From a bacterium (Candidatus Blackallbacteria) CG13_big_fil_rev_8_21_14_2_50_49_14 (lineage in GTDB: Bacteria; Cyanobacteriota; Sericytochromatia; UBA7694), in NCBI GenBank assembly GCA_002783405.1, contig PFGG01000035.1:113615-177614 (forward strand): a stretch of 64,000 nt of DNA, in the 5' to 3' direction. Numbering within the stretch: the stretch's first letter is position 1; every line of letters begins with the position of its first letter. The notes under the pieces were generated by a model. The model saw only the letters and a program-made list of their open reading frames with translations. It was not told the DNA's origin and searched no databases. The position numbers and the translations under genes were made by a program. Positions 1-64,000 of this stretch are shown one piece after another.

Positions 1-4
1 CCAA

Positions 5-739
5 ATGCTGAACAATACCCGCCAGAGCATCAGCAATATCAACGGGCTGACCCGCCAATGGCAGGATTTTACCAAAGACCTGCAAGGCCTGACCCGTAAA
101 TTTGAAGGCATTACCGACGATGTCAAAACCATCACAGGCGATGTGCTGGAGATCAGTCATGATCCTGAGATCAAAAAGAATATCCGCACCGTAGCCAAAA
201 ATGCGACCCGCCTGACCAATGCCATCTTTGATCTGACCGACCCCCAAACACAAACCAACCAACTGGATCTGAATTTCAGGGCCGAAGCCCTGGGCGCCAT
301 GCGTTTAACCCAAGATTTTAAAGCCGTCCCCGGAGCTGTCGGCAACTTCAATGTCTTTGGGGATCTGGGACTGGGGGGACCGGTTTCATACTTCCGTGTC
401 GGTCTGGATGAAATTGGTGATGGCAACCTGATCAACCTGCAGGCCGGGAGCAAAATCGATGACAAAAGCCTGGTCCGCTTTGGTCTGGTGCGTGGCAAAA
501 TTGGTGCAGGCGCAGATTTTAATATGAAGCTCCTCGACCAACCCTTAACCCTGAGTGGTGAATTGTATGATATCAACTCACCGCGAATGCGCTTGGGCCT
601 TTTACAGAATATCTGGCAGGATTATGGTCTTTCGCTCTATTGGGATAACCAATTCGTGCGTGGCATCAATGAATTCAATCTGGGCTTCCGCTGGCAACCC
701 CGCACCACCAAACAAGAACCTGCTCATCCCCCCCGTTAG
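5..739 (+). CDS. Hypothetical protein, C-terminal fragment (gene starts upstream of window); coiled-coil-like N-part then beta-rich tail ending ...GFRWQP, possibly envelope-associated
   Basis: The ORF is open at the window edge. It is followed 10 nt later by the next gene and the hypF block on the same strand. No confident family match from sequence alone. Confidence 0.4.
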   Translation: MLNNTRQSISNINGLTRQWQDFTKDLQGLTRKFEGITDDVKTITGDVLEISHDPEIKKNIRTVAKNATRLTNAIFDLTDPQTQTNQLDLNFRAEALGAMRLTQDFKAVPGAVGNFNVFGDLGLGGPVSYFRVGLDEIGDGNLINLQAGSKIDDKSLVRFGLVRGKIGAGADFNMKLLDQPLTLSGELYDINSPRMRLGLLQNIWQDYGLSLYWDNQFVRGINEFNLGFRWQPRTTKQEPAHPPR

Positions 740-749
740 AGGTAAGGCC

Positions 750-1301
750 ATGCCCAAGAAAAAGAAAACACATACCCCCTTGGAGGCCCTGCAAGCCCCC
801 TTGAATTTGGTGGGCTTTGAAACTTTTCTTTTGCCCAAAAGCTCTGAAACCCCCTATAGTCAGTTGCTGGTGGCCCTGACCCCTGAACCCAGTGAAACTG
901 AGTCTTCTGCTTGCTCTATTCTGCAAATTTTTTATACCAAAGATGTGATTGAAAGCCAGGAATCTCAAGTTGAAAGCGGGCTTTCGGTTTTGCAGTTCCT
1001 CTGTACCCTGCCCGACCCGCTCAGTGAGGCCTTGCTGCCTGAGGCATGGCGACTCTGCACCTTTTTCTCACAGCTGATGCCCATGGGCGGATTTCAGATC
1101 ACCCCAGAGAACAGAATCTACTATCGCTATTGCCATATGCACACCGATCCTCAACTCAAGCCCGAACTTCTGGTCGAAATTGTTGAGCTGATCAGTCTCT
1201 TCCTTACCTGTTTTGAGCACACGCAGCAGCAACTGGGCAAAATCCCTCTTTCGGAGCTTCAGCTGAAGGCCCAGACCGAACTGCTTTCCAGTGCGGTTTA
1301 G
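750..1301 (+). CDS. Hypothetical protein (183 aa)
   Basis: ATG at 750 is preceded by the ribosome-binding site aggtaagg. The gene sits between the upstream ORF and hypF on the same strand. The track ORF 555..1301 is an over-extension that overlaps the previous gene. Confidence 0.5.
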   Translation: MPKKKKTHTPLEALQAPLNLVGFETFLLPKSSETPYSQLLVALTPEPSETESSACSILQIFYTKDVIESQESQVESGLSVLQFLCTLPDPLSEALLPEAWRLCTFFSQLMPMGGFQITPENRIYYRYCHMHTDPQLKPELLVEIVELISLFLTCFEHTQQQLGKIPLSELQLKAQTELLSSAV

Positions 1302-1309
1302 CCTCGCAA

Positions 1310-3616
1310 ATGCCGCTACAAAGACAGCGGATCGAACTCCGGGGTCTGGTCCAGGGCTTGGGCTTTCGCCCTTTTGTTTACCGTTTGGCGCAAGAGCATG
1401 GATTGGCAGGCTGGGTGCTCAACCGCAGCGAAGGCGTTTTGATTGAAGCCGAAGGCCCAAGTTCTGTTTTGGCGAGTTTTATTGAGGCCTTAAACAGCCA
1501 GCGCCCTCCGCTGTCTGTCTTGACAGAAATCAGCACAGAGCTTCTGCCCTGTCTGGGCGAAACACATTTTCAGATTTTGCCTAGCCCCACGAACAGCACA
1601 GAAACAGAAGCCTGGATTTTGCCTGATCTTGCCACTTGTGCAGCCTGCGTGCAAGATCTCTTTGAAGCTGGCAACCGGCGTTTTCGCTACCCTTTTACCA
1701 ACTGTACCTATTGTGGCCCACGTTATACGATTATTCAGAGTTTGCCCTATGACCGCCCACGCACCAGCATGCAAAGCTTTGCCATGTGCCCGGACTGCGA
1801 AGCCGAATACCGCGATCCCGGCGACCGCCGTTTTCACGCCCAACCCATTGCCTGCCCCAGTTGTGGCCCCCAATTATCCCTCTGGAACCCCCTGGGAGAG
1901 GTTATAGCCGAACGGGAAGCTGCTCTGCAGGCCAGTGAAAAAGCTCTGCAGGCAGGACAAATTTTAGCCTTAAAAGGCCTGGGAGGGTTTCAACTGCTGG
2001 TAGATGCCCGCAATGCTGAAGCCGTGGCCCGATTGCGTACCGCCAAACAGCGCGAAGCCAAGCCCCTGGCCCTGATGATGCAAGACCTGATTCAGGTCAA
2101 AGCCTATTGCCAGGTTTCAGCTGAAGAAGCCGCACTGCTCACCGGCCCCCAAGCCCCAATCGTGCTCCTGGAGCGTCTGAAGAAACAAAACCTGGCCCCC
2201 AATCTGACCCAAACCCTCAATCCCCGCTTGGGCATTATGTTGCCCACCACGCCCCTTCACCATTTGCTTTTAAAGGATTTAGGCTTTCCCTTGGTCGCCA
2301 CCAGTGGCAATCTCAGCGATGAACCCCTGTGCACAGAGGAGCAGGAGGCCCTGGTGCGTTTACAGGCTATTGCCGATCTGTTTCTGGTGCACAACCGCCC
2401 GATTTTACGCCCTGTCGATGATTCTGTGGTACACGTGATTGCGGGCCAACCCACCCAATTGCGCCGGGCACGGGGCTATGCTCCCCTGCCCTTGGCTGTT
2501 CCCGCCATTCAAGCTCCCCTGCTGGCCCTGGGAGGTCATTTAAAAAATACCCTGGCCCTGAGCCGCAAGGGCCAGGTTTTTCTCAGCCAGCACCTGGGAG
2601 ATCTCGACAGCCCCTCAAGCCAAAACCAATACAGGCACCACCTGCACACCCTGCCCAAGCTGCTGGGTATTGAGCCTGAAGCCTTGGCCTGTGACACCCA
2701 TCCTGATTATTTCTCCAGCCAGCAGGCAGAGCGGATCGCTCTGCCCCGAATTCAAGTACAACACCATTTGGCACATGTTCAAGCCGTGATGGCCGAACAC
2801 GGCTTAAACGCCCCTTTGCTGGGCATGGCTTGGGACGGTTTGGGCCTGGGAACCGATCAGACCCTCTGGGGAGGCGAAGCGCTTGAACTTTTGCCCACGG
2901 GCTGGCAACGCAAGGCCTGGTTGCGCCCCTTTGATTTCGCAGGGGGGGAAAAAGCCCTGCGCAAACCCGCTTATATCGCCCTGGGGCTTTTGCACAGCCT
3001 GTGGGGAGAAGAGATCTGGGAGAGATCAGAACTGGCCCCGCTTCAGGCCCTGAAGACCTCTGAACGCAAGCTGCTGAAACAGGCCCTGGCCTCGCCAGAG
3101 CTCTGCCAAACCACCTCCAGTATCGGACGTCTCTTCGATGCGCTGGCCAGCCTGCTCGATCTCCGCCAAAGCTGTTCTTTTGAGGGAGAGGCTGCGATTG
3201 AACTCGAGTTTTTAGCCCAAAGCTGGTCAGGTTCCGCAGAGCCCTGGCCCATCCCCCTACAGTTCAGTAAAGACGGTTGGATCGCAAATCCTGAGCCCCT
3301 GCTCATTGCCCTGCTTGCAGATTTGCAGTTAAACCTGCCCAAACCCCTTTTGGCAGCGCGCTTTCACGCCTCTTTGGTTCAGCTTCTGCTCAACCTCGCT
3401 CAAAATAGCGGCTTGGAAACGGTCGTACTCAGCGGCGGTTGTTTTCAAAACCGGCTTTTGCTGACCCAAGCGATTCAAATACTTCAAAGAGCAGGATTCA
3501 AGGTATACTGGCCCCAACAGGTTCCGGCCAATGATGGCAGTCTGGCGCTGGGACAAATCCTGGCGCTCCATACTAAAAGGAAGGAAACAGCCCATGTGTC
3601 TGGCCATTCCCGGTGA
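1310..3616 (+). CDS. hypF: [NiFe]-hydrogenase maturation carbamoyltransferase HypF
   Basis: Acylphosphatase-like N-terminus (VQGLGFRPFVYRLA). Two CxxC...CxxC zinc-finger pairs (CAAC, CTYCGPRY, CPDC, CPSCGP). YrdC-like and Kae1-like domains follow. Length is 768 aa. Confidence 0.9.
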   Translation: MPLQRQRIELRGLVQGLGFRPFVYRLAQEHGLAGWVLNRSEGVLIEAEGPSSVLASFIEALNSQRPPLSVLTEISTELLPCLGETHFQILPSPTNSTETEAWILPDLATCAACVQDLFEAGNRRFRYPFTNCTYCGPRYTIIQSLPYDRPRTSMQSFAMCPDCEAEYRDPGDRRFHAQPIACPSCGPQLSLWNPLGEVIAEREAALQASEKALQAGQILALKGLGGFQLLVDARNAEAVARLRTAKQREAKPLALMMQDLIQVKAYCQVSAEEAALLTGPQAPIVLLERLKKQNLAPNLTQTLNPRLGIMLPTTPLHHLLLKDLGFPLVATSGNLSDEPLCTEEQEALVRLQAIADLFLVHNRPILRPVDDSVVHVIAGQPTQLRRARGYAPLPLAVPAIQAPLLALGGHLKNTLALSRKGQVFLSQHLGDLDSPSSQNQYRHHLHTLPKLLGIEPEALACDTHPDYFSSQQAERIALPRIQVQHHLAHVQAVMAEHGLNAPLLGMAWDGLGLGTDQTLWGGEALELLPTGWQRKAWLRPFDFAGGEKALRKPAYIALGLLHSLWGEEIWERSELAPLQALKTSERKLLKQALASPELCQTTSSIGRLFDALASLLDLRQSCSFEGEAAIELEFLAQSWSGSAEPWPIPLQFSKDGWIANPEPLLIALLADLQLNLPKPLLAARFHASLVQLLLNLAQNSGLETVVLSGGCFQNRLLLTQAIQILQRAGFKVYWPQQVPANDGSLALGQILALHTKRKETAHVSGHSR

Positions 3617-3845
3617 GATTCTTGAAATTCTCGATCCAGAGGATCTTTTACGCCCCGCCCGCGTAGCCTTTGGCAGCATGCGCAAACAGGTTTCACTGGC
3701 CTATGTGCCCGAAGCCCAAATCGGAGATTTTGTGCTGGTACACGTGGGCTTTGCCCTGACCGTACTCGACGCCGCTGAAGCAGAACGCACCCTGACAGCC
3801 CTGACAGAATTGGGCGCGCTGGAGGAAAATGAAATACCAGACTGA
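3594..3845 (+). CDS. hypC: Hydrogenase assembly chaperone HypC/HupF
   Basis: The protein starts MCLAIPGEI, the essential N-terminal Cys2 motif of HypC, and is about 83 aa. Ribosome-binding site aaaaggaagg lies upstream. It overlaps the hypF 3' end. The track start at 3531 is an upstream over-extension. Confidence 0.85.
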
Positions 3846-4914
3846 ATACCGCCAGCCCGAAGCGATCCAAGCGCTGGCAGAAGAGATTCACAAAACAGTG
3901 ACCCGCCCCTGGACCCTGATGGAAGTCTGTGGAGGACAAACCCATGCCATCGTCAAATATGGGCTGGATCAACTGCTTCCATCGGGCGTTGAACTGCTGC
4001 ATGGCCCTGGTTGCCCGGTTTGCGTGACCCCCCTGACCATTCTCGATCAAGCCCAGGCCCTGGCACGAAACCCAAAAGTCGTCCTCTGTTCCTATGGGGA
4101 TATGCTACGCGTTCCTGGCAGCCAGACCGATCTGCTCAGCGTAAGAGCCCAAGGCGGAGACGTGCGCAACGTGTATTCTCCGCTTGAAGCGGTTGAGCTG
4201 GCCCAGGCCCACCCTGAACGTGAGGTGGTTTTTTTAGCGGTGGGCTTTGAAACCACCGTGCCGGGCCACGCCCTGGCCCTGGCGCGAGCCGAACAACTGG
4301 GTTTGAAGAACTTTTCGCTGCTGGTTTCTCATGTTTGCGTCCCTCCTGCCCTGGAGGCCATTCTTTCTGCCGAGGGCAACCGTGTGCAGGGATTTCTCGC
4401 CGCAGGCCATGTCTGCACTATCATGGGCACAGCAGAATATCTGCCGATTGTTGAAAAATACAAGGTTCCGATTGTGATTACAGGTTTTGAACCCGTGGAT
4501 ATTCTCGCAGGTATCCTGGCCTGTCTGCAAGCCTTAGAAAGCGCCCGTCCCCAATTGCTCAATAGCTACAGCCGGGTGGTGCGTGCAGAAGGCAATCCCG
4601 TTGCCCAAAAACAGGTAGATCAGTTCTTTGAACGGGTCGATCGGGCCTGGCGGGGCATTGGCGTCTTGCCTGCCAGTGGCCTGGGGCTACGTGAGATCTG
4701 GCAGGGTTTCGACGCGCGCCAGCGCTTTGGTTTGGGGCCGGACACCGCCGAAACCCCCGGCGAATGCCGCAGTGGCGAGGTCTTACAAGGGCGGCTCAAG
4801 CCCCCGGAATGCCCGGCATTTGGTAAAGCCTGCACACCAGAACGGCCCTTGGGGGCTCCGATGGTCTCCTCAGAAGGAGCATGTGCAGCCTGGTACCGTT
4901 ACCGAGGCACCTGA
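3829..4914 (+). CDS. hypD: Hydrogenase maturation factor HypD
   Basis: Contains the motifs [19 protein letters not shown] and a C-terminal CPAFGKAC...GAC cysteine cluster typical of HypD. It overlaps hypC by 17 nt. Confidence 0.9.
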
Positions 4915-7082
4915 AAAACCGTTTCAAACGCGGGTTTTAACTGGCTCCAAAGCGGAAAAGACTTTTGATCCAGCCCCTTTGAAGTCCAAGTGACAAGTAA
5001 GGGCACACGCAGTTTTTGCAACTGTGAAGGGTAAAACACCACAGGCTCATCCAAGATAAAGCCATAACAATCGACTTTGGCTTGCCCCTGAGAAAGTGTC
5101 AGATCAGCAGGACGCGAGCCTGGATCTGCACCCAATTTCAATAAATCAGGTTTACACAAGATTAAAGCTGTGGGTTGATGAAAGGCTGGCAAAAGGGTAT
5201 AAGCTCCGCCCGGAGCAAAAATATCAGCAAAATAAGGATTTTGCGGCATGCTGTTTGCCGTGATCTGTTGCCCCTGAACAGCGGGCGTCTGGCGCGCCAA
5301 ATCAAAACTTAAGGCCTTTTCTAAAACAGGATGAACAGGTGAAAGAACACGCCACCACCCTTGCTTGTTCTGGCTGACGCGCAATCCTGGAACCAATACC
5401 CCCAAAGAAAGAACAGACAAGTTTTGATTCAAAAGACTTAAATCGGCTTTTGTTTTTAGATTTGTTATTTCCCGGGCCTGGCTTAAAACCTGTCTGAATT
5501 GCTCTTTCCCTGCCGGATAGGCCCCCTGCATTATTTCTCGATAAGGATTATCTGATGCCTGGTGCAAATAAACCGTGTGATACCAAAAATAGTCATAAGG
5601 TGCGCCATCAAATCCATAGGCCGAATTATTAAGATAAGAAGCATCCAACGCTCGCCCCTGCTGAGAAATACTGTTCCAAGCTAAAATAAAGGCAAAGACA
5701 TATCCCAAGACTCTAAATTTTGCGAATTCAAACTTTTCAAGTGCAGAAAATACATAACCCAAACAGGCCATCGCAACCCAAATTCCCCAGAATTCATACC
5801 AAACCGTATCTCTTAAAAGAGCGCGATTGCCAAATAAAAGCAAAGGAAAAAGACAAAAGAGCGAAACTCCCATCATGGCAAGAGGAAAATAATCCATCTG
5901 CTCACGCTGCTTACTCCACAGCTCCCAGCCCAAGAAAGCAAAGCCAACGCCACAAATTACAAGATAATCTGCACGGGTACTAAAAATAAAGCGCAGCGTA
6001 TCTACGATACTGCCCGTTCCCGCTGAGCTGATATCCATCCAGATGCTGGCACGCAAAAGCCCCTGTAAGTAATGCCATCCCAGATTAAAATCAGGAAAGA
6101 AACAAAACAAGGGAAAAACAAAAGCAAGACTCAATCCCAATAAAAATCCAGGATACGCAGCGACGATGTTTTGCCAGCGATGACTCAAGCGCTGAAAAAG
6201 AAAGAGAAAAGGAAGCGGCAAAAACACCAAGCCCAGCCAGATCACTGGCAGTTTTAAACTGCCCGGCTGAGAGAAATTTGCAACCGGCATGGTTCGTCCG
6301 GGCAGAGCAGTGCTGAACCAAGCTGGCCAGGCCAAGATAAAAAACAAGAGCAAACCTGGCAGCAGTTGCAAACCAATCGTTTGAGGCTTAGGACTTTTCT
6401 CAGGTGTTTCTACTTCCAGCATTTGCCATATTTGAAAAGCCAAAACCACAGGCATTGCAATGATCGCCTGAACTTTGGTCATCACCGCCAAACTGCTAAA
6501 AACCCCGCACAAGAGCAGAGCAGAAAGACGAAACCGAGGGGCTTGGCGAATCATCAAGGCCGAAAGTAGAGCCAGGGCCAGCAAAAAAAGGCTGAAGATT
6601 TCCGAACGCAGCGTCATAGCCATATGCAAAACGCCACCTTCTAGGCCCAAGGCAAGACTCGCACTCAACCACAGCCAGGGCATATGTGGAAACAAAACAA
6701 CCAGCAAAACCACAGCCGTTAAAACAAATAGCCAGACAAGCACCGCTTGAATTTTACGCAAAAACAAAGTCAGTTCAGCCAATCCCAGCGCAGGATCTGC
6801 TGCATTCTTCAAGTCTTCCAGGCTGGCCACTGAAATCAGTTGATGGGCACGGGCCATGCGGGTCGCCGAGGCCAAAATAGCCACCATCGCAAATTTAGGG
6901 TGGTCCAAATGCGCTGGGGTTTTATGACTGTTCAGTAAAAGCGTATCCTGTGCAGTTGAAGCATCCATATCCCAATAATAATCAAAGGGAAAAACCTGTG
7001 AAAGATGCAAATAGAAAGGAAGCAAACCAGAGCAGACTAAAAGAGTTAAAATCAGCAAAACATGCCGACTGTTTTTACGCAT
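4899..7082 (-). CDS. Polytopic membrane glycosyltransferase with a GT-C fold (ArnT/PMT-like) and a ~250-aa C-terminal soluble domain
   Basis: More than 10 predicted transmembrane segments. An acidic first-loop motif FDYYWDMD sits after TM1, the expected catalytic-loop position in GT-C enzymes. It is the last gene of the operon containing the DPM1-like GT2 and the DegT aminotransferase. Confidence 0.5.
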
Positions 7083-7085
7083 GTT

Positions 7086-8378
7086 TTAAAATTTCCCCAA
7101 AAATTGATCAAGTGTATCCTGAAAATAAGCAAGCGCTGAATCGGTAAGATCATGGTGAATGCCCACCATAAAGCCCCGATCATGCACATAATCAGCACCC
7201 GGCATCGCTGATTGGCCCTGACGAAATGCGAATTTATGCACCACTGGCTGGCGCAAAAAATTACCTGTAATCAAAGGACGGGTAAAAATTTGGGCAGATT
7301 GTAAAGCCCTTTGCAAGTCTTTGCGCTCAAAGGGAGCCCCTGGTTTCACCAGAATGGCCAGACCAAAAGCGGAAGAGGCATGCCCTGGCAAGGCCTGCTG
7401 AACCGCCAGCCAATCTCCCCAACGGTTTAAGATATGCGCCTGCAAAATTGCTAAAATATTCTGACGCCGAAGAATAAACGCATCCAGCCTTCCCAACTGA
7501 CTCAAACCTATCGCAGCGTGCATTTCAGTAGGCCGCAGATTATAGCCAGTTTCAACGAAAAGCCAGCCCCCTGTAAGTTCAGGAAAGCGCTCAATCCAGT
7601 CCTGCTGATCACTGCGGCCACGAATCCAACCATGTGCCCGCTGACTGATCAACAGATCCTGCCAATCTTGGGGTTTGCGCATACACACCATTCCCCCCTC
7701 AATCGTGGTCATATGGTGGGAGAGAAAAAAGCTGAAGCTGGAAAGGTCTCCAAAATTCCCGACCTTCACACCTTCAATCGTGGCACCATGGGCTTCACAG
7801 CAATCTTCAAGCACCCATAAATCATGCTTGCGGGCCAAAGCCATCAACTCAGGCATGGGGCAAGGGTTTCCCAAAACATGTACAGCCACCAGGGCACGGG
7901 TTTGGGGAGTAATCGCTGCTTCGACCTGCTCAAGACTCAGGTTCAGAGTCACGGGATCACAGTCCACAAAAACGGGAATGGCCCCCATCTGAACCACTGG
8001 AAAAACAGATGTTGACCAGCACACAGCGGGAACAATCACTTCATCACCCGGCTTCAAGGCGGGCTGAGTCTGTTGTGAAGCAAAAGCAGACAAAGCCAGA
8101 AGATTGGCTGAGGAGCCTGAATTGACCATCAAAGAGCCAGCCGATTGATTCCAATGGCTCCAGGCCTGCTCAAATTCTGCCACACGTTGCCCCATGCTGA
8201 CCTGACCGCTAAGTAAAACAGCCACAGCGGCCTGCAAGTCTTCTGGCTCAAAAAGGGTACGCATCAGTTCAAAGGGCTGCTGGGGAGGGGCCTGCATCAA
8301 TTGGCGCTGGTAGTTGCCTACCCACTCCAGAATCTGATCGTGCTGGGTTTCCAGATCACGCATGGGAAGCTCACTCAT
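7086..8378 (-). CDS. DegT/DnrJ/EryC1/StrS-family PLP-dependent sugar aminotransferase
   Basis: Length and motifs match sugar 4-aminotransferases of the ArnB/Per type (GDEVIVPA..., SFF..H...EGG lysine region). Its start overlaps the upstream GT2 gene by 4 nt. Confidence 0.85.
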   Translation of the reverse strand: MSELPMRDLETQHDQILEWVGNYQRQLMQAPPQQPFELMRTLFEPEDLQAAVAVLLSGQVSMGQRVAEFEQAWSHWNQSAGSLMVNSGSSANLLALSAFASQQTQPALKPGDEVIVPAVCWSTSVFPVVQMGAIPVFVDCDPVTLNLSLEQVEAAITPQTRALVAVHVLGNPCPMPELMALARKHDLWVLEDCCEAHGATIEGVKVGNFGDLSSFSFFLSHHMTTIEGGMVCMRKPQDWQDLLISQRAHGWIRGRSDQQDWIERFPELTGGWLFVETGYNLRPTEMHAAIGLSQLGRLDAFILRRQNILAILQAHILNRWGDWLAVQQALPGHASSAFGLAILVKPGAPFERKDLQRALQSAQIFTRPLITGNFLRQPVVHKFAFRQGQSAMPGADYVHDRGFMVGIHHDLTDSALAYFQDTLDQFLGKF

Positions 8379-9073
8379 TGCGGGCCGGCAGGCAGTTTGA
8401 GTTCACGAAAATACAACTTCAGAAAGGCAATCCCCGTTTGAATACTGGGAGACCCCTTTTCAGGTCCAATCCGGTTGCCTTCACGGGTTGGAAACTCAGC
8501 AATTTTCAAACCGTATTTAAGCGCCCGAATCGTGCTCTGATACTCTATCGTATATCCCGGCCCATCAGGCGCAAGGCGTTCCCAGGCCCGACGCGTAATC
8601 GCACGATAGCCATTGATACTGTCTGTCACAAAGGGATGTTGATGACGGTTAAAACTCATATTCGCCATTAAATTAAAGGCGTTATTTGCCCATTTCCGCC
8701 ATTTGAAAAATTGGTCGTCTTCTTCATTGCGTGCCCCTTCGACCATGCGCGTGCCAATCACAATATCATGACCGGCTTCCAGCAAAGGTCTGAACTTCGT
8801 CAAATCTCGCGGGTCTTCGTTGCCATCGGGGCTAAAAAAAATCAAAGCATCGGCATCTGTCGAGTCAAAGGCTATCCGAAAAGCTTCGCCCCGTCCTTTT
8901 GAAACCTGCTCACGTACAGGAAAAGCGTGTTGACGATAGAATTCAAGCGTTCCATCTTTGGAACCCCCATCCACGGCAAAATACTCATCGACACTGCCCA
9001 AAGGCAAATCCTTGAAAATAGCCTCCAAACCCGGCAATTCATCAAGGGTCAATAAAACCAAAGCCAATTTCAT
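8375..9073 (-). CDS. GT2 polyprenyl-phosphate glycosyltransferase (DPM1/ArnC-like, soluble form)
   Basis: Contains DGGSKDGT and a DxD-type GT2 core in about 232 aa. ATG at 9073 follows the ribosome-binding site aaggaaaaa and is coupled (ATGA) to the upstream reductase stop. Confidence 0.75.
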   Translation of the reverse strand: MKLALVLLTLDELPGLEAIFKDLPLGSVDEYFAVDGGSKDGTLEFYRQHAFPVREQVSKGRGEAFRIAFDSTDADALIFFSPDGNEDPRDLTKFRPLLEAGHDIVIGTRMVEGARNEEDDQFFKWRKWANNAFNLMANMSFNRHQHPFVTDSINGYRAITRRAWERLAPDGPGYTIEYQSTIRALKYGLKIAEFPTREGNRIGPEKGSPSIQTGIAFLKLYFRELKLPAGPQ

Positions 9074-10062
9074 ATGCTTTTTCCTTTGTGCTCTCGGTAC
9101 CACTGTAAGGTTTTCAAGAGCCCCTCGCGCAAAGGAGTTTCTGTCTGAAAACCTAATTTTTCAAGGGCTTTGCGGTTATCACAATGCCGACGGGGTTGCC
9201 CATTGGGCTTGCTGGTATCAAAGATCAACTCCAAAGAGCGGCCTGAAAGCTCCACCAAAAGAGAGGCCAGATCACGAATGGTAATTTCTTCGTCTGCTCC
9301 CAAATTAAAGGCCTCAGGCCCCTGGGCTTTTTCAGCCACCGTCAAAAGCCCATTGGCAAAATCTTCAACATAGAGAAAAGAACGGGAAGCACTGCCATCT
9401 CCCCAGACCACCAGGGGGTTAATTCCCTGCTCAATTTTATGAACCAAACCCGCAATCACATGGCTGCTTTGCGGATCAAAATCATCGCGCGGCCCATAGG
9501 CATTGAAGGGGCGGGCCACGACAATATCCATGCCAAACTCTTCGACATAGGCCTGGGCCATATATTCCTGCATACGCTTAGACCACCCATAACCCGCATT
9601 GGTGGGTTCAGGTGTTTCTTTAAAGCCTTCCTCTTCTGGGGTGGGGATACTGCTGTTTCGTGGATACACACAAGCTGAACTGGTCACAAGAAAACGTCTG
9701 ACTTCTTCTTGACGTGCGGCCTCCAGCGTACTGAGAAAAGCACGCATATTGTCGCGAAAAAGCGAGCCAGGATGAAGACGATTGAATTCAATGCCCCCAA
9801 CGCGGGCTGCCAAATGCAAAACCAGCTCCTGGCCCTGGCAACAGGCACGCGCAAAAGTTTCATCTTCAAGATTGCCCACCCGGGTATCAATCTCGTTTTT
9901 CACATTTTCCAGAAAACGGAAGCGATTCTCTTCAAGACTCGAGGTCGTCGTGACATGGGCCCCGGCAGCGACAAGCTTTTCAACTGTAAAGCTGCCAATA
10001 AAGCCATTTCCGCCGGTTACCAAGACCTTGCGGTTGTGCCAGAAATCAACGCCGATTGGCAT
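9070..10062 (-). CDS. NAD-dependent epimerase/reductase, GDP-L-fucose synthase (Fcl)-like
   Basis: Rossmann motif [12 protein letters not shown]. Fcl-like motifs [37 protein letters not shown] and KPNGQPRR. It overlaps the 3' end of gmd. The alternative GTG start at 10080 is also possible. Confidence 0.7.
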
Positions 10063-11125
10063 AATCAAAATCCTGATCACGGTAACCCGAAGGAAGAGAG
10101 CGAAACGCCTTGTCTTGACTGGGTTCTAAATTATAATCCAAAGGGTTCAGACCTACCGACTCAAGATCGGCCGCCAACATCAGACGCGCCAATTCTTTCA
10201 TACGGGTTTTGGCCTCCCAGCCCAATTTGGCTTTGGCTTTTGAAGCATCGCCAATCAAGAGGTCAACCTCTTTGGGACGAAAATAACGGGGATCGATACT
10301 GATAATTTCTTCCTGATTGAGGTTTACCTGTTCGCAGCAATAGTCCAAAAACTCTTTGACGGAGTGGGTTTCTCCGGTGGCCAAGACAAAATCCTCAGGT
10401 TGCTCCTGTTGCATCATCAACCACATGCCTTCTACGTATTCCCGCGCATAGCCCCAATCGCGTTTGGCTTCTAAATTGCCCAAATATATTTTGCTTTGGT
10501 GCCCTGCCAGGATAGCCGCCAGACCCATGGTGATTTTTCGCGTCACAAAGGTTTCACCCCGGCGTGGCGATTCATGATTAAACAAAATGCCATTCACCGC
10601 AAACAACTGGTGGGATTCACGCGCATTCATGGTCAACCAATAGGCCATCACTTTGGCACAGGCATAAGGTGAGCAGGGATAAAAAGGGGTCGTTTCACTC
10701 TGAGGAATAGCCCGCACATGCCCGTACATTTCACTGGAAGAAGCCTGGTAAAAACGGGCATCTGGTTTTTCTGTCAAAACAGCATCCAAAAGACGCTGAG
10801 TGCCCTGCCCAACCACATCAACGGTATAAGAAGGCGCATCAAATGAAACCCGCACATGGGATTGGGCTCCCAAATTATAGACTTCATCGGGCTGAATCTG
10901 GCGAATAAGCTGGTTTAAACGACTGGCATCACATAAATCGCCATAATGTAAAAAAAGATTATTCTTCTGTTGGTGAGGGTCTGAAAAAATACGCAAGATA
11001 CGCTGGGTACTGAAGGTGCTTGACCAACGGATCATGCCATGCACAATATATCCCTTGGCCAATAATAATTCAGCGAGATAAGAACCATCTTGACCGGTTA
11101 TGCCGGTAATAAAAGCCGTTTTCAA
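10046..11125 (-). CDS. gmd: GDP-mannose 4,6-dehydratase
   Basis: N-terminus [25 protein letters not shown] plus Gmd-specific motifs and 359 aa length. The start is TTG with an upstream aagg. Confidence 0.9.
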
Positions 11126-11293
11126 GTCTTTTAACCTTATAAAGAAAAATACGGGTTAAGGCCGCATTTTTTCTTTTTACTTTTGATCACAAATAAGCTC
11201 TGGTCAGTATAAGCTCCCTCGCAAGTACAGTCAATGAGGGTGGGTCTGGGTTCTGACGATTCAAAACTACAGCCAAAACCCAGACCAGGGGCT

Positions 11294-11302
11294 GCTGTAT
11301 AA
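11294..11302 (+). promoter_or_regulatory. Candidate extended -10 promoter element (tgTATAAT) for the GT4-GT2/MMPL operon, inside the divergent 210-bp intergenic region
   Basis: The sequence ctgTATAATac lies about 33 nt upstream of the ATG at 11336. An 8-bp inverted repeat tctgggtt...aacccaga (about 11242-11285) sits just upstream. Confidence 0.3.
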
Positions 11303-11335
11303 TACAGAAAAAGCAATTTTCTGGCAGGAATATCC

Positions 11336-13468
11336 ATGCGCATCGCCTTTCTTTCCCGCATTTCACGTGCCTTTAATGGGGAGACCGTCTATCATGAGCC
11401 CCTCGGAGGCACCCAAAGCGCAATTGTCTATCTGGCGCGGGAACTTCAAGCCCTGGGCCATGAAGTGCATGTTTTTTGCCAATGCAAAGAAAAAGCGGGT
11501 GTTTTTGAGGGCGTAACCTATCACAACGTACCCGACTTGGCCCGATTTGCCCGCCAGAACCCGCTTGATTTTTTTATTTCCTGTGCCGATGAAAGCGCCC
11601 TGAAACTGGGCATTCCCGCCCGCCACAACCTGTGGTGGTCCCACAATGACTATTGCTTTTTTTGGCATGAAATGCCCGACCTGCGTGCCAAAACAGCTGA
11701 AATTCTCGCCACAAAAGCAGATAAACTGGTCGCCGTCAGTGAATGGCATGCCCAGAAATTATCAGAGGTTCTTCAACTCCCACGCGAACATTTTTGGATC
11801 GCCCGCAATGCGGTGCATGCCCCCTGGTTTGAGCCGACACCCCAACCGGCCAGCCCTCCCCGCCTGATTTATTCCAGTGTTCCCGACCGGGGCTTGGATC
11901 TTCTGCTTGAGTTTTTTCCTGAAATTCAGGCCCAGGTGCCCGAGGTGGAGCTTCACCTTTATTCCAGTTTCACGGTCTGGGGCAAAAGTGTTGAATGGAA
12001 TCAGGCCAAAGCAGGGGCCCTGTATGCCGAAGCCCAAGCCCTGCCAGGTGTATTTTTGCATGACCCACTGCCCCACCCGCAATTGGCAGCAGCCCTGCTG
12101 GAAGGCTCTTTGATGGTCTATCCCAACCATGCTGCCGACCCCATCGACGAAAGTGGTTTTTGGGCTGAAACTTCCTGCATTGCCGCCCTCGAAGCCCAAG
12201 CTGCGGGCTTGCCTGTAATCACCAGCGCACGGGGGGCTTTGCTAGAAACGATTCAGGATCAACAGACGGGATTTGTTTTGCCTGGTGACCCCCACAGTGC
12301 AGCCTACCGTCAGAGCTTTATTGAAAAAACCGTCGCCTTGTTGCGCGACCCTGAAGCCCGGCAGAAATTGAGTACAGCCGCCCGTGCCCGCATTCAGGCT
12401 GAATATACCTGGCAATTGCGGGCCCGTGAATGGGATCAGTTTTTTCAAAGCTTCAGTTCAAGCCGCATGCAAAGCTCTCCCCTGCTCAGCCCTTTTCCTG
12501 CGCCTGAAATTTCAGTGATTATTCCGACCTATAACCGGGCCCGCAATCTCAAAAACTGTCTTGAATCTCTCACCTGGCAAACCTTTAAAGCCTTTGAAGT
12601 GATCATCTGCGATGATGGTTCCAGTGATAGCACCCGCGAAGTGGCCGAAAGTTTTCAGGAACGTCTCAATCTGGCCTATCGCTGGCAGGAAGATTTGGGT
12701 TTTCGTGCGGCTGAAGCCCGCAATCTGGGATTGAAACGTGCCCGCGCCAAACTGCTCGTTTTTCTGGACAGTGATCTGGTCGTGCCCGAAACCTTTCTTG
12801 CTGCACATTGGCAAGCCCACCAAAACTATCGCAATGTGGCTGTCAACAGCTACGTCACCCGCATGCTGGAAGCCGTGGATCAAGATCTGGGCCTTCCTCC
12901 TCAGGACTATATCCCCAAGCACCAGGAAATTCTCAAACCCGACAGCCGTGATCGCTACGAACTCTTCGAGCGGACAGGGCCCGTCGAAGAAACCTATTTC
13001 CTTGACAGCAATGCCCTCTCCATCTGGCGCGAAGATCTGGAAAGAGTCGGCAATTTTGATGGAAATTTTATCGGCTGGGGACACGAAGACACGGAACTGG
13101 GTTACCGCATTGCCCAGTACGGGATGAAGCTGCTGCTGATCAAAGAAGGTGCCACCGCCTACCACCAATACCACAGTGTTTCCGAAAGCAAAGACGAAGA
13201 ACGAGCCGTCAATTGGAAACTACTCACCAGCAAACATGGGATCAACCGCTGGTATCACCCCCTCTGGGAACTGCCGGTTGAAGGGGGGGTGCAACTGGTC
13301 ATAGAAGGTGAAATTACCGCCCAAGACAAAATTTTTTCAGTTTGGTCAGATGCCGCCTGGACACTCAAAACAGGCCACCCGATTCCCTTGGCTGGCCTGC
13401 ACTATCTTGTCAAAATTGAAAACGGAATTCTCAAAGCGATCGAACCCTTCAATGGCAGCCCCGCATGA
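11336..13468 (+). CDS. Bifunctional glycosyltransferase: N-terminal GT4 (GT-B) domain fused to C-terminal GT2 (GT-A) domain
   Basis: The N-terminal half has GT4 features (E..GG, LPVITSARGAL.E). The C-terminal half has the GT2 signature SVIIPTYNRARNLKNCLESL...CDDGSSD...FLDSDL. Length is 710 aa. Confidence 0.8.
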   Translation: MRIAFLSRISRAFNGETVYHEPLGGTQSAIVYLARELQALGHEVHVFCQCKEKAGVFEGVTYHNVPDLARFARQNPLDFFISCADESALKLGIPARHNLWWSHNDYCFFWHEMPDLRAKTAEILATKADKLVAVSEWHAQKLSEVLQLPREHFWIARNAVHAPWFEPTPQPASPPRLIYSSVPDRGLDLLLEFFPEIQAQVPEVELHLYSSFTVWGKSVEWNQAKAGALYAEAQALPGVFLHDPLPHPQLAAALLEGSLMVYPNHAADPIDESGFWAETSCIAALEAQAAGLPVITSARGALLETIQDQQTGFVLPGDPHSAAYRQSFIEKTVALLRDPEARQKLSTAARARIQAEYTWQLRAREWDQFFQSFSSSRMQSSPLLSPFPAPEISVIIPTYNRARNLKNCLESLTWQTFKAFEVIICDDGSSDSTREVAESFQERLNLAYRWQEDLGFRAAEARNLGLKRARAKLLVFLDSDLVVPETFLAAHWQAHQNYRNVAVNSYVTRMLEAVDQDLGLPPQDYIPKHQEILKPDSRDRYELFERTGPVEETYFLDSNALSIWREDLERVGNFDGNFIGWGHEDTELGYRIAQYGMKLLLIKEGATAYHQYHSVSESKDEERAVNWKLLTSKHGINRWYHPLWELPVEGGVQLVIEGEITAQDKIFSVWSDAAWTLKTGHPIPLAGLHYLVKIENGILKAIEPFNGSPA

Positions 13469-15690
13469 ACACTCCCCCCTCTCTTTTGCGCCGGGGACTG
13501 AACGCGCTGGCCCACCATGTGCTGAACCATCCCAAGCGCTGGCTGCTGAGTTGGGTTTTGCTCCTGCTGGTGGCTTTGCCCGGATTTTTAACCGTCAACC
13601 GTTTTTTGGTGGGAGGCAATGGCGGTGTCACAAGCTCACAGGCCCTGCACACCAAAGATTTGCTCGAAGCGCGTTTTGATTTTCCCTATACCAGCAATTA
13701 TCTGCTCGTGATTGAGCATCCCCATCTGACCCTGGAAGCGCCGGCCTACCGTCAGGCCGTTGAAAAAATTGAAAAGGTGCTGCGCAGCCAGGAAGATACA
13801 CGTGCAATTCAAAGCTGGTACCAAAGCCAGGATGAAATGATGCGCAGTGCCGACGGAAAACGCACCTATCTGCTCATCGGGCAGACCGTAGCTGCCAGCC
13901 AGAAACTGGAGCTGCGCACCGGCGAAATCCGGGCAGCCCTTGCTCCCCTGCTCAAAGAACTGCATCAAGAGGCTGGTTTTTCAGCCTATATGACCGGCAT
14001 GAACGCCGTGATCTACGATATCAACAAGGTCACTAGCGCCAGCACTGCTACGGCCGAGAAACAGGTTTTTGGCCTGACCCTCGTGATTCTGCTCTTGGCC
14101 TTTGGTTCGCTGACAGGCGCACTTTTGCCACTTTTGATGGCTGTCGTGGCCATGGTGCTGACCCTGGCAATTGTGGCTGTGATTGCCCAACTCACCATGG
14201 TGTCCAACTATGCCCAGAGTATCTCCTCAATGATCGGTCTGGCCGTCGGCATTGATTACGCTCTTTTGCTGGTCTGGCGTCTGCGTCAGGAACGGGAAAA
14301 GGGTCTGGAACTGAAAGAAGCCCTGCATCAAACCCTGCTGACGGCCGGAAAATCGGTGATCTTTGCAGGGGGCACCTTTCTGATCGGCTTGGGTGGACTC
14401 TTTTTCAGCGGCATTACTGCCCTGTTTTCAATTGGCTTGGGCGGTATTCTGATTGTTGTGGTCAGCGTCGCTGCCAGTTTAACCCTTTTGCCTGCACTGC
14501 TACTCTTACTCGGCCCTTGGCTCGATTTTCCCAAAACCTGGGCCACACGCCTGCAAAACCTGCGTCCTTCGCGCCTCTGGAAACCTCTGGCCTATCACGT
14601 CATGCGCCACCCCTGGGTCTATGGCAGCGCTTCACTGGCAATCGTTCTGGCGATCAGCAGTCCGGCCCTGATGCTACAAATTCGCCAGTTTGACATGCCC
14701 AACCTGCCTGATCGGCTGGAATCCAAACAGGGCTTTGACCGTATGATCCAAATGCAGGTTTCAGGCCAAATGATTCCCCTCTTTCTCGTGCTGGAGACAC
14801 AAAAGCCAAGCCTTCTCAATGCCGAAGACCTGCACCAGCTCAAACGCGTGCATGCCCAGCTCCAGGCCAACCCCTTGATCGAGCGCGTGATCAGCCTGGC
14901 CACCCCCCTGCAGGAACACCCCGATCTAGCCAATCAACTGCCTTTGATCCGTCTGCTGACCCCCAATCTTTTCAATCTTTTGCTCAGTCACGATGAAAAA
15001 TTGACTTTGATTCAGGTGATTCCTAAAAAGCTGGGGGATTTTGACGAAATTGTCAATCTCTGTCGTGATCTGCGCCTGCAACTGGGCCCCGAACTGCTGA
15101 AACAGGGCCTGACCCTGCACACGGGAGGCCCCCCCGCTCTGACCCTCGATTATAACGAAGCCACTTTCAGCCACAGCCCCCAAATTCTGATTGGCGTGGT
15201 CATCGCCACCTGGCTGGTCTTGCTCTTTTCTCTGCGCTCCTGGCTGATTGCCTTCAAGGCCATTCTGCTCAATCTCTGCTCTGTGGCCGTCAGCTATGGT
15301 GTGATCACCCTGATCTTTCAGGAAGGTTTGATTCCAGGGATTCAAACCCAAGCGATTATGGCCTATGTACCCTTGCTGCTATTTTGCCTGATTTTTGGCC
15401 TCTCGATCGATTACGAGGTTTTTCTCATGACCCGTATCCGCGAAGCCTATGAAAGCGGTGAAAGCAATGAAGAAGCCACTGCCACCGGCATTCGCGCCAC
15501 CGGAGATGTGATCACCTATGCAGCCCTGGTCATGGGTCTGGTCTTTGGGGCCTTTACCCAAGTTGAAATCAGCATTATCAAACAATTGGGCTTTGGTCTG
15601 GCCACCGCGATTCTGGTCGATGCCACCCTGATTCGCATGGTACTCGTGCCTGCCTTTATGAAAATTGGCGGGCGCTGGAACTGGCGTTAA
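13465..15690 (+). CDS. MMPL-family (RND superfamily) membrane transporter
   Basis: Two 6-TM bundles separated by large periplasmic loops, typical MMPL topology in 741 aa. ATGA coupling to the upstream glycosyltransferase. Confidence 0.8.
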   Translation: MNTPPSLLRRGLNALAHHVLNHPKRWLLSWVLLLLVALPGFLTVNRFLVGGNGGVTSSQALHTKDLLEARFDFPYTSNYLLVIEHPHLTLEAPAYRQAVEKIEKVLRSQEDTRAIQSWYQSQDEMMRSADGKRTYLLIGQTVAASQKLELRTGEIRAALAPLLKELHQEAGFSAYMTGMNAVIYDINKVTSASTATAEKQVFGLTLVILLLAFGSLTGALLPLLMAVVAMVLTLAIVAVIAQLTMVSNYAQSISSMIGLAVGIDYALLLVWRLRQEREKGLELKEALHQTLLTAGKSVIFAGGTFLIGLGGLFFSGITALFSIGLGGILIVVVSVAASLTLLPALLLLLGPWLDFPKTWATRLQNLRPSRLWKPLAYHVMRHPWVYGSASLAIVLAISSPALMLQIRQFDMPNLPDRLESKQGFDRMIQMQVSGQMIPLFLVLETQKPSLLNAEDLHQLKRVHAQLQANPLIERVISLATPLQEHPDLANQLPLIRLLTPNLFNLLLSHDEKLTLIQVIPKKLGDFDEIVNLCRDLRLQLGPELLKQGLTLHTGGPPALTLDYNEATFSHSPQILIGVVIATWLVLLFSLRSWLIAFKAILLNLCSVAVSYGVITLIFQEGLIPGIQTQAIMAYVPLLLFCLIFGLSIDYEVFLMTRIREAYESGESNEEATATGIRATGDVITYAALVMGLVFGAFTQVEISIIKQLGFGLATAILVDATLIRMVLVPAFMKIGGRWNWR

Positions 15691-15948
15691 AAAAAATCCC
15701 GCCAGGGCAGGCGGGAGAGCAAGACTCGGGGCATCGAGCACGACTTCATCATCTATGAAGGAAACACCTTTAGTATGTCTGTTTTGATTGAAAAGCCACT
15801 GAGCAGCACATGAAGAAAGTCTGAGACTTTCCTGAGAAATTCCTGAGAGCGCTGAAAAATTCAGGCCACAAAGGGCAGCCCCTGCCGACTGACATGCCAA
15901 GGGCCAGAAATGGTAAACTGATACCTGAATTTCCAGATTTTTTGCTGA

Positions 15949-17586
<1,638 letters not shown>

Positions 17587-17591
17587 AATTC

Positions 17592-18041
17592 ATGACAACG
17601 CCCCCCCTTTCCAACGAAACACAGCAAAAACTGATCGAAGCGGCCCGACAGGCCTTTCGCCACTCCTATACCCCCTATTCTCTCTTTCCCGTAGGCGCCA
17701 GCCTCTTGGCGGTGAACGAAGATGGCAGCGAAAGCCTGATCAGTGGCTGCAATGTTGAGAACGCCTCCTTTGGTCTGGCAATCTGTGCAGAACGGGTGGC
17801 GCTGACCAAAGCCGTATCCGAAGGCCACCGCCATTTCAAAGCCATTGCCATTTCTGCCCAGAAAATGCAGCCCTGCTTCCCCTGCGGCACCTGCCTGCAG
17901 TTTATCCGTGAATTTGGCGCAGATATTCAAGTTATTTTGGAACAAGCCGATGGCAGCGCTCAGGTGCTGCCGATCGCTGAAATGCTGCCCTATACCTTTA
18001 CCGGAGAAGACCTGCGGCGCTCTGACGAAGAAAGCGACTGA
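17592..18041 (+). CDS. cdd: Cytidine deaminase
   Basis: Zinc-binding motifs CAER (C/H-A-E) and PCGTCLQ are present. Length is 149 aa. It lies 5 nt downstream of pyrG. Confidence 0.8.
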   Translation: MTTPPLSNETQQKLIEAARQAFRHSYTPYSLFPVGASLLAVNEDGSESLISGCNVENASFGLAICAERVALTKAVSEGHRHFKAIAISAQKMQPCFPCGTCLQFIREFGADIQVILEQADGSAQVLPIAEMLPYTFTGEDLRRSDEESD

Positions 18042-18113
18042 AACCAGCCCCCAATCCCCTCCCTGTTTGTGTTAGGATGCCTGCAGATATTTTTTGAGAC
18101 AGGAGAGAGTGTC

Positions 18114-18965
18114 ATGTCTGAAATCAAAACGGTTGCCGTATTGGGCATGGGAACCATGGGCTCTGGAATAGCCCAGGTCTGCGCCCAGGCCGGCCTGAAA
18201 ACCCGCTGCTATGAAATCAAGCAGGAATTGGTCGACAAAGGTCTGGCCATGATTCACAAAAATTTGGATTTTGGCCTGAGCAAAGGCAAATTCACAGAAG
18301 AAAATGTCAGTACCGCCAAAGCCAATCTGCACCCCAGCACCGATCTGAAGGATCTGAACGATGTGGATCTGGTGATCGAAGCTGTGGTAGAGGATATCGC
18401 CATCAAGCAAGAAGTTTTTGCCCAATTGGATAAAATCTGCCCCGAGCACACGCTTCTGGCCAGCAATACCTCCTCCCTTTCGATCACTGAAATTGCTGCG
18501 GCCACCCAACGCACCGACCGGGTCCTGGGCTTGCATTTCTTTAATCCTGCCTATCTGATGAAATTGGTAGAAGTGGTCAAAGGGCTCGAAACCAGCGAGG
18601 AAAGTGTCAAGCTGGCATACAGCTTTGTGGAAAAGCTGGGGAAAACCGCTGTTTTGGCCAAAGACACCCCCGGTTTTATTGTCAACCTGCTGCTGATTCC
18701 CTATCTGCTGGATGCCGCTCGGGTCTATGAAAATGGCCTGGCCACCGCCGTGGATATCGACAATGCCATGAAGCTGGGCGCAGGTTATCCCATGGGCCCC
18801 CTGACCCTGATGGATATGATCGGCATTGATGTCTGCGTCAAGGTCGGAGATATTCTCTTTGATGCCTACCACGAGCCCAAATACAATGTGCCCCCCCTGA
18901 TGCGCCGCATGGTCATGGCTGGGCATCTTGGCCGCAAGTCTGGCCGGGGCTTCTACGCCTATTAA
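18114..18965 (+). CDS. 3-Hydroxyacyl-CoA / 3-hydroxybutyryl-CoA dehydrogenase
   Basis: N-terminal NAD-binding motif VAVLGMGTMGSGIAQV and a 3HCDH C-terminal domain. Ribosome-binding site aggagag precedes the ATG at 18114. Confidence 0.85.
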   Translation: MSEIKTVAVLGMGTMGSGIAQVCAQAGLKTRCYEIKQELVDKGLAMIHKNLDFGLSKGKFTEENVSTAKANLHPSTDLKDLNDVDLVIEAVVEDIAIKQEVFAQLDKICPEHTLLASNTSSLSITEIAAATQRTDRVLGLHFFNPAYLMKLVEVVKGLETSEESVKLAYSFVEKLGKTAVLAKDTPGFIVNLLLIPYLLDAARVYENGLATAVDIDNAMKLGAGYPMGPLTLMDMIGIDVCVKVGDILFDAYHEPKYNVPPLMRRMVMAGHLGRKSGRGFYAY

Positions 18966-19051
18966 ACCAGAAGCAGGCCGGAGCAAATTTTCTGGCCTGC
19001 TCTCCGAGAAAGTATAGATACCCCATTGCACGCTTTTGAAAGGATTTTTGA

Positions 19052-19988
19052 ATGCCGTTTTCTTTTAGCCTACGCACGTTGAGCACTCTTTGTGTGTTTT
19101 CTCTGCTCTCATTTTCTCTCATCAATCTGACAGCATCAGCCCAGGCACAAACAACAAAGATTCCCGTTGCCGTTCTGGATTTATTGGCAAAAGGCGATGC
19201 CATGGCCAGTGAAGCAGGTATATTAACGGATCGGGTGCGCAGTCTGGTGGTGCAAAGCCAGACTTATCAGGTCATGAAACGTGAATCCATGGACAAAATC
19301 ATGCGTGAACAGGGGTTTCAAAGCACCCAAGACTGTACCGGAGAAGCCTGATCGATTCAAATGGGCCGACTCTTGGCTGTCAAACAAATCATGACAGCCA
19401 ACACGTTTGAACCAAAATTATGCCCTCACCCTGCGCGTAATCGATGCCGAAAAAGGTTTAATTCTGAGAGAAGAGTTTTTAGATTGCGCTTATAATCTCG
19501 AGACCCTGACCCGCGATCGCCTGCCCAATTTGGTGGCTTTGCTGATGGGGGCAAAGCCCACCCCACAGCCCGAAACCAGCCACAAACCCATACGTGTTCT
19601 GCGCCCCTGGCTTCTGCTTGGAGAAGGGGGGAATATCAACGTGGGCAAACTGGGCGTTCAGTTCAACTTCAATGAATATTTCGCTTTGCATGGGGGACCG
19701 GGTTATGGTTTTGCCAATAATCTTCAGATTAAATATCCTGGCGATTTGGGATACGACTTCGCTCAACCCATGGGTTTTGGCGGGGTTAAAGTCTATTTCA
19801 ACCCCCATGATCTGGCAGGTTTTCTCGATCTGGATTACGTCAGCACGAATTTTATCAATGGCATGCTCGGGCTTGAATATCGCCACCCTCAAGGCCTGAC
19901 CTTTTCAGCCTCTGGGGGATTGGGCTATGATATCCGCGTAAACAGTCCCCGGTTGATATTTGGCGGCGGCGTTGGGTTTTCCTTTTAA
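19052..19988 (+). pseudogene. Disrupted gene for a signal-peptide protein with a periplasmic Cys-motif domain fused to an outer-membrane beta-barrel (C-terminal ...GVGFSF). There is an in-frame TGA at 19349 and a +1 frameshift near 19414.
   Basis: Frame 0 reads ...QDCTGEA*SIQMGRLLAVKQIMTANTFEP, which then continues in the +1 frame as NYALTLRVIDAEKGLIL.... The TGA sits where the conserved second Cys of the C-x-x-E-A-C...G..LG motif is expected. The shift maps to an A4 run (gaaccAAAAttatg). Confidence 0.45.
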
Positions 19989-20052
19989 GATAAGTTGACA
20001 CGCTGGGCTTCTTCCTGGGTTAAACTGCGTTTACCAAGGAGAACCCCCTGCC

Positions 20053-21840
20053 ATGTCCATCATTGCCCCTCCCATTCGTCAACTTTTCGCCTATCTGCGC
20101 CCCGATGCACTGCGCTTTCGCTGGGCCAGTCTCTGCAGTATCCTCAATAAAATCCTAGATCTGATGCCGCCTTTGCTGGTAGGTTGGATCACCGACTCTG
20201 TCAGCGGCAAGCCTCCTGGCTGGATCCAAGCTGTCATGGGTCAGGCCAGCCCCTGGAACATGGCTGTTTTTCTTTCGATTCTGGCCGTCTTGATTTTCGC
20301 AGGCGAAAGCCTGTTTGAATGGCTCTTTCAACGAGAATTTATGAGCCTGGCCCAAGACGTGCAACACCGTCTGCGGGTTGAAACCTATGCGCGGATTCAA
20401 TCCCGTGAAATCCGTTTTTTTGAGAACCAGCGCATGGGTGAAACCTTGGCCATACTCAACGACGATGTCAATCAACTCGAACGCTTTCTCAATACCGGCT
20501 TCAATGAAATTTTGCAGCTGATTGTGCTCTTTGTTTTTTCAATGGTGGTCATGCTGACTGTTTCCTGGGAGCTTTCGCTGATTGGGTTGATACCCATTCC
20601 CTTGATTCTTTTGGGCAGTGCCCTCTACCAGAAAAAAATTGCCCCCCGCTACGATCAGGTGCGTCAGGCTGTAGGAGCTCTGGCCAGCCGGCTTGAAAAC
20701 AATCTGGGGGGAATTCTTGTAATTCAGAGCTTTACCGCTGAAGCCTTCGAATTGGAAAGGGTTCAAAGCAGCTCTGAAGATTATCGCAAAGCCAATCTCG
20801 ATGCGATTCGCCTTTCCGCAGCGTATATTCCGATCATTCGCATGGCAATTGCCTTGGGGTTTGGAGGCGTGCTCCTGATCGGGGCCTGGTGGGTTCTACA
20901 GGGAACAGGCCGTGTCAGCGTGGGCGAACTTGTGCTTTTTTCAATGTTGGTTCAACGTTTGCTCTGGCCCATTACCCGCCTGGGCCAAACCTTCGACCTC
21001 TACGAACGGGCCCGTGCCAGTGCCAAGCGCATTTTTGAACTGCTGAATACTCCCGCTGAAATTCAAAGTCCCCCTCAAGCCAAGCCCCTGCTGCGGGCCG
21101 AAGGTTCCGTTCATTTTGAACAGGTCCATTTTGCCTATGACCCGGCCCTGCCTGTTCTGAAAGGCCTGGAATTTGAAATTCCGGCCGGAGAAATGGTTGG
21201 CTTTGCGGGTACGACAGGAGCAGGCAAATCAACCTTGATCAAACTGCTTCTGCGACTCTATGACCCCAGCCAGGGAGCCGTCAAACTCGATGGCATTGAT
21301 CTGCGTGACCTGGATTTGCGCGATCTGCGACGCCAGATTGCCCTGGTCAGCCAGGATGTCTATCTTTTTCATGGCAGCCTGCGTGAAAATATTGCCTATG
21401 GCCTCAGCGAGGTTTCAGATGCTGCAATTGAAGAAGCTGCGCGCAAAGCCGAACTGCATGAATTTATTGTCAGCCTGCCCCAGGGCTACGCAACCCTGGT
21501 CGGAGAACGGGGAATCAAGCTTTCAGGGGGTCAGCGTCAACGCTTGAGCATTGCCCGCGCCCTGCTCAAAAATGCCCCTGTACTGGTATTGGATGAGGCA
21601 ACGTCTTCAGTCGATACCGAAACCGAACGCGCCATTCAACGCAACCTGCATACCCTGGTACAAGGACGCACCGCCCTGGTGATCGCCCACCGGCTGTCGA
21701 CCATTCGCCACGCCCACCGCATTCTTGTTCTGCGGGAAGGCCAAATCGCCGAGCAGGGCACCCACGAAGCCTTACTTGAACAGGCCGGAATCTATGCCGA
21801 TCTCTGGCACTTACAATTGGGTGACGCCTATGTCAGTTGA
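20053..21840 (+). CDS. ABC exporter, fused permease and ATPase (MsbA/lipid-A-exporter type)
   Basis: Six transmembrane segments followed by a canonical nucleotide-binding domain: Walker A GTTGAGKST, signature LSGGQRQR, Walker B LVLDEATS, H-loop IAHRLST. Confidence 0.85.
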   Translation: MSIIAPPIRQLFAYLRPDALRFRWASLCSILNKILDLMPPLLVGWITDSVSGKPPGWIQAVMGQASPWNMAVFLSILAVLIFAGESLFEWLFQREFMSLAQDVQHRLRVETYARIQSREIRFFENQRMGETLAILNDDVNQLERFLNTGFNEILQLIVLFVFSMVVMLTVSWELSLIGLIPIPLILLGSALYQKKIAPRYDQVRQAVGALASRLENNLGGILVIQSFTAEAFELERVQSSSEDYRKANLDAIRLSAAYIPIIRMAIALGFGGVLLIGAWWVLQGTGRVSVGELVLFSMLVQRLLWPITRLGQTFDLYERARASAKRIFELLNTPAEIQSPPQAKPLLRAEGSVHFEQVHFAYDPALPVLKGLEFEIPAGEMVGFAGTTGAGKSTLIKLLLRLYDPSQGAVKLDGIDLRDLDLRDLRRQIALVSQDVYLFHGSLRENIAYGLSEVSDAAIEEAARKAELHEFIVSLPQGYATLVGERGIKLSGGQRQRLSIARALLKNAPVLVLDEATSSVDTETERAIQRNLHTLVQGRTALVIAHRLSTIRHAHRILVLREGQIAEQGTHEALLEQAGIYADLWHLQLGDAYVS

Positions 21841-22327
21841 GATTGTCTATGCCCGCCCCGAGCTGTTGGAATCCTTTTGGCAAACCCTGGATACGGTGGC
21901 GCGGGAGCGCATGTATATCGAAATGACCGAAGCAGCACCGCTGGAGCAGATTACCCGGTTTCAAACCCAGATGATCGCAGCCCAGATGCCTGTTTATTAT
22001 GCCTTGAAAGATGAAAAAGTGATCGGTTGGGTGGATATCTGCCCCCCGGGCAACCCCCGCTTGGCCCACCGTGGTTTTTTGGGCATGGGGCTTTTGCCCC
22101 AAGCCCGTGGGCTGGGCCTGGGCCAAAAATTGCTTGAAACCGCCCTTGAACACGCCCGCAAAAAAACGGCGCTTGAGAAAATCGAACTCTTGGTCTTTAC
22201 CAGCAATATTGCAGCAATAGGCTTGTACCGCAAACTGGGGTTCAGTGAGATCGGCATTATACGCCACTTTCGAAAATTAGACGGGGTTTATTTTGATTGC
22301 CTGGAAATGGAGCTTTTTATAAAATAA
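21830..22327 (+). CDS. GNAT-family N-acetyltransferase
   Basis: Acetyl-CoA binding motif region RGLGLGQKLLE...LGF. The start overlaps the stop of the ABC exporter gene. Confidence 0.8.
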   Translation: MSVEIVYARPELLESFWQTLDTVARERMYIEMTEAAPLEQITRFQTQMIAAQMPVYYALKDEKVIGWVDICPPGNPRLAHRGFLGMGLLPQARGLGLGQKLLETALEHARKKTALEKIELLVFTSNIAAIGLYRKLGFSEIGIIRHFRKLDGVYFDCLEMELFIK

Positions 22328-22330
22328 ATG

Positions 22331-22355
22331 AACAATCATTTATTAATGAATTGTT
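22331..22355. promoter_or_regulatory. AT-rich 25-nt near-palindrome AACAATCATTTATTAATGAATTGTT (candidate operator)
   Basis: Inverted arms aacaat(c)catt / aatgaattgtt lie immediately after the GNAT stop. The surrounding 22328-22420 region is the most AT-rich non-coding stretch here. Confidence 0.3.
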
Positions 22356-22431
22356 ATTCAATAACTTTTCAAAACCAAAACTATTTTAAATGATCGTTCA
22401 AATTTAGTCTGTGGCAGAGCACACTTTTGCC

Positions 22432-22719
22432 TCAAACCAGGGCTGAAAAACCAGCAAAAAAGCAAGGGGTTTCAAACGATAAGCTGAAAGCGCCTCGCAG
22501 GCGAATATCGGCATCAGTGGCGCCTGCCTGTTTGAGAACCTCCACCAAACGGTTGACTTCTTTGGCCTGGGTCAGGGCAGCACGCCCAAAACAGAGCAGC
22601 CCTTCACCACAAGATGAAGGTCGACAGCATGCGCAGCCACCTCCTTGCTCGGCTTCCAGTTCAAGATAGGGTTCAGACTCAGGCAAAAGCTCCTCCAGCA
22701 CAGTGATACACTTAATCAT
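22432..22719 (-). CDS. Hypothetical small Cys-rich protein (95 aa)
   Basis: Amino-acid composition is protein-like and includes a GGGCACC...SCGEG...C cluster. The opposite-strand ORF is Arg/Ser/Pro-rich junk. No family assignment is possible. Confidence 0.25.
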   Translation of the reverse strand: MIKCITVLEELLPESEPYLELEAEQGGGCACCRPSSCGEGLLCFGRAALTQAKEVNRLVEVLKQAGATDADIRLRGAFSLSFETPCFFAGFSALV

Positions 22720-22792
22720 CGCAGCTATACGCTTGTTTTAGAGCTCGGCAAAGCTTAAACTGCGCTCAGAAAAAACTGAAAAGGAAAAAAAC

Positions 22793-23581
22793 ATGCCCTT
22801 GCCCCCCTTACGAGACTTGTTGGATGTGGCCATGGAAGCAGCCTGGACAGCTGGACGGCAAACCTTGGGCTGGTTCAATACCCGGCTGGAGATTGAGTGG
22901 AAAGCCGATCTCTCCCCTGTGACCCAGGCCGATCGCGAAGCGGAACGCAGCCTGCGCCGGATCATTCACGCCGCATTCCCTGATCACGGAATTCTGGGCG
23001 AAGAATATGGTGAACAACCCGGCACAGAGCCTGTGCGCTGGATTTTGGATCCGATTGACGGCACCCGCTCCTTCGCCCGCGGCATTCCCCTCTATGGCGT
23101 ACAGGTTGGGGTAGAAGTTCAAGGAGAACCTGTGGTCGGCGTGATTTATCTGCCCGTTCTGGATCAAATGCTGGCAGCCCATCAAGGCGGTGGCTGTACT
23201 TTGAATGGACGCCCCTGCCATGTCTCTGACGTGTCTGAACCCAGCCAGGCCCTGCTGATCGCCCATGACCTGCATTTGATCGAGGCGCGCTGGGAGGGCC
23301 TTCCCCACCTGGCCTCAGAAGTGCAAAATTTTCGCAATTGGGGGGATTGTTATTCTTTTTTTCAAGTGATCACAGGCAAAGCTGAAATGGTAATCGAACC
23401 GCGCATGAGCGTCTGGGACAATGCCCCCCTGCTGACTCTGCTCGAAGAAGCCGGAGGCTGTTTTAGCAATTGGCAGGGAAAGCGCACCATTCATGGCGGA
23501 GAAGCCTTGGCCAGCAATGGCAGGTTTCACCCCTATTTGCTCGAAAAACTCAGGAACAGCCGGCCTCTGCCTCAGGCTTGA
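22793..23581 (+). CDS. Inositol monophosphatase-family phosphatase (SuhB/HisN-like)
   Basis: IMPase motifs EEYG, WILDPIDGTRSFARG and WDNAP are present. Ribosome-binding site aaaaggaaaaaaac precedes the start. Confidence 0.85.
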   Translation: MPLPPLRDLLDVAMEAAWTAGRQTLGWFNTRLEIEWKADLSPVTQADREAERSLRRIIHAAFPDHGILGEEYGEQPGTEPVRWILDPIDGTRSFARGIPLYGVQVGVEVQGEPVVGVIYLPVLDQMLAAHQGGGCTLNGRPCHVSDVSEPSQALLIAHDLHLIEARWEGLPHLASEVQNFRNWGDCYSFFQVITGKAEMVIEPRMSVWDNAPLLTLLEEAGGCFSNWQGKRTIHGGEALASNGRFHPYLLEKLRNSRPLPQA

Positions 23582-24018
23582 GTGGCGACGTATTCAGCGG
23601 CGTAGCGCTTCATATCACGAATCATGGCGACCAGGCCATTGGAACGGGTGCTGGACAGGTGTTGATCCAGACCAATCCGTTGAAAGACATTCAATTCGGC
23701 CTGTAGAATTTCAGCGGGCGTATGACCAGAAAGCATACGCACAAGCAGACTGACCAATCCTTTAACAATCATGGCCTCGCTGTCGGCCTGAAACTGAATC
23801 ACACCCGTTTGGGGATCAAACTCAGCATTGAGCCAGACATTGGATTGACAGCCGAGAATACGCTTTGCTTCAATTTTATGCTCTGGGGCCAAGGGGGGAA
23901 GTTCCATTCCCAATTCGATCAAATATTCGTATTTTTCAGACCAATCTGAAAAATCAGAGAAATCCGCAACAATCAGATCCTGGATTTCTGTAATGCTCTG
24001 GCTCATATACCGCCCCAT
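23572..24018 (-). CDS. SufE-like cysteine desulfuration accessory protein
   Basis: Contains GCQSNVWL, the SufE active-site Cys loop, in about 145 aa. An alternative start at 24006 is possible. Confidence 0.7.
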   Translation of the reverse strand: MGRYMSQSITEIQDLIVADFSDFSDWSEKYEYLIELGMELPPLAPEHKIEAKRILGCQSNVWLNAEFDPQTGVIQFQADSEAMIVKGLVSLLVRMLSGHTPAEILQAELNVFQRIGLDQHLSSTRSNGLVAMIRDMKRYAAEYVATQA

Positions 24019-24070
24019 GTATTTAGACTTGCTCTATTTTAGCCCCAGATTGGGGCCAGGGGGAAGCAGA

Positions 24071-25510
24071 TCAGCCCATCAGCCCCTTGATCCAGTTCAG
24101 GACAAAAACCCCATTGGTCTTAGACACCTTGGGGTCGGCCTTCATTTGCGAAAGGCGTTCCACAAAGACCTGTTTTTCTTCAGGCTTCATATCCCCACGG
24201 CCCTGCCATTCAAAGAAGGTGTCCTGGGCCATCTGGGTCACGGTTTCAGGCGTTACTTCTGTCACTGCGTCTATTTCTTCATTTGAGAAATTGCCCTGGA
24301 TATGGCTCATGGCCGATTCAATATCCTGATCGAGCAGAGGTTTGTCTTTGTCTTTTTCAAGCATTTCAATCTGACGCACCAAGGCCGCCAATTGAATCTT
24401 ATGAATAATGCCTTTATCTGCCAGCATTTTATCGAAAGGCACCACGGTTCCCGCTTTAACATCGGCCTGCAGGAAAGCAAACCCCACAGGTTTGTCTTCG
24501 TGGTTGAGGTTATACGATTTCACCAATTGTTTCTTTTCAATATCTATCTGGGAAATAATCGGCGTAAAAAGCGCGCCCTCGTCGGTATAGGTCATCACCA
24601 TCAGGCTCTTGCGATCTGGGCTGATGGCAATCAGATCACAGGGGTCATCCACTTCGCTGAAGCGTTTGCCGGGCAGCAGAATCGTGCCCTGGTGGCTGTA
24701 ATCTTTAATCGAGAAAATCAAGACAGCCGGTTCCTTGCTGGCATCTGCCAGAACAGCAAAAATCAGGCCCAGTTTATCATCCAGGGTTAAATTCCCCAAA
24801 ATGCCATGCTCGGTATAAATCCGCTCTTTCTGGCGGTTGCTGGGGTTGATCACCAGAATATCCGGGGTATGGTGGTCGGTGATATAAATGGTTTTGGTCT
24901 GTTGTGAATAGGCCACATTGATCGCTTTTTTACTGCCGGGATCGCGCACCTGCAATTGGGCACTGGTCTGGCTGAGCGTAAAATCCGACATAAACAACGT
25001 GCCTGCGGCACGATCGATCAGAAAAATCCCCGTGTTCTGGTGCGGAGGAATAAAGAAATCATAGGGCCCACGCTTCACATCATTGACAGGCACCATCGTA
25101 TTGAGCAGCATATTCATCTGGTAAGCCTGGTTTTTCAGCCAGACATAGCCCCCCTTAAAACTGGGGGTGATTTCTGAATGGCCACGATCCTGTACTCCAG
25201 TAAAAACACCCTTTTCATTGAAGAGTGCGACTTTATTCGAGGCATAGGGTGCCCATTCTCCCTGAAAAGCTGGGGCGGGCATATCAAAAGAAGCCCATTC
25301 ATCCATAGCCTCATTGCCAGCGGGTGCGCTGCGATCCCGCAGCAGGAGACGGCCACTGTTGTGCTCAAGCAGGTAATTGCACTGCAGGGCTTCAATTTTC
25401 ATCAGAATATAGGTCTGAACCGCGATGGCCAGTTGTGAGGCAGAGGCTAAATTCTGCTGAACGGCCAGAGAGCAGAGTTTCTGAACGGATTCGCTTGTTG
25501 TAATTGGCAT
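24071..25510 (-). CDS. Hypothetical protein (479 aa), no recognisable family
   Basis: Long ORF with coding-like composition. No signal peptide and no known motif could be recalled. Confidence 0.5.
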   Translation of the reverse strand: MPITTSESVQKLCSLAVQQNLASASQLAIAVQTYILMKIEALQCNYLLEHNSGRLLLRDRSAPAGNEAMDEWASFDMPAPAFQGEWAPYASNKVALFNEKGVFTGVQDRGHSEITPSFKGGYVWLKNQAYQMNMLLNTMVPVNDVKRGPYDFFIPPHQNTGIFLIDRAAGTLFMSDFTLSQTSAQLQVRDPGSKKAINVAYSQQTKTIYITDHHTPDILVINPSNRQKERIYTEHGILGNLTLDDKLGLIFAVLADASKEPAVLIFSIKDYSHQGTILLPGKRFSEVDDPCDLIAISPDRKSLMVMTYTDEGALFTPIISQIDIEKKQLVKSYNLNHEDKPVGFAFLQADVKAGTVVPFDKMLADKGIIHKIQLAALVRQIEMLEKDKDKPLLDQDIESAMSHIQGNFSNEEIDAVTEVTPETVTQMAQDTFFEWQGRGDMKPEEKQVFVERLSQMKADPKVSKTNGVFVLNWIKGLMG

Positions 25511-25640
25511 ATCTTAATCAAACCAGAGTTCCCAATTTGGCATTCCATCAGTTATACCACGCCCTGTGCGGTTTTCACGAATCTGCGAGACGAAGCGCTG
25601 TTTAACTGGTAAATACATTGTACCCCGAATTGACAAAAAC

Positions 25641-25660
25641 CATGTGCGCGAGGGCACATG
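25641..25660. promoter_or_regulatory. Palindrome CATGTGCgcgaggGCACATG in a divergent intergenic region
   Basis: Seven-bp inverted arms separated by 6 nt lie between divergently transcribed genes. A second short inverted repeat CAAATagcttgcATTTG sits near 25700. Confidence 0.3.
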
Positions 25661-25760
25661 CACGATCTTTCCTGAAAACTTATTGCAAATAGCTTGCATT
25701 TGAATTTTGAGCTGGCTATACTAAAGATATCACCTGCGAATCATAGAAAGATTCACTGCC

Positions 25761-26231
25761 ATGATCCTCTCCGATCGCCCCTTAAAATATCTCGACCAAC
25801 TGGGTGCCACGCTTTCACTGGCCTGTGCCGTGCATTGCGCCCTGCAACCACTTTTGCTGATAGCACTGCCCTTGATGGGCCTGGGCTTTCTGATGGATGA
25901 AACCCTTGAAACCGTTTTTCTGGCAGTGACCTTGAGCATGGCCGGTTGGGCCTTTTTCTCTGGCTTTAACCATCACCGCAAAGGCTCTGTGTTTGTCTTT
26001 TGGGGCTTGGCTGCCCTTTTAATCGGTGCCAGCCGTGTGCAGTTTCTTGAAAGCTATGAAATGCTTCTGGCTGTCAGCGGCGCTCTGGCCTTGATGTCTG
26101 GGCATCTGCTCAATCAGCATCTTCACCGCCAATACCATCTGCAGATCGCACCGATTCGCGCCACCATCGCAAAGCAGCTCGGCACGGGGCTTTTAAAAAC
26201 CGAGAAGATCAGCCACTCCTGCCAGCACTGA
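25761..26231 (+). CDS. Small polytopic membrane protein with a CAVHCA motif (MerC-domain-like)
   Basis: Four hydrophobic segments, with a Cys pair in TM1 (LACAVHCALQP). Confidence 0.4.
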   Translation: MILSDRPLKYLDQLGATLSLACAVHCALQPLLLIALPLMGLGFLMDETLETVFLAVTLSMAGWAFFSGFNHHRKGSVFVFWGLAALLIGASRVQFLESYEMLLAVSGALALMSGHLLNQHLHRQYHLQIAPIRATIAKQLGTGLLKTEKISHSCQH

Positions 26232-26517
26232 AGTGCGCAGCCTGCCTTCGCAGACCTGCAACGTGCCTTCCTCTGTTTTATCTCACACAACGTAAAACTT
26301 CAGCATTCTGGGCACCCTTGGTGTGCGGGCCAAAGCGTTCTGCCCGTATGACATAGAATATCCCTCAAGGGGAACCCCATCAGGCCCGGCCAGCAAAGCT
26401 GGCTAAATTGTTATTTTTAATAGAAATTATCTATCAAAAATTAAAAAATAAACGATTTTACAAATCATAAGATTTCCTGCATACTCACATTAAGCAAACA
26501 AACAGGAGATCAAAACC

Positions 26518-27249
26518 ATGAAAAACAGTGAAGGCCAAAAAGTTCCCCAGGTGGTATTCAAAACCCGTACCCCCGAAGGGCAGTGGCAAGACGTTTCAAG
26601 CGATGAGATTTTCACGGGCAAAACCGTGGTGCTCTTCGCTCTGCCCGGAGCCTTTACCCCCACCTGCTCAAGCACCCATGTCCCCGGCTATAATGCCCTG
26701 GCTCCCGTCTTTCGTGAGAATGGCGTCGATGAAATTGTCTGTCTTTCTGTGAATGACGCCTTTGTCATGGATGCCTGGAAAAAAGATCAGGGGGCCGATC
26801 AGATCCGCTTTCTGCCCGATGGCAATGGTGAATTCAGCGAAGCCATGGAGCTGCTGGTCGATAAAAGTGAGATTGGCTTTGGCAAACGCTCCTGGCGCTA
26901 CTCCATGCTGGTACGCAATGGCAAGATTGAAAAAATGTTCATTGAACCCGAAAAGCCAGGAGACCCCTTTGAGGTCTCTGACGCCGATACCATGCTGGCG
27001 TATCTGAATCCTGAAGCCAAAGCACCTGAATATATCAGCCTGATCACCCGTGCGGGCTGTCCGCACTGTACCCGTGCCAAAACCCTGCTCAAAAACCGGG
27101 GCCTGGCCTTTGAAGAGATCGAACTGAACGAACAGATCACCACCCGCTCGATTGAAGCCATTACGGGCCGGGCCACCACACCGCAGGTCTTTATCGGCGG
27201 TCGGCATATCGGCGGTGCCGATGAATTGGCTGCCTTCCTGGGCGAATAG
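26518..27249 (+). CDS. Hybrid peroxiredoxin (Prx5-type) fused to glutaredoxin
   Basis: The N-terminal Prx5 domain has the peroxidatic Cys in PGAFTPTCS. The C-terminal Grx domain has CPHCTRAK and TTPQVFIGGRHIGG. Ribosome-binding site acaggagat precedes the start. Same architecture as the known PGdx/Prx-Grx hybrids. Confidence 0.85.
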   Translation: MKNSEGQKVPQVVFKTRTPEGQWQDVSSDEIFTGKTVVLFALPGAFTPTCSSTHVPGYNALAPVFRENGVDEIVCLSVNDAFVMDAWKKDQGADQIRFLPDGNGEFSEAMELLVDKSEIGFGKRSWRYSMLVRNGKIEKMFIEPEKPGDPFEVSDADTMLAYLNPEAKAPEYISLITRAGCPHCTRAKTLLKNRGLAFEEIELNEQITTRSIEAITGRATTPQVFIGGRHIGGADELAAFLGE

Positions 27250-27272
27250 GATAAAAAGAGAGGATTGAAACC

Positions 27273-28718
27273 ATGCAAGTACGTCATGTTGATGTCGCTG
27301 TAATTGGCGGAGGAACCGCCGGACTCGCCGCCTGGCGGGAAGCCACCCAAGCAGGAGCAGAGGCCCTGCTGATCGAGGGGGGCCCCTATGGCACAACCTG
27401 CGCACGGGTAGGCTGCATGCCCAGCAAACTGTTGATTGCTGCAGCAGAAGCCGCCCGAGCGGTACGCAAGGCACCGGCTTTTGGCATTCAATCCTCTTTG
27501 CCCCAGATTGACGGGAAAGCCGTCATGGCAAGGGTTCGCAGTGAACGCGACCGCTTTGTGGGCTTTGTGCTCGAGGGCGTGGAGGCCATTCCCGCCGAAC
27601 TGCGGATACAAGGCTACGCCCGCTTTCTCAGCCCTACTCGCCTGCAGGTCGGTGACGATCTACAAATTGAAGCCCAAGCCATTGTGATCGCCACCGGTTC
27701 GAGTCCCTGGGTGCCCCCTCTGCTGCAAAATCTGGGCAATCGCCTGATCGACAACGAAGCACTTTTCAATTGGGAAGATTTGCCTGAATCTGTAGCGGTT
27801 TTTGGCGCTGGAGTGGTGGGGTTGGAGCTGGGACAGGCCCTTCACCAGCTGGGGGTACGGGTACATCTCTTCGGCGTGCGGGGAGCTGTGGGTGCGCTGA
27901 CCGATCCTGAGATCAAAGCAGAAGCCCAGGCCCTGTTTGCGGCTGAGTTTCCCTTTCAGACCGATGCTCGGGTAGAACGTGTTGAGCGCAGCGAAACAGG
28001 GGTTCGCATCAGCTACCTGAACACCCAGGACGAAACCATCAGCGAAAGCTTTGACTATGTCCTGGCAGCCACCGGCCGCTGGCCCAATCTCAGCCGTTTG
28101 GGGATTGAGGTTCTGGGCTTGCCACTGAACCGTTTGGGCTTGCCAGAATTTGACCCCCACACCCTTCAAATCGGGCGTTTGCCGATCTTTCTGGCGGGAG
28201 ATGTCAACAATGACCGCCCCCTGCTGCACGAGGCTGTGGATGAAGGCCGGATCGCGGGTGCAAATGCTGCGCATTGGCCCCAGCTACAGGCGGGCCAGCG
28301 CCGTTCACCGCTTTCGGTAATCTTTACCCACCCCCAGATCGCCATGATCGGTCAAAACTACAGCCAGCTCGATCTGGCCTGTAGCGCGATTGGCGAGGTC
28401 TCTTTCAAGCGTCAGGGGCGCAGCCGGGTCATGCTCGAAAATGAAGGGCGTTTGCGCATCTACGCCGATCACCGCAGCCGCCGTCTGCTCGGTGCAGAAA
28501 TGATCGGCCCCCGTGCCGAGCACCTGGCCCATTTGCTGGCCTGGGCGCACCAGCAGCAGCTGACCATTGATCAGTTGTTGGAAATGCCCTTTTACCACCC
28601 CGTGATCGAAGAGGGGGTGCGCACTGCGCTGCAGGAAACTCAGAAGGCCCTCAATCTGGGACCCGCCCGTGGCAAATGCGATTGTGGACTGCCTGAACCC
28701 GAGTTGATGCTGGGATAA
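27273..28718 (+). CDS. Class I pyridine nucleotide-disulfide oxidoreductase (glutathione / glutathione-amide reductase or dihydrolipoamide dehydrogenase family)
   Basis: FAD motif VIGGGTAGL. Redox-active disulfide GTTCARVGCMPSK. NAD(P) motif VFGAGVVGLELG. C-terminal HPVIEEG interface His-Glu pair. Lies 24 nt downstream of the prx-grx gene. Confidence 0.8.
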   Translation: MQVRHVDVAVIGGGTAGLAAWREATQAGAEALLIEGGPYGTTCARVGCMPSKLLIAAAEAARAVRKAPAFGIQSSLPQIDGKAVMARVRSERDRFVGFVLEGVEAIPAELRIQGYARFLSPTRLQVGDDLQIEAQAIVIATGSSPWVPPLLQNLGNRLIDNEALFNWEDLPESVAVFGAGVVGLELGQALHQLGVRVHLFGVRGAVGALTDPEIKAEAQALFAAEFPFQTDARVERVERSETGVRISYLNTQDETISESFDYVLAATGRWPNLSRLGIEVLGLPLNRLGLPEFDPHTLQIGRLPIFLAGDVNNDRPLLHEAVDEGRIAGANAAHWPQLQAGQRRSPLSVIFTHPQIAMIGQNYSQLDLACSAIGEVSFKRQGRSRVMLENEGRLRIYADHRSRRLLGAEMIGPRAEHLAHLLAWAHQQQLTIDQLLEMPFYHPVIEEGVRTALQETQKALNLGPARGKCDCGLPEPELMLG

Positions 28719-28726
28719 TTTTCTCG

Positions 28727-28768
28727 ACACAAGCAGGGGTTGAAAAGCCCCTGCTTGTGTGTTTTGAT
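28727..28768 (+). terminator. Rho-independent terminator closing the prx-grx/reductase operon
   Basis: Stem acacaagcagggg / cccctgcttgtgt around an 8-nt loop, followed by gttttgatat. Confidence 0.7.
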
Positions 28769-28818
28769 ATATGATATTTTCATTCATCGATATCAGCAAG
28801 CCAGAGTAAACTCAACAA

Positions 28819-31800
28819 ATGCACTTACCATCTTCATTTAAAGCCGTTCTTTTATTTACCCTGATAGGACTTTTTAGATTTATTGTTCCTTTACCCAGCC
28901 AAGCTACTCAACCCGAATTAAGTTTTCAGAAATGGGCTTATCCTGAAGCCATGGAAGTAAGCCCAGATGGACGGTTTCTTCTCAGTATCGGCAATGGCTC
29001 TCTTCAAGTTTGGGATGCCCGTACAAGCAAACAGTTGTATCAATTAAATGATGTAGTTGCCTATTGTAACCCGCCACTTTGGATCGCTCCAGATTCAAGT
29101 AGCTTTGCATCTAATTGCAGTAACGATATCTTGAGCTCAGCACAGAATCTGAGAGTCTGGAAAATGAGCAGTGGACAGAAAATAGAATCCACAGCAGATC
29201 TTCAGATCGCTCTGAATACCCCCTTTGACATCAGCCCGGACGGCCAATATCTAGCAATACTCCAAAAAGTTAAAGAGAAAAATAACTTTCGTATCGCAAT
29301 CATTGATCGAAAAAACAATGAAATTAAACAGGTAATAGATAATCTCGCTGTATTACCTGAAATCATCCGTTTTATAAATCAGGGCCGTTTTCTTGTCTTC
29401 AGCATGGGAATTCCCGAAAAAGAGAAAGTTCCCTTTGGCAACTCAGGTAAGGTTGAAAAAGATCCCTATTTGATGATTTGGGATCTTCAAAATAAAAAAC
29501 CGGCCAAAACCTTGCAAAACAAAGGCTGGACAAGTCAGGCCAGTACGCCTGCAATTACTCAACTAAACCCTTTAATTGATCAAGCGGGAAAAATAATGGT
29601 CATCTTTCCTGGAAATACCTTTTCTGGAATTGAAAATCAAAACACCCCTGAAATATGGAGTTTAGAATCTGGAGAGCTTCTCCATACCCTGCCAACCAGA
29701 ACAAGCACACAGAAAATGCAAACCCTCAGCAAAGACGGAAACCTACTAGCCTATGAAGATAAAAACCAACTCCTCCTTTACCATCTTCCTTCTCAGCGTT
29801 ATCTCTTCAAAAAAAGCCTTTCTGAAAAACCAAAACCACTGAGTTTTTCTTACGACAATCGCTATCTATACCTGGCAAATCTTAAACAAGGAATTCAAAT
29901 TCTAGATATAAACGAACAGAAAATAACGCAAAATCTTCAGGGGCATTTTTCTCTCAATCAACGCTCTGAATACAGTCCAGAAGCAGGTATTCTTATCCAA
30001 ATGGGTTTAGATTGGATCCAAGATATTGACAAACCTTATATACAAATCTGGAATATGCGTCAGGGAACACGCAGTTTTGTTGTTACAAACAAAACAAATC
30101 CCAATCCTCCAGATGATTTCAAACTCAGCAAAGATGGTAAAACCTTAGCGGTTCTGAATCGACACAAAATAGCTACTTCTGAAAATGGCTATGAACTCAA
30201 TCTGTATACCCTTCAAAATGGAATTCCTCAAAAATTACGCACCCTTACGTTTCCTTACCTTGCACAAAGTCGCTTCATTAAAGAACAAGGCTTATCAAAA
30301 AAACTTTGGGAATTCAGTTCAAACGGCAAATTCATTTATTTTGCCGAAAATTTATATCCTCCTTCACCCAATCAAAAGGTCATCATCAAACGTTTAGATC
30401 TGCAATCGGAAAAAATTGAAACGCTGATACCCCTTTCAGCTTTGGAAAGTTTTCATATTTCGCCCCAAGAAGATCTTCTGATTGCAGAAGAACAACGCAA
30501 AACCCAATTTTGGTCACTTCAAAACAAAACACTTTTACATGAAAATCAATTCAATGGCCCAACAAATTCTTACCGTTTTATTTCCCACCAAGCCTTCAGT
30601 CCTGATGGAAAATTCTATATCCTCAATTCAATTTCCCATCCGACTGAAATTTGGTCCCTGAAAGATTTAAAAAAAATACAAACCTTAACCCCTGCAATGT
30701 TTTTCACGAGCAAAGAACAAGCACAATTGCCTTTAAATCATATATACAAAAGCCTATTTTCACCCGATGGGAAATATTTAGTGACTTTTTATCCCGCCAA
30801 ACCCGATATGATTACAAATGGCACAACACAACTAGGCATAGCCATTTGGCGAACCTCCGACTGGCATTTAATTGCAAATAAAGAGGTTCCCAGTTTCTGG
30901 GGGCTTCCCCCTGGAATCAGCTTTAATAACGAGAATCAAATCTGGGCCTATACCCCTAGCGAAATTCTGGAATGGAATAGTAAAACCGATGCCATCACCC
31001 GCTTTTACTTGACTGGATCGGCTCAGGGCTGGGTTCTGGCCACAGATCAGGGATACTACCGAGCCTCTCAAAATGGGGTGGATATGTTTGCCTTTCATGT
31101 TGGCGAACACGCTTTTCCCTTTGAACAGTTTGATCTAAATTTCAACCGACCTGATAAAATTCTGGAAGCCTTAAATGCCCCAAAAGACGAGATTCAACTC
31201 CACCATCAGGTTTGGCAAAAACGACTGCGGCGCTTGAATATCCGTGAAGAATGGCTGAAACCCAGTTTTCACCTGCCCGAACTTACTTTACTCACCGAGC
31301 AGATTCCACCAGCAACTTCAGAACCCCGTCTGAAACTCAAGGTGCTGGCCAAAGACTCAGATTTTACTCTGGACAGGCTGATGGTCTACGATAACGATGT
31401 GCCGATTCACGGACGCAAAGGCCTCTCTTTAAACGCCGAAAACCTGCACAGTCTGGAACAAGAAATTGAAATTCCCCTGGTGCCTGGTACCAATAAAATT
31501 CAGGTCTCTGTGCTGAATCGAGCAGGAACAGAATCACTGCGTGAAACAGTCAGTATTCATTTCACGGGCCAAACAGCCTCACCGGTTTTACACCTGATCA
31601 CCGTTGGTGTTTCCGATTACCGCCAGAAAAACTTTAATCTGCGTTATGCAGCCAAAGATGCCCAGGATATTCACAACTATTTCAAAACCAAAACCACTTT
31701 AAAATATGAACTCCGACCGACCCAGTTGCTGAACCGCCAAGTCAGCCGGGAAGCGGTTCTCAAACTGCGAAAGCAACTGGAACAGAGCCGGCCTCAGGAT

Positions 31801-32397
31801 CGTGTAATTCTCTTCTTTGCGGGTCATGGCCTGCTTGATCAGGAAAAAAACTATTATTTCGCCCCCCATGAAATTGACTTCGATCACCCTGAAAAACAGG
31901 GGCTGCGCTTTGAAGAAATCGAAGATCTGCTCGATGGCATTCCCGCCCGCGAAAAGCTGCTCCTGATTGACACTTGCAATGCCGGTGAATTGGATAAGGA
32001 ACTCCAGGCTGAACAGATCAGTTTCACTCAACCCCAGGGACAGGTAAAAGCCCGGGCAATTCGCGGTTTCAAGATCACACAACACCTGGGCATGAATAAA
32101 CTCAATCAACTGCTTGAAGAGAGTTTTCTGGATCTGCGCAGGGATACCGGCGCAACGATCATTACCTCCAGCCAGGGGCTTGAATACGCCCTGGAATCTG
32201 CCCAATGGAAAAACGGTGTCTTTACCTTTGCCTTACTCGATGGCCTGAAAAGCAGAAAAGCCGATCTCAACGCCGATGGCGAGGTCAGAGTATCTGAACT
32301 CAAGAGCTATATTATCCAAAAGGTTCAGGAGCTGACCCGTTCTGCACAAACCCCCAATTTCAGGCGTGTCAATCTCAACAATGACTTTACGTTTTAA
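28819..32397 (+). CDS. Secreted multi-blade beta-propeller (WD40/PD40-like repeats) protein with a C-terminal caspase-like peptidase C14 domain
   Basis: N-terminal signal peptide. About 850 aa of repeats with recurring SPDG(K/Q)(Y/F)L blade motifs. The C-terminus reads HLITVGVSDYR...ILFFAGHGL...LLLIDTCNAGE, a caspase His/Cys dyad in canonical spacing. Confidence 0.8.
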   Translation: MHLPSSFKAVLLFTLIGLFRFIVPLPSQATQPELSFQKWAYPEAMEVSPDGRFLLSIGNGSLQVWDARTSKQLYQLNDVVAYCNPPLWIAPDSSSFASNCSNDILSSAQNLRVWKMSSGQKIESTADLQIALNTPFDISPDGQYLAILQKVKEKNNFRIAIIDRKNNEIKQVIDNLAVLPEIIRFINQGRFLVFSMGIPEKEKVPFGNSGKVEKDPYLMIWDLQNKKPAKTLQNKGWTSQASTPAITQLNPLIDQAGKIMVIFPGNTFSGIENQNTPEIWSLESGELLHTLPTRTSTQKMQTLSKDGNLLAYEDKNQLLLYHLPSQRYLFKKSLSEKPKPLSFSYDNRYLYLANLKQGIQILDINEQKITQNLQGHFSLNQRSEYSPEAGILIQMGLDWIQDIDKPYIQIWNMRQGTRSFVVTNKTNPNPPDDFKLSKDGKTLAVLNRHKIATSENGYELNLYTLQNGIPQKLRTLTFPYLAQSRFIKEQGLSKKLWEFSSNGKFIYFAENLYPPSPNQKVIIKRLDLQSEKIETLIPLSALESFHISPQEDLLIAEEQRKTQFWSLQNKTLLHENQFNGPTNSYRFISHQAFSPDGKFYILNSISHPTEIWSLKDLKKIQTLTPAMFFTSKEQAQLPLNHIYKSLFSPDGKYLVTFYPAKPDMITNGTTQLGIAIWRTSDWHLIANKEVPSFWGLPPGISFNNENQIWAYTPSEILEWNSKTDAITRFYLTGSAQGWVLATDQGYYRASQNGVDMFAFHVGEHAFPFEQFDLNFNRPDKILEALNAPKDEIQLHHQVWQKRLRRLNIREEWLKPSFHLPELTLLTEQIPPATSEPRLKLKVLAKDSDFTLDRLMVYDNDVPIHGRKGLSLNAENLHSLEQEIEIPLVPGTNKIQVSVLNRAGTESLRETVSIHFTGQTASPVLHLITVGVSDYRQKNFNLRYAAKDAQDIHNYFKTKTTLKYELRPTQLLNRQVSREAVLKLRKQLEQSRPQDRVILFFAGHGLLDQEKNYYFAPHEIDFDHPEKQGLRFEEIEDLLDGIPAREKLLLIDTCNAGELDKELQAEQISFTQPQGQVKARAIRGFKITQHLGMNKLNQLLEESFLDLRRDTGATIITSSQGLEYALESAQWKNGVFTFALLDGLKSRKADLNADGEVRVSELKSYIIQKVQELTRSAQTPNFRRVNLNNDFTF

Positions 32398-32399
32398 CG

Positions 32400-33428
32400 T
32401 TAATTGTGCAGAAAACGAAAGACCCTGACAGCGTTTTGATTGCCTTGCACCCATTCTTCAAGGGCTTGAACAGAAACAGCAGGCGTCACTTGGTAATTCT
32501 GAGCTTGTCCAGTACTGATCTGACTGATACCCCGGACTTTTACCATCGCTTCCAGCACTTCAGCAGGCTGAGAAAAATAGCTCTGTTGTAAAAGAATTTG
32601 AATATCCGGTTGTGGTGCATGCGCAGCAATCAGATAAAGCTTTTCTTCTCCCCGGTTTTGATCCAATTGATAAAATTTTCCTGGAGCAGGTAAAACATAG
32701 GATTTTCCAGCTTTCAGTGCATTATTCAAAAGCCCATCCGGGTGAGGAATTAAAGCAAATACCTGCCCTTGACTGTCAACGCTGGCACCATAGAGATAGC
32801 AGTCCTGCTCAGGGCGAAAATGAATCTGAAACTCAGCACCTGAGGACAAACTCTCTCCCTCTTTCAAAATCTTCTGTTGGTATTGCTTGGAACTGTCTGT
32901 TTTAATCTGAATCCCGCGCACACCCGCCTGAACAGGCTCCCAGGCAACAAGATTAAAACTGAATTTAAGAGGGGCCAAGGGAGAACTGCCACTTTGTAAA
33001 CTGTGGTTCAAACTCTGTAAAAGAGCCTGGGCAGCAACCGTTTGAACTTCGGCTTTAATCTTGACCCGAATCAGAAAAGATTTTTGCTCTTCATCAAATT
33101 TCGTCTGGGTTTCAAGCACCTCCAAAACCTTGACCAGACCTTGGGCCATGGTTTTAACCTGATCGCGCTGCAAAACATAATTTTCAGTTTCTGTTTGTGA
33201 AAAAACCAAGGTGCCAGACTGCTCCAAGGCATTGCGACGGGCTTCAGCAAGTGCTTGGTTTTTGATCTCCTCAAGCGTCGAACCTGTTCCCCCTGAAGCC
33301 TCTCCCAAGGCAAAGACAATCTGTTTCTGGGCCTCTGCTTGAGCCGCAGAAGAAGTCTCGGCCTTCAGTTCAAAAGACTGTAAAAGTGAAAAACAAAACA
33401 ATAAACCTGCCAGCAAAACTCTCATCAC
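32400..33428 (-). CDS. Secreted protein, DUF4384-like C-terminal domain (family often associated with bacterial caspase-domain proteins)
   Basis: Signal peptide MMRVLLAGLLFCFSLLQS. The C-terminal region contains CYLYGASVDSQGQVFALIPHPDG, and the protein is 342 aa. The family call is from motif memory only. It is convergent with the caspase gene, with stops 2 nt apart. Confidence 0.5.
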   Translation of the reverse strand: MMRVLLAGLLFCFSLLQSFELKAETSSAAQAEAQKQIVFALGEASGGTGSTLEEIKNQALAEARRNALEQSGTLVFSQTETENYVLQRDQVKTMAQGLVKVLEVLETQTKFDEEQKSFLIRVKIKAEVQTVAAQALLQSLNHSLQSGSSPLAPLKFSFNLVAWEPVQAGVRGIQIKTDSSKQYQQKILKEGESLSSGAEFQIHFRPEQDCYLYGASVDSQGQVFALIPHPDGLLNNALKAGKSYVLPAPGKFYQLDQNRGEEKLYLIAAHAPQPDIQILLQQSYFSQPAEVLEAMVKVRGISQISTGQAQNYQVTPAVSVQALEEWVQGNQNAVRVFRFLHN

Positions 33429-33506
33429 TTACCCCACTTTTAAATACCAGCTTATGGGTTCCAGTATCTCAAAGACCCCATCTGAGAATCAAGAGAGCGA
33501 GTCGTT

Positions 33507-34649
33507 TTAATCAAGTATTTGGCCCGTAATATTGCCGGGGCCAAAGCCCAAAACCACCAAATCATCGCGGTGAACCACTTCAGCCCCATGGCTATAACCC
33601 AATACAGCCTCAATCTTGTCTGAGCGGCAGCCCTGAATCAGGCTTAAATCAGCCGCATCATAGCGGCTCAGCCCACGGGCAATCTCACGCCCATCCGAGG
33701 CAAAGATCCGCACGGTCTGCCCCCGCGAAAAACTGCCAGAAACAGCAGTAACCCCTGCAGCCAAAAGGCTTTTGCCGGATGCTAGCAGGGCTTTGGCTGC
33801 CCCCGCATCCACACTGAGATGACTGGCTGTCGCGGTTTCAGATAAAATCCAACGTTTACGTGCTTCCAGGCGTTCAGCATGGGGTTGAAAGAGGGTGCCC
33901 ACGGCCTCGCCCTGAACAGCCCGCAAGAGAATATCCGGGGCATCCCCCAGCACAATCCTGACCGCCACGCCACTGCGCGTGGCAATCTCTGCGGCCTGAA
34001 TCTTGGTCTGCATGCCTCCTGTGCCGCGATGACTGCCCACGCCACCTGCCAAAGCCCAAATCTGATCGGTAATCTGGGCCACTTCAGGAATCAGCTCTGC
34101 CTCAGCATGGGTGCGCGGGTCTGCCGTGAACAGCCCCTCGCAATCGGTGCAAATCAGCAGCAGATCGGCTTCTACCAGCGAAGCCACCTGGGCAGCCAGA
34201 TTGTCGTTATCGCCCACTTTGATCTCTTCTATGGCGACCACATCATTTTCATTCACAATCGGCAGCACGCCCTTTTCCAAACAACCCCAAAAGGTCGTGC
34301 GGGCATTGAGATAGCGGCGACGGTCACGAAAATCATCACGGGTTAAGAGGGTTTGTGCCACTTTGATGCCATAGATTTCTGCCATCTGGGCATAGAGATG
34401 CATCAACTGGCTCTGGCCCACCGCCGCCAGCAATTGTTTTTCAGCCAGGGTACGTTTGCGGGCCGGAAACCCCAATTGCTCCCAACCGGCCAGAACAGCC
34501 CCAGAGCTCACCAAAACCACCGCATGTCCCGCCTCGCGCAAGGCGGCGATCTGACGTAGCAGATCCACCATCCGGGGTCGGCAGAGCCGATCCTGTCCGC
34601 CGGTTAAAACGCTGGTGCCCAATTTAACAACGATGCGCAGGGGTTTCAT
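33507..34649 (-). CDS. proB: Glutamate 5-kinase with C-terminal PUA domain
   Basis: N-terminal VVKLGTSVL followed by the amino-acid kinase fold and a PUA domain. Length is 380 aa. Confidence 0.9.
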   Translation of the reverse strand: MKPLRIVVKLGTSVLTGGQDRLCRPRMVDLLRQIAALREAGHAVVLVSSGAVLAGWEQLGFPARKRTLAEKQLLAAVGQSQLMHLYAQMAEIYGIKVAQTLLTRDDFRDRRRYLNARTTFWGCLEKGVLPIVNENDVVAIEEIKVGDNDNLAAQVASLVEADLLLICTDCEGLFTADPRTHAEAELIPEVAQITDQIWALAGGVGSHRGTGGMQTKIQAAEIATRSGVAVRIVLGDAPDILLRAVQGEAVGTLFQPHAERLEARKRWILSETATASHLSVDAGAAKALLASGKSLLAAGVTAVSGSFSRGQTVRIFASDGREIARGLSRYDAADLSLIQGCRSDKIEAVLGYSHGAEVVHRDDLVVLGFGPGNITGQILD

Positions 34650-35482
34650 ACAACCAGGGCCTCGGGTTCTGCCACCAAGCCCTCATAGAGAAAATCCAGG
34701 GCCGTGGGCAGGCGGCGGTGCCAGCTCTGCTCATTGTGCAGCCCCTCTGGGTCGGGGTTCCAGAGCAGGTTTTCACCGGGGCGAAAATGCATGACCTCAA
34801 GCAGATCAGCCAAAAGCTTGGATTGTTCAAAGCCCAGATTACCATGGCATTCACAGCCTTCTTTGCCCCCATGGTCGATATACACCCGAACCGCTTCATG
34901 GGGCTGGGTCAGCATCAGGGCATTGTAGATCGCGAACTGGTTGACCCAGAGCGCAGGCGACATGACCAAACCCCGCCCCAAATGCTGAGGGTAATGAAAG
35001 AGTGCATAGAGTGCCAGCAGCCCCCCCAAAGAAGAGCCGCCAATCAGGGTGTCCTGCGGTTTTTTAGAAAGATGCAGCTTGCGGTGCAGGCGCGGCAAAA
35101 GCCAGTTCAAGATCCAATCGAGCTTGCGTTCAGCCTTGCCCCGTTTGCCAGGATAGGGGTCCCAGGGGCTCATTTCAGCATCGCGATCGGGGCCATGGTG
35201 AATACCCACCACCACCGGCACGGTTTTGCCTTCGCGAGAACGCTGGTCGAGTACCCGGTGCAAATGCCAGCCTCCGGCCATGGTGCCCTCATCCTCATAC
35301 AGGTTCTGACCATCAAAGAAAAAGGCCAAAGGATAGGTTTTATCTGCCAGAAAATAATCGGGGGGCAGGTAAAGCGAAACCGGGCGTTCGCCATCCAAAC
35401 CTGGAATTTGAAAGGTCTGGGAGCGGTAGATCAAGCTGGACCAATGCTTAACCCGTTCAAAACGCAAACTCAACTGAGACAT
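34646..35482 (-). CDS. Esterase (PF00756-type putative esterase / alpha-beta hydrolase)
   Basis: Contains GGSSLGG (GxSxG nucleophile) and FFFDGQ motifs. The start MSQLS follows the ribosome-binding site ggagag. ATGA coupling to proB. Confidence 0.7.
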   Translation of the reverse strand: MSQLSLRFERVKHWSSLIYRSQTFQIPGLDGERPVSLYLPPDYFLADKTYPLAFFFDGQNLYEDEGTMAGGWHLHRVLDQRSREGKTVPVVVGIHHGPDRDAEMSPWDPYPGKRGKAERKLDWILNWLLPRLHRKLHLSKKPQDTLIGGSSLGGLLALYALFHYPQHLGRGLVMSPALWVNQFAIYNALMLTQPHEAVRVYIDHGGKEGCECHGNLGFEQSKLLADLLEVMHFRPGENLLWNPDPEGLHNEQSWHRRLPTALDFLYEGLVAEPEALVV

Positions 35483-35682
35483 GGCACTTCTCTCCACAAA
35501 AATCTTTGCCGCTCTTTCTATATACAACATCCCCCGGCTGGTGGGAATCCTTTGCCACGGAGCAGTGAATTTTTTAAGATCCGTTTTCAGCCCCCCTCTG
35601 ATCGGGTATACTTAGCTGACGGCAGTCTTTGCCCTGCATTGCATCCTATCAATTGAATTCAACAGGGGGGGGGTAAACCGTC

Positions 35683-37701
35683 TTGGCCAATCGGCGGCTC
35701 AAAACCATACTCACGCTTGGCATCTTTTTTCTGGTCTGCTTTTTCCTCTGGAAAGCCAAACCGGATCAGGAATACCTGCGCGTTCAACAGTTTAAGCTGC
35801 TGCTGGACAAAGAATTTGCGCATTTGCTGAAAAACACGCCGCAACGAACGCTAACCCTTGAACCCGGCACGGTTTTGCCTGAAACAGAAATGATGGATCA
35901 GGCCCGAAAAATGCTCAAGAAACACAATGCCGCCCTCAAACAAGTCAATGGTGCCCCTTTGAGAATCAAGCTCAAGCTGATCGAACAAGGGGGGCAAATG
36001 GCCCTTGAAACCACCCCCCAAAAAGGAGCCGCACATCTTGAAACCCGCACAGCCACCACCTGGTTGAGTGTTTTGCCGCCCCTGGTGGCGGTTGTGCTTG
36101 CACTTTTACTCCACCGCCTGGTTTTGGCCCTGTTTATCGGGCTCTTGTTGGGCAGCTTTATTTTTCAAGGGTTTCACCCCCTGCCCAGCTTGCTCGAAAC
36201 CTTTGGCAACTATCTCTGGCATGCCGTCAGCGACTCCTTTCACGTCAAGGTCGTGCTCTTCGCGGCGGTGCTGGTGGGCATGGTCGGGGTCATGAATGCC
36301 TGTGGCGGCACCCGTGGAATTGTCGATGTCTTCCGCAAATATACGGGCAATCGCCGTTCAGCCCAGATGATCGCCTCGCTCATGGGTATCTGTATCTTTT
36401 TTGATGATTACGCCAATTCGTTCATTATTGGTGGCACGATGCGGCCCGTGACTGACAAGCTCAAAATTTCCCGCGAGAAACTGGCGTATATCGTCGATTC
36501 TACCGCAGCACCTGTGGCTGGACTGGCGATTATTTCCACCTGGATCGGCTACGAGGTGGGGCTTTTTCAAGAGGTTTTAACTTCATTGGATCTCAAGATC
36601 AGTGGCTATTCAGCATTTCTCAGCGCCCTGCCCTTTCGTTTTTACTGTATTTTCACCCTGGTTCTGGTCTTCATCGTGGTCTGGACCCGCCGTGATTTTG
36701 GCCCCATGTACCACGCCGAACGCCGGGCCCTGGAACACGGGCTGGTGATTCGCGACGGCGCAACCCCCATGACCTCTGGCGCGATGGGCAATCTCGAGAG
36801 CCGCGAAGACATTCCTGCCCGTTGGGTCAATGCCGTGCTGCCCGTGGTGCTGGTGATTGGCATGACCATTGTCGGGCTCTATGTCAGCGGTGGAGGCTGG
36901 GCCAAGTTCCAGGCCAACCCTGCCAATCTCTTCAGTTTTCAGGTGCTCAGCGACAGCTTTTCAGGTGCCGACAGCGCCAGCGTGCTGCTGCTGGCCTCGT
37001 TGGCAGGTTCTGCCCTGGCCATTCTGCTCGCCCTCAGTCAACGCCTGCTCAGTTTCAAAGAGACCTTTCTGGCATGGGGCAAGGGGGTTTCCTCGGTTTG
37101 GCTGGCCTGTCTGATTCTGGTCGTGGCCTGGGGCTTGAATGGGGTCTCTCAGGATCTGGGCACAGCATCATTTCTGGTTTCGATCTTTAAAGATTCGGTA
37201 CACCCGATCTGGATTCCCATGCTGATCTTTTTATTGGCCGCCGCGATTGCCTTTTCCACCGGCAGCTCCTGGAGCACCATGGCCATCTTGATTCCCATGG
37301 CCGTGCCCCTGGCCTATGAACTGGGCGGGGTGCCCCTGATGCTGATTGCCATGGGGGCCGTTCTGGATGGCTCAATTTTTGGCGATCACTGCTCCCCCCT
37401 GGCCGATACCACCATCCTGTCTTCGATGGCCTGCTCCAGTGGTCACCTCGATCACGTACGCACCCAATTGCCCTATGCATTGCTTGGCATGGGCATGGCC
37501 ACTGCAATGGGCTATCTGCCAGCGGCCCTGGGCCTGATGCCGATCTTCTCAATTGGGGTGGGAACAGGGCTGATGATCCTGATTGTGCGTTTGATTGGCC
37601 GCAATCCTGAAGAAGGACTGTTTAGCCCGCCACCGGTCACCGCCCAACCCAATTTGCCCGGCCATGAACCCGTCGTCACCCGACGCTACAGTCTGGAGTA
37701 G
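35683..37701 (+). CDS. NhaC-family Na+/H+ antiporter-like transporter with a ~110-aa N-terminal extension
   Basis: Multi-TM core resembling NhaC. The start is TTG, immediately downstream of a G9 homopolymer. Confidence 0.6.
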   Translation: MANRRLKTILTLGIFFLVCFFLWKAKPDQEYLRVQQFKLLLDKEFAHLLKNTPQRTLTLEPGTVLPETEMMDQARKMLKKHNAALKQVNGAPLRIKLKLIEQGGQMALETTPQKGAAHLETRTATTWLSVLPPLVAVVLALLLHRLVLALFIGLLLGSFIFQGFHPLPSLLETFGNYLWHAVSDSFHVKVVLFAAVLVGMVGVMNACGGTRGIVDVFRKYTGNRRSAQMIASLMGICIFFDDYANSFIIGGTMRPVTDKLKISREKLAYIVDSTAAPVAGLAIISTWIGYEVGLFQEVLTSLDLKISGYSAFLSALPFRFYCIFTLVLVFIVVWTRRDFGPMYHAERRALEHGLVIRDGATPMTSGAMGNLESREDIPARWVNAVLPVVLVIGMTIVGLYVSGGGWAKFQANPANLFSFQVLSDSFSGADSASVLLLASLAGSALAILLALSQRLLSFKETFLAWGKGVSSVWLACLILVVAWGLNGVSQDLGTASFLVSIFKDSVHPIWIPMLIFLLAAAIAFSTGSSWSTMAILIPMAVPLAYELGGVPLMLIAMGAVLDGSIFGDHCSPLADTTILSSMACSSGHLDHVRTQLPYALLGMGMATAMGYLPAALGLMPIFSIGVGTGLMILIVRLIGRNPEEGLFSPPPVTAQPNLPGHEPVVTRRYSLE

Positions 37702-37705
37702 GCCC

Positions 37706-38794
37706 ATGGAAGATCCACGTTACCACCATACCAGCACCTATCTCACCCGCCTGGCTCTTTACCTGACGGTGATTGCACTTGCTCTGTGGATGCTGAAACC
37801 TTTTATCATGCCCTTTATTCTGGCTTCGATTACCGCCAGTATTTTTCTGAAGCTCAAACCCCGTTTGCCGGAAAAGCTAAGAAATAACGCCAATCTTTTT
37901 GCCGCGCTGGCAACCTTAACCGCTCTCTTGGTCATGGTTCTGCCGATCTTTTTGCTCTTATTATTGGCGGGGTTTGAAGCCGTGCGCTTTGTGCAGTTTG
38001 TACAGGATATGTTCCAAAGTGGCGGTTTCAGTCTGATCGGCAAACGCCTGGCAGGGCTGGAAACCCAAATCAACGCCAAGCTGAAGGTTTTTGGCACCGC
38101 CTTTGATTTGCAATCAGTTCAACAAGATGCCCTGGCGCAATTGCAGAATATTGGCTCACTGGTCTATAACAATGCCCTCAATCTGCTTAACAACGCTTTT
38201 ATGGTGGGTTTGACCACCTTCTACTTCCTGTTTATCTGCTTTTTTCTGATTCGCGATGGAGAAAAGATCATTGAGCTGATCAAACGCCTGCTGCCCTTTG
38301 ATCGTAAAACCTCACAGGGGCTGGTCGACGCGGTGGAACACGTCGGGCAAACGGTTTTGGTAGGCGGCATGGTCTCCTCCCTGATCTTTGGCACCCTGAT
38401 GGCCATCGTCTTTGGTTTATTCGGTTTTACCAGCCCCCTGATGTGGGGTATTCTGCTGGGTATTCTGGCCTTGATTCCCCTCGGCACCCTGGCCGTGTAT
38501 ATTCCCAGCGTGCTCTATCTGCTCTTTGTGCAGCCCTGGTGGGTCGCTGTGCTTTTTCTGATCATTGTGGAAGTGATTGAACAAATGCTCTATTACGTGG
38601 TCATTCGCCCCAAATTCATTGATGCCCGCACGCGCATGTACCCACTTGCAATCTTTTTGGCAATCGTCAGTGGCATTACCACCTTTGGCCCGATGGGGCT
38701 GGTCTATGGCCCTCTGATTATGGCGGCGTTACTGGCCTTAATTGAACAACAGCTGCGCATGGAGGCCCAGACAGATGATTCGTCATCAGACTAG
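37706..38794 (+). CDS. AI-2E family transporter (PerM/YhhT, UPF0118)
   Basis: Eight-TM topology with the conserved C-terminal region typical of this family. ATG at 37706. Confidence 0.8.
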   Translation: MEDPRYHHTSTYLTRLALYLTVIALALWMLKPFIMPFILASITASIFLKLKPRLPEKLRNNANLFAALATLTALLVMVLPIFLLLLLAGFEAVRFVQFVQDMFQSGGFSLIGKRLAGLETQINAKLKVFGTAFDLQSVQQDALAQLQNIGSLVYNNALNLLNNAFMVGLTTFYFLFICFFLIRDGEKIIELIKRLLPFDRKTSQGLVDAVEHVGQTVLVGGMVSSLIFGTLMAIVFGLFGFTSPLMWGILLGILALIPLGTLAVYIPSVLYLLFVQPWWVAVLFLIIVEVIEQMLYYVVIRPKFIDARTRMYPLAIFLAIVSGITTFGPMGLVYGPLIMAALLALIEQQLRMEAQTDDSSSD

Positions 38795-38806
38795 AAAGGC
38801 AAAAAC

Positions 38807-39598
38807 GTGAAACGACGCCTGCGTCTCTTTCTCTTGGCAAGTCTTTTGCTGCCAAATCTGCCCGCCTTGGCCCAGCAAACACCGCAAAAGATCTATTCCG
38901 TGCAGCGCTTGAAACACAGTGAAGGCCCCTGCGAAAAAAGCTGCGCCCGCTTTCTGCTCGAATTTCCGATCATTGAACGGGCCGCCTCTGCTCAGATCAC
39001 AGAGAAGCTGAACACCCAGATTCAGAAAGCCGTTGCTCAACAGCTTTCGATGGGCGAAAACCAACCCCAAACGATTGAGCAGGCGGCTCAAAATTTTTTT
39101 AGTTGGTACCGTGAAATTCAAGAAGAGGAAGATCTGCCCGATCTGGATTATGAACTGCAACTCCAAGCCCAGGTCGAAACTTTTTCCGAACGCTTTTTAT
39201 GCCTGCGTCTCAAGAGTTATTTTTATAGTGGGGGTGCACATGGCATGCCCTTTACCAATTTTTTGGTCTTTGATTTAAACACCGGCGAGCCCCTTCAACT
39301 TGAAGATCTGCTTCAGCCTTGGAGCCTCGAACCCCTGCGCAGAAAGCTGGAACGCAATTTCCGGGTTCAAAAAGACATTTCCCCTGAAGCCCCCTTAAAT
39401 CAGGAGGATTTTCTATTTGAGCTTAAAAAACTGCCTTTTTCAGGCGTTTGGGGCCTGGGAGAGCGGGGGCTGATCTTTTACTATAATGTCTACGAAATTG
39501 CACCCTATTCCTCAGGCAGCATCGAAGTATTTGTCTCGGTCTACGAGCTTGAGAATATTCTCAAACCGGATCTGCTCAAGCACATACAAGAGGGCTAA
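38807..39598 (+). CDS. Secreted DUF3298/DUF4163-domain protein (RsiV/PdaC C-terminal domain type)
   Basis: Signal peptide present. Contains the motif YFYSGGAHGMPFTNFLVFDLNTGEPL characteristic of DUF3298. Confidence 0.6.
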   Translation: MKRRLRLFLLASLLLPNLPALAQQTPQKIYSVQRLKHSEGPCEKSCARFLLEFPIIERAASAQITEKLNTQIQKAVAQQLSMGENQPQTIEQAAQNFFSWYREIQEEEDLPDLDYELQLQAQVETFSERFLCLRLKSYFYSGGAHGMPFTNFLVFDLNTGEPLQLEDLLQPWSLEPLRRKLERNFRVQKDISPEAPLNQEDFLFELKKLPFSGVWGLGERGLIFYYNVYEIAPYSSGSIEVFVSVYELENILKPDLLKHIQEG

Positions 39599-39777
39599 AC
39601 TCCAGGCCTTTTTCAAAGCCAAAACGCTAAACACGATAAAAGGCACAAAAAACATCCAGGCACAGACAGATTTTTCCAGCTTTCCAGTGTCATGCTTTGA
39701 AACAGGGCATCAAGGGTTCAATCCTTAGTAATATCGAAACCAGCCAGTATCACCTAAAACAGACTGATTCCAGCTCT

Positions 39778-40440
39778 TTAGCTGGCTTTCTGGTAAGTTT
39801 TCAAGGTCTGCCTGACCCAGCGCATATAGCTCTCATAGGAGCCAGAAACCCGGCTGATCTGATAATCCTCGCGCAGAATCCGACGAATCCCGGCGACCGG
39901 ACTGGGGCTTTTCGGCGCAGAGCTGAGCACTCTCTGGGTTCGAACGGGCCGTGTCTGCCTCACAGAAACCCGAACCGCTTGCTGGATTCCAGCCCCTGAA
40001 AACGAGCCTCTGAGGTTCGCTACGCGCACAGGAGCCTGAACTTTTGGCTTCAGAGCCTGAGTTAGCAATGAACGAGCAGGCTTTGCGGGAGGCTTTACTG
40101 TTCCAGGCACCCCGTTCTTCGCTGAAGGCCGTGGCACGGTCTGTTCGGACAAGGCTCTTGCCACAGGCTTGCGTTGAACCGTCTGCTGACTGATACGTAT
40201 GCTGGAAAGCCCCATCACCTGCCGGAGGGATGGGGCCAGCGAAGCGCTACACATAAAAATAACCAGCAACTGCAGAATAAAACCACTCTCTTGATCCAAG
40301 CGGCGCCCCAAAGGGCGCAAAATGTGGAGCCCAAAACGAAATTTTGACGAATTGATTGCAGGTTCTTTTCGATAGGTGGGCGGCTCTGCTTCTGGGTGAA
40401 AGCCAGCAGACAAGTCACTATTTTCATCTGAAGATGACAT
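39778..40440 (-). CDS. Hypothetical single-pass membrane protein with a Pro/Lys-rich linker (220 aa)
   Basis: Strong ribosome-binding site aaggagg. One predicted transmembrane segment (GFILQLLVIFMCSASL). Lies immediately downstream of the radical SAM gene on the same strand. Confidence 0.5.
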   Translation of the reverse strand: MSSSDENSDLSAGFHPEAEPPTYRKEPAINSSKFRFGLHILRPLGRRLDQESGFILQLLVIFMCSASLAPSLRQVMGLSSIRISQQTVQRKPVARALSEQTVPRPSAKNGVPGTVKPPAKPARSLLTQALKPKVQAPVRVANLRGSFSGAGIQQAVRVSVRQTRPVRTQRVLSSAPKSPSPVAGIRRILREDYQISRVSGSYESYMRWVRQTLKTYQKAS

Positions 40441-40520
40441 GACTTTTTACCTCCTTATCTGAGTCAAGCTAATCAGTATTATAGCGAAGAGGCCGATCAA
40501 TTGTAAAGCTTCATTAACTT

Positions 40521-42436
40521 TTACAAGACTAAATTTACAATTCTGTCGAAGGGAGGCCCTGAGCCCAGTTTTGAATAATGCACGGCCCCTGGTCGCAATT
40601 CCAGCACCTCCCCCAGCAACCAGCTTTGATAGACCTCCCAGAGATTCCAACCCAAACGCAACTCCCAAGGCCTTCCTGTGGCCTGGCTGAGAAACAGACG
40701 GTGGGCCAAAGTAAGACTGTCTTCGAGCAAGCCTGCAGGCAAACTTTTGCCTGATTCTCGCAAAAGCTGTTTCAGCACCACCAGATTTTGTTGGTAAAAG
40801 AGCTCAAGACTCTGACTCTGAAGCATGCCCATCATCACGTAGTCATGCGCTTCCAACCATACCTGCAAAGGAGAGTTGACGGCCAAAGGCCCCAGACAAA
40901 AGGGGGTTTCGCCCTGACTGGCGGCTGTCGCTTTGCGCTCAAAAAAGCACCAGATTTCTTCAAGCATCCAGGCCGCCTCTGGCTGGGGGCGCATATACGC
41001 TTCAAACAAGGCACGATAAGAAAAGCCTGCCACTTGCTGCAAGAGCATCAAGGGCAATTGCAGCAGCTTGCGATTAAAATACAAAAGCTCGCTAAACCAG
41101 GCATAGGTTTTCATTTTGACCCAGTCAGTGCGGGTATAGCTCGAACAGGCCACCACCATCTGCTGCTCTTCACCCAGACCATCACGGGACTCACTGACCG
41201 CGTCATTCGAAAAAACATAGGGAATCGTGACGTACTCTACGCCATAGCGCGCCTGGTAATCCGGGTTGCCCAATTCAGCATTGGGCAAAACATAACAATT
41301 AAAATAGCGGATATGGTGGTGCTGGCCCTCGGCAATCACCTGGGCAATGCCCTCGGCAAAGGAATCATAACTTTCACCCGGCAGACCAACGATCATATCC
41401 GTATAAGTCTGCACGCCATCACGGCGAAAACGGCTCTGCAATTCACGGTAAGAATCCAAGGAAATATTCTCGCGGCGAATCGCCTTTAAAACCTCAGGGT
41501 TCATCGATTGCAAAGACAGGGTGGCCGATTGGTTCAAACCCGTTTCGCAAAGCCGCTTCTGAATCTGGTAGGCCCGCTCGGTGACGTTCTTGGTATTCTG
41601 AATCACGAAGGTACGTGGATACCCTGTCTGCTGATGGGCTGCAATCATGGACTCTGTCAAAGCCTGATCGCGCTTGAGAATCCCAAAATTAGCGTCACAG
41701 CTGAAAATCACCTTGACGCGGTGGCGGCTGAACCAGGCAATTTCAGCTTCCAGACGTGCATCGTCAAAGCCCACGACCTTGCTGCGCGTGGCAGAACCCC
41801 AATCGCAAAAACTACACGAAAAAGGGCAACCCCGATTGGTTTCCCAGAGTGCAATCCAGTCTTCGTTGGGATTCGCTTTGAACAAAGCGTCAAAAGCCCC
41901 ACTCAGGTAAGGCGAAGCAAGGTTCTGTAACGCCTTCAGCCGGGTTGCCTGCGGGTTTCGAAAAAAAACGCCCTGCTGAAGATAGCTCACGGAAGGTATC
42001 TGGCTCCAGTCGCGTTCGGGCAGGCTTTCTAGCAGAGCTAAAAATATCTGCTCACCTTCGCCATGCACACAGAGATCCACCGCAGGATGGGCGCGCAGGA
42101 AGGCCTCAGCCCGTTCTGGCACCTGGGGCCCCCCGACGACAATCAGGGTTTCGGGTTGACGGACTTTCAGCTCCCGCGCCACGGCCAGTGAAAAATTCAC
42201 ATTCCAGGTATAGAGGCTCAAGCCTGCCACATCCACATGGCGAAAAGCCTGGACTGCCTGTTCCAGACTCTGGCGACGGAACAAAGGGGACAAAAACAAA
42301 TAACGGGAAGGATTCTGCGCATACTGCCGCACATAGCTCTCAAGCAGCCCGGCAGAATAGGGCAGATAAATTTGGCCCATATGGGGCTGATTGACCTGCA
42401 TCAGGCGGATAATAAAACCGTTTGTCAGTTGCCCCA
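40521..42436 (-). CDS. B12-binding (class B) radical SAM enzyme with a long C-terminal extension
   Basis: N-terminal B12-binding domain (IIRLMQVNQPH..., LIVVGGPQV). Radical SAM cluster motif RGCPFSCSFCDW. About 640 aa. The ATG at 42436 follows the ribosome-binding site gaggg. Confidence 0.85.
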
Positions 42437-42558
42437 TGTTTGCCCTCAAATATGCTTTATTGTAGCACAGCCAAATGCTTGGATTTTCAGCGGATCAGCC
42501 CTTGAAAAAGCCTTGTAGAATGCGATACTGAGGATATTGGCAAGAAGGAGTGAAGCGG

Positions 42559-43413
42559 GTGAACAACCAAACCGATTGGGCTTTACAGGTGGCCTATGAA
42601 GGCTCTGGCTTTCAAGGTTTTCAGGCTTTGCCCCAGGCCCGCACCGTGCAAGGGGTGCTCGAAAAGACACTGGGTCAAATTCTGAAACAAACCTGCCCAG
42701 TAGTAGGTGCCGGACGCACCGATGCGGGGGTACACGCCTATGGACAGGTTGTGGGGTTTCAAGCCCCTTTGCCCTTTGCCCCCGAACGCCTTTTGTCTCT
42801 CTTACAGCGACGCTTGCCCGCCGATCTGACAGCAAAAGCTCTTTGGCCTGTTCCAGCGCATTTTCATGCCCGTTTCAGTGCCCGTGCCCGGCATTACCGC
42901 TATTTGCTCAGGTTGAACTGTCCGCCCTCTCCTTTCGAGGCCCGTACCACTTGGACGTATCCCTACCCAATTGAGCCCGAAAAACTGGCGCAGGCCTGGG
43001 CACAATGCCAGGGCCAGTTTGATTTCAAACCCTTGGCAAGAGCCCAGGCCGGTCAGCACGCCACCCAACTCAATATCTGGTTGAGTCAGATGCGCTCTCA
43101 AGGAGACTACCAGATGCTCGAGATCGTGGCGGATCGCTTTCTCACCTCTCTGGTGCGCCGCTTGGTGGGAACAGCCCTGGATATGGCACGGGGCCGCTTG
43201 CCCATGGATTATTTGGAACAGGTTTTAAAGGGTCAAATCCAACCTACTGAACCCCAAGGCCGTTTGGCTCCCCCACAGGGGCTGTATCTCTGTCAGGTGT
43301 TTTACCCACCTGAATTTGGCATTCAGCCCCCCTATCCCGATCCTCTCAGCCCGGAAAGCTGTGCTCTGATCCCTCAACAGGCCCTGCAGGATCCGGGGCT
43401 TTGGTGGGATTGA
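42559..43413 (+). CDS. truA: tRNA pseudouridine(38-40) synthase
   Basis: N-terminus ALQVAYEGSGFQGFQ and the catalytic Asp in GAGRTDAGVHA. GTG start 8 nt after the ribosome-binding site aaggag. Confidence 0.85.
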   Translation: MNNQTDWALQVAYEGSGFQGFQALPQARTVQGVLEKTLGQILKQTCPVVGAGRTDAGVHAYGQVVGFQAPLPFAPERLLSLLQRRLPADLTAKALWPVPAHFHARFSARARHYRYLLRLNCPPSPFEARTTWTYPYPIEPEKLAQAWAQCQGQFDFKPLARAQAGQHATQLNIWLSQMRSQGDYQMLEIVADRFLTSLVRRLVGTALDMARGRLPMDYLEQVLKGQIQPTEPQGRLAPPQGLYLCQVFYPPEFGIQPPYPDPLSPESCALIPQQALQDPGLWWD

Positions 43414-43414
43414 G

Positions 43415-44347
43415 CTAATTCAAAGGCAAACTCACGGTAAACGTACTGCCCTGATTCGGGCCGGGGCTGCTGGCCTGAATCCGGCCCTTGAGCTGGCGCA
43501 GGGTTTCCTGCACAATAAACAGACCCAGACCGCTGCCTTTTAAGGCTTCATGTCCTGAAAGGCGATAGAAACGGCGAAAGACCTTTTTTAGCTCAGCTTC
43601 GGGAATTCCCAAGCCCTGATCCTGAATCTCAACCTGCACCCCCTGACCATTTTCGGGCTGCCAGCGAATCTGAATCTGTGGCAGAGCCTCGCCGGAATAC
43701 TTGACCGCATTGTCGAGCAAATTCATAAAGACCAGACGCAAGCCACCGGCATTTGAGCGCATCAGCAATTCAGGGCCTGTCAGCTGCAGAGCGTCTTCGG
43801 GCAATTGGTAACGCCTGCGCAGGGTTTCGGCGCACTCCTGTAAAAGCGGCTTGAGCGCAACCTCGCTCAGATTTTCACCCTGGCGACCATATTCTACCCG
43901 CACAGCTTCCAGCACATGGCTGACCAACTGGTCCAAATGCTCAATATCCTTGAGCATGGTATCGAGCAGCCAGGCTTGTTTTTCAGGGTCTACGCGATGC
44001 CTTTGCAAGGTTTCCACATACAGGCGCAAAGAGGTCAGCGGCGTTTTGAGTTCGTGGGTCATGCTGTCGATAAAATTTTTCTGCAATTGATTCACAATAA
44101 TCTGGCGCGACATAAACACGATAAACAAAATAATCCCGGTAATAATAATCACGAAGAGCGCTGAGCCCACGCCCAGGATCACCCACTGCGACCAGATATT
44201 CTTAAGGTGCGGGCCCGCATAGGCCTTCAATTGCAAGGCATTGTAGATCAGCACGATATTCCAGAGCGTGGTCAGTGCCAGACAAAAAACCAAGAGGATT
44301 GAACCCAGGGTAATCGTCAGGGGCAAAGCTTTGCTGCGATTTTTCAT
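43415..44347 (-). CDS. Sensor histidine kinase (2 TM, HisKA + HATPase_c)
   Basis: H-box HELKTPLTSL plus N, G1 and G2 boxes (GLGLFIV). No response regulator adjacent. Confidence 0.85.
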   Translation of the reverse strand: MKNRSKALPLTITLGSILLVFCLALTTLWNIVLIYNALQLKAYAGPHLKNIWSQWVILGVGSALFVIIITGIILFIVFMSRQIIVNQLQKNFIDSMTHELKTPLTSLRLYVETLQRHRVDPEKQAWLLDTMLKDIEHLDQLVSHVLEAVRVEYGRQGENLSEVALKPLLQECAETLRRRYQLPEDALQLTGPELLMRSNAGGLRLVFMNLLDNAVKYSGEALPQIQIRWQPENGQGVQVEIQDQGLGIPEAELKKVFRRFYRLSGHEALKGSGLGLFIVQETLRQLKGRIQASSPGPNQGSTFTVSLPLN

Positions 44348-45417
44348 CAGCGCACCACTTTCCCGGCCTGTTGGGCCTGCCTGAAGCGCAAGCCGGTTTC
44401 CCAGATTGCCTTGAAATCTGCCTCAAAAATCTGGGGTTGGGCGTTCCAGAGAGCGGCATGGTAACCCTGCGGGTAGTGCACAAAACGCTTGGGCAGATCT
44501 GTCGGCAAAGCCTGATACACTTTTCGCGCCATTTCAGGCGAAACCAGATTGTCCTGACCGGGCATCTGTACCAGCGTGGGGTACCGCCATTGCCCCAATT
44601 GATTCACAGGCGCACAGTGCCCAAAGTCAAGGCCGGTTTGCAGCCCCGCCAGAAACGCGGTCAGGTCATAGAGAAAACCCGGAAAGTGGGGCTGGCGAAA
44701 GGCCATCAGGTCGCGCACAGAACTGGGTGGGTTTTCCAGCACGGTGGCCACAATCCGAGCGGCATAGGGGCGCTTATTCAAAATTCCTGCAGCATTCGCA
44801 ATCGCCATGGTGCCCGTTGAGGTGCCTGCCAGAAAAAGATCGGCCTGGGGATAGGCTTGAGCCACTCGATCCAGCAAAGCCACCACGTCTTCTTTTTCAC
44901 GACAACCGAACCCCAAACCCTTGCCATTATTGCCCGAAATGCCGTGGTTACTCATATCCAAACTGGCCAGATTAAAACCCAAACGACGGGCCATGGGCAG
45001 ATAGCGAGTCGCATCCAGCCAGGTGCTGGTCGCCCCCGAGATATACACCAACCAGGGGCGTTTCGCATCTGAACCCGTCAGATAGCGCACCGTATGCAAA
45101 GGCAAACCAGAGGCATTCTGAACGGTCTCTTCCTGTTTGGGCTCCTGCAGAGCCGCTTCACAGGTCAATTCCAGGGGAACTTCGCCCGCATGTCCTGGGC
45201 GCAGATCCCCATAGACCCACTTTTTACGCGCCGGGGTACAAGCCGCCGGGCGTTGCTGCCCCCATTTGGCCTTGCCATATTTAAAATACACCAGCTTTTC
45301 AGCCTGCTGATTGAGATAGAGCAGCCCTGCCAAAGGCAGGGCCAGGCACAAGAGCGCCAAAATTTCCCAATAGCGGCGCAGAATACGCTGACGGGGTGAA
45401 GAAGGTTCTGCTGACAT
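44347..45417 (-). CDS. Membrane-anchored alpha/beta hydrolase
   Basis: N-terminal transmembrane segment. Nucleophile elbow AGTSTGT (GxSxG). Downstream GQDNLV Asp and GYHAA His. ATGA coupling to the histidine kinase. Confidence 0.75.
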   Translation of the reverse strand: MSAEPSSPRQRILRRYWEILALLCLALPLAGLLYLNQQAEKLVYFKYGKAKWGQQRPAACTPARKKWVYGDLRPGHAGEVPLELTCEAALQEPKQEETVQNASGLPLHTVRYLTGSDAKRPWLVYISGATSTWLDATRYLPMARRLGFNLASLDMSNHGISGNNGKGLGFGCREKEDVVALLDRVAQAYPQADLFLAGTSTGTMAIANAAGILNKRPYAARIVATVLENPPSSVRDLMAFRQPHFPGFLYDLTAFLAGLQTGLDFGHCAPVNQLGQWRYPTLVQMPGQDNLVSPEMARKVYQALPTDLPKRFVHYPQGYHAALWNAQPQIFEADFKAIWETGLRFRQAQQAGKVVR

Positions 45418-45501
45418 GCTCCGATTTTAGCATGAGATCAGAGTCTCTCAGCAGGGACTGGCACGACAGAGGCGTACTATCCGTCATGCCAAATACGGAC
45501 T

Positions 45502-45860
45502 TCAGTGTGAATGGGGAAAATGCTCACTGACCAGCAGTTTGGTTGCACGCACGTCACGGCCTCTCAGGGTTAAATGGCTGAGATTCTGAATCACCAAGCC
45601 ACCGGTATCCTTATCCCGCGCCAGATAGGGGTTTTTAGGGGGCAAAGGCCATTGGCTCAAAAGATAGGTATTGGGCTCAAGCACAATCGTGCGGGCGGGC
45701 CAATCGCGGCCAAGAATTCCGCTGCATTATGCACATGCACCGTCCGGTGCGCAACAGAACGGGCCGGAACGGGGCTCAGTGCTTCAGAAAAAGCCAAAGG
45801 CGCAGCCCAAGCCAAGGCCCCCAAAACACATGCAAACCCAGATTTTTGAAACGGTGTCAT
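45502..45860 (-). pseudogene. Remnant of the N-terminus of a secreted right-handed beta-helix (pectate-lyase-fold) protein, frameshifted and truncated
   Basis: Two overlapping minus-strand ORFs join into signal peptide + RTVHVHNAAEFLAAI / GRDWPARTIVLEPNTYLL...LTLRG. That reads as the classic start of beta-helix proteins (tvhV...a...A.pGDtI.L.pGtY). Only about 120 aa are present and a frameshift lies near 45685. Confidence 0.35.
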
Positions 45861-46052
45861 GGCGAATCACCTCACGGATTTTGAATGCACAAGTATAGCC
45901 CCCCCAAAAAATCTGCTCTTGTTCAAATTTCGTAAAAATGCCAAAATATGAGGGGAATAAGCGTGCAGCCGTTTTGGTATCACCAAATCTGGTTTTGCCC
46001 ATCGCCCCACAAACAGAATCAAAAGCTGTTCTGAGAACTGGGTTTGAATCCC

Positions 46053-46150
46053 GTTGTCCGTGCCCCAAGATCCGTCTGACGACAGCCGAAAACAGGGCTT
46101 TGCAGGTTCAGACCTCCGCCCTCACTTCGGGATCTTGGGCACGGGCATCT
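46053..46150 (+). promoter_or_regulatory. Structured 5' leader: long imperfect hairpin (about 17-bp stem, 56-nt loop with a nested stem) immediately upstream of the SPFH gene
   Basis: Arm ccgtgccccaagatcc (46058-46073) pairs with ggatcttgggcacgg (46130-46144). Inside the loop, gtctgac pairs with gttcagac. The element ends 20 nt before the ribosome-binding site aaaaggag, and no T-tract follows. Confidence 0.35.
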
Positions 46151-46169
46151 CAAACAAAAGGAGAAATTC

Positions 46170-46934
46170 ATGAATCCCACACTGCTGCTCAGTCTCTTCC
46201 TGCTGGCAGGAGGGCTGAGTTTCTTTTACCAAAGGCTTTTCGAAGCCGTCACCGTCTATGAATATGAGGCCGGATTTCTCTACCGTCGCGGCTTGCTCAC
46301 CACAGAACTGGCCCCTGGCCGTTACCGACTGCGCAAAGGCATTAGCGAAATTCGCAAGCTGGATCGACGCCAACAAAACCTCAGCATTCCAGGGCAAGAA
46401 ATTCTGACCCAAGATTTAATTCAGCTTAAAATCAGCCTGGTGATCAGCTACCTGATTCAAGACCCACGTAAGGTACTACAGGAAATTGAAAACCTGCGAA
46501 ACAATCTCTACCTTCATCTGCAGATTCTGCTGCGCAGCGTGGTTCAAGCCGAAAAACTCGAAACCCTACTCGAAAATCCCAGCCCTTGGATCACCCATTT
46601 GCAAGAACAGGCCCGTAAAGAACTCGCGGCCTGGGGAGTCGAGCTTTGCAGCCTTTCGCTCAAAGACCTGATGTTGCCTGGAGATCTGAAGCGGGCCTAT
46701 GCCCAGGTTTTCAAAGTACAAAAAGAAGCCCAGGCCCAGCTTGAAAAGGCACGGGGCGAACAGGCGGCTTTGCGCAGTTTGGCCAATGCCGCGCGCATGC
46801 TTGAAAAGAATCCAGAACTGCTCAATCTGCGCCTGATTCACACCCTCGAAAACAGCCAAAACTCACCCACGCTCGTTTTTCAGGTCGGTTCAGGCTTTCT
46901 TCGGCCCTACGAACCCCCTGCAGAGAAGGGCTAG
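46170..46934 (+). CDS. SPFH/band-7 (stomatin-prohibitin-HflK/C) domain membrane protein
   Basis: N-terminal transmembrane segment, then an SPFH core and a coiled-coil tail (KEAQAQLEKARGEQAA). Confidence 0.8.
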   Translation: MNPTLLLSLFLLAGGLSFFYQRLFEAVTVYEYEAGFLYRRGLLTTELAPGRYRLRKGISEIRKLDRRQQNLSIPGQEILTQDLIQLKISLVISYLIQDPRKVLQEIENLRNNLYLHLQILLRSVVQAEKLETLLENPSPWITHLQEQARKELAAWGVELCSLSLKDLMLPGDLKRAYAQVFKVQKEAQAQLEKARGEQAALRSLANAARMLEKNPELLNLRLIHTLENSQNSPTLVFQVGSGFLRPYEPPAEKG

Positions 46935-47042
46935 CTGCCCGCCACGCAACACAAAAGGGGTGTGGTACAATTTTTTCAGGTGGAAGGGGTTGGCTGAACG
47001 CTGATCTCATTCCCCGATTAAAACTCAGGACAGGCATAACAC

Positions 47043-47666
47043 GTGTTTGGTGACAAACTGAAAGAATTATTTCAGCGCTTCTGGCCCGTTTCCCCGCATG
47101 AACCCGTAGAACCGCACCGCTTAGGGCAAATTTTACTGCGCATGTCAGCCCTGACTGAAGAAGAACTTCAACGCGCCTTGCTGATTAAAGAGCAGCAATC
47201 CCATAAACTGCTGGGGCAAATCCTGATCTCAGAAATGATCTGCAGCCAGGAGCAGATTGCCCGTGCGATTGAACAACAACGTGAAGAAACGCGTTTGGGC
47301 CAGGTTTTACAGCGCAGTGGCATTGTCAGCCAGGAACAACTGGCAGAGGCGCTCGCTGAGCAGAAACGCAGCGGCCGTCTGCTCGGCTTTATTTTGGTGG
47401 AACGTGGGTTGTGCAGCCCTGAACAACTGAAAGAAGCCCTGCGCCAGCAACGCCATGACAACCGTTTGGGCGCGATTTTACTGCGTGAGCGAAAAATTAC
47501 CGAAAAGCAATTGGAAAAAGCCCTGAGCCTGCAAGAAGCCTCTCAGGTACTGCTCGGGGAAATTTTAATTCAGTTGGGTTATATCAGCTCCGATGAGCTG
47601 GAACAGGTGCTTCAACGCCAGGAAGCCATTCTCTTCAAATTGCCCACCCCCTCCCCTCTGGACTGA
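47043..47666 (+). CDS. Standalone protein made of six tandem 24-aa MshEN / T2SSE-N-type motifs (predicted c-di-GMP-binding modules)
   Basis: Repeats RLGQILLRMSALTEEELQRALLIK, LLGQILISEMICSQEQIARAIEQQ, RLGQVLQRSGIVSQEQLAEALAEQ, LLGFILVERGLCSPEQLKEALRQQ, RLGAILLRERKITEKQLEKALSLQ and LLGEILIQLGYISSDELEQVLQRQ. They are separated by 4-6 aa spacers. GTG start. Confidence 0.6.
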   Translation: MFGDKLKELFQRFWPVSPHEPVEPHRLGQILLRMSALTEEELQRALLIKEQQSHKLLGQILISEMICSQEQIARAIEQQREETRLGQVLQRSGIVSQEQLAEALAEQKRSGRLLGFILVERGLCSPEQLKEALRQQRHDNRLGAILLRERKITEKQLEKALSLQEASQVLLGEILIQLGYISSDELEQVLQRQEAILFKLPTPSPLD

Positions 47667-47674
47667 TTCCAGGC

Positions 47675-47680
47675 TATAAT
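47675..47680 (+). promoter_or_regulatory. -10 hexamer TATAAT for tRNA-Val
   Basis: A perfect TATAAT lies 14 nt upstream of the mature tRNA 5' end. Confidence 0.4.
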
Positions 47681-47693
47681 TAAGTCTGATTAT

Positions 47694-47770
47694 GGGCACT
47701 TAGCTCAGTTGGTAGAGCGCTGCCTTCACACGGCAGAGGTTTCGCTGGTTCGAGTCCAGTAGTGCCCACC
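47694..47770 (+). tRNA. tRNA-Val (anticodon CAC)
   Basis: Cloverleaf: acceptor GGGCACT/AGTGCCC, D-arm GCTCAGTTGGTAGAGC, anticodon stem CTGCC/GGCAG with loop TTCACAC, T-arm GCTGGTTCGAGTCCAGT, discriminator A. Confidence 0.85.
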
Positions 47771-47788
47771 TTTTATTTTTTGGGCGCC

Positions 47789-48559
47789 ATGATCAAAAAC
47801 AAACTGTTTTTTTCCAGCTTATTCATCTTCAGTCTGCTTCTGAACGGCTGTGCAAACAAGGTGCGTGATATCGCGAACTTTAATAAACGCGTGGTGTTTC
47901 AGTTTTTTGTGCAGGGCAAATTGGCCTTAAACAATGAAAATGTGACCTACTATATCCTCATCAATGCCCCTTCAGGTAAGAAAGACGTGCCCCTCAACCC
48001 CTCAACCAACGGGCCCCGCGTCAACGCTCCCTCGCTCAATGACGGCCCTCAATTTCTCGCCGGTCGCCTGCCCTTTATCGGACAACTGCCCGGAGATATC
48101 GCATCAGAATGGACTGATTTCTATTATTTGCAGGGCACAGCAGATGGGCAGGGCACCATGGGCCGGGGCCGTTTTAACAATGCCACCAAAGCACCTGAAA
48201 TTATCCAGCGCAACTACCCGATCAACAATCTCTGGAGCAAAAAAACAGACTCCAGCTTTGAAGTTCAGATTCTGGTCAACGACCTCACCAGTGGCACCGA
48301 CACGCCAGGCAATCTCGTTTTTAATCTGGCCACCAGCGACAGCATCGACACCGGCCAGGGCTATGTCTACGACTACTGGCGTTCAAATATACCCTTCTCT
48401 GTTCAGACCAAAACCATCAACAGCCAGATTCAGGACCAAGATCCCAATGGCCAAATCATCATGCGCCAGATTCCAGGCAAACCCTTGCCTCAGCTCCCAA
48501 TTGGCGTCAATCAAGCCGATGTGAATATCGTCAGCTATAATTACCGGATCATTCAGTAA
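47789..48559 (+). CDS. Hypothetical lipoprotein (lipobox LLLNGC)
   Basis: Signal peptide with lipobox. Gly/Asn/Thr-rich mature part. The stop overlaps the ruvB start (TAATG). Confidence 0.55.
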
Positions 48560-49623
48560 TGGCGATAGTACCCGCCGACGCGAATGGAGCCCGCGCTCAA
48601 GCGCCCGCTCAACGCGTTGTCCAAGCTGAGCCTGTCCAGGAGGATCAGGGCGAGCAAAGTCTGCGCCCGAACACGCTAAATGAATACCTGGGCCAGGAAG
48701 AACTGAAACAAAGCCTGGGAGTGACTCTTGCTGCCGCTCGCCAACGTGGCGAACCGATCGACCATCTGCTCTTTTATGGCCCCCCTGGTTTGGGCAAAAC
48801 CACCATCTCCATGCTGATCGCCGCCGAAATGCAAACCCAAATCCGTATTACCTCGGCTCCCGCCTTAGAACGCCCCCGCGATATTGCAGGACTTTTGCTC
48901 TCACTGCAGGCCGGTGATATTCTCTTTATTGATGAGATCCACCGCCTCAACCGGGTTACAGAAGAAATGCTCTATCCTGCCATGGAAGATTTCATGCTGG
49001 ATATTACCATTGGCAAGGGGCAGGCCGCCCGCATCAAGCGGCTGCCGCTCAAACGCTTTACCTTGATCGGCGCAACCACACGTGCGGGTGCAATATCAGC
49101 ACCTTTGCGGGCCCGTTTTGGACTGGTACACCGGCTGCGTTTTTATACCGATACCGAAATGCAGAAAATTCTGCTGCAAAGTGCCGGTTTGCTTAAAATT
49201 CCTCTGACTGAAGCTGGCGCTTTGGCGATCGGTTCACGTTCACGTGGCACGCCCCGCGTTGGCAACCGCCTGCTCAAACGGGTCAGAGACTTTGCCCAGG
49301 TCAAAGGCAAGCTTGAAATTGATGAAAACATTGCCGTGGAAGCCTTGGATTTATTGCAGGTCGATCGTTTTGGCTTGGACCCTACCGACCGGCTGCTGTT
49401 AAAAACCATTATCCGCAACTACCAGGGCGGCCCAGTCGGAATTGACACCTTGGCCGCCGCGATCAGCGAAGACGGCAGTACGATTGAGGAAGTCTATGAG
49501 CCCTTTCTCATGCAAGCCGGTTTTTTACAGCGCACCCAAAGAGGGCGCATGGTCACCCCACAGGCCTATCAGCATTTGGGCTTTGATTTGCCAGGCGGTC
49601 AATTGCCGCTCTTTGAAGCCTGA
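48559..49623 (+). CDS. ruvB: Holliday junction branch-migration ATPase RuvB
   Basis: Walker [10 protein letters not shown]. Sensor motifs and the RuvB winged-helix C-terminus. Confidence 0.95.
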
Positions 49624-50048
49624 AGCCTTTGCGTAAGAGCTTCAAGCGCTAAAAAATAGCCTTGAAGCCCCAAACCGCTGATTTGTCCCAAAGCCACAGG
49701 CGCAATCCAGGAATGGTGGCGATAGCTCTCTCGCTGATAAATATTGCTGAGATGCACTTCGATCACGCTTAAGCGGGCCGCGCGAATCGCATCGGCCAAG
49801 GCCAGGCTGGTATGGGTATAAGCTCCGGGATTAAAAATAACTCCCTGCGCCCAATCACGGGCATCCTGCAAAAGGTCGATCAAAACGCCCTCATGGTTGC
49901 TTTGCTTGCAAACCACTTCCAGACCCAATTCAAGCCCTCGATTGCGCAGACTTTCTTCAAGTTCTGGCAAAGTCGTGGCACCATAAATTTCAGGCTCGCG
50001 TTCACCCAGCAAATTGAGATTCGGACCATTCAAAACCAAAATTTTCAC
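49599..50048 (-). CDS. aroQ: Type II 3-dehydroquinate dehydratase
   Basis: N-terminus [23 protein letters not shown] and the motif HLSNI. Length is 149 aa. Confidence 0.9.
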
Positions 50049-51883
50049 AATAGGCTTCCCAGAATTTTTTGTGTGTATTGTGCCTCAGTTTCAGTCAGCA
50101 TTTCCTGATAATTTTCACAGGCACTGGCGATCAAGCGACGCGCCCTTTGGCGATCATGGCCCGCATGCCAGAGCAGCGAATCCTTGGCTTCTTCAGGCTC
50201 CTTGTCTGCCACATAGCGCAAAAGCAAAGCTATCGTACGGTTTAAATCCCCAATTTGAATATATTTCAACATGGTCGCCAATTTACGTTTGCTGATCCCC
50301 AAGGGAGCCGGAAAATGATTGGCCGCATGAAAGACAAACTCCATATAATCATTCACAGCTTCGTTTCGGCCAGCAGAGTCGACCTCCTGCAGAACCGTTA
50401 CCAATTTGTATTTTTTTTCTTCACCCACCCATTTAACTGCCGTCTGAGACTCCAAACGCGCTGAATAATCAGCCATCAGATTGCCTTCCAGACGGTTGCC
50501 TCGGTAGTCAAAAATCTTATCGCGGAAGGCATACATGCCACAGGCACGCAGAATACTCATTTCAAGTGAGGAAAAAGAAACCTGAACCCCCTGTCGGGGG
50601 ACTTCACCGCTGACAAAACCCACAACGAAACGTTCCCCTGTCCATTCTACGTAATTGCGAATCGGTTCAATCAGCACCGGCGGTAAGATCGGAGAGCCAG
50701 CTTCATCCTTTTCAAAGAGATTGACATGGATGGAGAGAATTTTTTCAAAGGCCGCTGTGGCATTCTGCAAAGTCGCATAACAGTCTGAAAGTGGTTCCGG
50801 ACAATGTTTGCTATGCACGTCCAAGAGAATGCGAGAGGTGCTTTCAGGAATTTTAAACGGTGATTTACGGGCCCCCGCCACTGCATAATTGCCTGTATTG
50901 GCAATATTGTTTTTAATCAGGCGAATGGTTTCTTCATCAAAGATCAAATCATCGCGATCACGTACACTGCCAATATCCTGGGTGCCCGCCTTGATCAGTT
51001 TGCCTGTAATTTCTTTGAGTTTTTTACTTTGAATATCTATCTCAAGACTGTTTTCGCGCACCTGATCCATAACCCGCACCACGTGTTCAGCGTAAACTTC
51101 AAGATCTTGCCCCAATCGCCTATAGCTTGGATCACGCATAATCTGAGATATTTCATCGCGTTCTTCAAAGGGAATTTCACGCATTGCGATCACATGACTG
51201 TAATGCTTGGCCTTGTTCAAAAGTTCATCAATTTGCGCAATCTGACTGGCAGAATATTTAAACTCGGCAACCAAGTTCTCCAACTTACGAAAAAGCTCTT
51301 TGTTCTGCCCCACCATCGCATAATAGGTATTGTTTAAAATCGTGGTCTGTTCCCGTGACATGGCAATCTGGGTGTCCAAGCTGCGGGTGGCTCTGAATTT
51401 CGCCAAACTTTTTTTGTCCAGACCTTCGGGTTCTAAAACACCCAGCGCAATTGCATTAAACTGGTCTTCACAACGGTAAATGGTGTGGCTCCAGGGGGGC
51501 AGGGTATCGCTTTTGAAATCAAGAATAGCAGCACGCAAACTGCGATAAAGTTCGGGGTCCAGTAATTGCAGGCCGAATTGTCTACCCTGTTCATCTTCAA
51601 AGGTAATCAAATCAGCAATCGCGCCCGTATTCAAAAAAACCCGCTGGGAGGGATTCAAGTGGTTGAGATTGTGTTCAACCAGATAATTGACAAGCGAGGT
51701 ATAGGCATAACGAATCGAGTCAATTTTTTCAGCATAGCTAAGATGTGCATTCAAGCCTACGCTTTGTGCCAGTTCATCACTGAGAACCGCCAAGGCATCG
51801 ATCACGACCGAGGAAATATCCTCGGGAACCCCAGCCAGGGTTTCATTTAAATAATGGTTGATTTCAAGTATTTCTTCTGACAT
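50045..51883 (-). CDS. Large cytoplasmic hypothetical protein (about 610 aa), no recognisable family
   Basis: Continuous ORF with coding-like composition, ATGA-coupled to aroQ. The start is taken at MSEEILEIN. The track extends it to 51979. Confidence 0.5.
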   Translation of the reverse strand: MSEEILEINHYLNETLAGVPEDISSVVIDALAVLSDELAQSVGLNAHLSYAEKIDSIRYAYTSLVNYLVEHNLNHLNPSQRVFLNTGAIADLITFEDEQGRQFGLQLLDPELYRSLRAAILDFKSDTLPPWSHTIYRCEDQFNAIALGVLEPEGLDKKSLAKFRATRSLDTQIAMSREQTTILNNTYYAMVGQNKELFRKLENLVAEFKYSASQIAQIDELLNKAKHYSHVIAMREIPFEERDEISQIMRDPSYRRLGQDLEVYAEHVVRVMDQVRENSLEIDIQSKKLKEITGKLIKAGTQDIGSVRDRDDLIFDEETIRLIKNNIANTGNYAVAGARKSPFKIPESTSRILLDVHSKHCPEPLSDCYATLQNATAAFEKILSIHVNLFEKDEAGSPILPPVLIEPIRNYVEWTGERFVVGFVSGEVPRQGVQVSFSSLEMSILRACGMYAFRDKIFDYRGNRLEGNLMADYSARLESQTAVKWVGEEKKYKLVTVLQEVDSAGRNEAVNDYMEFVFHAANHFPAPLGISKRKLATMLKYIQIGDLNRTIALLLRYVADKEPEEAKDSLLWHAGHDRQRARRLIASACENYQEMLTETEAQYTQKILGSLL

Positions 51884-51996
51884 AAGACCGACTCTAAAAA
51901 TATGCAAACAATTATAGCACCCCCCTCTGAAAACACTTCCGATCGGATTGATTTTCAGACAGAAAAACGGCAGAATCAAATCAGGGGGCGCTTCAA

Positions 51997-52440
51997 ATGT
52001 TTTTAAAATCCTTGCTTTTGTCTGTTCTTCTCTTGACAGGCCTGACCTCGTCTGCCTGGGCCACTCCCCCTGTAAAGGCTACCGAAGATTTGTTTTTGCC
52101 AAATCTTCCCTTGCGCACCCTGCAGGCAGGCTCCAGACAGCCGGTTTATATTCAGATCAGCCCGCAAAATCACGCCCAGGTTTTAAAGCATTACCTGGCC
52201 CTCAGCCAAACCCCCGACTGGCATCTCGATTTCCCCTCAGAAACAGAAGCTCAAATCTGGATTGAAACCTTAAAAAAAACAGGAAAAACGCCCGTCTTTA
52301 TCTTGAGTTTATCCCATTTAAAATCAAAACTTAATGCACACTTAACCATAGGAGCCCTGCCAGAAACAAGGGAACTCAGGGGGCAGACTATAATTACCAT
52401 ATATACAACGCCTTATCGTTTTGGGCGTTCAGGGAGGTAG
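51997..52440 (+). CDS. Small secreted hypothetical protein
   Basis: Signal peptide MFLKSLLLSVLLLTGLTSSAWA. It lies 6 nt upstream of the cpaB-like gene. Confidence 0.4.
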   Translation: MFLKSLLLSVLLLTGLTSSAWATPPVKATEDLFLPNLPLRTLQAGSRQPVYIQISPQNHAQVLKHYLALSQTPDWHLDFPSETEAQIWIETLKKTGKTPVFILSLSHLKSKLNAHLTIGALPETRELRGQTIITIYTTPYRFGRSGR

Positions 52441-52446
52441 AGCGAC

Positions 52447-53766
52447 GTGTCATCAATCGATCATCTGCGCAATAAATTGCGCTCAAATCATCAGGATACT
52501 CAGGAACTAACGCCTGAAACCGGGGCCCATGAGGCCCCCAAAAGTTTTCGCCGCCCATCCCCTGTATTTACTGACGAACTGCCAGGCACTGCAGATTTAG
52601 ATGCTTCCGTGTTTCAAGAACCCGCCTCTCCCTCCACAAACGCAGCTCCGGTCAGCGAAACCCAGCCCAAAAAAGCCAATCCTCTGCTCGAAAAACTGAA
52701 ACAACTTGAAGTCAACCGCAAAATGCTGATCATCGCGCTCGGTGTGGCGGGTTTAGCTACTCTTCTGTCCATGAGTTATATCAAAGGCATTGCAGAACCT
52801 CTGAGAGGGCAATCCAAATTGATCAAGGTCGTGACCCTGGTCAAAGATGTTCCGGCCCGCACCCCCCTCAAAGAAGACATGGTGCAAATCAAAGAAATTC
52901 CTGCCGCCTATGTACCTGAAGGAGCGACGCGCGTAGAGCCAGGCAAAACGCCTGTTGTTTTGGGAATGCTCACCGTGACCGCTCTGTATAAGGGTGAAAT
53001 GCTGATGAAAGAACGCATGTCAGACCCCAATGCCGCTACAGGTCTGGCGACACAAATTCCCGAAGGGCACCGGGCGATTACCGTACGCACCGACAATGCC
53101 TATTTAATGAAGCCCGGCGATTATGTTGACGTCATTGCCGCCATCAAAGATCTGAATCCCGTGCGCCGTGGAAAAATCATCTCGATTCCCGTACTCCAAC
53201 GCGCCAAGATTCTGGCGGTGGGCAATCAATTTACAAGCGAAGCCGGTAATAGCGGCAACAGCAACAGCATGCCGCGTGAAATCACGGTGGCTGTTCCCGA
53301 TGAGCGAGTCAATCTGATGAGTATTCTCGAGCAAAGCAATGGCAAGTTCAATGTGATTCAGCGCGCAGCGGGTGATCAACATATTCAGACCGAGCTGTAT
53401 ACAATTCAGGAAATTGAAGATGCGCTTCAGGGCAAATTTGAATCGACGCCAACCGCCGATACCACCACCCCAACCAAAGAAGTAAAGCCAGCCGCTAAAA
53501 CAACCAAAGAAGAAGATCCGACGGAAGAAGATATTTCCAAACTGGTCGATCTCTCTGGAGGAGCACCCGCAGCCCCTGCGGCGCCGGCTTACCGCGCCCC
53601 AGCCTACCGTGCGCCCGTTTACAGAGCTCCTGTCCGCCAGGCTCCCCGCCGTCCCGCTGCGGCCCCAGCCCAACGGCCCGCAGCAGCACCGGCACGTGCC
53701 CCCGTCCGTCCCTACCGTGCACCCACTGTAATTCAGGGGGGCGTTCAAACCCAGGGTGGAGAATAA
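52447..53766 (+). CDS. CpaB/RcpC-like (SAF-domain) Flp-pilus assembly protein with a C-terminal Pro/Ala-rich APAYR repeat tail
   Basis: N-terminal transmembrane segment. SAF/CpaB core (LIKVVTLVKDVPARTPL..., GDYVDVIAA, AKILAV). Tail APAYRAPAYRAPVYRAPVRQAP.... Confidence 0.6.
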   Translation: MSSIDHLRNKLRSNHQDTQELTPETGAHEAPKSFRRPSPVFTDELPGTADLDASVFQEPASPSTNAAPVSETQPKKANPLLEKLKQLEVNRKMLIIALGVAGLATLLSMSYIKGIAEPLRGQSKLIKVVTLVKDVPARTPLKEDMVQIKEIPAAYVPEGATRVEPGKTPVVLGMLTVTALYKGEMLMKERMSDPNAATGLATQIPEGHRAITVRTDNAYLMKPGDYVDVIAAIKDLNPVRRGKIISIPVLQRAKILAVGNQFTSEAGNSGNSNSMPREITVAVPDERVNLMSILEQSNGKFNVIQRAAGDQHIQTELYTIQEIEDALQGKFESTPTADTTTPTKEVKPAAKTTKEEDPTEEDISKLVDLSGGAPAAPAAPAYRAPAYRAPVYRAPVRQAPRRPAAAPAQRPAAAPARAPVRPYRAPTVIQGGVQTQGGE

Positions 53767-53790
53767 ATCTTCACAAGGCTCAAAATAAAA

Positions 53791-53824
53791 AAGCCCCGCT
53801 GCATAGCGGGGCTTGAGCTTTTTG
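53791..53824 (+). terminator. Rho-independent terminator after the cpaB-like gene
   Basis: Stem aagccccgct / agcggggctt with a gcat loop, followed by gagctttttgg. Confidence 0.7.
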
Positions 53825-54037
53825 GCGGCTCGGTTCAAGGGTTACGCATTTAGTATGCAATAAAATAAATCCAGGTACAGCGACGAAGCCAACACCCAGA
53901 GTGAGAGCTTGGTCACATTGCCCCTCTCTGAAAAGGGGTAAAAATAAGGGTGGGAACCTCTATTTAGCAATCTTTAACAAGCAAGAGAAAACGCTCTCAC
54001 CATCACCGTCTAAGTAGGCTAGAGAAATCCCCAAAAA

Positions 54038-54046
54038 CCTGTGCTA
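54038..54046 (+). promoter_or_regulatory. Candidate extended -10 (TGcTAAAAT) for the adhesin gene
   Basis: The element ctgTGCTAAAATgaaa lies about 60 nt upstream of the ribosome-binding-site-supported ATG at 54106. Confidence 0.3.
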
Positions 54047-54105
54047 AAATGAAAACTGTCTGTTTTGGGACTGAAAATTCGCCATTGATCAAAAAGGAAA
54101 CCTTC

Positions 54106-57100
54106 ATGAGCAAACGAGCTGGAAAATCTGGTGCTGTATTATTATTGTCTGGAATCGTCGGATTAATGACCAGTTGTGGACCGGCCCCGGCCCCCACCGT
54201 GAATGTCAAACCCATCCCTACTACGGTTCCACCGAGTATTGCCCAGACGCCTTTACCTGGCTCCAGCCTGTTGCCCATTCCCAGTCTTCCAGGTCAGACC
54301 CCCACTCCGGGTTCTTCGGGTACCCCAGGAACGCCCATTGCCACTCCCACCCCCATTCCAGGCCCAGGCCAATTGGCGATCAGTTCATCGACCTTGCCCA
54401 CCGCAGCCTTAAATTTCACCTATAACGCCGCGTTAACAGCCGTAGGCGGCAGCGGTTCCTACCGTTGGAACCTGGCCTCAGGAACCTTGCCCAATGGCCT
54501 AATCCTTGATCAGGCAACCGGTCAAATTTTTGGAAAACCCACTCAAACAGGTACCTTCAGCTTCGAAGTTCAGGCAATTGACACCGCAGCCAACGCCGCA
54601 CGCCGCAGTATGTTTATCCTGGTTTCAGACACCAATAGCGGTGTCAATTCTGTCGGCGTACTGACCACCAGTCTGGTCAGCGGCACGGTCGATCGGCGCT
54701 ATTCACAAACCTTGAATGTGGGCGGCGGTGTTGCCCCCTATTCCTGGAGTATCAGCAGCGGCGCTCTGCCTGACGGGCTCGAAATCAACCCCACCACTGG
54801 TGAAATCAGCGGAACCCCCAAACTGCAGGGCGAAGAAACCTTTACCATCAAAGTCATCGATGCCCGTGGGCAAGCAGCGACCAAAACCCTGAGTATAACC
54901 ATTAACCGTACCGATTCCAATATCGCCATTCTGACCGATACGCTCCCGATCGGGATCCTCAATAAAGCCTATGTGCGCACAGGTTGTGGCACAGCTTTTT
55001 CAGGTCAACTGGCTGCCACAGGTGGTAACAATACCTATACCTGGCAAGTCAGCAGCGGCACCCTGCCCACCGGCTTAACCCTGGCCAGCAATGGAGCCCT
55101 GACCGGCACCCCCACAGCCACAGGCGCCTCAACCTTCACCGTACAGGTTTCGGATACCGATAACAACCGCACCAGCAAGGTTTTTACCGTCGAAATCCGA
55201 GATATTCTGGTTCACCGCTTCTCTCCCAATGCAGGTGGAGAAGGTTTGCGAATTGTGGTAGAAGGTGAAAACTTTGGCAGCAATGCCGACAATTACAATG
55301 TGGAATTTGGAGGCGTCAATCAGGCCACCATTGCAGCCAAAGACACCACCACAGACCCAAATTGTCATAAATTGACACTCGCCATTCCTGCAGGAGCCAA
55401 AACCGGTATGTTGCTGGTAAAAAATACCACCACAGGCAAAAACGGCTCAAGCACCATTCCTTTTCTTGCCACAGACGTGGTCATTAACGAAGTCTTCACC
55501 AATCCTGACAGCAGCGGCAATCAATTCGTTGAGCTGCTCAACAAAGGCACCAGCTCAGCCAGCATTGCCGGATGGCATCTGCGCTATACCGATAAAAATG
55601 GCACGCTTGCAGACTTCACCATTCCCGCAGAAACACCTCCCTTGGCCCCTGATGCTGTGACTGTCATCAATATCAACAAAGCAGGTGGCAGCTCAGCGAC
55701 CAATCTGTATACAGGCACAGGCCTTGCAGAAATGCGCTTTGACCCCACCAATGCCACGGCAAGCAGTGCACTCACTCAGATTGCCCTCTGTACAGATTCA
55801 GCTTGCACAGTCACCGCAACCGATACCAATTACCGTGATTATCTCCAGTTTGGCCCCAACGCAGCCACCGATGGCGGCGCACTTGAAAACAATGCGGTCA
55901 CCTCAGGTATTTGGACAGATAACGCAACCCTCGATGTCACCACCCTAAAAGGGGTTTTGGATACCGCCAATATCAACAATACCAATGCCCACAACGGTAC
56001 CAATGATGGCACAACAAACCAAGGCCTGTTGCTTTCTGCAGCAGATGCCGCTAAATTTGCAGTCAATGATGTGATTGTCTTTGACAACGCTGCCACAGGG
56101 GGTAAAATCACACGCCAAAAACGTACCGTGCCAGCCAAAAATGGCAATCGCGTGACCCTTGACTCTGCCCTCTTTACCTCTACCATTCAAAGCACCAATA
56201 CAGGCAACGGCACGACAGGCAATGGTATTTTGGTTGACAAAACCACCGACACCTTCAGTTCCATGAGTGTGTCTGATTTCGTCAATGTCTTGGCCGGTGG
56301 CACGATCCGCACTGTAAGTGCACTTCCCGCTGGCCCCAAAATTGAATTGGACAATACCATCAATACCTTTGTCGATGCCAACAATACCAGTGATGGCTTG
56401 CTCGCCAATGGCGGTTTATTGGTTAAGGCCGGTACATCAGCCACCTTCCCAGCATCCTCTGTCGTCACCATTACCGTAGGTCAAGGCACTACCGCATTTA
56501 CGGTAAACCGCAATGTGGTCAGTCTGCCTGATGCCAACCATGTGGTGATTGACCAGGCGCTGGCAACCGCTCCTGTTTCTGCAGCCAATACAGGGGATGG
56601 CACCTTTGGAAACGGCATTGATGTCACCTCAGCCACCAATTTCTTAACGGGTCGCAAGGTCTTTATCAATGGTCAAACACGTGTTGTCAGCATCAACTCA
56701 ACACAATCTACCAATAAGTTTGAGCTCAAAGATACTTTGGGCAATTATCAGCCGATTGCCAGCATGAGCATCGCAACCAATAATACAGGAACAGGTGCTT
56801 CTGGCAGTGAAATTTCTGTAGCTGCCACAACAGGCTTCAGCATTGGCAGCAAAGTGCGCATCAATGGCCAGATACGCACGATTGCAGGCATGATTCCTGG
56901 CCCCAAACTGCAATTGGATCAACCATTGTCAATGGTCATCAGCAATGCCTTGGGAGATGGAAGCACGGGCAATGGCGTCACGGTATCTTCCACCCAAGGT
57001 TTTGCCAGCACCAACAATATCCTGATTGCAGGTCAGACCAAAACGATTACGGTGGTGGGCAGCACCCTCGAGTTCGCCCCGATCAGCTTCACCCCCAATA

Positions 57101-57804
57101 CAGACGTTGACGGAACCAGCTCAGCCCAAATCGTGCTGGATGCCACCGTCGGTGGCATTGCCAAAGTAGGAGACGGCCTGCGTATCCCCGGTAAGAACGT
57201 CGTTCGCAATATTGCAACCAAAGCAGGCAATAATGTCACCTTGAATGCGCCTTTCGTAACCACTACTTCAGGAGCAGCTGTTACCGTGGCCACCAACACA
57301 CTGACTGTGGCAAGCACAACAAACTTTGCTGCGGGTGATAAAATCCGTTTTGCGGGGGGTGGAAATGGCGGTGCGATTGCAACCATTCAAAGCGTAACGC
57401 CAACCTCTATTACCTTCACTGGAAACGTCAACAATATTGCCTTGGGAGAAACCCTTAACCTCGATGTCAATGGCGTAGCACTCAACTATGTCCCCATCTC
57501 GGGAACGATTGTGATGCAAGGCAATGCCAGCAATACAGATTTCGTAGACACTTTGCATCTGGTGCCCACAAGTGGCTCCTTTACATTGGTGCCCTTTGAT
57601 ACAACGGCCTCAACGCCCAGTACGCAAAGCACCAATAACGACGATACCGATGGCGTACTTTCGCGGGTTCCCACCAGTGGAACCATTCTGGTCGCTCCGA
57701 AATCTGGAACCATCAGCAAATACTTCTCAATCAAGTATGACGGTTCAGGCAACGCGACGACCGACTTTACAGCCACTTCGGCCCCCACTGGCGGAACGAA
57801 GTAG
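54106..57804 (+). CDS. Giant surface lipoprotein / adhesin with tandem He_PIG (putative Ig) domains, an IPT/TIG domain, a lamin-tail domain and long Thr/Gly/Asn-rich repeats
   Basis: Lipobox LMTSC. He_PIG repeats (GGSGSYRWNLASGTLPNGL...TGTFSF.V). IPT domain (HRFSPNAGGEGLRIVVEGENFG). Lamin-tail domain (VVINEVFTNPDSSGNQFVELLNKG...AGWHLRY). Ribosome-binding site aaaaggaaa precedes the start. Confidence 0.75.
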   Translation: MSKRAGKSGAVLLLSGIVGLMTSCGPAPAPTVNVKPIPTTVPPSIAQTPLPGSSLLPIPSLPGQTPTPGSSGTPGTPIATPTPIPGPGQLAISSSTLPTAALNFTYNAALTAVGGSGSYRWNLASGTLPNGLILDQATGQIFGKPTQTGTFSFEVQAIDTAANAARRSMFILVSDTNSGVNSVGVLTTSLVSGTVDRRYSQTLNVGGGVAPYSWSISSGALPDGLEINPTTGEISGTPKLQGEETFTIKVIDARGQAATKTLSITINRTDSNIAILTDTLPIGILNKAYVRTGCGTAFSGQLAATGGNNTYTWQVSSGTLPTGLTLASNGALTGTPTATGASTFTVQVSDTDNNRTSKVFTVEIRDILVHRFSPNAGGEGLRIVVEGENFGSNADNYNVEFGGVNQATIAAKDTTTDPNCHKLTLAIPAGAKTGMLLVKNTTTGKNGSSTIPFLATDVVINEVFTNPDSSGNQFVELLNKGTSSASIAGWHLRYTDKNGTLADFTIPAETPPLAPDAVTVININKAGGSSATNLYTGTGLAEMRFDPTNATASSALTQIALCTDSACTVTATDTNYRDYLQFGPNAATDGGALENNAVTSGIWTDNATLDVTTLKGVLDTANINNTNAHNGTNDGTTNQGLLLSAADAAKFAVNDVIVFDNAATGGKITRQKRTVPAKNGNRVTLDSALFTSTIQSTNTGNGTTGNGILVDKTTDTFSSMSVSDFVNVLAGGTIRTVSALPAGPKIELDNTINTFVDANNTSDGLLANGGLLVKAGTSATFPASSVVTITVGQGTTAFTVNRNVVSLPDANHVVIDQALATAPVSAANTGDGTFGNGIDVTSATNFLTGRKVFINGQTRVVSINSTQSTNKFELKDTLGNYQPIASMSIATNNTGTGASGSEISVAATTGFSIGSKVRINGQIRTIAGMIPGPKLQLDQPLSMVISNALGDGSTGNGVTVSSTQGFASTNNILIAGQTKTITVVGSTLEFAPISFTPNTDVDGTSSAQIVLDATVGGIAKVGDGLRIPGKNVVRNIATKAGNNVTLNAPFVTTTSGAAVTVATNTLTVASTTNFAAGDKIRFAGGGNGGAIATIQSVTPTSITFTGNVNNIALGETLNLDVNGVALNYVPISGTIVMQGNASNTDFVDTLHLVPTSGSFTLVPFDTTASTPSTQSTNNDDTDGVLSRVPTSGTILVAPKSGTISKYFSIKYDGSGNATTDFTATSAPTGGTK

Positions 57805-57814
57805 TTTCAAGAGC

Positions 57815-57848
57815 TTAAAAAAGGGGGCTTCGGCCCCCTCTTTTTATG
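57815..57848. terminator. Bidirectional rho-independent terminator between the adhesin (+) and recD2 (-)
   Basis: Sequence aaaaaaGGGGGCttcgGCCCCCtcttttta, with an A-run and a T-run flanking a perfect GC stem. Confidence 0.75.
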
Positions 57849-57882
57849 GGTTCAGAAAGACTTTTCCCCTGAAAACAGCCGC

Positions 57883-60054
57883 TTAAGCTTGCTCCAGGCG
57901 ATCCGCCAAATGGCTGAAGCGCTTGTTCTGGCCCTGGTTTTTCACCGCCAGCGCCAGCGCCTTGCGTTGGCCCACCAGAATCAAAAGACGCCGGGCCCGC
58001 GTCATGGCGGTATAAATCAGATTGCGCTGCAGCATCAGATAATGCTGCATACTCACTGGCAAAATCACCACAGGATATTCACTGCCTTGCGATTTATGCA
58101 CCGAAAGTGCGTAAGCCAAAGCCAGTTCATCGCTGTCAGAGAAATCATACTCTACAACTCCCTCAGGAAAGCGCACACGCAGAAGCTGATCTTCGGGTTC
58201 AAAATGCACCAACTCCCCCATATCGCCATTAAACACTTCACGATCATAATTATTGCGCAGTTGAATTACGCGATCTCCCAAACGCAAGGTGCGGCTCCCG
58301 CGGGTCAATTCGCTTTTCTGCGGGGTTGCAGGGTTTAAAATGGCCTGTAATTCCTGATTCAAACGATGCGCCCCGATCAGCCCTCGGTTCATCGGACAGA
58401 GCAATTGAATCTCTTCAGCACTGAAACCGGCAGCAGGCAAACGGCGCGCAACCAAATCCAAGATTTGTTCCAGCACCTCTTCAGGGGTTTCTGCAGGAAT
58501 AAAAAAGCAATCTTCAGAGCGATGCGCACCTGTGGGAGGCAAGAGTTCAGGCAAATATCCCTGATTCACGCGGTGCGCGTTGCGAACAATTAAACTGGCC
58601 TGGGCCTGACGAAAAATCTGCTGCAGACAAACGGAGGGAATCACCTGAGATTGAAGCAAATGTTGCAGAACAGCTCCCGGCCCCACAGAAGGCAGTTGAT
58701 CGCTGTCTCCAACCAGAATCAAATGGGCTTCTGCTGGCAAGGCCTTGAGCAGAAAATGAAAAAGAGGCAAATCAATCATACTGACTTCATCAAGAAGCAG
58801 AACATCAACCTCCAGCGGAAAATGCTCATCCCGTTTAAAGGCCTGGCGGGAAGGATCAAACTCCAATAAACGGTGAAGCGTTTTTGCGGGCCGCCCCGTC
58901 ACCTCATTCAAACGCTTGGCTGCCCGCCCTGTGGGAGAAGCCAGCAATAATTTGCGATTTTGAGCCTCAAACCAGCCAATGATCGCCTTACTGACGGTTG
59001 TTTTGCCTGTTCCCGGCCCCCCTGTCAAAATAAATACCTTCTGGCTGGCCGCCTGTCGAACCGCTTCACGCTGCTCGGGAGCCAATTCCATGCCCTGCCT
59101 CTTTTCAAAGCTTTCCAGCCATTGCAGCAAAACCTGAGGATCGGGGGGTTCACTCTGGGCCAAAAGCCCCTTGAGGCGACGTGCTACACCAGCTTCGGCA
59201 TGCCAAAGAGAGGCAAGATAAATGGCTGGATTATCGGGCTCACCTTCTAAAATCACCTGATCGGCCTGCCCCAACTCAGTCAAAATTTCTGGCAAAAGCC
59301 CAGGTTCAATCGCCAAAAGTTCAGCCGTATTTTCAAAAAGTTGACTGCGGGGCAAATAGAGATGCCCCTCATCTGTGGCGCGCTGCAGCGCATAAATCAG
59401 GCCTGCACGCAGTCGAAACGGGCTGTCTGGCGCATGCCCCAGCTCCTGCGCCAGTTTATCCGCAGTTTTAAAACCAATGCCCCAAATTTCTTCCGCCAAA
59501 CGGTAGGGATTGGCCTGCACAATCGCAATCGCTTCATTGCCATATTTTTTGTAGATTTTCACGGCATAGGTCGTTGAAACCCCGTGCTCCTGCAGAAACA
59601 CCATCACGTTCTGAATTTCGCGGTGTTCAAACCAACTGCGCACAATCATATCGCGCTTACGCGGCCCAATTAAAGACACTTCCAAAAGACGTTCTGGGGC
59701 CGTTTCAATCACGTCAATAATCTCAAGTCCGAACGCTTTCACCAGACGTTTTGCCGTAACAGGCCCCACGCCTTTGATCAAACCTGAGGCTAAATACTTT
59801 TCAAGCCCAACAGCGGTAGCCGGCATCAGTTTTTCAATTTGAAAAGCTTTAAATTGCGCCCCATGCTTGGGGTGAAGCCCCCAAATACCAAACAGGCGAA
59901 CAGATTCTCCAGCATACAAAGGGGGCATATTGCCTACCACAGTGGCCAAATCCTGACTGCGCGGAACTTTCAGTTTAAAAACAGCATAGCCAGTTTCTTC
60001 AGCCTGAAAAGTGACGCGCTCAATAATGCCTTCAAGGGTTTCTTGTTTTTCCAT
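57883..60054 (-). CDS. recD2: RecD2-like ATP-dependent 5'-3' DNA helicase
   Basis: N-terminal OB/HhH region. Walker A ILTGGPGTGKTT. UvrD/SF1B motifs and a C-terminal SH3-like domain. Length is 723 aa. Confidence 0.85.
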   Translation of the reverse strand: MEKQETLEGIIERVTFQAEETGYAVFKLKVPRSQDLATVVGNMPPLYAGESVRLFGIWGLHPKHGAQFKAFQIEKLMPATAVGLEKYLASGLIKGVGPVTAKRLVKAFGLEIIDVIETAPERLLEVSLIGPRKRDMIVRSWFEHREIQNVMVFLQEHGVSTTYAVKIYKKYGNEAIAIVQANPYRLAEEIWGIGFKTADKLAQELGHAPDSPFRLRAGLIYALQRATDEGHLYLPRSQLFENTAELLAIEPGLLPEILTELGQADQVILEGEPDNPAIYLASLWHAEAGVARRLKGLLAQSEPPDPQVLLQWLESFEKRQGMELAPEQREAVRQAASQKVFILTGGPGTGKTTVSKAIIGWFEAQNRKLLLASPTGRAAKRLNEVTGRPAKTLHRLLEFDPSRQAFKRDEHFPLEVDVLLLDEVSMIDLPLFHFLLKALPAEAHLILVGDSDQLPSVGPGAVLQHLLQSQVIPSVCLQQIFRQAQASLIVRNAHRVNQGYLPELLPPTGAHRSEDCFFIPAETPEEVLEQILDLVARRLPAAGFSAEEIQLLCPMNRGLIGAHRLNQELQAILNPATPQKSELTRGSRTLRLGDRVIQLRNNYDREVFNGDMGELVHFEPEDQLLRVRFPEGVVEYDFSDSDELALAYALSVHKSQGSEYPVVILPVSMQHYLMLQRNLIYTAMTRARRLLILVGQRKALALAVKNQGQNKRFSHLADRLEQA

Positions 60055-60166
60055 AGTAATGCCAATGTCCCTATTTTAACCCATCTGGTGCGCTGAGAAA
60101 TCCAGCCCAAGCAGCTTGTGCTAGAATGAGGCCTGTCAGTGTTTTATTTCGTTGAGGAGATCTTGT

Positions 60167-60433
60167 ATGTCAGCCAAAACTTTACCCGAAAAAGAGCAAA
60201 CCCTGCAAACGCTTTTTTCGCGTTTAAAAATTATCCGCAATCTTTCTTTGGGTGTCAGTACACTGGGAACAGGCCTGATGGTCGGCGCTATCAAAAAACC
60301 TTTGGGTGCCCCCACGATTGTTGCTGCAGCCACCCTGACAGCACTGGCACTAACTTCTGCGGCAACCGCTCAGGTTCTGCTGAGTTTGAACGAACAGCTT
60401 GAATCCATGCTGAATCAACCCAACGCACAGTAA
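60167..60433 (+). CDS. Small hypothetical membrane protein (88 aa)
   Basis: Ribosome-binding site gaggag 7 nt before the ATG. One or two hydrophobic segments. A TGcTAGAAT -10-like element lies about 45 nt upstream. Confidence 0.4.
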   Translation: MSAKTLPEKEQTLQTLFSRLKIIRNLSLGVSTLGTGLMVGAIKKPLGAPTIVAAATLTALALTSAATAQVLLSLNEQLESMLNQPNAQ

Positions 60434-60442
60434 GCAAACGCT

Positions 60443-61855
60443 TTAGGGCAAGCCCAAAACACTTTCCTGCACCAACCCCAAGGCAGCCAGATACTCTGCC
60501 CAGGCCTTAAACCAGGATTCCAGGGCCTCTATCTGCTCATTCACAGCATCGCCCCGGCTTTGCTCGCGTAAATTAAGCACCAAAAGCGTCGTGGCTCCCA
60601 AAGCAAAGCGTTCCTGCTCCGCAAGCTCCAGTTCCTGAGCGACCTGGACCTGCTGACGCGCCAGATTCACCCGCTGCTGGGCTGCTACAAGCGCAGTCAC
60701 CACACTTTGTAACTCAACCGCAATCTTTTCATGCCAAAACCCATACTCTAATTCAAGTTGTTTCTGTTTGGCAACCAGCTCCTGCAAAAGCCCTGTGGCC
60801 TTGCGGTTTTGCACAGGCCATTCCAGCCCCAAACCAGCCTCAAGCTCCAAAGGATCACGGGTCTTGTCACTTCCGCCTAAATCCTTCGAAATCGCGAAAT
60901 TCAGATCCAATTGGGGTTGCTTTTGATTCTCAGCCCAGACACGGCTCAAACGGTTTTGCTCTAGCTGCACAAGATAGCCCAAAGGTTCAGGTCGGCGCGC
61001 AAGCGCCTGGGTAAGCGGCTTCAAAAGTTGATCTGCCGCTCGGTTCTGAACCGGCGGAAAATCGGCAAAGGCTTGTGCCCCGGTAAAAACCGATGCGGTT
61101 TGCTTGCGCAAATACAAAGACAGTTCCCAGGCCATGGTTTGCTGTTTTTGGCGGGTTTCAATCAGCTTGGCCTGGCGCTTAAAAATTGAAGTTTGATTTT
61201 CTATTTGGGCAATGCGGGGCAATTGCCCCAATTGGATACTTTTGAGAATATCCTGATTGCGCTTCTCAGCCAGGTGCAACAAATCTTCTGCCAATCGGGT
61301 TTTATGAGCTGCGGCGACCCAAGACCAATAATATTTACTGGCTTCTTTGACAAATTTTAATTGTTTTTCAAAAACGTCCAAGCGTGCCAATTCCAATTCC
61401 AAATCAGCCTGCGCAATCTCCAAACGCACCTGATCAATCACCCCATCCCGCAACAAAGGCAGGCGAAACCCGGTTCGAATCTCGCCCAACCCATCGGTCT
61501 GTTTTTTTCCATCGTAGGGCGCAATATTACCGGCTCCCAAACGGTAACCGCCAAAGAGGCTCAAGCCCCAGAGAGGCAAGGCCTGCTCGACTTGACTATC
61601 GAGCACGATTTGCTCGTAATAGCCCAAAGGAATCGCACTGCCTTTGGCCTTGAGCTTAGTATCAAAGGCCCCTTGTTTTTGTAAACGTTTGCCCTTTGCC
61701 ATTTCCAATTTCTGCCGCGCCGCTTGCAAAGGCGGGTAATGCTGATCCAAGGATTGCAATACGCTTTCCAGACTCAAATTTTGGGCAAAAATGGGCTCTG
61801 CCCCCATCAAAAGCCAGGCAACCAGCATGAAAAAAAACCATTTGCTTTGTTTCAT
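60443..61855 (-). CDS. TolC-family outer membrane efflux protein
   Basis: Signal peptide. Two OEP repeats with coiled-coil/barrel periodicity. Length is 470 aa. ATGA coupling to hlyD. Confidence 0.85.
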   Translation of the reverse strand: MKQSKWFFFMLVAWLLMGAEPIFAQNLSLESVLQSLDQHYPPLQAARQKLEMAKGKRLQKQGAFDTKLKAKGSAIPLGYYEQIVLDSQVEQALPLWGLSLFGGYRLGAGNIAPYDGKKQTDGLGEIRTGFRLPLLRDGVIDQVRLEIAQADLELELARLDVFEKQLKFVKEASKYYWSWVAAAHKTRLAEDLLHLAEKRNQDILKSIQLGQLPRIAQIENQTSIFKRQAKLIETRQKQQTMAWELSLYLRKQTASVFTGAQAFADFPPVQNRAADQLLKPLTQALARRPEPLGYLVQLEQNRLSRVWAENQKQPQLDLNFAISKDLGGSDKTRDPLELEAGLGLEWPVQNRKATGLLQELVAKQKQLELEYGFWHEKIAVELQSVVTALVAAQQRVNLARQQVQVAQELELAEQERFALGATTLLVLNLREQSRGDAVNEQIEALESWFKAWAEYLAALGLVQESVLGLP

Positions 61856-63195
61856 TTTTTGGCCTTGCGTTTCACAACTTCTGAACTGACTTTCTTTTCT
61901 TGACCCGGCTCATCCAAAACGCTGGGTGGAAACCCATTAAACTGACGCCAGAGTTCATACCCCAAAGGCACTTGGTTCAAAAGCACCCATCCATTGGCAC
62001 GTACCCCCTGACGTAAAAAACGGGCCTGAGGCCATTCAGACTGTTTTTCGGGTATGACCACGATTCTGAACTTTCCTTTGCCGTTATCAGTGGCATCAAT
62101 AAAAGCCACTTTCCCAGCAAAAGTGCCGACCGCGACAGAAGGCCAACCCGCAAACTGTAAAGCTGGCCACCCTTCAAACTGCAGACGCACATGCCGGCCG
62201 GGCGTAATCAAAGGAACATCGTTGCCATTCATATACAACTCAACCGCGCGTTGCTGGGTATCAGGCACCAGGTAAGCCAGCACATCTCCTTCTTTCACAA
62301 AGACACTTTCAGCAAAGGTATTTAACTTTAAAACCGTCCCATTGCGGGGCGCACGTATTTCCTGGGTAGACTGACGCGCCAATTGCACATCCAATTTAAT
62401 CAATTCAGCTTTGTTTTTTTCAAGGCTGGCACGTGCCTCCTGCAAAGTCGCTCGGGTACTGTTCAAAGAGGCTTTGGCCCCGGCATCTGCTTTGGTAATT
62501 TCAGCCCGTGCCGCAGCCAAATCACTCTGAAGTTCCTGAAGCTTGGCCCGTGATTTTAAGACATCTGCCTGGGATTTCTGAAAACTCAGTTGGGTCAATT
62601 CTTTGTCCCGCTGAGAGGCCAAACCTTTCTGCTCAAGTGCATTGACCCGTTCCTGATTCAAACGGGCAGTTTCCAAAGTCGCCAAATCAGCCTCCAATTC
62701 ACGTTGGGCTGCCTCCTGCTTGGCTTTTATGGCCTCGGATTTGGCCCGTGCAGAATCAACTGAAGCAGAACGTGAAAGCCCCAAATCTTCCAGCCTCAAT
62801 TCATAGGCCAAAATCTTGGTACGGTTTAATTCCTGCTGATTCAACAGGGTCTGACGCTCTTGGCGTAGACGTTCCATATATTGAGGATCTGTGTCGATAA
62901 TATCGGCAATGCGATCCCCTTTTTTAACCACCGTTCCTTCCTGCACATACCAACGCAAAACCCGCCCTTTAATCGGTGTTTCAATGGGCTGTTCCCGTTC
63001 CAAAGGCGAAAAGGCGATCACACTTCCCGTTCCCCTCAAATTTTGTTGCCAGGGAGTAAAAACAAGACTCAAGCAAAACAACAACAATAAAATTAAACTG
63101 ACCCAAGCCAAAACCTGTAGAGAACGGGGGGATTGAACCTTGTGCAAAACAGGCAATTCTTCAGGAACCTGCTCAAAGATAAAAGGTGAAAGCAT
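61852..63195 (-). CDS. HlyD-family periplasmic adaptor (type I secretion membrane fusion protein)
   Basis: N-terminal transmembrane segment, a lipoyl-like hairpin (IKGRVLRWYVQEGTVVKKGDRIADI), a long coiled coil and a C-terminal beta domain. Confidence 0.85.
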   Translation of the reverse strand: MLSPFIFEQVPEELPVLHKVQSPRSLQVLAWVSLILLLLFCLSLVFTPWQQNLRGTGSVIAFSPLEREQPIETPIKGRVLRWYVQEGTVVKKGDRIADIIDTDPQYMERLRQERQTLLNQQELNRTKILAYELRLEDLGLSRSASVDSARAKSEAIKAKQEAAQRELEADLATLETARLNQERVNALEQKGLASQRDKELTQLSFQKSQADVLKSRAKLQELQSDLAAARAEITKADAGAKASLNSTRATLQEARASLEKNKAELIKLDVQLARQSTQEIRAPRNGTVLKLNTFAESVFVKEGDVLAYLVPDTQQRAVELYMNGNDVPLITPGRHVRLQFEGWPALQFAGWPSVAVGTFAGKVAFIDATDNGKGKFRIVVIPEKQSEWPQARFLRQGVRANGWVLLNQVPLGYELWRQFNGFPPSVLDEPGQEKKVSSEVVKRKAKK

Positions 63196-63196
63196 C

Positions 63197-64000
63197 TCAG
63201 TTCCCCCCCTGTGGTGAAATTTCCTGCTGAAACCTTAACGATTCAAGTTTTCCCTGGGCATTCAAGGCATAGGCTTGATCACAGAAACTCAGAAATTCCT
63301 GTTTATTGGTTAAAACCAACACCGTCATGCTGGTTTCTTCAAACAGATATTTCGCCAGGGGGCCCTTTTCACGCCAATCCAACTGGTCCAAAACCCCATC
63401 CAGAATCAGCAGGCGGGGACGCAAAAGTAGAGCTCTCGCCACCATCAAGCGGTGCAACTCTTCAGGCGCCAAGGGAAAGCCACTTAAACTGAGAGGGGTC
63501 GCCAAACCCTCTTTTAACTGCTGAACACGCTCGAAAAGCCCAACCGCCCTTAAGGCGGTCTGTAAATCCTGAGCACTCAGGTCGATTTGCCCGAGTCGTA
63601 AATTGTCCTCAATACTGCCCGAAAGTATATCCAAGCCACGTACCAAAGCCACCTGCGAACGCAAATCTATCGGCAAGAGCTGGCGCAAATCCCGCCCATC
63701 CATCTCTATTCTGCCCTGATCCGGTATTTTACTGGCATAGAGCGCATCAGCCAAAGCCTTGGCGGCCCAACTGTTCGCCCCCAGAATCCCCACTCTTTCT
63801 CCCGCTTTCAACTCAAGGCTCAAACCACTCAAAAGCGTGCCTCCCGCAGGCGAGTTCAAGGTAATCTCAGACAGGCTCACCTGAATGCCTTGGGCCTTTG
63901 GCACCAATAAACCGGGTGAGACCTGCTCTACAGGCATTTCAAATAAATGGCCCAACTTATCAAGGGCAGCCAGCAAATCATAATAACTTTCCAATTGTTT
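63197..64000 (-). CDS. ABC transporter C-terminal nucleotide-binding domain of a T1SS-type exporter (5' part beyond the window); all catalytic motifs are degenerate
   Basis: The NBD fold is recognisable. Walker A reads GANSWAAKA (no GK[ST]). The Q-loop has R. The signature reads LSGFP rather than LSGGQ. Walker B reads LLILDG, so the catalytic Glu is absent. The H-loop has N. The ORF runs to the window edge. Confidence 0.6.
   Translation of the reverse strand, partial: KQLESYYDLLAALDKLGHLFEMPVEQVSPGLLVPKAQGIQVSLSEITLNSPAGGTLLSGLSLELKAGERVGILGANSWAAKALADALYASKIPDQGRIEMDGRDLRQLLPIDLRSQVALVRGLDILSGSIEDNLRLGQIDLSAQDLQTALRAVGLFERVQQLKEGLATPLSLSGFPLAPEELHRLMVARALLLRPRLLILDGVLDQLDWREKGPLAKYLFEETSMTVLVLTNKQEFLSFCDQAYALNAQGKLESLRFQQEISPQGGN

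Follow-up and report, generated by a model that had tools for sequence, protein, structure and literature searches.

In the Arn system (ArnB/C/A/D/T/E/F), which produces the Ara4N modification of lipid A in E. coli and Salmonella, a nucleotide sugar with UDP-GlcA as precursor is tailored by SDR and DegT-fold enzymes, the latter a 4-aminotransferase, loaded onto undecaprenyl phosphate by a GT2 enzyme, and transferred outside by a polytopic GT-C enzyme with a periplasmic domain, all encoded in one operon. A polyprenyl-phosphate GT2 is also paired with a variable GT-C in the three-component Gtr systems (GtrA/GtrB/Gtr*) and their relatives CsbB/GtcA/YfhO, GacI/J/K/L, FlmF2/FlmK, and PpgS/Rv3779; in Gtr systems, the fast-evolving GT-C acts in the periplasm, decorating a glycan that is already complete. 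The donors known for Gtr-type systems carry Glc, GlcNAc, GalN(Ac), Man, GalA, Ara4N, or pentofuranoses, and the literature searched reports none with a deoxy- or dideoxyhexose. DPM1-PMT (in bacteria, Ppm1-Pmt) uses a GDP-sugar donor, the sugar being mannose, and human DPM1 itself lacks a TM segment. Finally, in known systems with the GDP-L-colitose pathway (Gmd, ColD, ColC; E. coli O55/O111, Yersinia pseudotuberculosis), cytoplasmic glycosyltransferases use GDP-colitose directly in O-unit assembly; in the E. coli O55/O111 O-antigens, colitose is attached in the cytoplasm.

Here we describe an operon from Candidatus Blackallbacteria (Sericytochromatia), an uncultured cyanobacterial relative, located in a 64-kb stretch of DNA (the window). 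It encodes the same three enzyme types as the colitose pathway and, unlike known colitose loci, interleaves them with genes for a DPMS-like GT2 (GT2s) and a GT-C-like 727-aa membrane protein (MP727). The cassette is predicted to follow a variant of the logic by which Arn/Gtr-type systems glycosylate in the periplasm, and we lean toward reading it as a self-contained unit that attaches a 3,6-dideoxyhexose to a cell-envelope glycoconjugate outside the cytoplasm. It differs from Arn in its GDP-hexose precursor, in a predicted 3-dehydratase in place of the 4-aminotransferase, and in having no formyltransferase, deformylase, or ArnE/F genes. Compared with Gtr, it has no GtrA-like flippase gene and its GT-C lies outside annotated families, while the DPM1-PMT sugar, mannose, is replaced by a predicted dideoxy L-hexose on the same GDP carrier. 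The Arn-like logic proposed in a first-pass annotation largely holds in its overall architecture but not in its sugar chemistry or its sequence-level ArnT/PMT label.

Organization of the operon

The five genes all lie on the minus strand (4899-11125) and are tightly packed with overlaps (Table 1). As read from the sequence, gmd and the SDR gene overlap by 17 nt (ATG start) or 35 nt (GTG start), the SDR/GT2s and GT2s/DegT-fold junctions are both ATGA overlaps, and a 3-nt spacer separates the DegT-fold gene from the MP727 gene. All junctions are consistent with the translational coupling of five co-oriented genes that had been noted at first pass, and the GT2s/ColD-like ATGA overlap together with the 3-nt gap to the MP727 gene argues that these three are coupled in one operon. 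Given the Gmd family score, the Pfam gathering scores passed by the SDR, GT2, and DegT-fold proteins, and the 190 relatives of MP727, the five ORFs are not chance occurrences.

Table 1. Positions of the operon genes and of neighboring features in the window.
Feature	Position	Strand	Description
MP727 gene	4899..7082	-	727-aa membrane protein; identical to NCBI COW36_01170
DegT-fold gene, ColD-type	7086..8378	-	430 aa
GT2s	8375..9073	-	GT2, 232 aa; length equal to NCBI protein COW36_01160
SDR	9070..10062 from ATG, or 9070-10080 from GTG (336 aa)	-	Fcl/ColC-type
gmd	10046..11125	-	GDP-mannose 4,6-dehydratase; opens the operon; 359 aa from a TTG start
Divergent intergenic region	11126..11335	.	Contains a sigma-70-like consensus match
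GT4-GT2 fusion	11336-13468	+	Pfam and NCBIfam matches; divergent from the operon
MMPL/RND lipid exporter	13465-15690	+	Pfam and NCBIfam matches; translationally coupled to the GT4-GT2 fusion

Predicted synthesis of a GDP-linked 3,6-dideoxyhexose

The Gmd protein scored 502.6 bits against TIGR01472 (cutoff 415) and 449 bits against PF16363, bearing out its initial identification, and its N-terminus from the TTG start aligns with the Gmd profile from position 1. The DegT-fold protein, over the Pfam gathering score, had been labeled a DegT aminotransferase. Its best PDB match is instead ColD (2gms, 4.7e-66), followed by E1 (3bcx, 5.4e-63), with perosamine synthase (1.3e-40) and ArnB (4e-33) far behind; the protein shares modest identity with ColD (E 5e-66, about 380 residues), is 40 aa longer, and scored 312 bits against RfbH NF011936. 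At the position of the Schiff-base Lys it carries a His (SFFLSHHMTTIEGG), which aligns with the diagnostic ColD His188, a position marked by PDB entries of the mutants H188N and H188K, and its SHH motif corresponds to ColD S187-H188-H189. The E1-type Cys-rich Fe-S segment is absent from the protein in the alignment. By these sequence comparisons, the protein is a ColD-type PMP-dependent NDP-4-keto-6-deoxyhexose 3-dehydratase. The His-for-Lys replacement, and matches to perosamine synthase and ArnB weaker by over 20 orders of magnitude, speak against a Per/ArnB-type aminotransferase.

The SDR protein is likewise over the Pfam gathering score, and its top PDB matches are GDP-fucose synthases (5e-44). 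Its top NCBIfam match, GDP-L-fucose synthase (195 bits), does not reach the equivalog cutoff of 500, as expected of a paralogue such as ColC. Aligned with E. coli GFS (1bws), the protein has intact Ser/Cys (SSACVYP), YxxxK, and SHVI His positions, the Fcl/ColC catalytic residues. These results agree with the earlier view of an Fcl-like enzyme, an epimerase/reductase, which we predict to be a colitose synthase-like GDP-4-keto-3,6-dideoxymannose 5-epimerase/4-reductase.

The ColD-type match and the His-for-Lys replacement point to a rare 3,6-dideoxyhexose of the colitose type rather than the fucose, rhamnose, or perosamine suggested previously, and the product of the three enzymes is predicted to be GDP-L-colitose or a similar 3,6-dideoxyhexose. 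We regard it as quite improbable that the lipid-carrier logic is right and the sugar another, whether L-fucose or other 6-deoxyhexose that the SDR forms unaided, a 4-amino sugar (perosamine) if the DegT-fold enzyme transaminates, or a 3,6-dideoxyhexose with a different configuration. Such a sugar would fit the closeness of the SDR to GDP-fucose synthases and the membership of wild-type ColD in the aminotransferase fold, but the His stands exactly as in ColD and E1, Lys at ColD position 188 is found in the engineered H188K variants, and both the weak perosamine synthase/ArnB likeness and the SDR score far below the Fcl cutoff argue against it. Two Bdellovibrionota loci (L021, L023) carry Gmd, GT2s, and MP727 with no ColD-like gene nearby, which favors another sugar and suggests that GT2s may accept other GDP-6-deoxy sugars.

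The small GT2 resembles polyprenyl-phosphate glycosyltransferases

GT2s is over the Pfam gathering score for PF00535 (37.5 bits). Its top NCBIfam matches, AglJ, Dol-P-hexose transferase, and PpgS, are all under cutoff, and the distance from every equivalog cutoff counts against a lipid-carrier reading. A family profile searched against PDB sequences found only DPMS (1.3e-15), GtrB (8e-6), and ArnC (3e-4), upholding the first-pass DPM1/ArnC-like assignment and grouping the protein with polyprenyl-phosphate glycosyltransferases of the DPM1/GtrB/ArnC type. With the AlphaFold model (pLDDT 92.9), Foldseek returned DPMS first (5mlz, E 8e-13, TM 0.77), making it the closest solved relative by both sequence and structure, then ArnC, GpgS, and GtrB, with no processive synthase among the top 50 matches. 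The family comprises 2445 homologue clusters at 60-74% identity and is strongly conserved across phyla; as in Gtr systems, a highly conserved GT2 accompanies a divergent GT-C partner. We predict that GT2s is a polyprenyl-phosphate : NDP-dideoxyhexose glycosyltransferase.

Other features count against this prediction. The protein is small and soluble with no TM helix or anchor, unlike ArnC with its two TM helices at the C-terminus, though human DPM1 also has none, and the DxD position reads D-G-N, which is non-canonical. GpgS (E 6e-11, TM 0.71-0.73), whose acceptor is soluble, is structurally nearly as close as ArnC, and mannosylglycerate synthase is also among the top Foldseek neighbors. That GT2s is a GpgS-/MGS-like maker of a soluble glycoside, such as a dideoxyhexosyl-glycerate-type solute, with MP727 unrelated to it, is nevertheless hardly credible: the sequence profile gave no GpgS or MGS match, the GT2s, ColD-like, and MP727 genes are coupled in one operon, and GT2s repeatedly adjoins polytopic proteins in other genomes.

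MP727 has a predicted GT-C fold

Searches of Pfam, NCBIfam, and PDB sequences gave no match for MP727, and a full HMMER scan of 1.84 billion representatives identified 190 relatives at E<=1e-3; judged by these searches, MP727 defines a previously unannotated family with some 190 representative clusters. The AlphaFold model (pLDDT 91.2, pTM 0.93) has 13 TM helices to approximately residue 487, followed by an alpha/beta C-terminal domain (490-727, ~240 aa). Since the N-terminus is positively charged (MRKNSRH), the positive-inside rule would place this domain outside the cytoplasm, in line with the ~250-aa periplasmic domain described at first pass.

GT-C enzymes dominate the top Foldseek matches (ArnT, first by E-value, DPY19, ALG12, Emb, STT3, Pmt4, and ALG3), with probabilities of 0.99-1.00 for DPY19, ALG12, and Pmt4 and a TM-score of up to 0.55, for Pmt4. 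Weak E-values (best 0.014, none <=1e-3) and an hhalign probability of 2.3% with E. coli ArnT, which amounts to no sequence-level tie, count against the lipid-carrier reading. MP727 also differs from PMT in having no MIR domains and a different C-terminal domain, and is not a Pfam PMT/PMT_2 member, though weak PMT_2/PMT matches occur in 6/110 relatives. MP727 is thus predicted from its model to be a GT-C-fold glycosyltransferase; of the earlier ArnT/PMT-like GT-C label, the fold and periplasmic domain stand and the ArnT/PMT sequence relationship does not. A processive synthase in place of the GT2, or a membrane protein outside GT-C, had been named as results that would speak against the annotation, and neither was found. 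An acidic first-loop motif, [YF]P[YF]xxWDMD, is conserved and invariant directly after TM1, and conserved residues include D38, D40, D46, H61, E103, R159, E161, G193, K203, Q205, R420, and D425; the family also has invariant Lys/Arg residues.

The GT2s-MP727 pair recurs in distant genomes

A close GT2s orthologue (225-353 bits) directly adjoins an MP727-family gene in 8/35 loci from five phyla, mostly co-oriented. Gmd is present in five of the eight, an SDR in six, and a His-variant DegT gene in six, four of these ColD-like and two more distant (L015, L029). In Gammaproteobacteria, Planctomycetota, Bdellovibrionota, and Leptospira, the pair has Gmd, ColD-like, and SDR genes as neighbors. One locus (L041) has the same five-gene order with unrelated flanks, suggesting that the cassette is a unit independent of its surroundings, and in another (L006) it adjoins ManC and Wzz-like genes, a pointer to LPS O-antigen as the acceptor.

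Other loci separate the two proteins, which counts against the lipid-carrier reading. GT2s orthologues sometimes have no MP727-family neighbor: polytopic proteins adjoining GT2s in L037 and L039 show no detectable similarity to the MP727 family, and a Wzy_C protein takes that place in L038. For most MP727 relatives the partner is a methyltransferase-GT2 fusion instead of GT2s, and some have no GT2 partner. These arrangements, the missing TM helix, the non-canonical DxD position, and the cytoplasmic addition of colitose in characterized O-antigens would all suit halves that act separately, with GT2s an ordinary cytoplasmic colitosyltransferase (for an Und-PP-linked repeat unit or other cytoplasmic acceptor), MP727 an independent envelope enzyme (a GT-C with another donor, or polymerase- or ligase-like), and the genes merely co-located in a polysaccharide locus. 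We consider this rather unlikely, as all PDB sequence relatives of the GT2s profile are polyprenyl-phosphate glycosyltransferases, the two genes adjoin in distant phyla, and the cassette in the window is compact, with no Wzx, Wzy, or initiating transferase.

Proposed mechanism

If the cassette does add a dideoxyhexose outside the cytoplasm, Gmd, whose family assignment is clear, would convert GDP-mannose to GDP-4-keto-6-deoxymannose. The ColD-type enzyme would then remove the C3 hydroxyl, with PMP regenerated from glutamate, as suggested by an active site with His for Lys and by the lack of an Fe-S motif like that of E1. The Fcl/ColC-type SDR has kept its catalytic Cys/His/Tyr/Lys residues, pointing to C5 epimerization and C4 reduction, which would yield GDP-L-colitose or a close stereoisomer. 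GT2s, as a small peripheral enzyme, would load the sugar onto polyprenyl phosphate at the cytoplasmic face, given its likeness exclusively to DPMS, GtrB, and ArnC and its coupling to a membrane enzyme. A putative flippase would flip the lipid-linked sugar, but none of the GtrA or ArnE/F type was found in the operon or the window, which counts against the scheme. MP727, for which we infer a transferase function from the modeled fold, would pass the sugar to an acceptor bound at the periplasmic C-terminal domain, with catalysis by the conserved acidic WDMD motif and the basic R159, K203, and R420.

Surroundings of the operon

The divergent GT4-GT2 fusion and MMPL/RND exporter may make or export the acceptor of the cassette; the pair is not conserved with it, being absent beside the five-gene cassette in L041. 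No Rfam families were found at 3500-16500. The intergenic region contains a sigma-70-like site, by consensus match only (TTGACT-17-TATACT, minus strand, 11234-11206), approximately 80 nt upstream of gmd, and 10 such sites overall compared to 6.5 +/- 2.6 in shuffles.

A compact five-gene operon

As described in the first-pass annotation, five co-oriented genes span 4899-11125; all are minus-strand ORFs that overlap or lie 3 nt apart (see the table). Read from the sequence, the ATG of the short-chain dehydrogenase/reductase (SDR) gene lies 14 nt ahead of the gmd stop codon, ATGA overlaps are present at both the SDR/GT2 and GT2/DegT junctions, and a 3 nt spacer precedes the gene for the 727-aa membrane protein (MP727). 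A sigma-70-like site is found ~80 nt upstream of gmd, in a region where the number of such sites is barely above that in shuffled sequence, and promoter and terminator scans generally gave counts close to the shuffled-sequence expectation. No riboswitch or other RNA element was matched in Rfam for the region, and base composition showed no GC anomaly across the cassette. MP727 and the small 232-aa GT2 (GT2s) are identical to the NCBI hypothetical proteins COW36_01170 and COW36_01160, respectively, both from a Candidatus Blackallbacteria (Sericytochromatia) metagenome bin.

On one side the cassette is flanked by hypF/hypC/hypD, with the 3´ end of hypD overlapping the 3´ end of the MP727 gene by 16 nt. 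On the other side are a divergent GT4-GT2 fusion and an MMPL transporter gene, which look like a glycolipid synthesis-export pair, followed by pyrG. Since a bioreactor contig (L041) repeats exactly the same five-gene order with unrelated flanks, we regard the cassette as autonomous and the GT4-GT2/MMPL pair as lying outside it; this pair, not conserved with the cassette, was rejected as a component and remains only a possible route to the acceptor.

Coordinates of the cassette, its flanks, related loci in other genomes and other features of the window
Location	Feature	Position	Strand	Size or remark
Window	ORF 1, gmd	10046-11125	-	359 aa
Window	ORF 2, SDR	9070-10080/10062	-	336/330 aa
Window	ORF 3, GT2s	8375-9073	-	232 aa
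Window	ORF 4, DegT fold	7086-8378	-	430 aa
Window	ORF 5, MP727	4899-7082	-	727 aa
Window	hypF, hypC, hypD (hydrogenase maturation)	1310-4914	+	directly beside cassette
Window	GT4-GT2 double glycosyltransferase; MMPL/RND lipid exporter (MmpL3/HpnN-like)	11336-15690	+	710 aa (GT4-GT2); 4-nt overlap
L003	Methyltransferase-GT2 fusion	10131-11651		
L005	Methyltransferase-GT2 fusion	12172-13596		
L013	Methyltransferase-GT2 fusion	12840-14393		
L030	Methyltransferase-GT2 fusion	2680-4197		
L031	Methyltransferase-GT2 fusion	10744-12219		
L032	Methyltransferase-GT2 fusion	8426-9895		
L033	Methyltransferase-GT2 fusion	12034-13575		
L035	Methyltransferase-GT2 fusion	7521-9899		
L029	DegT-domain fusion	6408-8306		633-637 aa
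L038	DegT-domain fusion	5181-7085		633-637 aa
L040	DegT-domain fusion	8855-10768		633-637 aa
L023	Gmd-GT2s-MP727 trio	4954-7645	-	
L042	Tandem MP727-family paralogs	7646-12367		761 and 788 aa
Window	WD40/Peptidase_C14 and DUF4384 genes	28819-33428		opposite strands
Window	RcpC/CpaB-like gene, then He_PIG/PKD-like/lamin-tail gene	52447-57804	+	1251 aa (second)
Window	B12-binding radical SAM protein	40521-42449	-	642 aa
Window	Candidate ORF, no Pfam match	24071-25510	-	479 aa
Window	Candidate ORF, no Pfam match	50045-51979	-	644 aa
Window	Candidate ORF, no Pfam match	5-739	+	244 aa
Window	Candidate ORF, no Pfam match	555-1301	+	248 aa

The sugar-nucleotide enzymes are predicted to make a GDP-colitose-type sugar

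The first gene encodes a GDP-mannose 4,6-dehydratase (TIGR01472 equivalog, 502.6 bits against a cutoff of 415), as had been proposed. The fourth carries a DegT fold (PF01041, 277.7 bits), which had been taken for an aminotransferase that could lead to GDP-perosamine. That reading is ruled out by the ranking of PDB matches, in which ColD (2gms, 4.7e-66) and the CDP-sugar 3-dehydrase E1 (3bcx, 5.4e-63) come ahead of perosamine synthase (1.3e-40) and ArnB (4.4e-33), and by the active site. In the alignment, SFFLSHHMTTIEGG of the protein lies opposite SFYSHHIATMEGG of ColD, and SFFLSHHMTT lies opposite SFYSHHIAT, so that His takes the place of the PLP-binding Lys (ColD His188). The first His of the motif was assigned as the Schiff-base Lys replacement using the deposited ColD mutants SNH, SKH and NKH (H188N, H188K), and the equivalent of His188 also is present in orthologs from four other loci (L002, L006, L025 and L026).

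The best NCBIfam model for this protein is RfbH (312 bits), and we also considered an E1-type, Fe-S-dependent enzyme acting on a CDP-sugar. This was ruled out by the missing Cys motif, the Cys-rich Fe-S segment of E1 (CYCAPGCDNTC) being opposite the Cys-free gwir..grsdqqdw, and by the presence of Gmd; no gene for an E3 reductase partner is found within the operon. The aligned His188 and the Cys-free stretch at the E1 Fe-S segment together argue that the fourth gene encodes an enzyme of the ColD type, as judged from sequence.

For the second gene, the suggested likeness to Fcl was borne out: the best match is GDP-L-fucose synthase (PDB GDP-fucose synthases, 5e-44), and alignment with E. coli GFS (1bws) shows that Ser/Cys, YxxxK and the SHVI His are all retained. 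At 195 bits, far short of the equivalog cutoff of 500, it nevertheless does not qualify as an equivalog of Fcl. In GFS, these Ser/Cys, YxxxK and His residues perform epimerization and reduction. Since the combination of Gmd, ColD and an Fcl paralog is the established GDP-L-colitose pathway (reviewed in PMC8987622), the product of the three enzymes is predicted to be GDP-colitose or a stereoisomeric 3,6-dideoxyhexose.

GT2s resembles polyprenyl-phosphate glycosyltransferases

GT2s contains a GT2 domain above cutoff (PF00535) and no transmembrane (TM) helix (maximum hydropathy 1.29). Its best NCBIfam matches, AglJ, the haloarchaeal Dol-P-hexose transferase and mycobacterial PpgS, all are polyprenyl-phosphate glycosyltransferases, but GT2s passes none of these equivalog cutoffs (80.7, 38.1 and 26.6 bits against 325, 375 and 370) and is a separate clade. 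The family comprises 2445 clusters at E ≤ 1e-10, the best 120 of which show 60-74% identity across phyla, with invariant motifs that include VDGGSxDGT, GRGEAF, SPDGNEDP, RKWAN, DxINGxRA, GYTIEYQ and EFPTxE. SPDGNEDP occupies the DxD position and is non-canonical.

The seven distinct matches of the family profile to PDB sequences at E ≤ 1e-3 all are DPMS, GtrB or ArnC (1.3e-15 over 197 of 233 positions, 8e-6 and 3e-4, respectively). The AlphaFold model (pLDDT 92.9), with amphipathic helices at 126-142 and 212-227, is nearest to Pyrococcus DPMS (Foldseek E 8e-13, TM 0.77, rmsd 3.0 Å), and no processive synthase is found among the top 50 Foldseek matches. These profile and structural matches bear out the assignment of the GT2 to the DPM1/ArnC type instead of the processive synthases, and hhalign to E. 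coli ArnC gave 97% probability, limited to the generic nucleotide-binding half. The structural neighbors after DPMS are ArnC, GpgS, GtrB and mannosylglycerate synthase. GpgS, an enzyme with a soluble acceptor, is a near-equal neighbor, and GT2s might instead have an activity of that kind; with only DPMS, GtrB and ArnC among the profile matches, we consider GT2s most likely to be a polyprenyl-phosphate glycosyltransferase that forms a clade by itself.

MP727 is predicted to have a GT-C fold

MP727 has no match in Pfam, NCBIfam or PDB sequences. Word-index homolog searches, with the single sequence or a profile, returned only MP727 itself, and its relatives were detected solely by an exhaustive HMMER scan, which retrieved 190 representatives at E ≤ 1e-3, the majority 680-790 aa long; the clusters of named relatives are all annotated as "hypothetical protein". 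Against PDB sequences, the family profile (A1) matched nothing beyond noise, for instance GPCRs and designed proteins. The AlphaFold model built from a 40-sequence alignment (pLDDT 91.2, pTM 0.93) comprises TM1, a long loop (residues 28-96) with two short helices, twelve more TM helices (13 in total) and an alpha/beta domain at 490-727. The protein thus is polytopic with N-in topology and a long first extracytoplasmic loop bearing a conserved acidic motif, a GT-C feature: W37-D38-M39-D40, D46 and H61 are conserved in >90% of 121 relatives. P56 in the same loop and E103, R159, E161, G193, K203, Q205, R420 and D425 also are conserved.

No PDB structure matched the model at E ≤ 1e-3 in Foldseek. 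Even so, GT-C enzymes lead the list both by rank and by probability: ArnT (E 0.014), DPY19 and ALG12 (probability 1.00) and Pmt4 (0.99, TM 0.55), with STT3, EmbA/B/C and ALG3 also ranked high; transporters appear only at probability ≤0.2. Weak Pfam PMT_2/PMT matches are present in only 6 of 110 relatives. Membership of the family in GT83 was rejected, as hhalign of its profile with E. coli ArnT gave 2.3%, with the sole aligned stretch around G...TK. Of the earlier description as an ArnT/PMT-like GT-C enzyme, the fold is retained as a prediction from the model and its weak structural matches, and sequence membership in GT83/GT39 is not; MP727 is best described as a putative GT-C-fold enzyme of an unannotated family.

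GT2s and MP727 relatives frequently co-occur across phyla

Across 185,579 species genomes, a pattern scan yielded 35 loci encoding relatives, spanning Sericytochromatia, Planctomycetota, Verrucomicrobiota/Victivallales, Bdellovibrionota, Nitrospirota, Desulfobacterota, Leptospira, Margulisiibacteriota, WWE3 and Proteobacteria. The MP727-family gene adjoins a close GT2s ortholog (225-353 bits) in eight of these (L002, L006, L015, L021, L023, L025, L026 and L029), together with Gmd in five, an SDR in six and a His-variant DegT protein in six. ManC and Wzz-like genes upstream of the cassette genes in a gammaproteobacterium (L006) point to O-antigen.

Six GT2s orthologs were sampled independently of the presence of MP727. 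SDR and DegT genes accompany five of them, and four are no more than two genes away from a polytopic membrane protein. Only one of these membrane proteins (L040) is detectable as an MP727 relative; at another locus (L038), a Wzy_C protein takes that place. As hhalign found no similarity to the MP727 family for the polytopic neighbors at L037 and L039, we abandoned the notion of a constant GT2s-MP727 partnership, and with it a resemblance in a "DHPG" motif matched by eye. The association is frequent, not obligatory. Gtr-type systems show the same pattern, in which the GT2 is conserved and its polytopic partners vary. Eight MP727 relatives adjoin a fusion of a SAM-methyltransferase and a GT2 (475-793 aa) rather than GT2s, and this fusion seems to be a second kind of partner for the family, perhaps the more common one.

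Other arrangements also were noted. At a Bdellovibrionota locus (L023), a Gmd-GT2s-MP727 trio, with no ColD-like or SDR gene upstream of Gmd, faces genes for a sugar C-methyltransferase, a second GT2s-like protein (112 bits) and a DegT protein, suggesting that other GDP-6-deoxy sugars can feed the GT2s/MP727 pair. Fusions of a DegT domain and a C-terminal extension weakly resembling GT2s/GT2 lie beside GT2s orthologs and a 311-315-aa SDR at three loci (L029, L038 and L040); the one checked (L029) has His in place of the catalytic Lys (AHILTT). Two tandem MP727-family paralogs are found next to an 840-aa YfhO-like protein at L042, with no sugar-nucleotide genes near them.

A possible dideoxyhexosylation pathway

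We somewhat favor a six-step scheme for the cassette. Gmd would convert GDP-mannose to GDP-4-keto-6-deoxymannose, the ColD-type enzyme would convert this to GDP-4-keto-3,6-dideoxymannose, and the ColC-type SDR would produce GDP-L-colitose. At the cytoplasmic face, GT2s would form polyprenyl-P-colitose, a flippase would flip the lipid-linked sugar, and MP727 would move the sugar onto an envelope acceptor, with the WDMD loop providing the catalytic base or a metal site and the phosphate bound by R159, K203 and R420. Family and active-site evidence suggests the first three steps, while similarity and synteny point to the last three. The scheme is weakened by the weak structural E-values for MP727, the non-canonical DxD of GT2s and the absence of a flippase: no small flippase (ArnE/F, GtrA/GtcA) is found in the operon, the 64-kb window or the conserved L041 cassette. 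The acceptor could be LPS or O-antigen, a protein, or a glycolipid that the neighboring MMPL protein exports. Starting from GDP-beta-L-colitose, two inverting transfers in a row would yield a beta-L-colitoside; known O-antigens carry alpha-L-colitose.

The logic of the cassette is that of Arn, Gtr, FlmF2/FlmK, PpgS/Rv3779 and DPM1/PMT, from which it differs in the predicted GDP-derived 3,6-dideoxy sugar, in a GT2 clade that lacks TM helices, in a putative GT-C family without annotation and in having no flippase gene within the window. Lipid-phosphate sugar donors described so far carry Glc, GlcNAc, Man, GalN, GalA, Ara4N or pentofuranoses, and in the searchable literature we found no paper tying colitose or any deoxyhexose to an undecaprenyl-phosphate donor or GT-C enzyme, an absence of evidence within that literature only. 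We raise, tentatively and with some doubt, the possibility that GT2s and the MP727 family form an undescribed cross-phylum system for periplasmic "dideoxyhexosylation", with the first deoxy- or dideoxyhexose donor carried on polyprenyl phosphate, such as Und-P-colitose, and a new GT-C family, missed by Pfam and NCBIfam, whose conserved catalytic motif would be WDMD...H...TKxQ.

If so, deoxy and dideoxy L-hexoses would join the known lipid-phosphate sugar donors, an unannotated GT-C family (~190 clusters at 50% identity) would enter the catalog of envelope-modifying enzymes, and a highly conserved GT2 clade (>2400 clusters at 90% identity), which is present in Planctomycetota, Bdellovibrionota, Leptospira, Sericytochromatia and others, would gain a role. 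The implied mechanism extends established Arn/Gtr logic and answers no long-standing open question. Surface-glycan loci of uncultured diderm phyla would be better annotated as a result, and the portable five-gene cassette could serve glyco-engineering with 3,6-dideoxy sugars. Rare 3,6-dideoxy sugars are strong antigenic determinants.

Other features of the window

Four candidate ORFs elsewhere in the window have no Pfam match. A 1192-aa protein combines WD40/beta-propeller repeats with a C-terminal caspase (Peptidase_C14) domain, and its neighbor, read from the other strand, is a DUF4384 gene. Next after an RcpC/CpaB-like pilus assembly gene comes one whose 1251-aa product, probably a large surface protein, contains He_PIG, PKD-like and lamin-tail domains. 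The window also encodes a B12-binding radical SAM protein.

Follow-up and report, generated by a model that had tools for sequence, protein, structure and literature searches.

A two-gene cassette pairing a predicted exported propeller-caspase protein with a DUF4384 partner in Candidatus Blackallbacteria

Caspase homologues abound in prokaryotes, but substrates are known for very few of them, and discussion nearly always assumes cytoplasmic cell death. In the window (a 64,000-nucleotide stretch of a Candidatus Blackallbacteria contig), a caspase-like gene that begins like a secreted protein converges on a gene for a DUF4384 protein. What would such a caspase do outside the cytoplasm, and is its neighbor part of the same system? 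The most likely function, judging from sequence features, is an Arg/Lys-specific envelope protease module whose partner serves as anchor or regulator, and the locus offers a compact, testable example in which the gene for a putatively exported caspase-like protease is linked to that of a partner.

Both open reading frames lie where the first-pass annotation had placed them, gene A encoding 1192 aa and gene B 341 aa. The start of gene B is a GTG at 33428 in the list of open reading frames and an ATG at 33425 in public annotations. Coordinates also confirm that the two stop codons are 2 nt apart on opposite strands (TAA at 32395-32397 on the + strand; TTA at 32400-32402, read on the - strand). 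The genes are therefore convergent and do not share one transcript. The locus consists of the following features.

28727..28760, + strand: strong intrinsic-terminator-like hairpin (15-bp stem and T-run) that ends the upstream flavoprotein-reductase gene
28819..32397, + strand: gene A, predicted exported propeller-Ig-caspase protein (NCBI PIQ26674.1, annotated as hypothetical / Peptidase C14 domain protein)
32400..33425, - strand: gene B, predicted exported FlgP/LPP20-like and DUF4384 protein (NCBI PIQ26675.1)
28923..33500, no strand: extent of the cassette in common with the orthologous locus L001 (blastn; flanks non-homologous)

Comparison with L001 by blastn returned one HSP, which joins window positions 28923-33500 to L001 positions 8102-12693, and no shared DNA outside that interval. 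The convergent layout with its 2-nt gap is repeated in L001 and L002, where the flanking genes are unrelated, and the hairpin at 28727..28760 forms the left cassette boundary. These results demonstrate that the 4.6-kb two-gene block is co-inherited as one cassette and occupies a different genomic context in its relative. Its neighbors in the window are housekeeping genes, with no CRISPR/Cas genes found among them, and a search of window positions 26-36 kb, around the cassette, found no repeats (including those of the diversity-generating retroelement type) and no Rfam RNAs. The identical gene A sequence is present on 6 Blackallbacteria MAG contigs (NCBI, UniRef).

Gene A divides into a propeller half and a catalytic core, as follows.

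28819..28905, + strand: signal-peptide-like N-terminus, residues 1-29, MHLPSSFK-AVLLFTLIGLFRFIVPL-PSQA↓TQ, the sole hydrophobic segment of gene A
28906..31068, + strand: two tandem beta-propellers, residues ~30-750, the variable mosaic half (AF2, Foldseek, weak Pfam)
31069..31272, + strand: helical linker, residues ~751-818, with family motifs GYYxAS and QFxxxFxRPD (AF2 helices 772-805; consensus motifs from the family alignment)
31273..31572, + strand: Ig-like beta-sandwich, residues ~819-918 (AF2 strands 821-915)
31573..32394, + strand: Peptidase_C14 caspase-like domain, residues 919-1192 (Pfam, family alignment, PDB profile search)
31825-31827, + strand: catalytic His1003, GHG motif, invariant
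31975-31977, + strand: catalytic Cys1053, DxCxSG motif, invariant
31993..32103, + strand: disordered Lys/Arg-rich inter-subunit loop, residues 1059-1095, with a family-conserved A-x-R-G (R1082-G1083; pLDDT <50)

A caspase domain with an intact dyad had been read from FFAGHG and DTCNAG in the translation, and this assignment held. Pfam Peptidase_C14 (PF00656) matches residues 929-1190 at 51.9 bits (cut-off 21.4; E=1.1e-13; profile positions 7-232 of 233), and D947, H1003, G1004, C1053 and G1056 are invariant across a 19-sequence family alignment, with D1051 conserved in at least 90%. The single caspase-domain sequence retrieved no matches from the PDB, and a family profile was required; it matched Geobacter GSU0716 (3bij, 3.5e-10), Yca1 (4f6o, 7e-10), AtMC4, TbMCA2 and MALT1. 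GHG and DxCxSG line up with the catalytic His and Cys motifs of Yca1, AtMC4, TbMCA2 and MALT1 (SGHG and DSCHSG in Yca1/AtMC4), while in the profile alignment the candidate S1 aspartates Asp947 and Asp1051 sit in the NDA and DSC (D-x-C) motifs of Yca1/AtMC4. Two pocket Asp residues are reported as retained in orthocaspases (PMC6426788). Because gene A has two acidic S1 residues, as in meta- and orthocaspases, we infer that its protease is specific for Arg/Lys at P1. The loop at residues 1059-1095 is a candidate autoprocessing site that the protease might cleave. At the position of the Ig-like domain, Pfam Big_7 is matched in homologues P0009 and P0016 and in the L016 protein. GSU0716, Yca1, AtMC4 and TbMCA2, the best profile matches to the caspase domain, share its aligned motifs at low identity; unlike gene A, they have a single domain or a pro-domain and lack propellers, Ig domain, signal peptide and DUF4384 partner.

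The first-pass annotation had assigned about 850 aa to propeller blades. A double propeller is seen in the AF2 model (~59 strands, pLDDT 77) and by Foldseek, which matched tandem two-propeller proteins (best E=5e-26), but its extent is ~720 aa (residues 30-750), after which the linker and Ig-like domain begin. Run on the full-length protein, Foldseek gave mostly propeller matches and was uninformative for the caspase part. The beta-propeller matches in Pfam are weak, with WD40 (PF00400) at 22.7 bits falling under its cut-off of 27 and PD40 passing only in sum (25.3 bits; cut-off 20.9) with no individual stretch reaching threshold.

The two halves of gene A differ sharply in their divergence from L001. 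Amino-acid identity is 56% in the propellers, 85% in the linker, 89% in the Ig-like domain and 85-91% in the Ig-caspase core, and gene B is 88% identical. At the nucleotide level the propeller part is 56-69% identical, and dS rises from ~0.55 in the core and 0.94 in gene B to >1.7 in the propellers, whose GC content is 39.4%. Because divergence is high in the propellers and low in the core and partner, and GC there is 39%, this comparison of two alleles suggests that the propeller (i.e., recognition) module was exchanged while core and partner, which co-vary, were kept. The apparent swap around a fixed core and partner suggests which part sets specificity and which parts cooperate, and the propellers are a plausible sensor.

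Signal-bearing N-termini had been proposed for both proteins, and both are indeed signal-peptide-like. In each, one hydrophobic stretch at the N-terminus precedes an A-x-A-like site (PSQA↓TQ in gene A; LKA↓ET in gene B), and neither contains further membrane-spanning segments. AF2 models residues 5-21 of gene A as a helix followed by a low-confidence stretch, and the orthologue P0002 retains the n-h-c layout with SAQA↓GS despite 26% identity in this segment. These heuristic n-h-c/SPase I features, conserved in orthologues and relatives, make export of both proteins probable. All full-length relatives of gene B have signal or lipoprotein-type N-termini. The earlier statement that bacterial caspase-propeller proteins are usually cytoplasmic did not stand for the relatives of gene A: signal-bearing propeller-caspases are common among its nearest homologues, 12 of 18 aligned homologues begin with hydrophobic, signal-like segments, and extracytoplasmic C14 proteins were already remarked on in 2012 (PMC3501461). 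A literature search on periplasmic orthocaspases returned nothing relevant.

Gene B carries a putative FlgP/LPP20-like domain and a DUF4384 domain behind its putative signal peptide, as listed below.

33360..33425, - strand: signal-peptide-like N-terminus, residues 1-22, MR-VLLAGLLFCFSLL-QSFELKA↓ET, the sole hydrophobic segment of gene B
33021..33338, - strand: FlgP/LPP20-like alpha/beta domain, residues ~30-135 (profile-level matches)
32403..32870, - strand: extended DUF4384 unit, residues ~186-341, comprising the Pfam core and a conserved C-terminal tail (Pfam, family alignments)
32529-32534, - strand: near-invariant R298-G299 in the DUF4384 tail (subfamily alignment)

We rejected gene B as a lipoprotein, as Cys11 lies inside the hydrophobic core after L-L-F and does not form a lipobox. 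For the N-terminal domain, FlgT_N scored 18.4 bits on the single sequence, below the Pfam cut-off of 28.8, and a search of the PDB with that sequence gave only noise. A 13-member family profile, which was required, matched 9hmf_C (a Campylobacter-type lipoprotein, 4.6e-5) and FlgP (8z5n, 1e-4), and relatives of gene B match LPP20, FlgO, CsgG and FlgT_N. The C-terminal domain, first described as DUF4384-like, proved to be a bona fide DUF4384 (PF14326; residues 195-270, 45.2 bits against a cut-off of 27, E=1e-11). Very few DUF4384 relatives came from word-indexed homologue searches. Across 1420 representative proteins, the matches usually span gene B residues ~180 to 340, and the domain forms the C-terminal end in 126/154 proteins. 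Y212, D217, P227, P246, G259, E261, Y264, R298 and the penultimate H340 are invariant in the gene B subfamily and conserved in 140 diverse members as well, to which the DUF4384 residues Y, D, P, P, D, G, E and Y are common. Searching the PDB with a broad profile of 126 DUF4384 sequences gave no homologue of the core, and the AF2 model of gene B is poor (pLDDT 48.7).

Does the partnership extend beyond this cassette? In a small locus survey, to which a 7-sequence alignment query contributed one locus from a genome and four from metagenomes, genes of the DUF4384 subfamily adjoin a predicted exported clan-CD protease, either C14 or CHAT, in 6 of the 8 informative lineages and in three gene orders. 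Directly upstream of the DUF4384 gene lies a WD40-Big_7-C14 gene in L016; a C14 lipoprotein gene is upstream in L011 and a CHAT gene in L008. A TPR-CHAT lipoprotein gene is divergent from the DUF4384 gene in L014 and L022, and the beginning of a C14 gene lies downstream of it in L009. Single-chain signal-C14-DUF4384 fusions without an internal membrane segment also occur (P0086, P0128 and P0152). The pairing recurs in unrelated bacteria. Given the rarity of C14 and CHAT genes in genomes, chance adjacency is implausible at the observed rate, and the association of gene A with gene B is not by chance. The functional pairing proposed at first reading gains from all three lines: the mobile cassette, the neighbor survey and the fusions. 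The coupling is frequent but not obligate, because five distant exported WD40-Ig-C14 homologues lack a DUF4384 neighbor and two lineages of the DUF4384 subfamily lack a clan-CD neighbor.

The DUF4384 domain itself has a wider range. Its fusion partners include CHAT, C14, CsgG, OmpA, FlgO and LPP20, and in kinase-type proteins it is placed after the membrane helix; by these architectures it is consistently extracytoplasmic. Because it also accompanies kinases, OmpA and CsgG in the absence of any protease, its primary role may be to bind a general envelope ligand rather than a protease. For this family (>1400 representative clusters found, with fusions to proteases, kinases and outer-membrane anchors), the locus supplies a working hypothesis.

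The association of C14 with DUF4384 is already known though uncharacterised, and surveys of orthocaspases place WD40 as their commonest accessory domain and DUF4384 as the fifth commonest (PMC8283722, PMC7475262, PMC3501461). The host lineage of the cassette is a sister group to Cyanobacteria, home of the orthocaspases compared here (e.g., MaOC1 of Microcystis), and gene A resembles these in its C14 p20-type domain, its His-Cys dyad and its acidic S1 pocket, from which Arg/Lys specificity is predicted. In contrast to them, gene A places its caspase at the C-terminus, after a putative signal peptide, a pair of degenerate propellers and an Ig-like domain, and DUF4384 sits on a separate, predicted exported protein that also bears a FlgP/LPP20-like domain. 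The surveys describe fusions; a split two-gene cassette is not among them, and no characterised example is from the envelope. The split exported propeller-caspase cassette is a new variant of the known association.

Taken together, we favor, at a probability of roughly 0.55, a reading in which the cassette is a self-contained, horizontally movable envelope module of an exported Arg/Lys protease and a docking or regulatory partner. Gene A would be a Sec-exported C14 cysteine protease of orthocaspase type that cuts after Arg/Lys, with a conserved catalytic core (linker, Ig-like domain and caspase) and a double propeller acting as an exchangeable recognition module that chooses the target or the activating ligand. 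The FlgP/LPP20-like domain of gene B could provide outer-membrane placement, or oligomerisation beneath the outer membrane, and its DUF4384 unit would act in the compartment of the protease core. Gene B would then most likely be a docking or regulatory subunit (or anchor) that positions or restrains the protease. That the two proteins physically interact, which way regulation runs and what the module targets are parts of this model that we infer. In Escherichia coli, the periplasmic protease Prc is directed by a separately encoded outer-membrane lipoprotein adaptor, NlpI. This pair serves as a working analogy only; Prc is a serine protease and NlpI a TPR protein, so folds and catalytic classes are unrelated to those of the cassette.

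Could gene B instead be the dedicated substrate of a proteolytic switch? By analogy with Csx29/Csx30, the ligand-engaged protease would cut after Arg298 (KVR↓G), where a loop of variable length begins, and thereby release or remodel the FlgP-like scaffold. R298-G299 is invariant in the subfamily, and of 140 diverse DUF4384 domains 113-115 have it. A helix ends at this site, followed by an indel-rich, very low-confidence segment. The protease is predicted to be Arg/Lys-specific and itself has a similar A-x-R-G in its disordered inter-subunit loop. Moreover, one group of Csx30 proteins, the target of the CHAT protease Csx29, has a C-terminal DUF4384 (bioRxiv 10.1101/2022.08.17.504292). However, the RG shows the same conservation where DUF4384 is fused to kinases, OmpA or CsgG with no evident protease, which argues for a structural or ligand-binding role; in the cis fusions DUF4384 shares a chain with the protease, as would be expected of a regulatory or targeting domain rather than of a substrate; and the structural model around R298 is unreliable. 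On balance we consider the substrate role unlikely. Type III-E Craspase, the source of the analogy, likewise encodes a clan-CD protease (Csx29, TPR-CHAT) beside its partner (Csx30), and we liken the cassette to it as a protease switched on by a recognition event. Craspase differs in being cytoplasmic, RNA-guided and dependent on Cas7-11/crRNA, and Csx29 cuts after Met or Leu; the cassette protease is C14 with propellers rather than CHAT, both cassette proteins have export-type signals, and no CRISPR/Cas lies nearby.

Less probable still is an immunity-like pair, in which the protease would be destined for the surface or medium (for nutrition or attack on competitors) and a periplasmic gene B would be the cognate inhibitor shielding the producer's envelope, by analogy with periplasmic inhibitors encoded beside secreted protease genes. 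We also give little credence to an apoptosome-like surveillance system of the periplasm, in which swappable propeller receptors would sense an intruder or damage (phage, predator or competitor) and an Arg-specific caspase would cut the FlgP-like/DUF4384 scaffold at its invariant Arg-Gly, leading to envelope remodelling or altruistic lysis. Were it true, DUF4384 would be a general extracytoplasmic module wiring clan-CD proteases and Ser/Thr kinases to the envelope.

That gene A and gene B are functionally independent, with DUF4384 binding a general envelope ligand and the adjacency incidental, is very improbable. The many DUF4384 architectures without a protease, the two subfamily lineages without a clan-CD neighbor and the separate transcripts of convergent genes speak for this reading, but against it stand inheritance of the pair as a single 4.6-kb block in two unrelated contexts, C14/CHAT adjacency in 6/8 informative lineages with three gene orders, and the cis fusions. 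A cytoplasmic cell-death or anti-phage caspase of NLR/EACC1 or Craspase type, whose hydrophobic N-termini would not be signal peptides, is scarcely credible. In its favor, PADLOC returned a match, though only to a generic caspase (E=2e-8), Apaf-1 propellers are among the Foldseek matches and NCBIfam NF047832 (caspase_w_EACC1, the EACC1-associated type) scores gene A at 81.9 bits; but the cut-off of that model is 140, no NTPase, EACC1, Cas7-11 or CRISPR component occurs in the protein or its neighbors, signal or lipoprotein-type N-termini mark both proteins and nearly all relatives, and the gene B domains (putative FlgP/LPP20-like and DUF4384) are envelope domains.

FlgP, FlgT and Lpp20 are ring or scaffold lipoproteins associated with the outer membrane, to which the N-terminal domain of gene B is alike at profile level; unlike them, gene B has no lipobox, and no flagellar genes adjoin the cassette. 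As a separate observation from the locus survey, Nitrospinae-type loci carry a second LPP20 gene after the DUF4384 gene.

Gene calling recovered both open reading frames where the first-pass annotation had placed them, with convergent stops 2 nt apart, and the FFAGHG and DTCNAG motifs were present in the translation of the protease gene (gene A).

28819-32397, plus strand, gene A, ORF of 1192 aa
32400-33428, minus strand, gene B, ORF of 342 aa from a GTG start

Public annotations begin gene B one codon later (ATG 33425, 341 aa). The exact proteins, sequenced from Candidatus Blackallbacteria MAGs, are NCBI PIQ26674.1 (gene A, labelled only "hypothetical" or "Peptidase C14 caspase domain-containing") and PIQ26675.1 (gene B, labelled only "DUF4384 domain-containing"). 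On a near-identical JGI metagenome contig (L003, ~7946), a 1-nt deletion in the A5 run at window 29417-29421 (CCCGAAAAAGAG to CCCGAAAAGAG) breaks gene A into two ORFs of 217 and 974 aa. Six other contigs encode the unbroken protein of 1192 aa; the deletion reflects either faulty assembly or a frameshift carried by a minority variant.

A Pfam profile search placed Peptidase_C14 at gene A residues 929-1190, over threshold (E=1.1e-13). D947, A948, H1003, G1004, C1053 and G1056 were invariant in the family alignment, and D1051 was nearly so. A catalytic-domain profile matched Geobacter GSU0716 (3bij, 3.5e-10), yeast Yca1 (7e-10), AtMC4, TbMCA2 and MALT1, with GHG and DxCxSG falling on the catalytic motifs of solved metacaspases, in agreement with the proposal of an intact His-Cys dyad. 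Since every sequence-defined feature tested was found, gene A is, by sequence, a member of Peptidase_C14. In the same profile the aspartates D947 and D1051 aligned at the NDA and D-x-C positions, and two pocket aspartates are reported to be conserved in orthocaspases (PMC6426788), so the protease is predicted to be Arg/Lys-specific at P1. Gene A scored far under the NCBIfam model cut-off for EACC1-associated caspases, and its placement in that subfamily or in a Craspase system was rejected.

We modelled gene A with AlphaFold2 from 19 homologues (mean pLDDT 77, pTM 0.65).

Predicted structural features of gene A (AlphaFold2)
Residues 5-21, N-terminal helix
Residues 33-750, ~59 beta-strands
Residues 772-805, helices
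Residues 821-915, Ig-like sandwich
Residues 923-1192, caspase fold
Residues 1059-1095, disordered loop within the caspase fold

The predicted beta-propellers span ~720 aa rather than the 850 first estimated, as judged from the strand span and from Foldseek, in which tandem two-propeller proteins matched ~730 residues (E down to 5e-26). Weak Pfam beta-propeller matches run along residues 45-650, and the canonical WD40 repeat model scored under its cut-off. Pfam Big_7 matches in homologues coincide with the position of the Ig-like domain. The disordered loop contains Lys/Arg and keeps A-x-R-G across the family, making it a candidate autoprocessing site.

Each protein has a single hydrophobic segment, at the N terminus, followed by PSQA-TQ in gene A and LKA-ET in gene B. 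Identity to the gene A orthologue is just 26% here, yet the orthologue keeps the n-h-c layout and SAQA-GS, and all full-length gene B relatives have signal or lipoprotein-type N termini. These sequence features strongly suggest that both proteins are exported. The premise that propeller-caspases are usually cytoplasmic did not hold among relatives of gene A: 12 of 18 aligned gene A homologues have signal-like N termini (one has a clear lipobox), and a 2012 survey found that many prokaryotic C14 proteins appear extracytoplasmic (PMC3501461).

Four lines of evidence establish that the pairing of genes A and B is real. Another metagenome lineage carries a protease 67% identical and a partner 88% identical in the same convergent 2-nt layout. 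The flanking genes of this orthologous cassette are entirely different from those in the window (on one side a flavoprotein reductase gene ending in a strong terminator, on the other proB), and DNA homology between the loci is restricted to window 28923-33500. A survey of loci encoding the FlgP-like/DUF4384 subfamily bore out the suggested co-occurrence, as a clan-CD protease adjoined the DUF4384 gene in 6/8 informative lineages, in three gene orders; L018, whose upstream side is cut off, was left out as uninformative.

Clan-CD neighbours of the DUF4384 gene in compared loci
L016/L017, WD40-Big_7-C14 gene 14 nt upstream
L011, 531-aa C14 lipoprotein-like gene upstream
L008, CHAT gene upstream
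L014/L015 and L022, divergent TPR-CHAT lipoprotein gene
L009, beginning of a C14 gene downstream
L012 (Nitrospinae MAG), no clan-CD neighbour
L007/L010 (Gemmatimonadetes MAG and matching metagenome contig), no clan-CD neighbour

The nearest DUF4384 relatives also include fusions to CHAT (5) and C14 (3); all three C14 fusions are signal-C14-DUF4384 proteins without an internal membrane segment, which puts both domains on one side of the membrane. The association is not obligatory for the protease, as no DUF4384 gene adjoins any of five distant homologues that are exported and have a WD40-Ig-C14 architecture. Downstream of P0004, a distant homologue that is exported and has a WD40-C14 architecture, lie genes for a 283-aa protein without a Pfam match and for a CHASE2-domain protein (L004 3273-5286); these may be an alternative set of partners for proteases built in this way. 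The L007/L010 gene (L007 5229-6479, L010 2495-3745) has an in-frame stop (L007 5829-5831), is followed by S9 and M28 peptidase genes and may be a decaying orphan.

Comparison of the two cassette alleles, domain by domain, revealed a break in divergence near nt 31000.

Divergence between the window cassette and its orthologue
Signal peptide and propellers (residues 1-750), aa identity 56% (propellers), nt 56-69%, dS >1.7
Linker, Ig-like domain and caspase, aa identity 85-91%, nt 78-94%, dS ~0.55
Partner gene, aa identity 88%, nt 78-94% over most of its length, dS ~0.94

The propeller part (28901-31000) has a GC content of 39.4%, against 47.6% for the rest of gene A and 51% for the whole window; the orthologue's propeller part has 47%. 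Because silent-site divergence and composition differ within one gene, these two alleles point, short of proof, to exchange or recombination of the propeller module onto a conserved core-plus-partner.

The identification of gene B as a DUF4384 protein was upheld by an over-threshold Pfam match at residues 195-270; a FlgT_N match was weak and under threshold. When 1.84 billion cluster representatives were searched exhaustively with HMMER, 1420 relatives emerged, about a dozen of them full-length (30-44% identity, 277-345 aa). The others align only over residues ~180-340, so the conserved unit is about twice the Pfam model; it reaches the C terminus in 126/154 proteins. Y212, D217, P227, P246, G259, E261, Y264, R298 and H340 are invariant in the full-length subfamily and the polar ones are also kept in 140 diverse DUF4384 members, a pattern more suggestive of a functional site than of residues needed only for folding. 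Fusion partners among 126 close relatives were CsgG (12), OmpA (12), FlgO (10), FlgT_N (7), LPP20 (3), TPR and Ser/Thr kinases (7), and a membrane helix directly precedes DUF4384 in the kinase-type proteins. Both observations indicate that DUF4384 is consistently a predicted extracytoplasmic module. In published work it figures solely as an accessory domain (PMC8283722, PMC6426788, bioRxiv 2025.01.12.632604, bioRxiv 2022.08.17.504292): the fifth most common one of cyanobacterial orthocaspases (PMC8283722), C-terminal in trypsin-like/pseudo-orthocaspase proteins and kinases (PMC6426788; bioRxiv 2025.01.12.632604), and one form of the C-terminal domain of Csx30, which the CHAT protease Csx29 cleaves (bioRxiv 2022.08.17.504292).

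We favour, with a probability of roughly 0.55, an exported two-component module in which the double propeller would be the exchangeable recognition module of an Arg/Lys-specific C14 protease, and the outer-membrane-proximal FlgP-like/DUF4384 partner would act on the conserved protease core as anchor or regulator. A propeller swap on a fixed core-plus-partner would be expected if target choice lies with the propellers and the partner cooperates with the core. The main rival, that the partner is a substrate cleaved at the invariant Arg298-Gly299 preceding a variable loop, is unlikely; the conservation of this Arg-Gly motif in DUF4384 domains without proteases speaks against it. Less probable still is an inhibitor/immunity pair: gene order and co-conservation are compatible with it, the wider DUF4384 distribution is not. 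There is little support for chance adjacency or for a cytoplasmic role in cell death or defence. Domain surveys have already recorded WD40-C14 and C14-DUF4384 associations. Undescribed so far are the exported cassette split over two genes, the partner's putative FlgP/LPP20-like domain, the Ig-like spacer, the mosaic propeller and the repeated occurrence of FlgP-like/DUF4384 subfamily genes beside those of exported C14 or CHAT proteases.

A conserved x-R-G borders a predicted disordered loop in both proteins (gene B Arg298-Gly299, 32529-32534; gene A Arg1082-Gly1083, 32062-32067), and an Arg-specific protease might cut at these positions. Between a pyridine-nucleotide-disulphide oxidoreductase gene (9 nt away) and gene A (58 nt away) stands a very strong terminator-like hairpin (28727-28760; 15-bp stem with 8 GC pairs). 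Gene A therefore needs its own promoter; a consensus scan found none. The redox cluster upstream (25761-28718; MerC-like membrane protein, peroxiredoxin-glutaredoxin fusion, flavoprotein disulphide reductase) is unrelated to the cassette. A 479-aa ORF (24071-25510, minus strand), which is predicted as a gene on the JGI contig too, matched no Pfam family at E<=0.001 or at 0.01. In Nitrospinae-type loci, the start of a small second gene overlaps the end of the DUF4384 gene, which suggests a larger envelope scaffold in these lineages.

Second small gene in Nitrospinae-type loci
L012 8944-9408, L014 8950-9585 and L022 5038-5673, LPP20-family protein
L018 1047-1682, same position, product of 211 aa

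Follow-up and report, generated by a model that had tools for sequence, protein, structure and literature searches.

A conserved 207-aa protein built from six 24-residue units

The gene studied here lies on the plus strand of the window, by which we mean the whole 64-kb stretch of DNA that was analysed, and it is preceded by an SPFH/Band_7 gene and followed by a tRNA gene and a lipoprotein gene:

46170-46934: SPFH/Band_7 gene, 108 nt upstream of the gene studied
46935..47042, plus strand: upstream intergenic region, with a purine-rich stretch, AGGACAGG, ahead of the start codon
47043..47666 (stop codon included), plus strand: ORF with a GTG start, 207 aa, encoding the (MshEN_N)3 protein
47694..47770, plus strand: tRNA-Val(CAC), called by ARAGORN (Rfam 65.3 bits), 27 nt past the stop codon
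47789-48559: lipoprotein gene with no family match

The start position is kept as GTG or ATG in 13 further homologues, and an identical protein was found on 11 contigs, including PFFQ01000004.1 of GCA_002781665.1. A contig search with an alignment of 5 sequences identified homologues at 15 loci (49-86% identity), in MAGs labelled Candidatus Sericytochromatia, Blackallbacteria or Cyanobacteria bacterium. Against these homologues dN/dS was 0.07-0.09, showing at the sequence level that the protein is under purifying selection. In the closest relatives the protein was 86% identical, compared with 58-65% for its SPFH and lipoprotein neighbours and 79-84% for RuvB, and this excess over the flanking genes argues for strong constraint. 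An antisense ORF was also noted at 47168-47461 (97 aa), which we regarded as arising from the composition of the repeats.

The repeats comprise six 24-residue units, with first residues 26, 56, 84, 113, 141 and 170, which pair into three modules of 53/54 residues. The spacers between consecutive units are 6, 4, 5, 4 and 5 residues long (6, 5 and 5 within modules), and each of the six begins (R/L)-L-G, the odd-numbered units with RLG and the even-numbered ones with LLG. The initial annotation had described a 207-aa ORF with six such motifs and spacers of 4-6 residues; ORF and unit positions were confirmed, and the peptide given as its example, with the spacer KRSGR, was exact. Its further description of the protein as essentially nothing but six motifs held for the repeats themselves, but conserved residues 1-25 and 194-202 lie outside them.

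Mean pairwise identity among the six units is 40% and their mean BLOSUM62 score is 43.4, compared with -17.4 ± 2.9 in a shuffle control (n = 5000; z = 20.8) that never scored as high. Units 1-6 match 8, 7, 10, 10, 9 and 10 of the 11 consensus positions, so that all six depart somewhere from the strict 2016 motif. Compared as DNA, the copies share 60-80% identity, and that over short stretches only; the repeats are therefore old, and a recent duplication was rejected.

The modules are MshEN_N subdomains of the MshE-related family

The NCBIfam model NF053729 (53 positions; 'c-di-GMP_motif, cyclic di-GMP-binding domain-containing protein, MshE-related'; cutoff 38 bits) matched the whole protein with 148.2 bits (E = 4e-44) in three stretches, and each module taken singly matched it over model positions 1-53. 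The parts of the protein are as follows:

47043..47117, plus strand: N-terminal tail, residues 1-25 (MFGDKLKELFQRFWPVSPHEPVEPH), an amphipathic helix (3-14) followed by a Pro-rich linker
47118..47279, plus strand: module 1, residues 26-79, motifs at 26 and 56, 6-residue spacer, NF053729 45.5 bits
47292..47450, plus strand: module 2, residues 84-136, motifs at 84 and 113, spacer KRSGR, 69.8 bits
47463..47621, plus strand: module 3, residues 141-193, motifs at 141 and 170, spacer EASQV, 60.6 bits
47622..47663, plus strand: C-terminal tail, residues 194-207, of which EAILFKLPT (194-202) is moderately conserved and the remainder variable

In a sequence search of the PDB with phmmer, the best match was PilF of T. 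thermophilus (1.5e-19, three stretches), followed by the c-di-GMP domain of PilF GSPII-B (3e-7) and by MshE (5htl, 6e-6). The AF2 model of the protein (mean pLDDT 79.6) contains helices only, arranged as three helix-hairpin pairs, and no strands. When this predicted model was compared with the PDB by Foldseek, the top matches were the c-di-GMP-bound structures 8pdk_B (PilF GSPII-B) and 5htl_B (MshE), which aligned over 52 columns with rmsd values of 1.1 and 0.8 Å, respectively, at 48-50% identity and a probability of 1.00; the weak E-value of 0.4 arises because the match is short. The assignment to the MshE-type c-di-GMP-binding motif family, proposed at the outset, was thus borne out both by NF053729 and by the PDB matches to MshE and PilF GSPII.

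The profile check suggested with that proposal, a search with T2SSE_N/MshEN models, gave a divided result: NF053729 recognised the protein, but Pfam PF05157 (MshEN / T2SSE_N) gave no match even at E <= 10. In a relative, P0144, PF05157 matched residues 187-256, after the motifs, over profile positions 17-87 of 90. The silence of PF05157 here is explained by the absence of the MshEN_C/T2SSE_N1 half and is not evidence against the motif assignment. For the same reason the modules count, in the terms of Wang et al. (2016), as MshEN_N subdomains rather than complete MshEN domains, and on profile and model evidence the protein consists of MshEN_N-only, four-helix-bundle modules.

Searches for other domains were in keeping with the claim that the protein has no ATPase or other output domain. 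No match to the T2SSE ATPase domain was obtained, and no enzymatic or DNA-binding domain was found in the Pfam and NCBIfam searches. TIGR02538 (PilB) covered only its first 53 model positions, with 24 bits against a cutoff of 676, and the NCBIfam models for NfrB and EpsG also matched. PF14332 (DUF4388/PatA_N) reached 36 bits (cutoff 25) over profile positions 50-76 of 122 only, repeated four times, and the matched part is a helical insert resembling one motif; PF11165 (DUF2949) reached 28.8 bits (cutoff 24.2) over profile positions 7-53 of 56, equivalent to a single module. Each of DUF4388/PatA_N, DUF2949 and FumaraseC_C was considered as an unrelated helical repeat family, an assignment that would have spoken against the motif reading, and was rejected, as just one hairpin or module was covered. 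Judged by their extent, the PF14332 and DUF2949 matches are cross-matches of a shared hairpin and represent no rival family.

Contact residues point to at least two c-di-GMP sites

Published work on MshE and PilF provides a basis for judging the modules residue by residue. The isolated VcMshEN_N(1-65) binds c-di-GMP 1:1 with a Kd of 0.35 µM, a little more tightly than the complete domain does (PMC5013675), so that binding requires no more than the N subdomain. Its affinity for cGAMP is ~1000-fold weaker (Kd 3.3e-4 M), and c-di-AMP binding was undetectable. In PilF GSPII-B the first motif residues are Lys and Leu, and L196R lowers affinity 4-fold (PMC11731258); the consensus has been extended to (R/K/L)LG..., with a Leu-first motif II found in the high-affinity GSPII-B (PMC11731258). 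PilF GSPII-C also binds c-di-GMP (PMC12002112). Binding depends critically on two motif residues, Gly3 and Gln24 (Q190E/Q218E in PilF), and the non-binders XpsE and PilF GSPII-A have lost Gly3 and/or Gln24, GSPII-A carrying H33/R62; Ile at positions 17 / 21 is tolerated in PilF. [quoted passage not shown] In GSPII-B the first turn of alpha1 unwinds on binding.

Both motifs of module 2 match 10/11 key positions, and the module aligns to PilF GSPII-B, GSPII-C and MshE residues 9-61. Module 3 matches 9/11 and 10/11 and starts with NRLG, the same as PilF GSPII-C. Gln is present at position 24 throughout these two modules (Q107, Q136, Q164 and Q193); they fit the extended consensus and are predicted to bind c-di-GMP. 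Module 1 is the most divergent (8/11 and 7/11), lacks the turn Gly and in its second motif carries Ile at both position 17 and position 21. At the Gln position 24 of its first motif stands Lys49, invariant in orthologues, and the partner motif has Q79. Lys at position 24 is permitted by Wang's relaxed search motif; since an invariant Lys here replaces the critical Gln, binding by module 1 is doubtful and we predict it to be weak or non-binding. The three binding domains originally predicted therefore correspond to three modules, but these are MshEN_N only, probably with two sure sites and one doubtful one (Lys49).

At positions 1, 2, 3, 17 and 21, all six motifs carry either the consensus residue or a conservative replacement. 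Among 14 homologues the ligand-contact positions (1, 2, 3, 17, 21 and 24) are 95% conserved, compared with 78% for the other motif positions; Gly3 never varies in any of the six motifs, and the same holds for Gln24 in five of them. Motifs 1, 2 and 5 lack the turn Gly (position 10), and orthologues differ at this position; the fold of the family can evidently do without it. The LLG starts of motifs 2, 4 and 6 are canonical and typical of high-affinity members, given that motif II of PilF GSPII-B starts with Leu. We take this selective conservation of contact residues as good, if indirect, evidence for c-di-GMP binding at two or more sites, and, with all receptor readings combined, we consider it quite likely that the protein binds c-di-GMP at all.

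The junctions between modules consist of four conserved residues each, REET and RHDN. In the AF2 model, continuous helices run across both junctions (residues 69-91 and 126-148). These modelled helices could obstruct sites 2 and 3, or they could unwind upon binding, in which case the ligand would alter the geometry of the array.

A nearly invariant N-terminal tail lies outside the repeats

The N-terminal tail is nearly invariant, with a mean conservation of 88% among 14 homologues and the consensus M[FL]GDKxKELFQRFWPVSPxEPVEP. Its hydrophobic moment is 0.70-0.72 in 11-residue windows starting at residues 2-4, and L6, L9, F10, F13 and W14 form the hydrophobic face of the helix. AF2 also places a helix at residues 3-13, with pLDDT < 50, which is typical of a segment that folds upon a partner or membrane. 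The tail gave no family match in the profile search, and it is a candidate partner- or membrane-contact element. At the C-terminus, residues 194-202 are 72% conserved and residues 203-207 44%.

The gene neighbourhood probably reflects local synteny

A simple promoter scan of the window returned nothing in the upstream region. In the upstream alignment, TATAAT-like boxes resembling -10 promoter elements are present in the orthologues at loci L006, L008, L010, L014 and L016, and ACTCAGGACAGGCA is conserved upstream in the closest relatives, which suggests that the gene has its own promoter.

The location of the gene directly upstream of tRNA-Val and close to an SPFH gene was as first described in the window, but adjacency to SPFH is found only in the group of closest relatives at 86% identity, and tRNA-Val in part of the clade. 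The tRNA gene occupies the same place at L006, L008, L010, L012, L013 and L020 and is absent at L011 and L014-L016; it is a neighbour. Homologues down to 71% identity retain the gene order tRNA-Val, lipoprotein, RuvB, which probably represents just local synteny; those at 50% have lost it and lie in unrelated, differing gene contexts. The neighbours in the window are housekeeping genes (RuvB, AroQ and TruA), and no neighbour was conserved across homologues from which a partner could be inferred. No GGDEF, EAL, HD-GYP or PilZ genes and no c-di-GMP riboswitch were found in the 64-kb window, a sample so small that this is uninformative.

Proteins of a sister clade have four modules, the third degenerate (P0006-P0019), along with a 199-aa variant (P0020). 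Their gene immediately precedes a pyruvyl-transferase (CsaB-like)-WecG-FtsE-FtsX cluster, and no CsaB, WecG or FtsEX genes were found near the gene in the window. We regard the sister-clade context as a lead to envelope polysaccharide or cell division that is not common to the window.

A multi-site receptor with an adaptor output is the favoured reading

With three copies of a known c-di-GMP-binding module and no enzyme domain, the protein is most likely a multi-site c-di-GMP sensor, and we favour, as somewhat the more probable account, a multi-site receptor with an adaptor output. It would be a small cytoplasmic protein of three back-to-back MshEN_N four-helix bundles, each formed by two 24-residue (R/K/L)LGxxhhxxxhhxxxxLxxxLxxQ motifs and each binding one monomeric c-di-GMP, as in MshE, GSPII-B and GSPII-C. 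Every guanine would be sandwiched by the Arg or Leu that opens the motif and the Leu triangle, with hydrogen bonds from the backbone NH groups of the motif Gly and of the residue after it, and the terminal Gln would hold the ribose-phosphate. Lacking a catalytic or DNA-binding domain, the protein most likely acts by binding a second protein in a ligand-dependent manner, by analogy with stand-alone PilZ receptors. Contact may be made through the amphipathic tail at the N-terminus, the surface that the array presents once loaded with ligand, or both. Because the modules are joined by only four conserved residues, occupancy is expected to break the junction helices and reshape the array. It appears rather unlikely, though conceivable, that the protein is a cooperative switch, in which graded sites (module 1 weak, modules 2 and 3 strong) would be filled sequentially, breaking the junction helices and converting a rod to a compact form or a compact form to a rod, so that the N-terminal peptide is exposed or hidden.

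A protein of this make-up might instead act with no partner at all, its three sites sequestering c-di-GMP so as to set a threshold or delay for other receptors, which is the sponge that the initial annotation had raised. Three predicted sites and no output domain would suit such a buffer, as would the gene's apparent promoter of its own and the Leu at position 1 of the second motifs, which in PilF GSPII-B is tied to nanomolar affinity; abundant high-affinity binders are moreover thought to lower the effective free c-di-GMP (discussion in PMC11731258). A sponge needs binding residues only, yet the N-terminal tail (88%) and the non-contact motif positions (78%) are conserved as well, and the whole protein is as conserved as RuvB. 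These conserved segments outside the repeats, and the very slow pace at which the protein as a whole evolves, argue for an adaptor that contacts a partner; we do not favour the sponge and regard it as an unlikely, if sizeable, possibility. Nor does anything place the protein among known phage or defence families: searches of PADLOC and PHROGs gave no match, and the BFVD viral structures yielded one 90-aa single-module match and none full-length. With housekeeping genes as neighbours in addition, a phage or defence sponge for cyclic oligonucleotides was rejected.

The bundles could also have been kept for their fold, as a degenerate, non-binding helical scaffold engaged in protein-protein interaction only, in the manner of PilF GSPII-A or XpsE. 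GSPII-A demonstrates that the motif alone is no guarantee of binding, the predicted continuous junction helices could block sites, the turn glycines are unconserved, module 1 carries Lys49, the DUF4388/PatA_N and DUF2949 profiles match the hairpins too, and no c-di-GMP genes were seen nearby in the 64-kb window. The known non-binders, however, lost Gly3 and/or Gln24, which are invariant here in 6/6 and 5/6 motifs, and contact positions are more conserved than core positions. [quoted passage not shown] We therefore consider a scaffold distinctly unlikely. A receptor for another cyclic dinucleotide, such as 3'3'-cGAMP or c-di-AMP, seems highly improbable: VcMshEN_N does bind cGAMP detectably and the divergent module 1 could have shifted in specificity, but the affinity of MshEN_N for cGAMP is three orders of magnitude lower, c-di-AMP binding is undetectable, and all six motifs retain the contacts specific for guanine (Gly backbone NH to O6/N7).

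Relation to known MshEN proteins and significance

MshE of V. cholerae (PDB 5HTL; PMC5013675) shares the 53-residue unit of two 24-residue motifs folded as a four-helix bundle (Foldseek rmsd 0.8 Å over 52 columns, 48% identity). It differs in combining one module with MshEN_C and a T2SS/T4P ATPase, where our protein has three modules and neither of these domains, and in starting its second motif with Arg instead of Leu. PilF of T. thermophilus (6F8L, 8PDK, 9G1W; PMC11731258, PMC12002112) likewise has three consecutive homologous modules in one polypeptide, and the LLG of motif II is as in its high-affinity GSPII-B. It also shows that tandem modules may differ in affinity and that one may be non-binding (PMC11731258, PMC12002112). 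In PilF, however, each module has a C-terminal alpha/beta subdomain, the modules lie ~140 residues apart, and the array is fused to a hexameric ATPase, whereas the modules described here abut via 4-residue linkers in a stand-alone protein.

By listed architecture alone, the protein resembles Cyanothece cce_1044 (ACB50395; Wang et al. 2016 Supplementary Table 4), which is MshEN_N only, without T2SSE_N1, and comes from the cyanobacterial lineage, but which has two modules in place of three. In that study cce_1044 is listed under 'MshEN_N only', outside the proteins measured, and the same list includes REC, CheX and AAA_31 fusions (Wang et al. 2016, PMC5013675). For cyanobacterial MshEN domains, c-di-GMP binding has been stated to be untested (PMC12448109).

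Among the closest metagenomic relatives are arrays of 4-12 motifs fused to GT2, REC, Hpt and PATAN. These GT2 (e.g. NfrB), REC, Hpt and PATAN fusions have an output domain in cis with the MshEN_N array, which our protein does not. A scan of 1.84 billion representative proteins gave 4160 matches at E <= 1e-3 and 378 at E <= 1e-10, including stand-alone arrays of 187-193 aa with six motifs and two proteins of ~395 aa with nine to ten motifs (P0122 and P0123). Stand-alone PilZ adaptors have an unrelated beta-barrel fold, usually with one binding site, and no homology to MshEN_N. Our protein's likeness to such adaptors (MapZ, PlzA; PMC8316039) is one of functional analogy, in that they too are small receptors without an output domain that make ligand-dependent protein contacts.

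We found no functional study of any stand-alone MshEN_N array in the searchable literature. The architecture is not new, since (MshEN_N)2 was listed in 2016, larger arrays are common in metagenomes and a curated NCBIfam model exists; the protein is a further member of a catalogued, uncharacterised stand-alone type, here in Sericytochromatia (non-photosynthetic cyanobacterial relatives). Its value is incremental in that the module, the binding mode and the stand-alone architecture class have already been described.

Only PilZ, MshEN and ComFB are counted as broadly distributed families of c-di-GMP receptor proteins (PMC12448109), and compared with the many cyclases and phosphodiesterases, too few receptors for c-di-GMP have been identified. 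As a triple MshEN_N protein that is conserved, single-copy and domain-minimal, the one described here would offer a convenient model for affinity grading, cooperativity, the targets of such arrays and c-di-GMP buffering. If the cooperative switch were true, the protein could give an ultrasensitive threshold response, or recruit a membrane or partner, with a possible link to envelope polysaccharide and FtsEX functions as in the sister clade. Stand-alone arrays of 3 to 6+ modules, which are widespread in metagenomes, would then represent a distinct class of c-di-GMP effector.

Possible related hairpins in Pfam families and a viral protein

Matches to the MshEN_N module, the two-motif c-di-GMP-binding subdomain, extend to two Pfam families and a viral protein. 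PF11165 (DUF2949), a family of 56 positions described as cyanobacterial, matches one entire module of the 47043-47666 product, and positions 50-76 of PF14332 (PatA_N/DUF4388) match one of its motifs. These matches suggest that both families carry MshEN-motif-like hairpins that are unannotated as such. When the AF2 model of the 207-aa protein was compared with BFVD, one module aligned with A0A516LYM6, a small phage-encoded protein of 90 aa, over 71 columns (30% identity, probability 1.0), and this entry possibly represents a single MshEN_N-like protein of viral origin.

Reading frames within and beside the MshEN_N3 gene

Two further ORFs lie within the gene encoding the three-module protein (MshEN_N3) or just beyond it:

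47168-47461, minus strand, antisense ORF of 97 aa inside the MshEN_N3 gene
47762-48559, ORF directly after tRNA-Val, with a GTG 47762 or ATG 47789 start

Because purifying selection acts on the sense frame, we judged the antisense ORF to be probably an artefact of repeat codon composition. Starting the downstream ORF at GTG 47762 makes it overlap tRNA-Val; its true start is likely ATG 47789, from which the product is predicted to open with a lipoprotein-like signal. The RuvB start codon and the stop of this ORF (47789-48559) overlap at 48559. Among orthologues, the ORF remains beside the MshEN_N3 gene at identities as low as 71%. Its product found no match in Pfam, PADLOC or PHROG.

Other genes of the window

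A second pair of ORFs, both without a Pfam match, is maintained across Sericytochromatia with 33-74% identity and conserved synteny. The pair and its neighbours are:

50045-51979, minus strand, ORF of 644 aa (612 aa as called on database contigs)
51997-52440, plus strand, ORF of 147 aa
52447-53766, RcpC/CpaB-like gene
54049-57804, He_PIG/PKD/LTD surface protein of 1251 aa

Elsewhere, 28819-32397 encodes a 1192-aa protein with WD40 beta-propeller repeats and a C-terminal caspase (Peptidase_C14) domain.

Arrays in metagenomes and in the sister clade

Metagenomes hold far larger MshEN_N arrays than the window does (for example, proteins P0122, P0123, P0127, P0132 and P0135). Nine to ten MshEN motifs occupy nearly the whole length of proteins of ~395 aa; proteins of ~1160 aa carry three clusters of four motifs together with Hpt, TSP3 and dockerin signatures. 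The sister clade encodes MshEN_N-only proteins in four-module (240-248 aa) and 199-aa forms, at these homologue loci:

L021, 6001-10336
L023, 6001-10579
L025, 3976-10080

These array genes lie directly upstream of PS_pyruv_trans (CsaB-like)-WecG-FtsE-FtsX, and in L025 two paralogous array genes flank a TPR gene. Judging from this gene context, a tie between arrays of this kind and envelope polysaccharide or cell division is possible.
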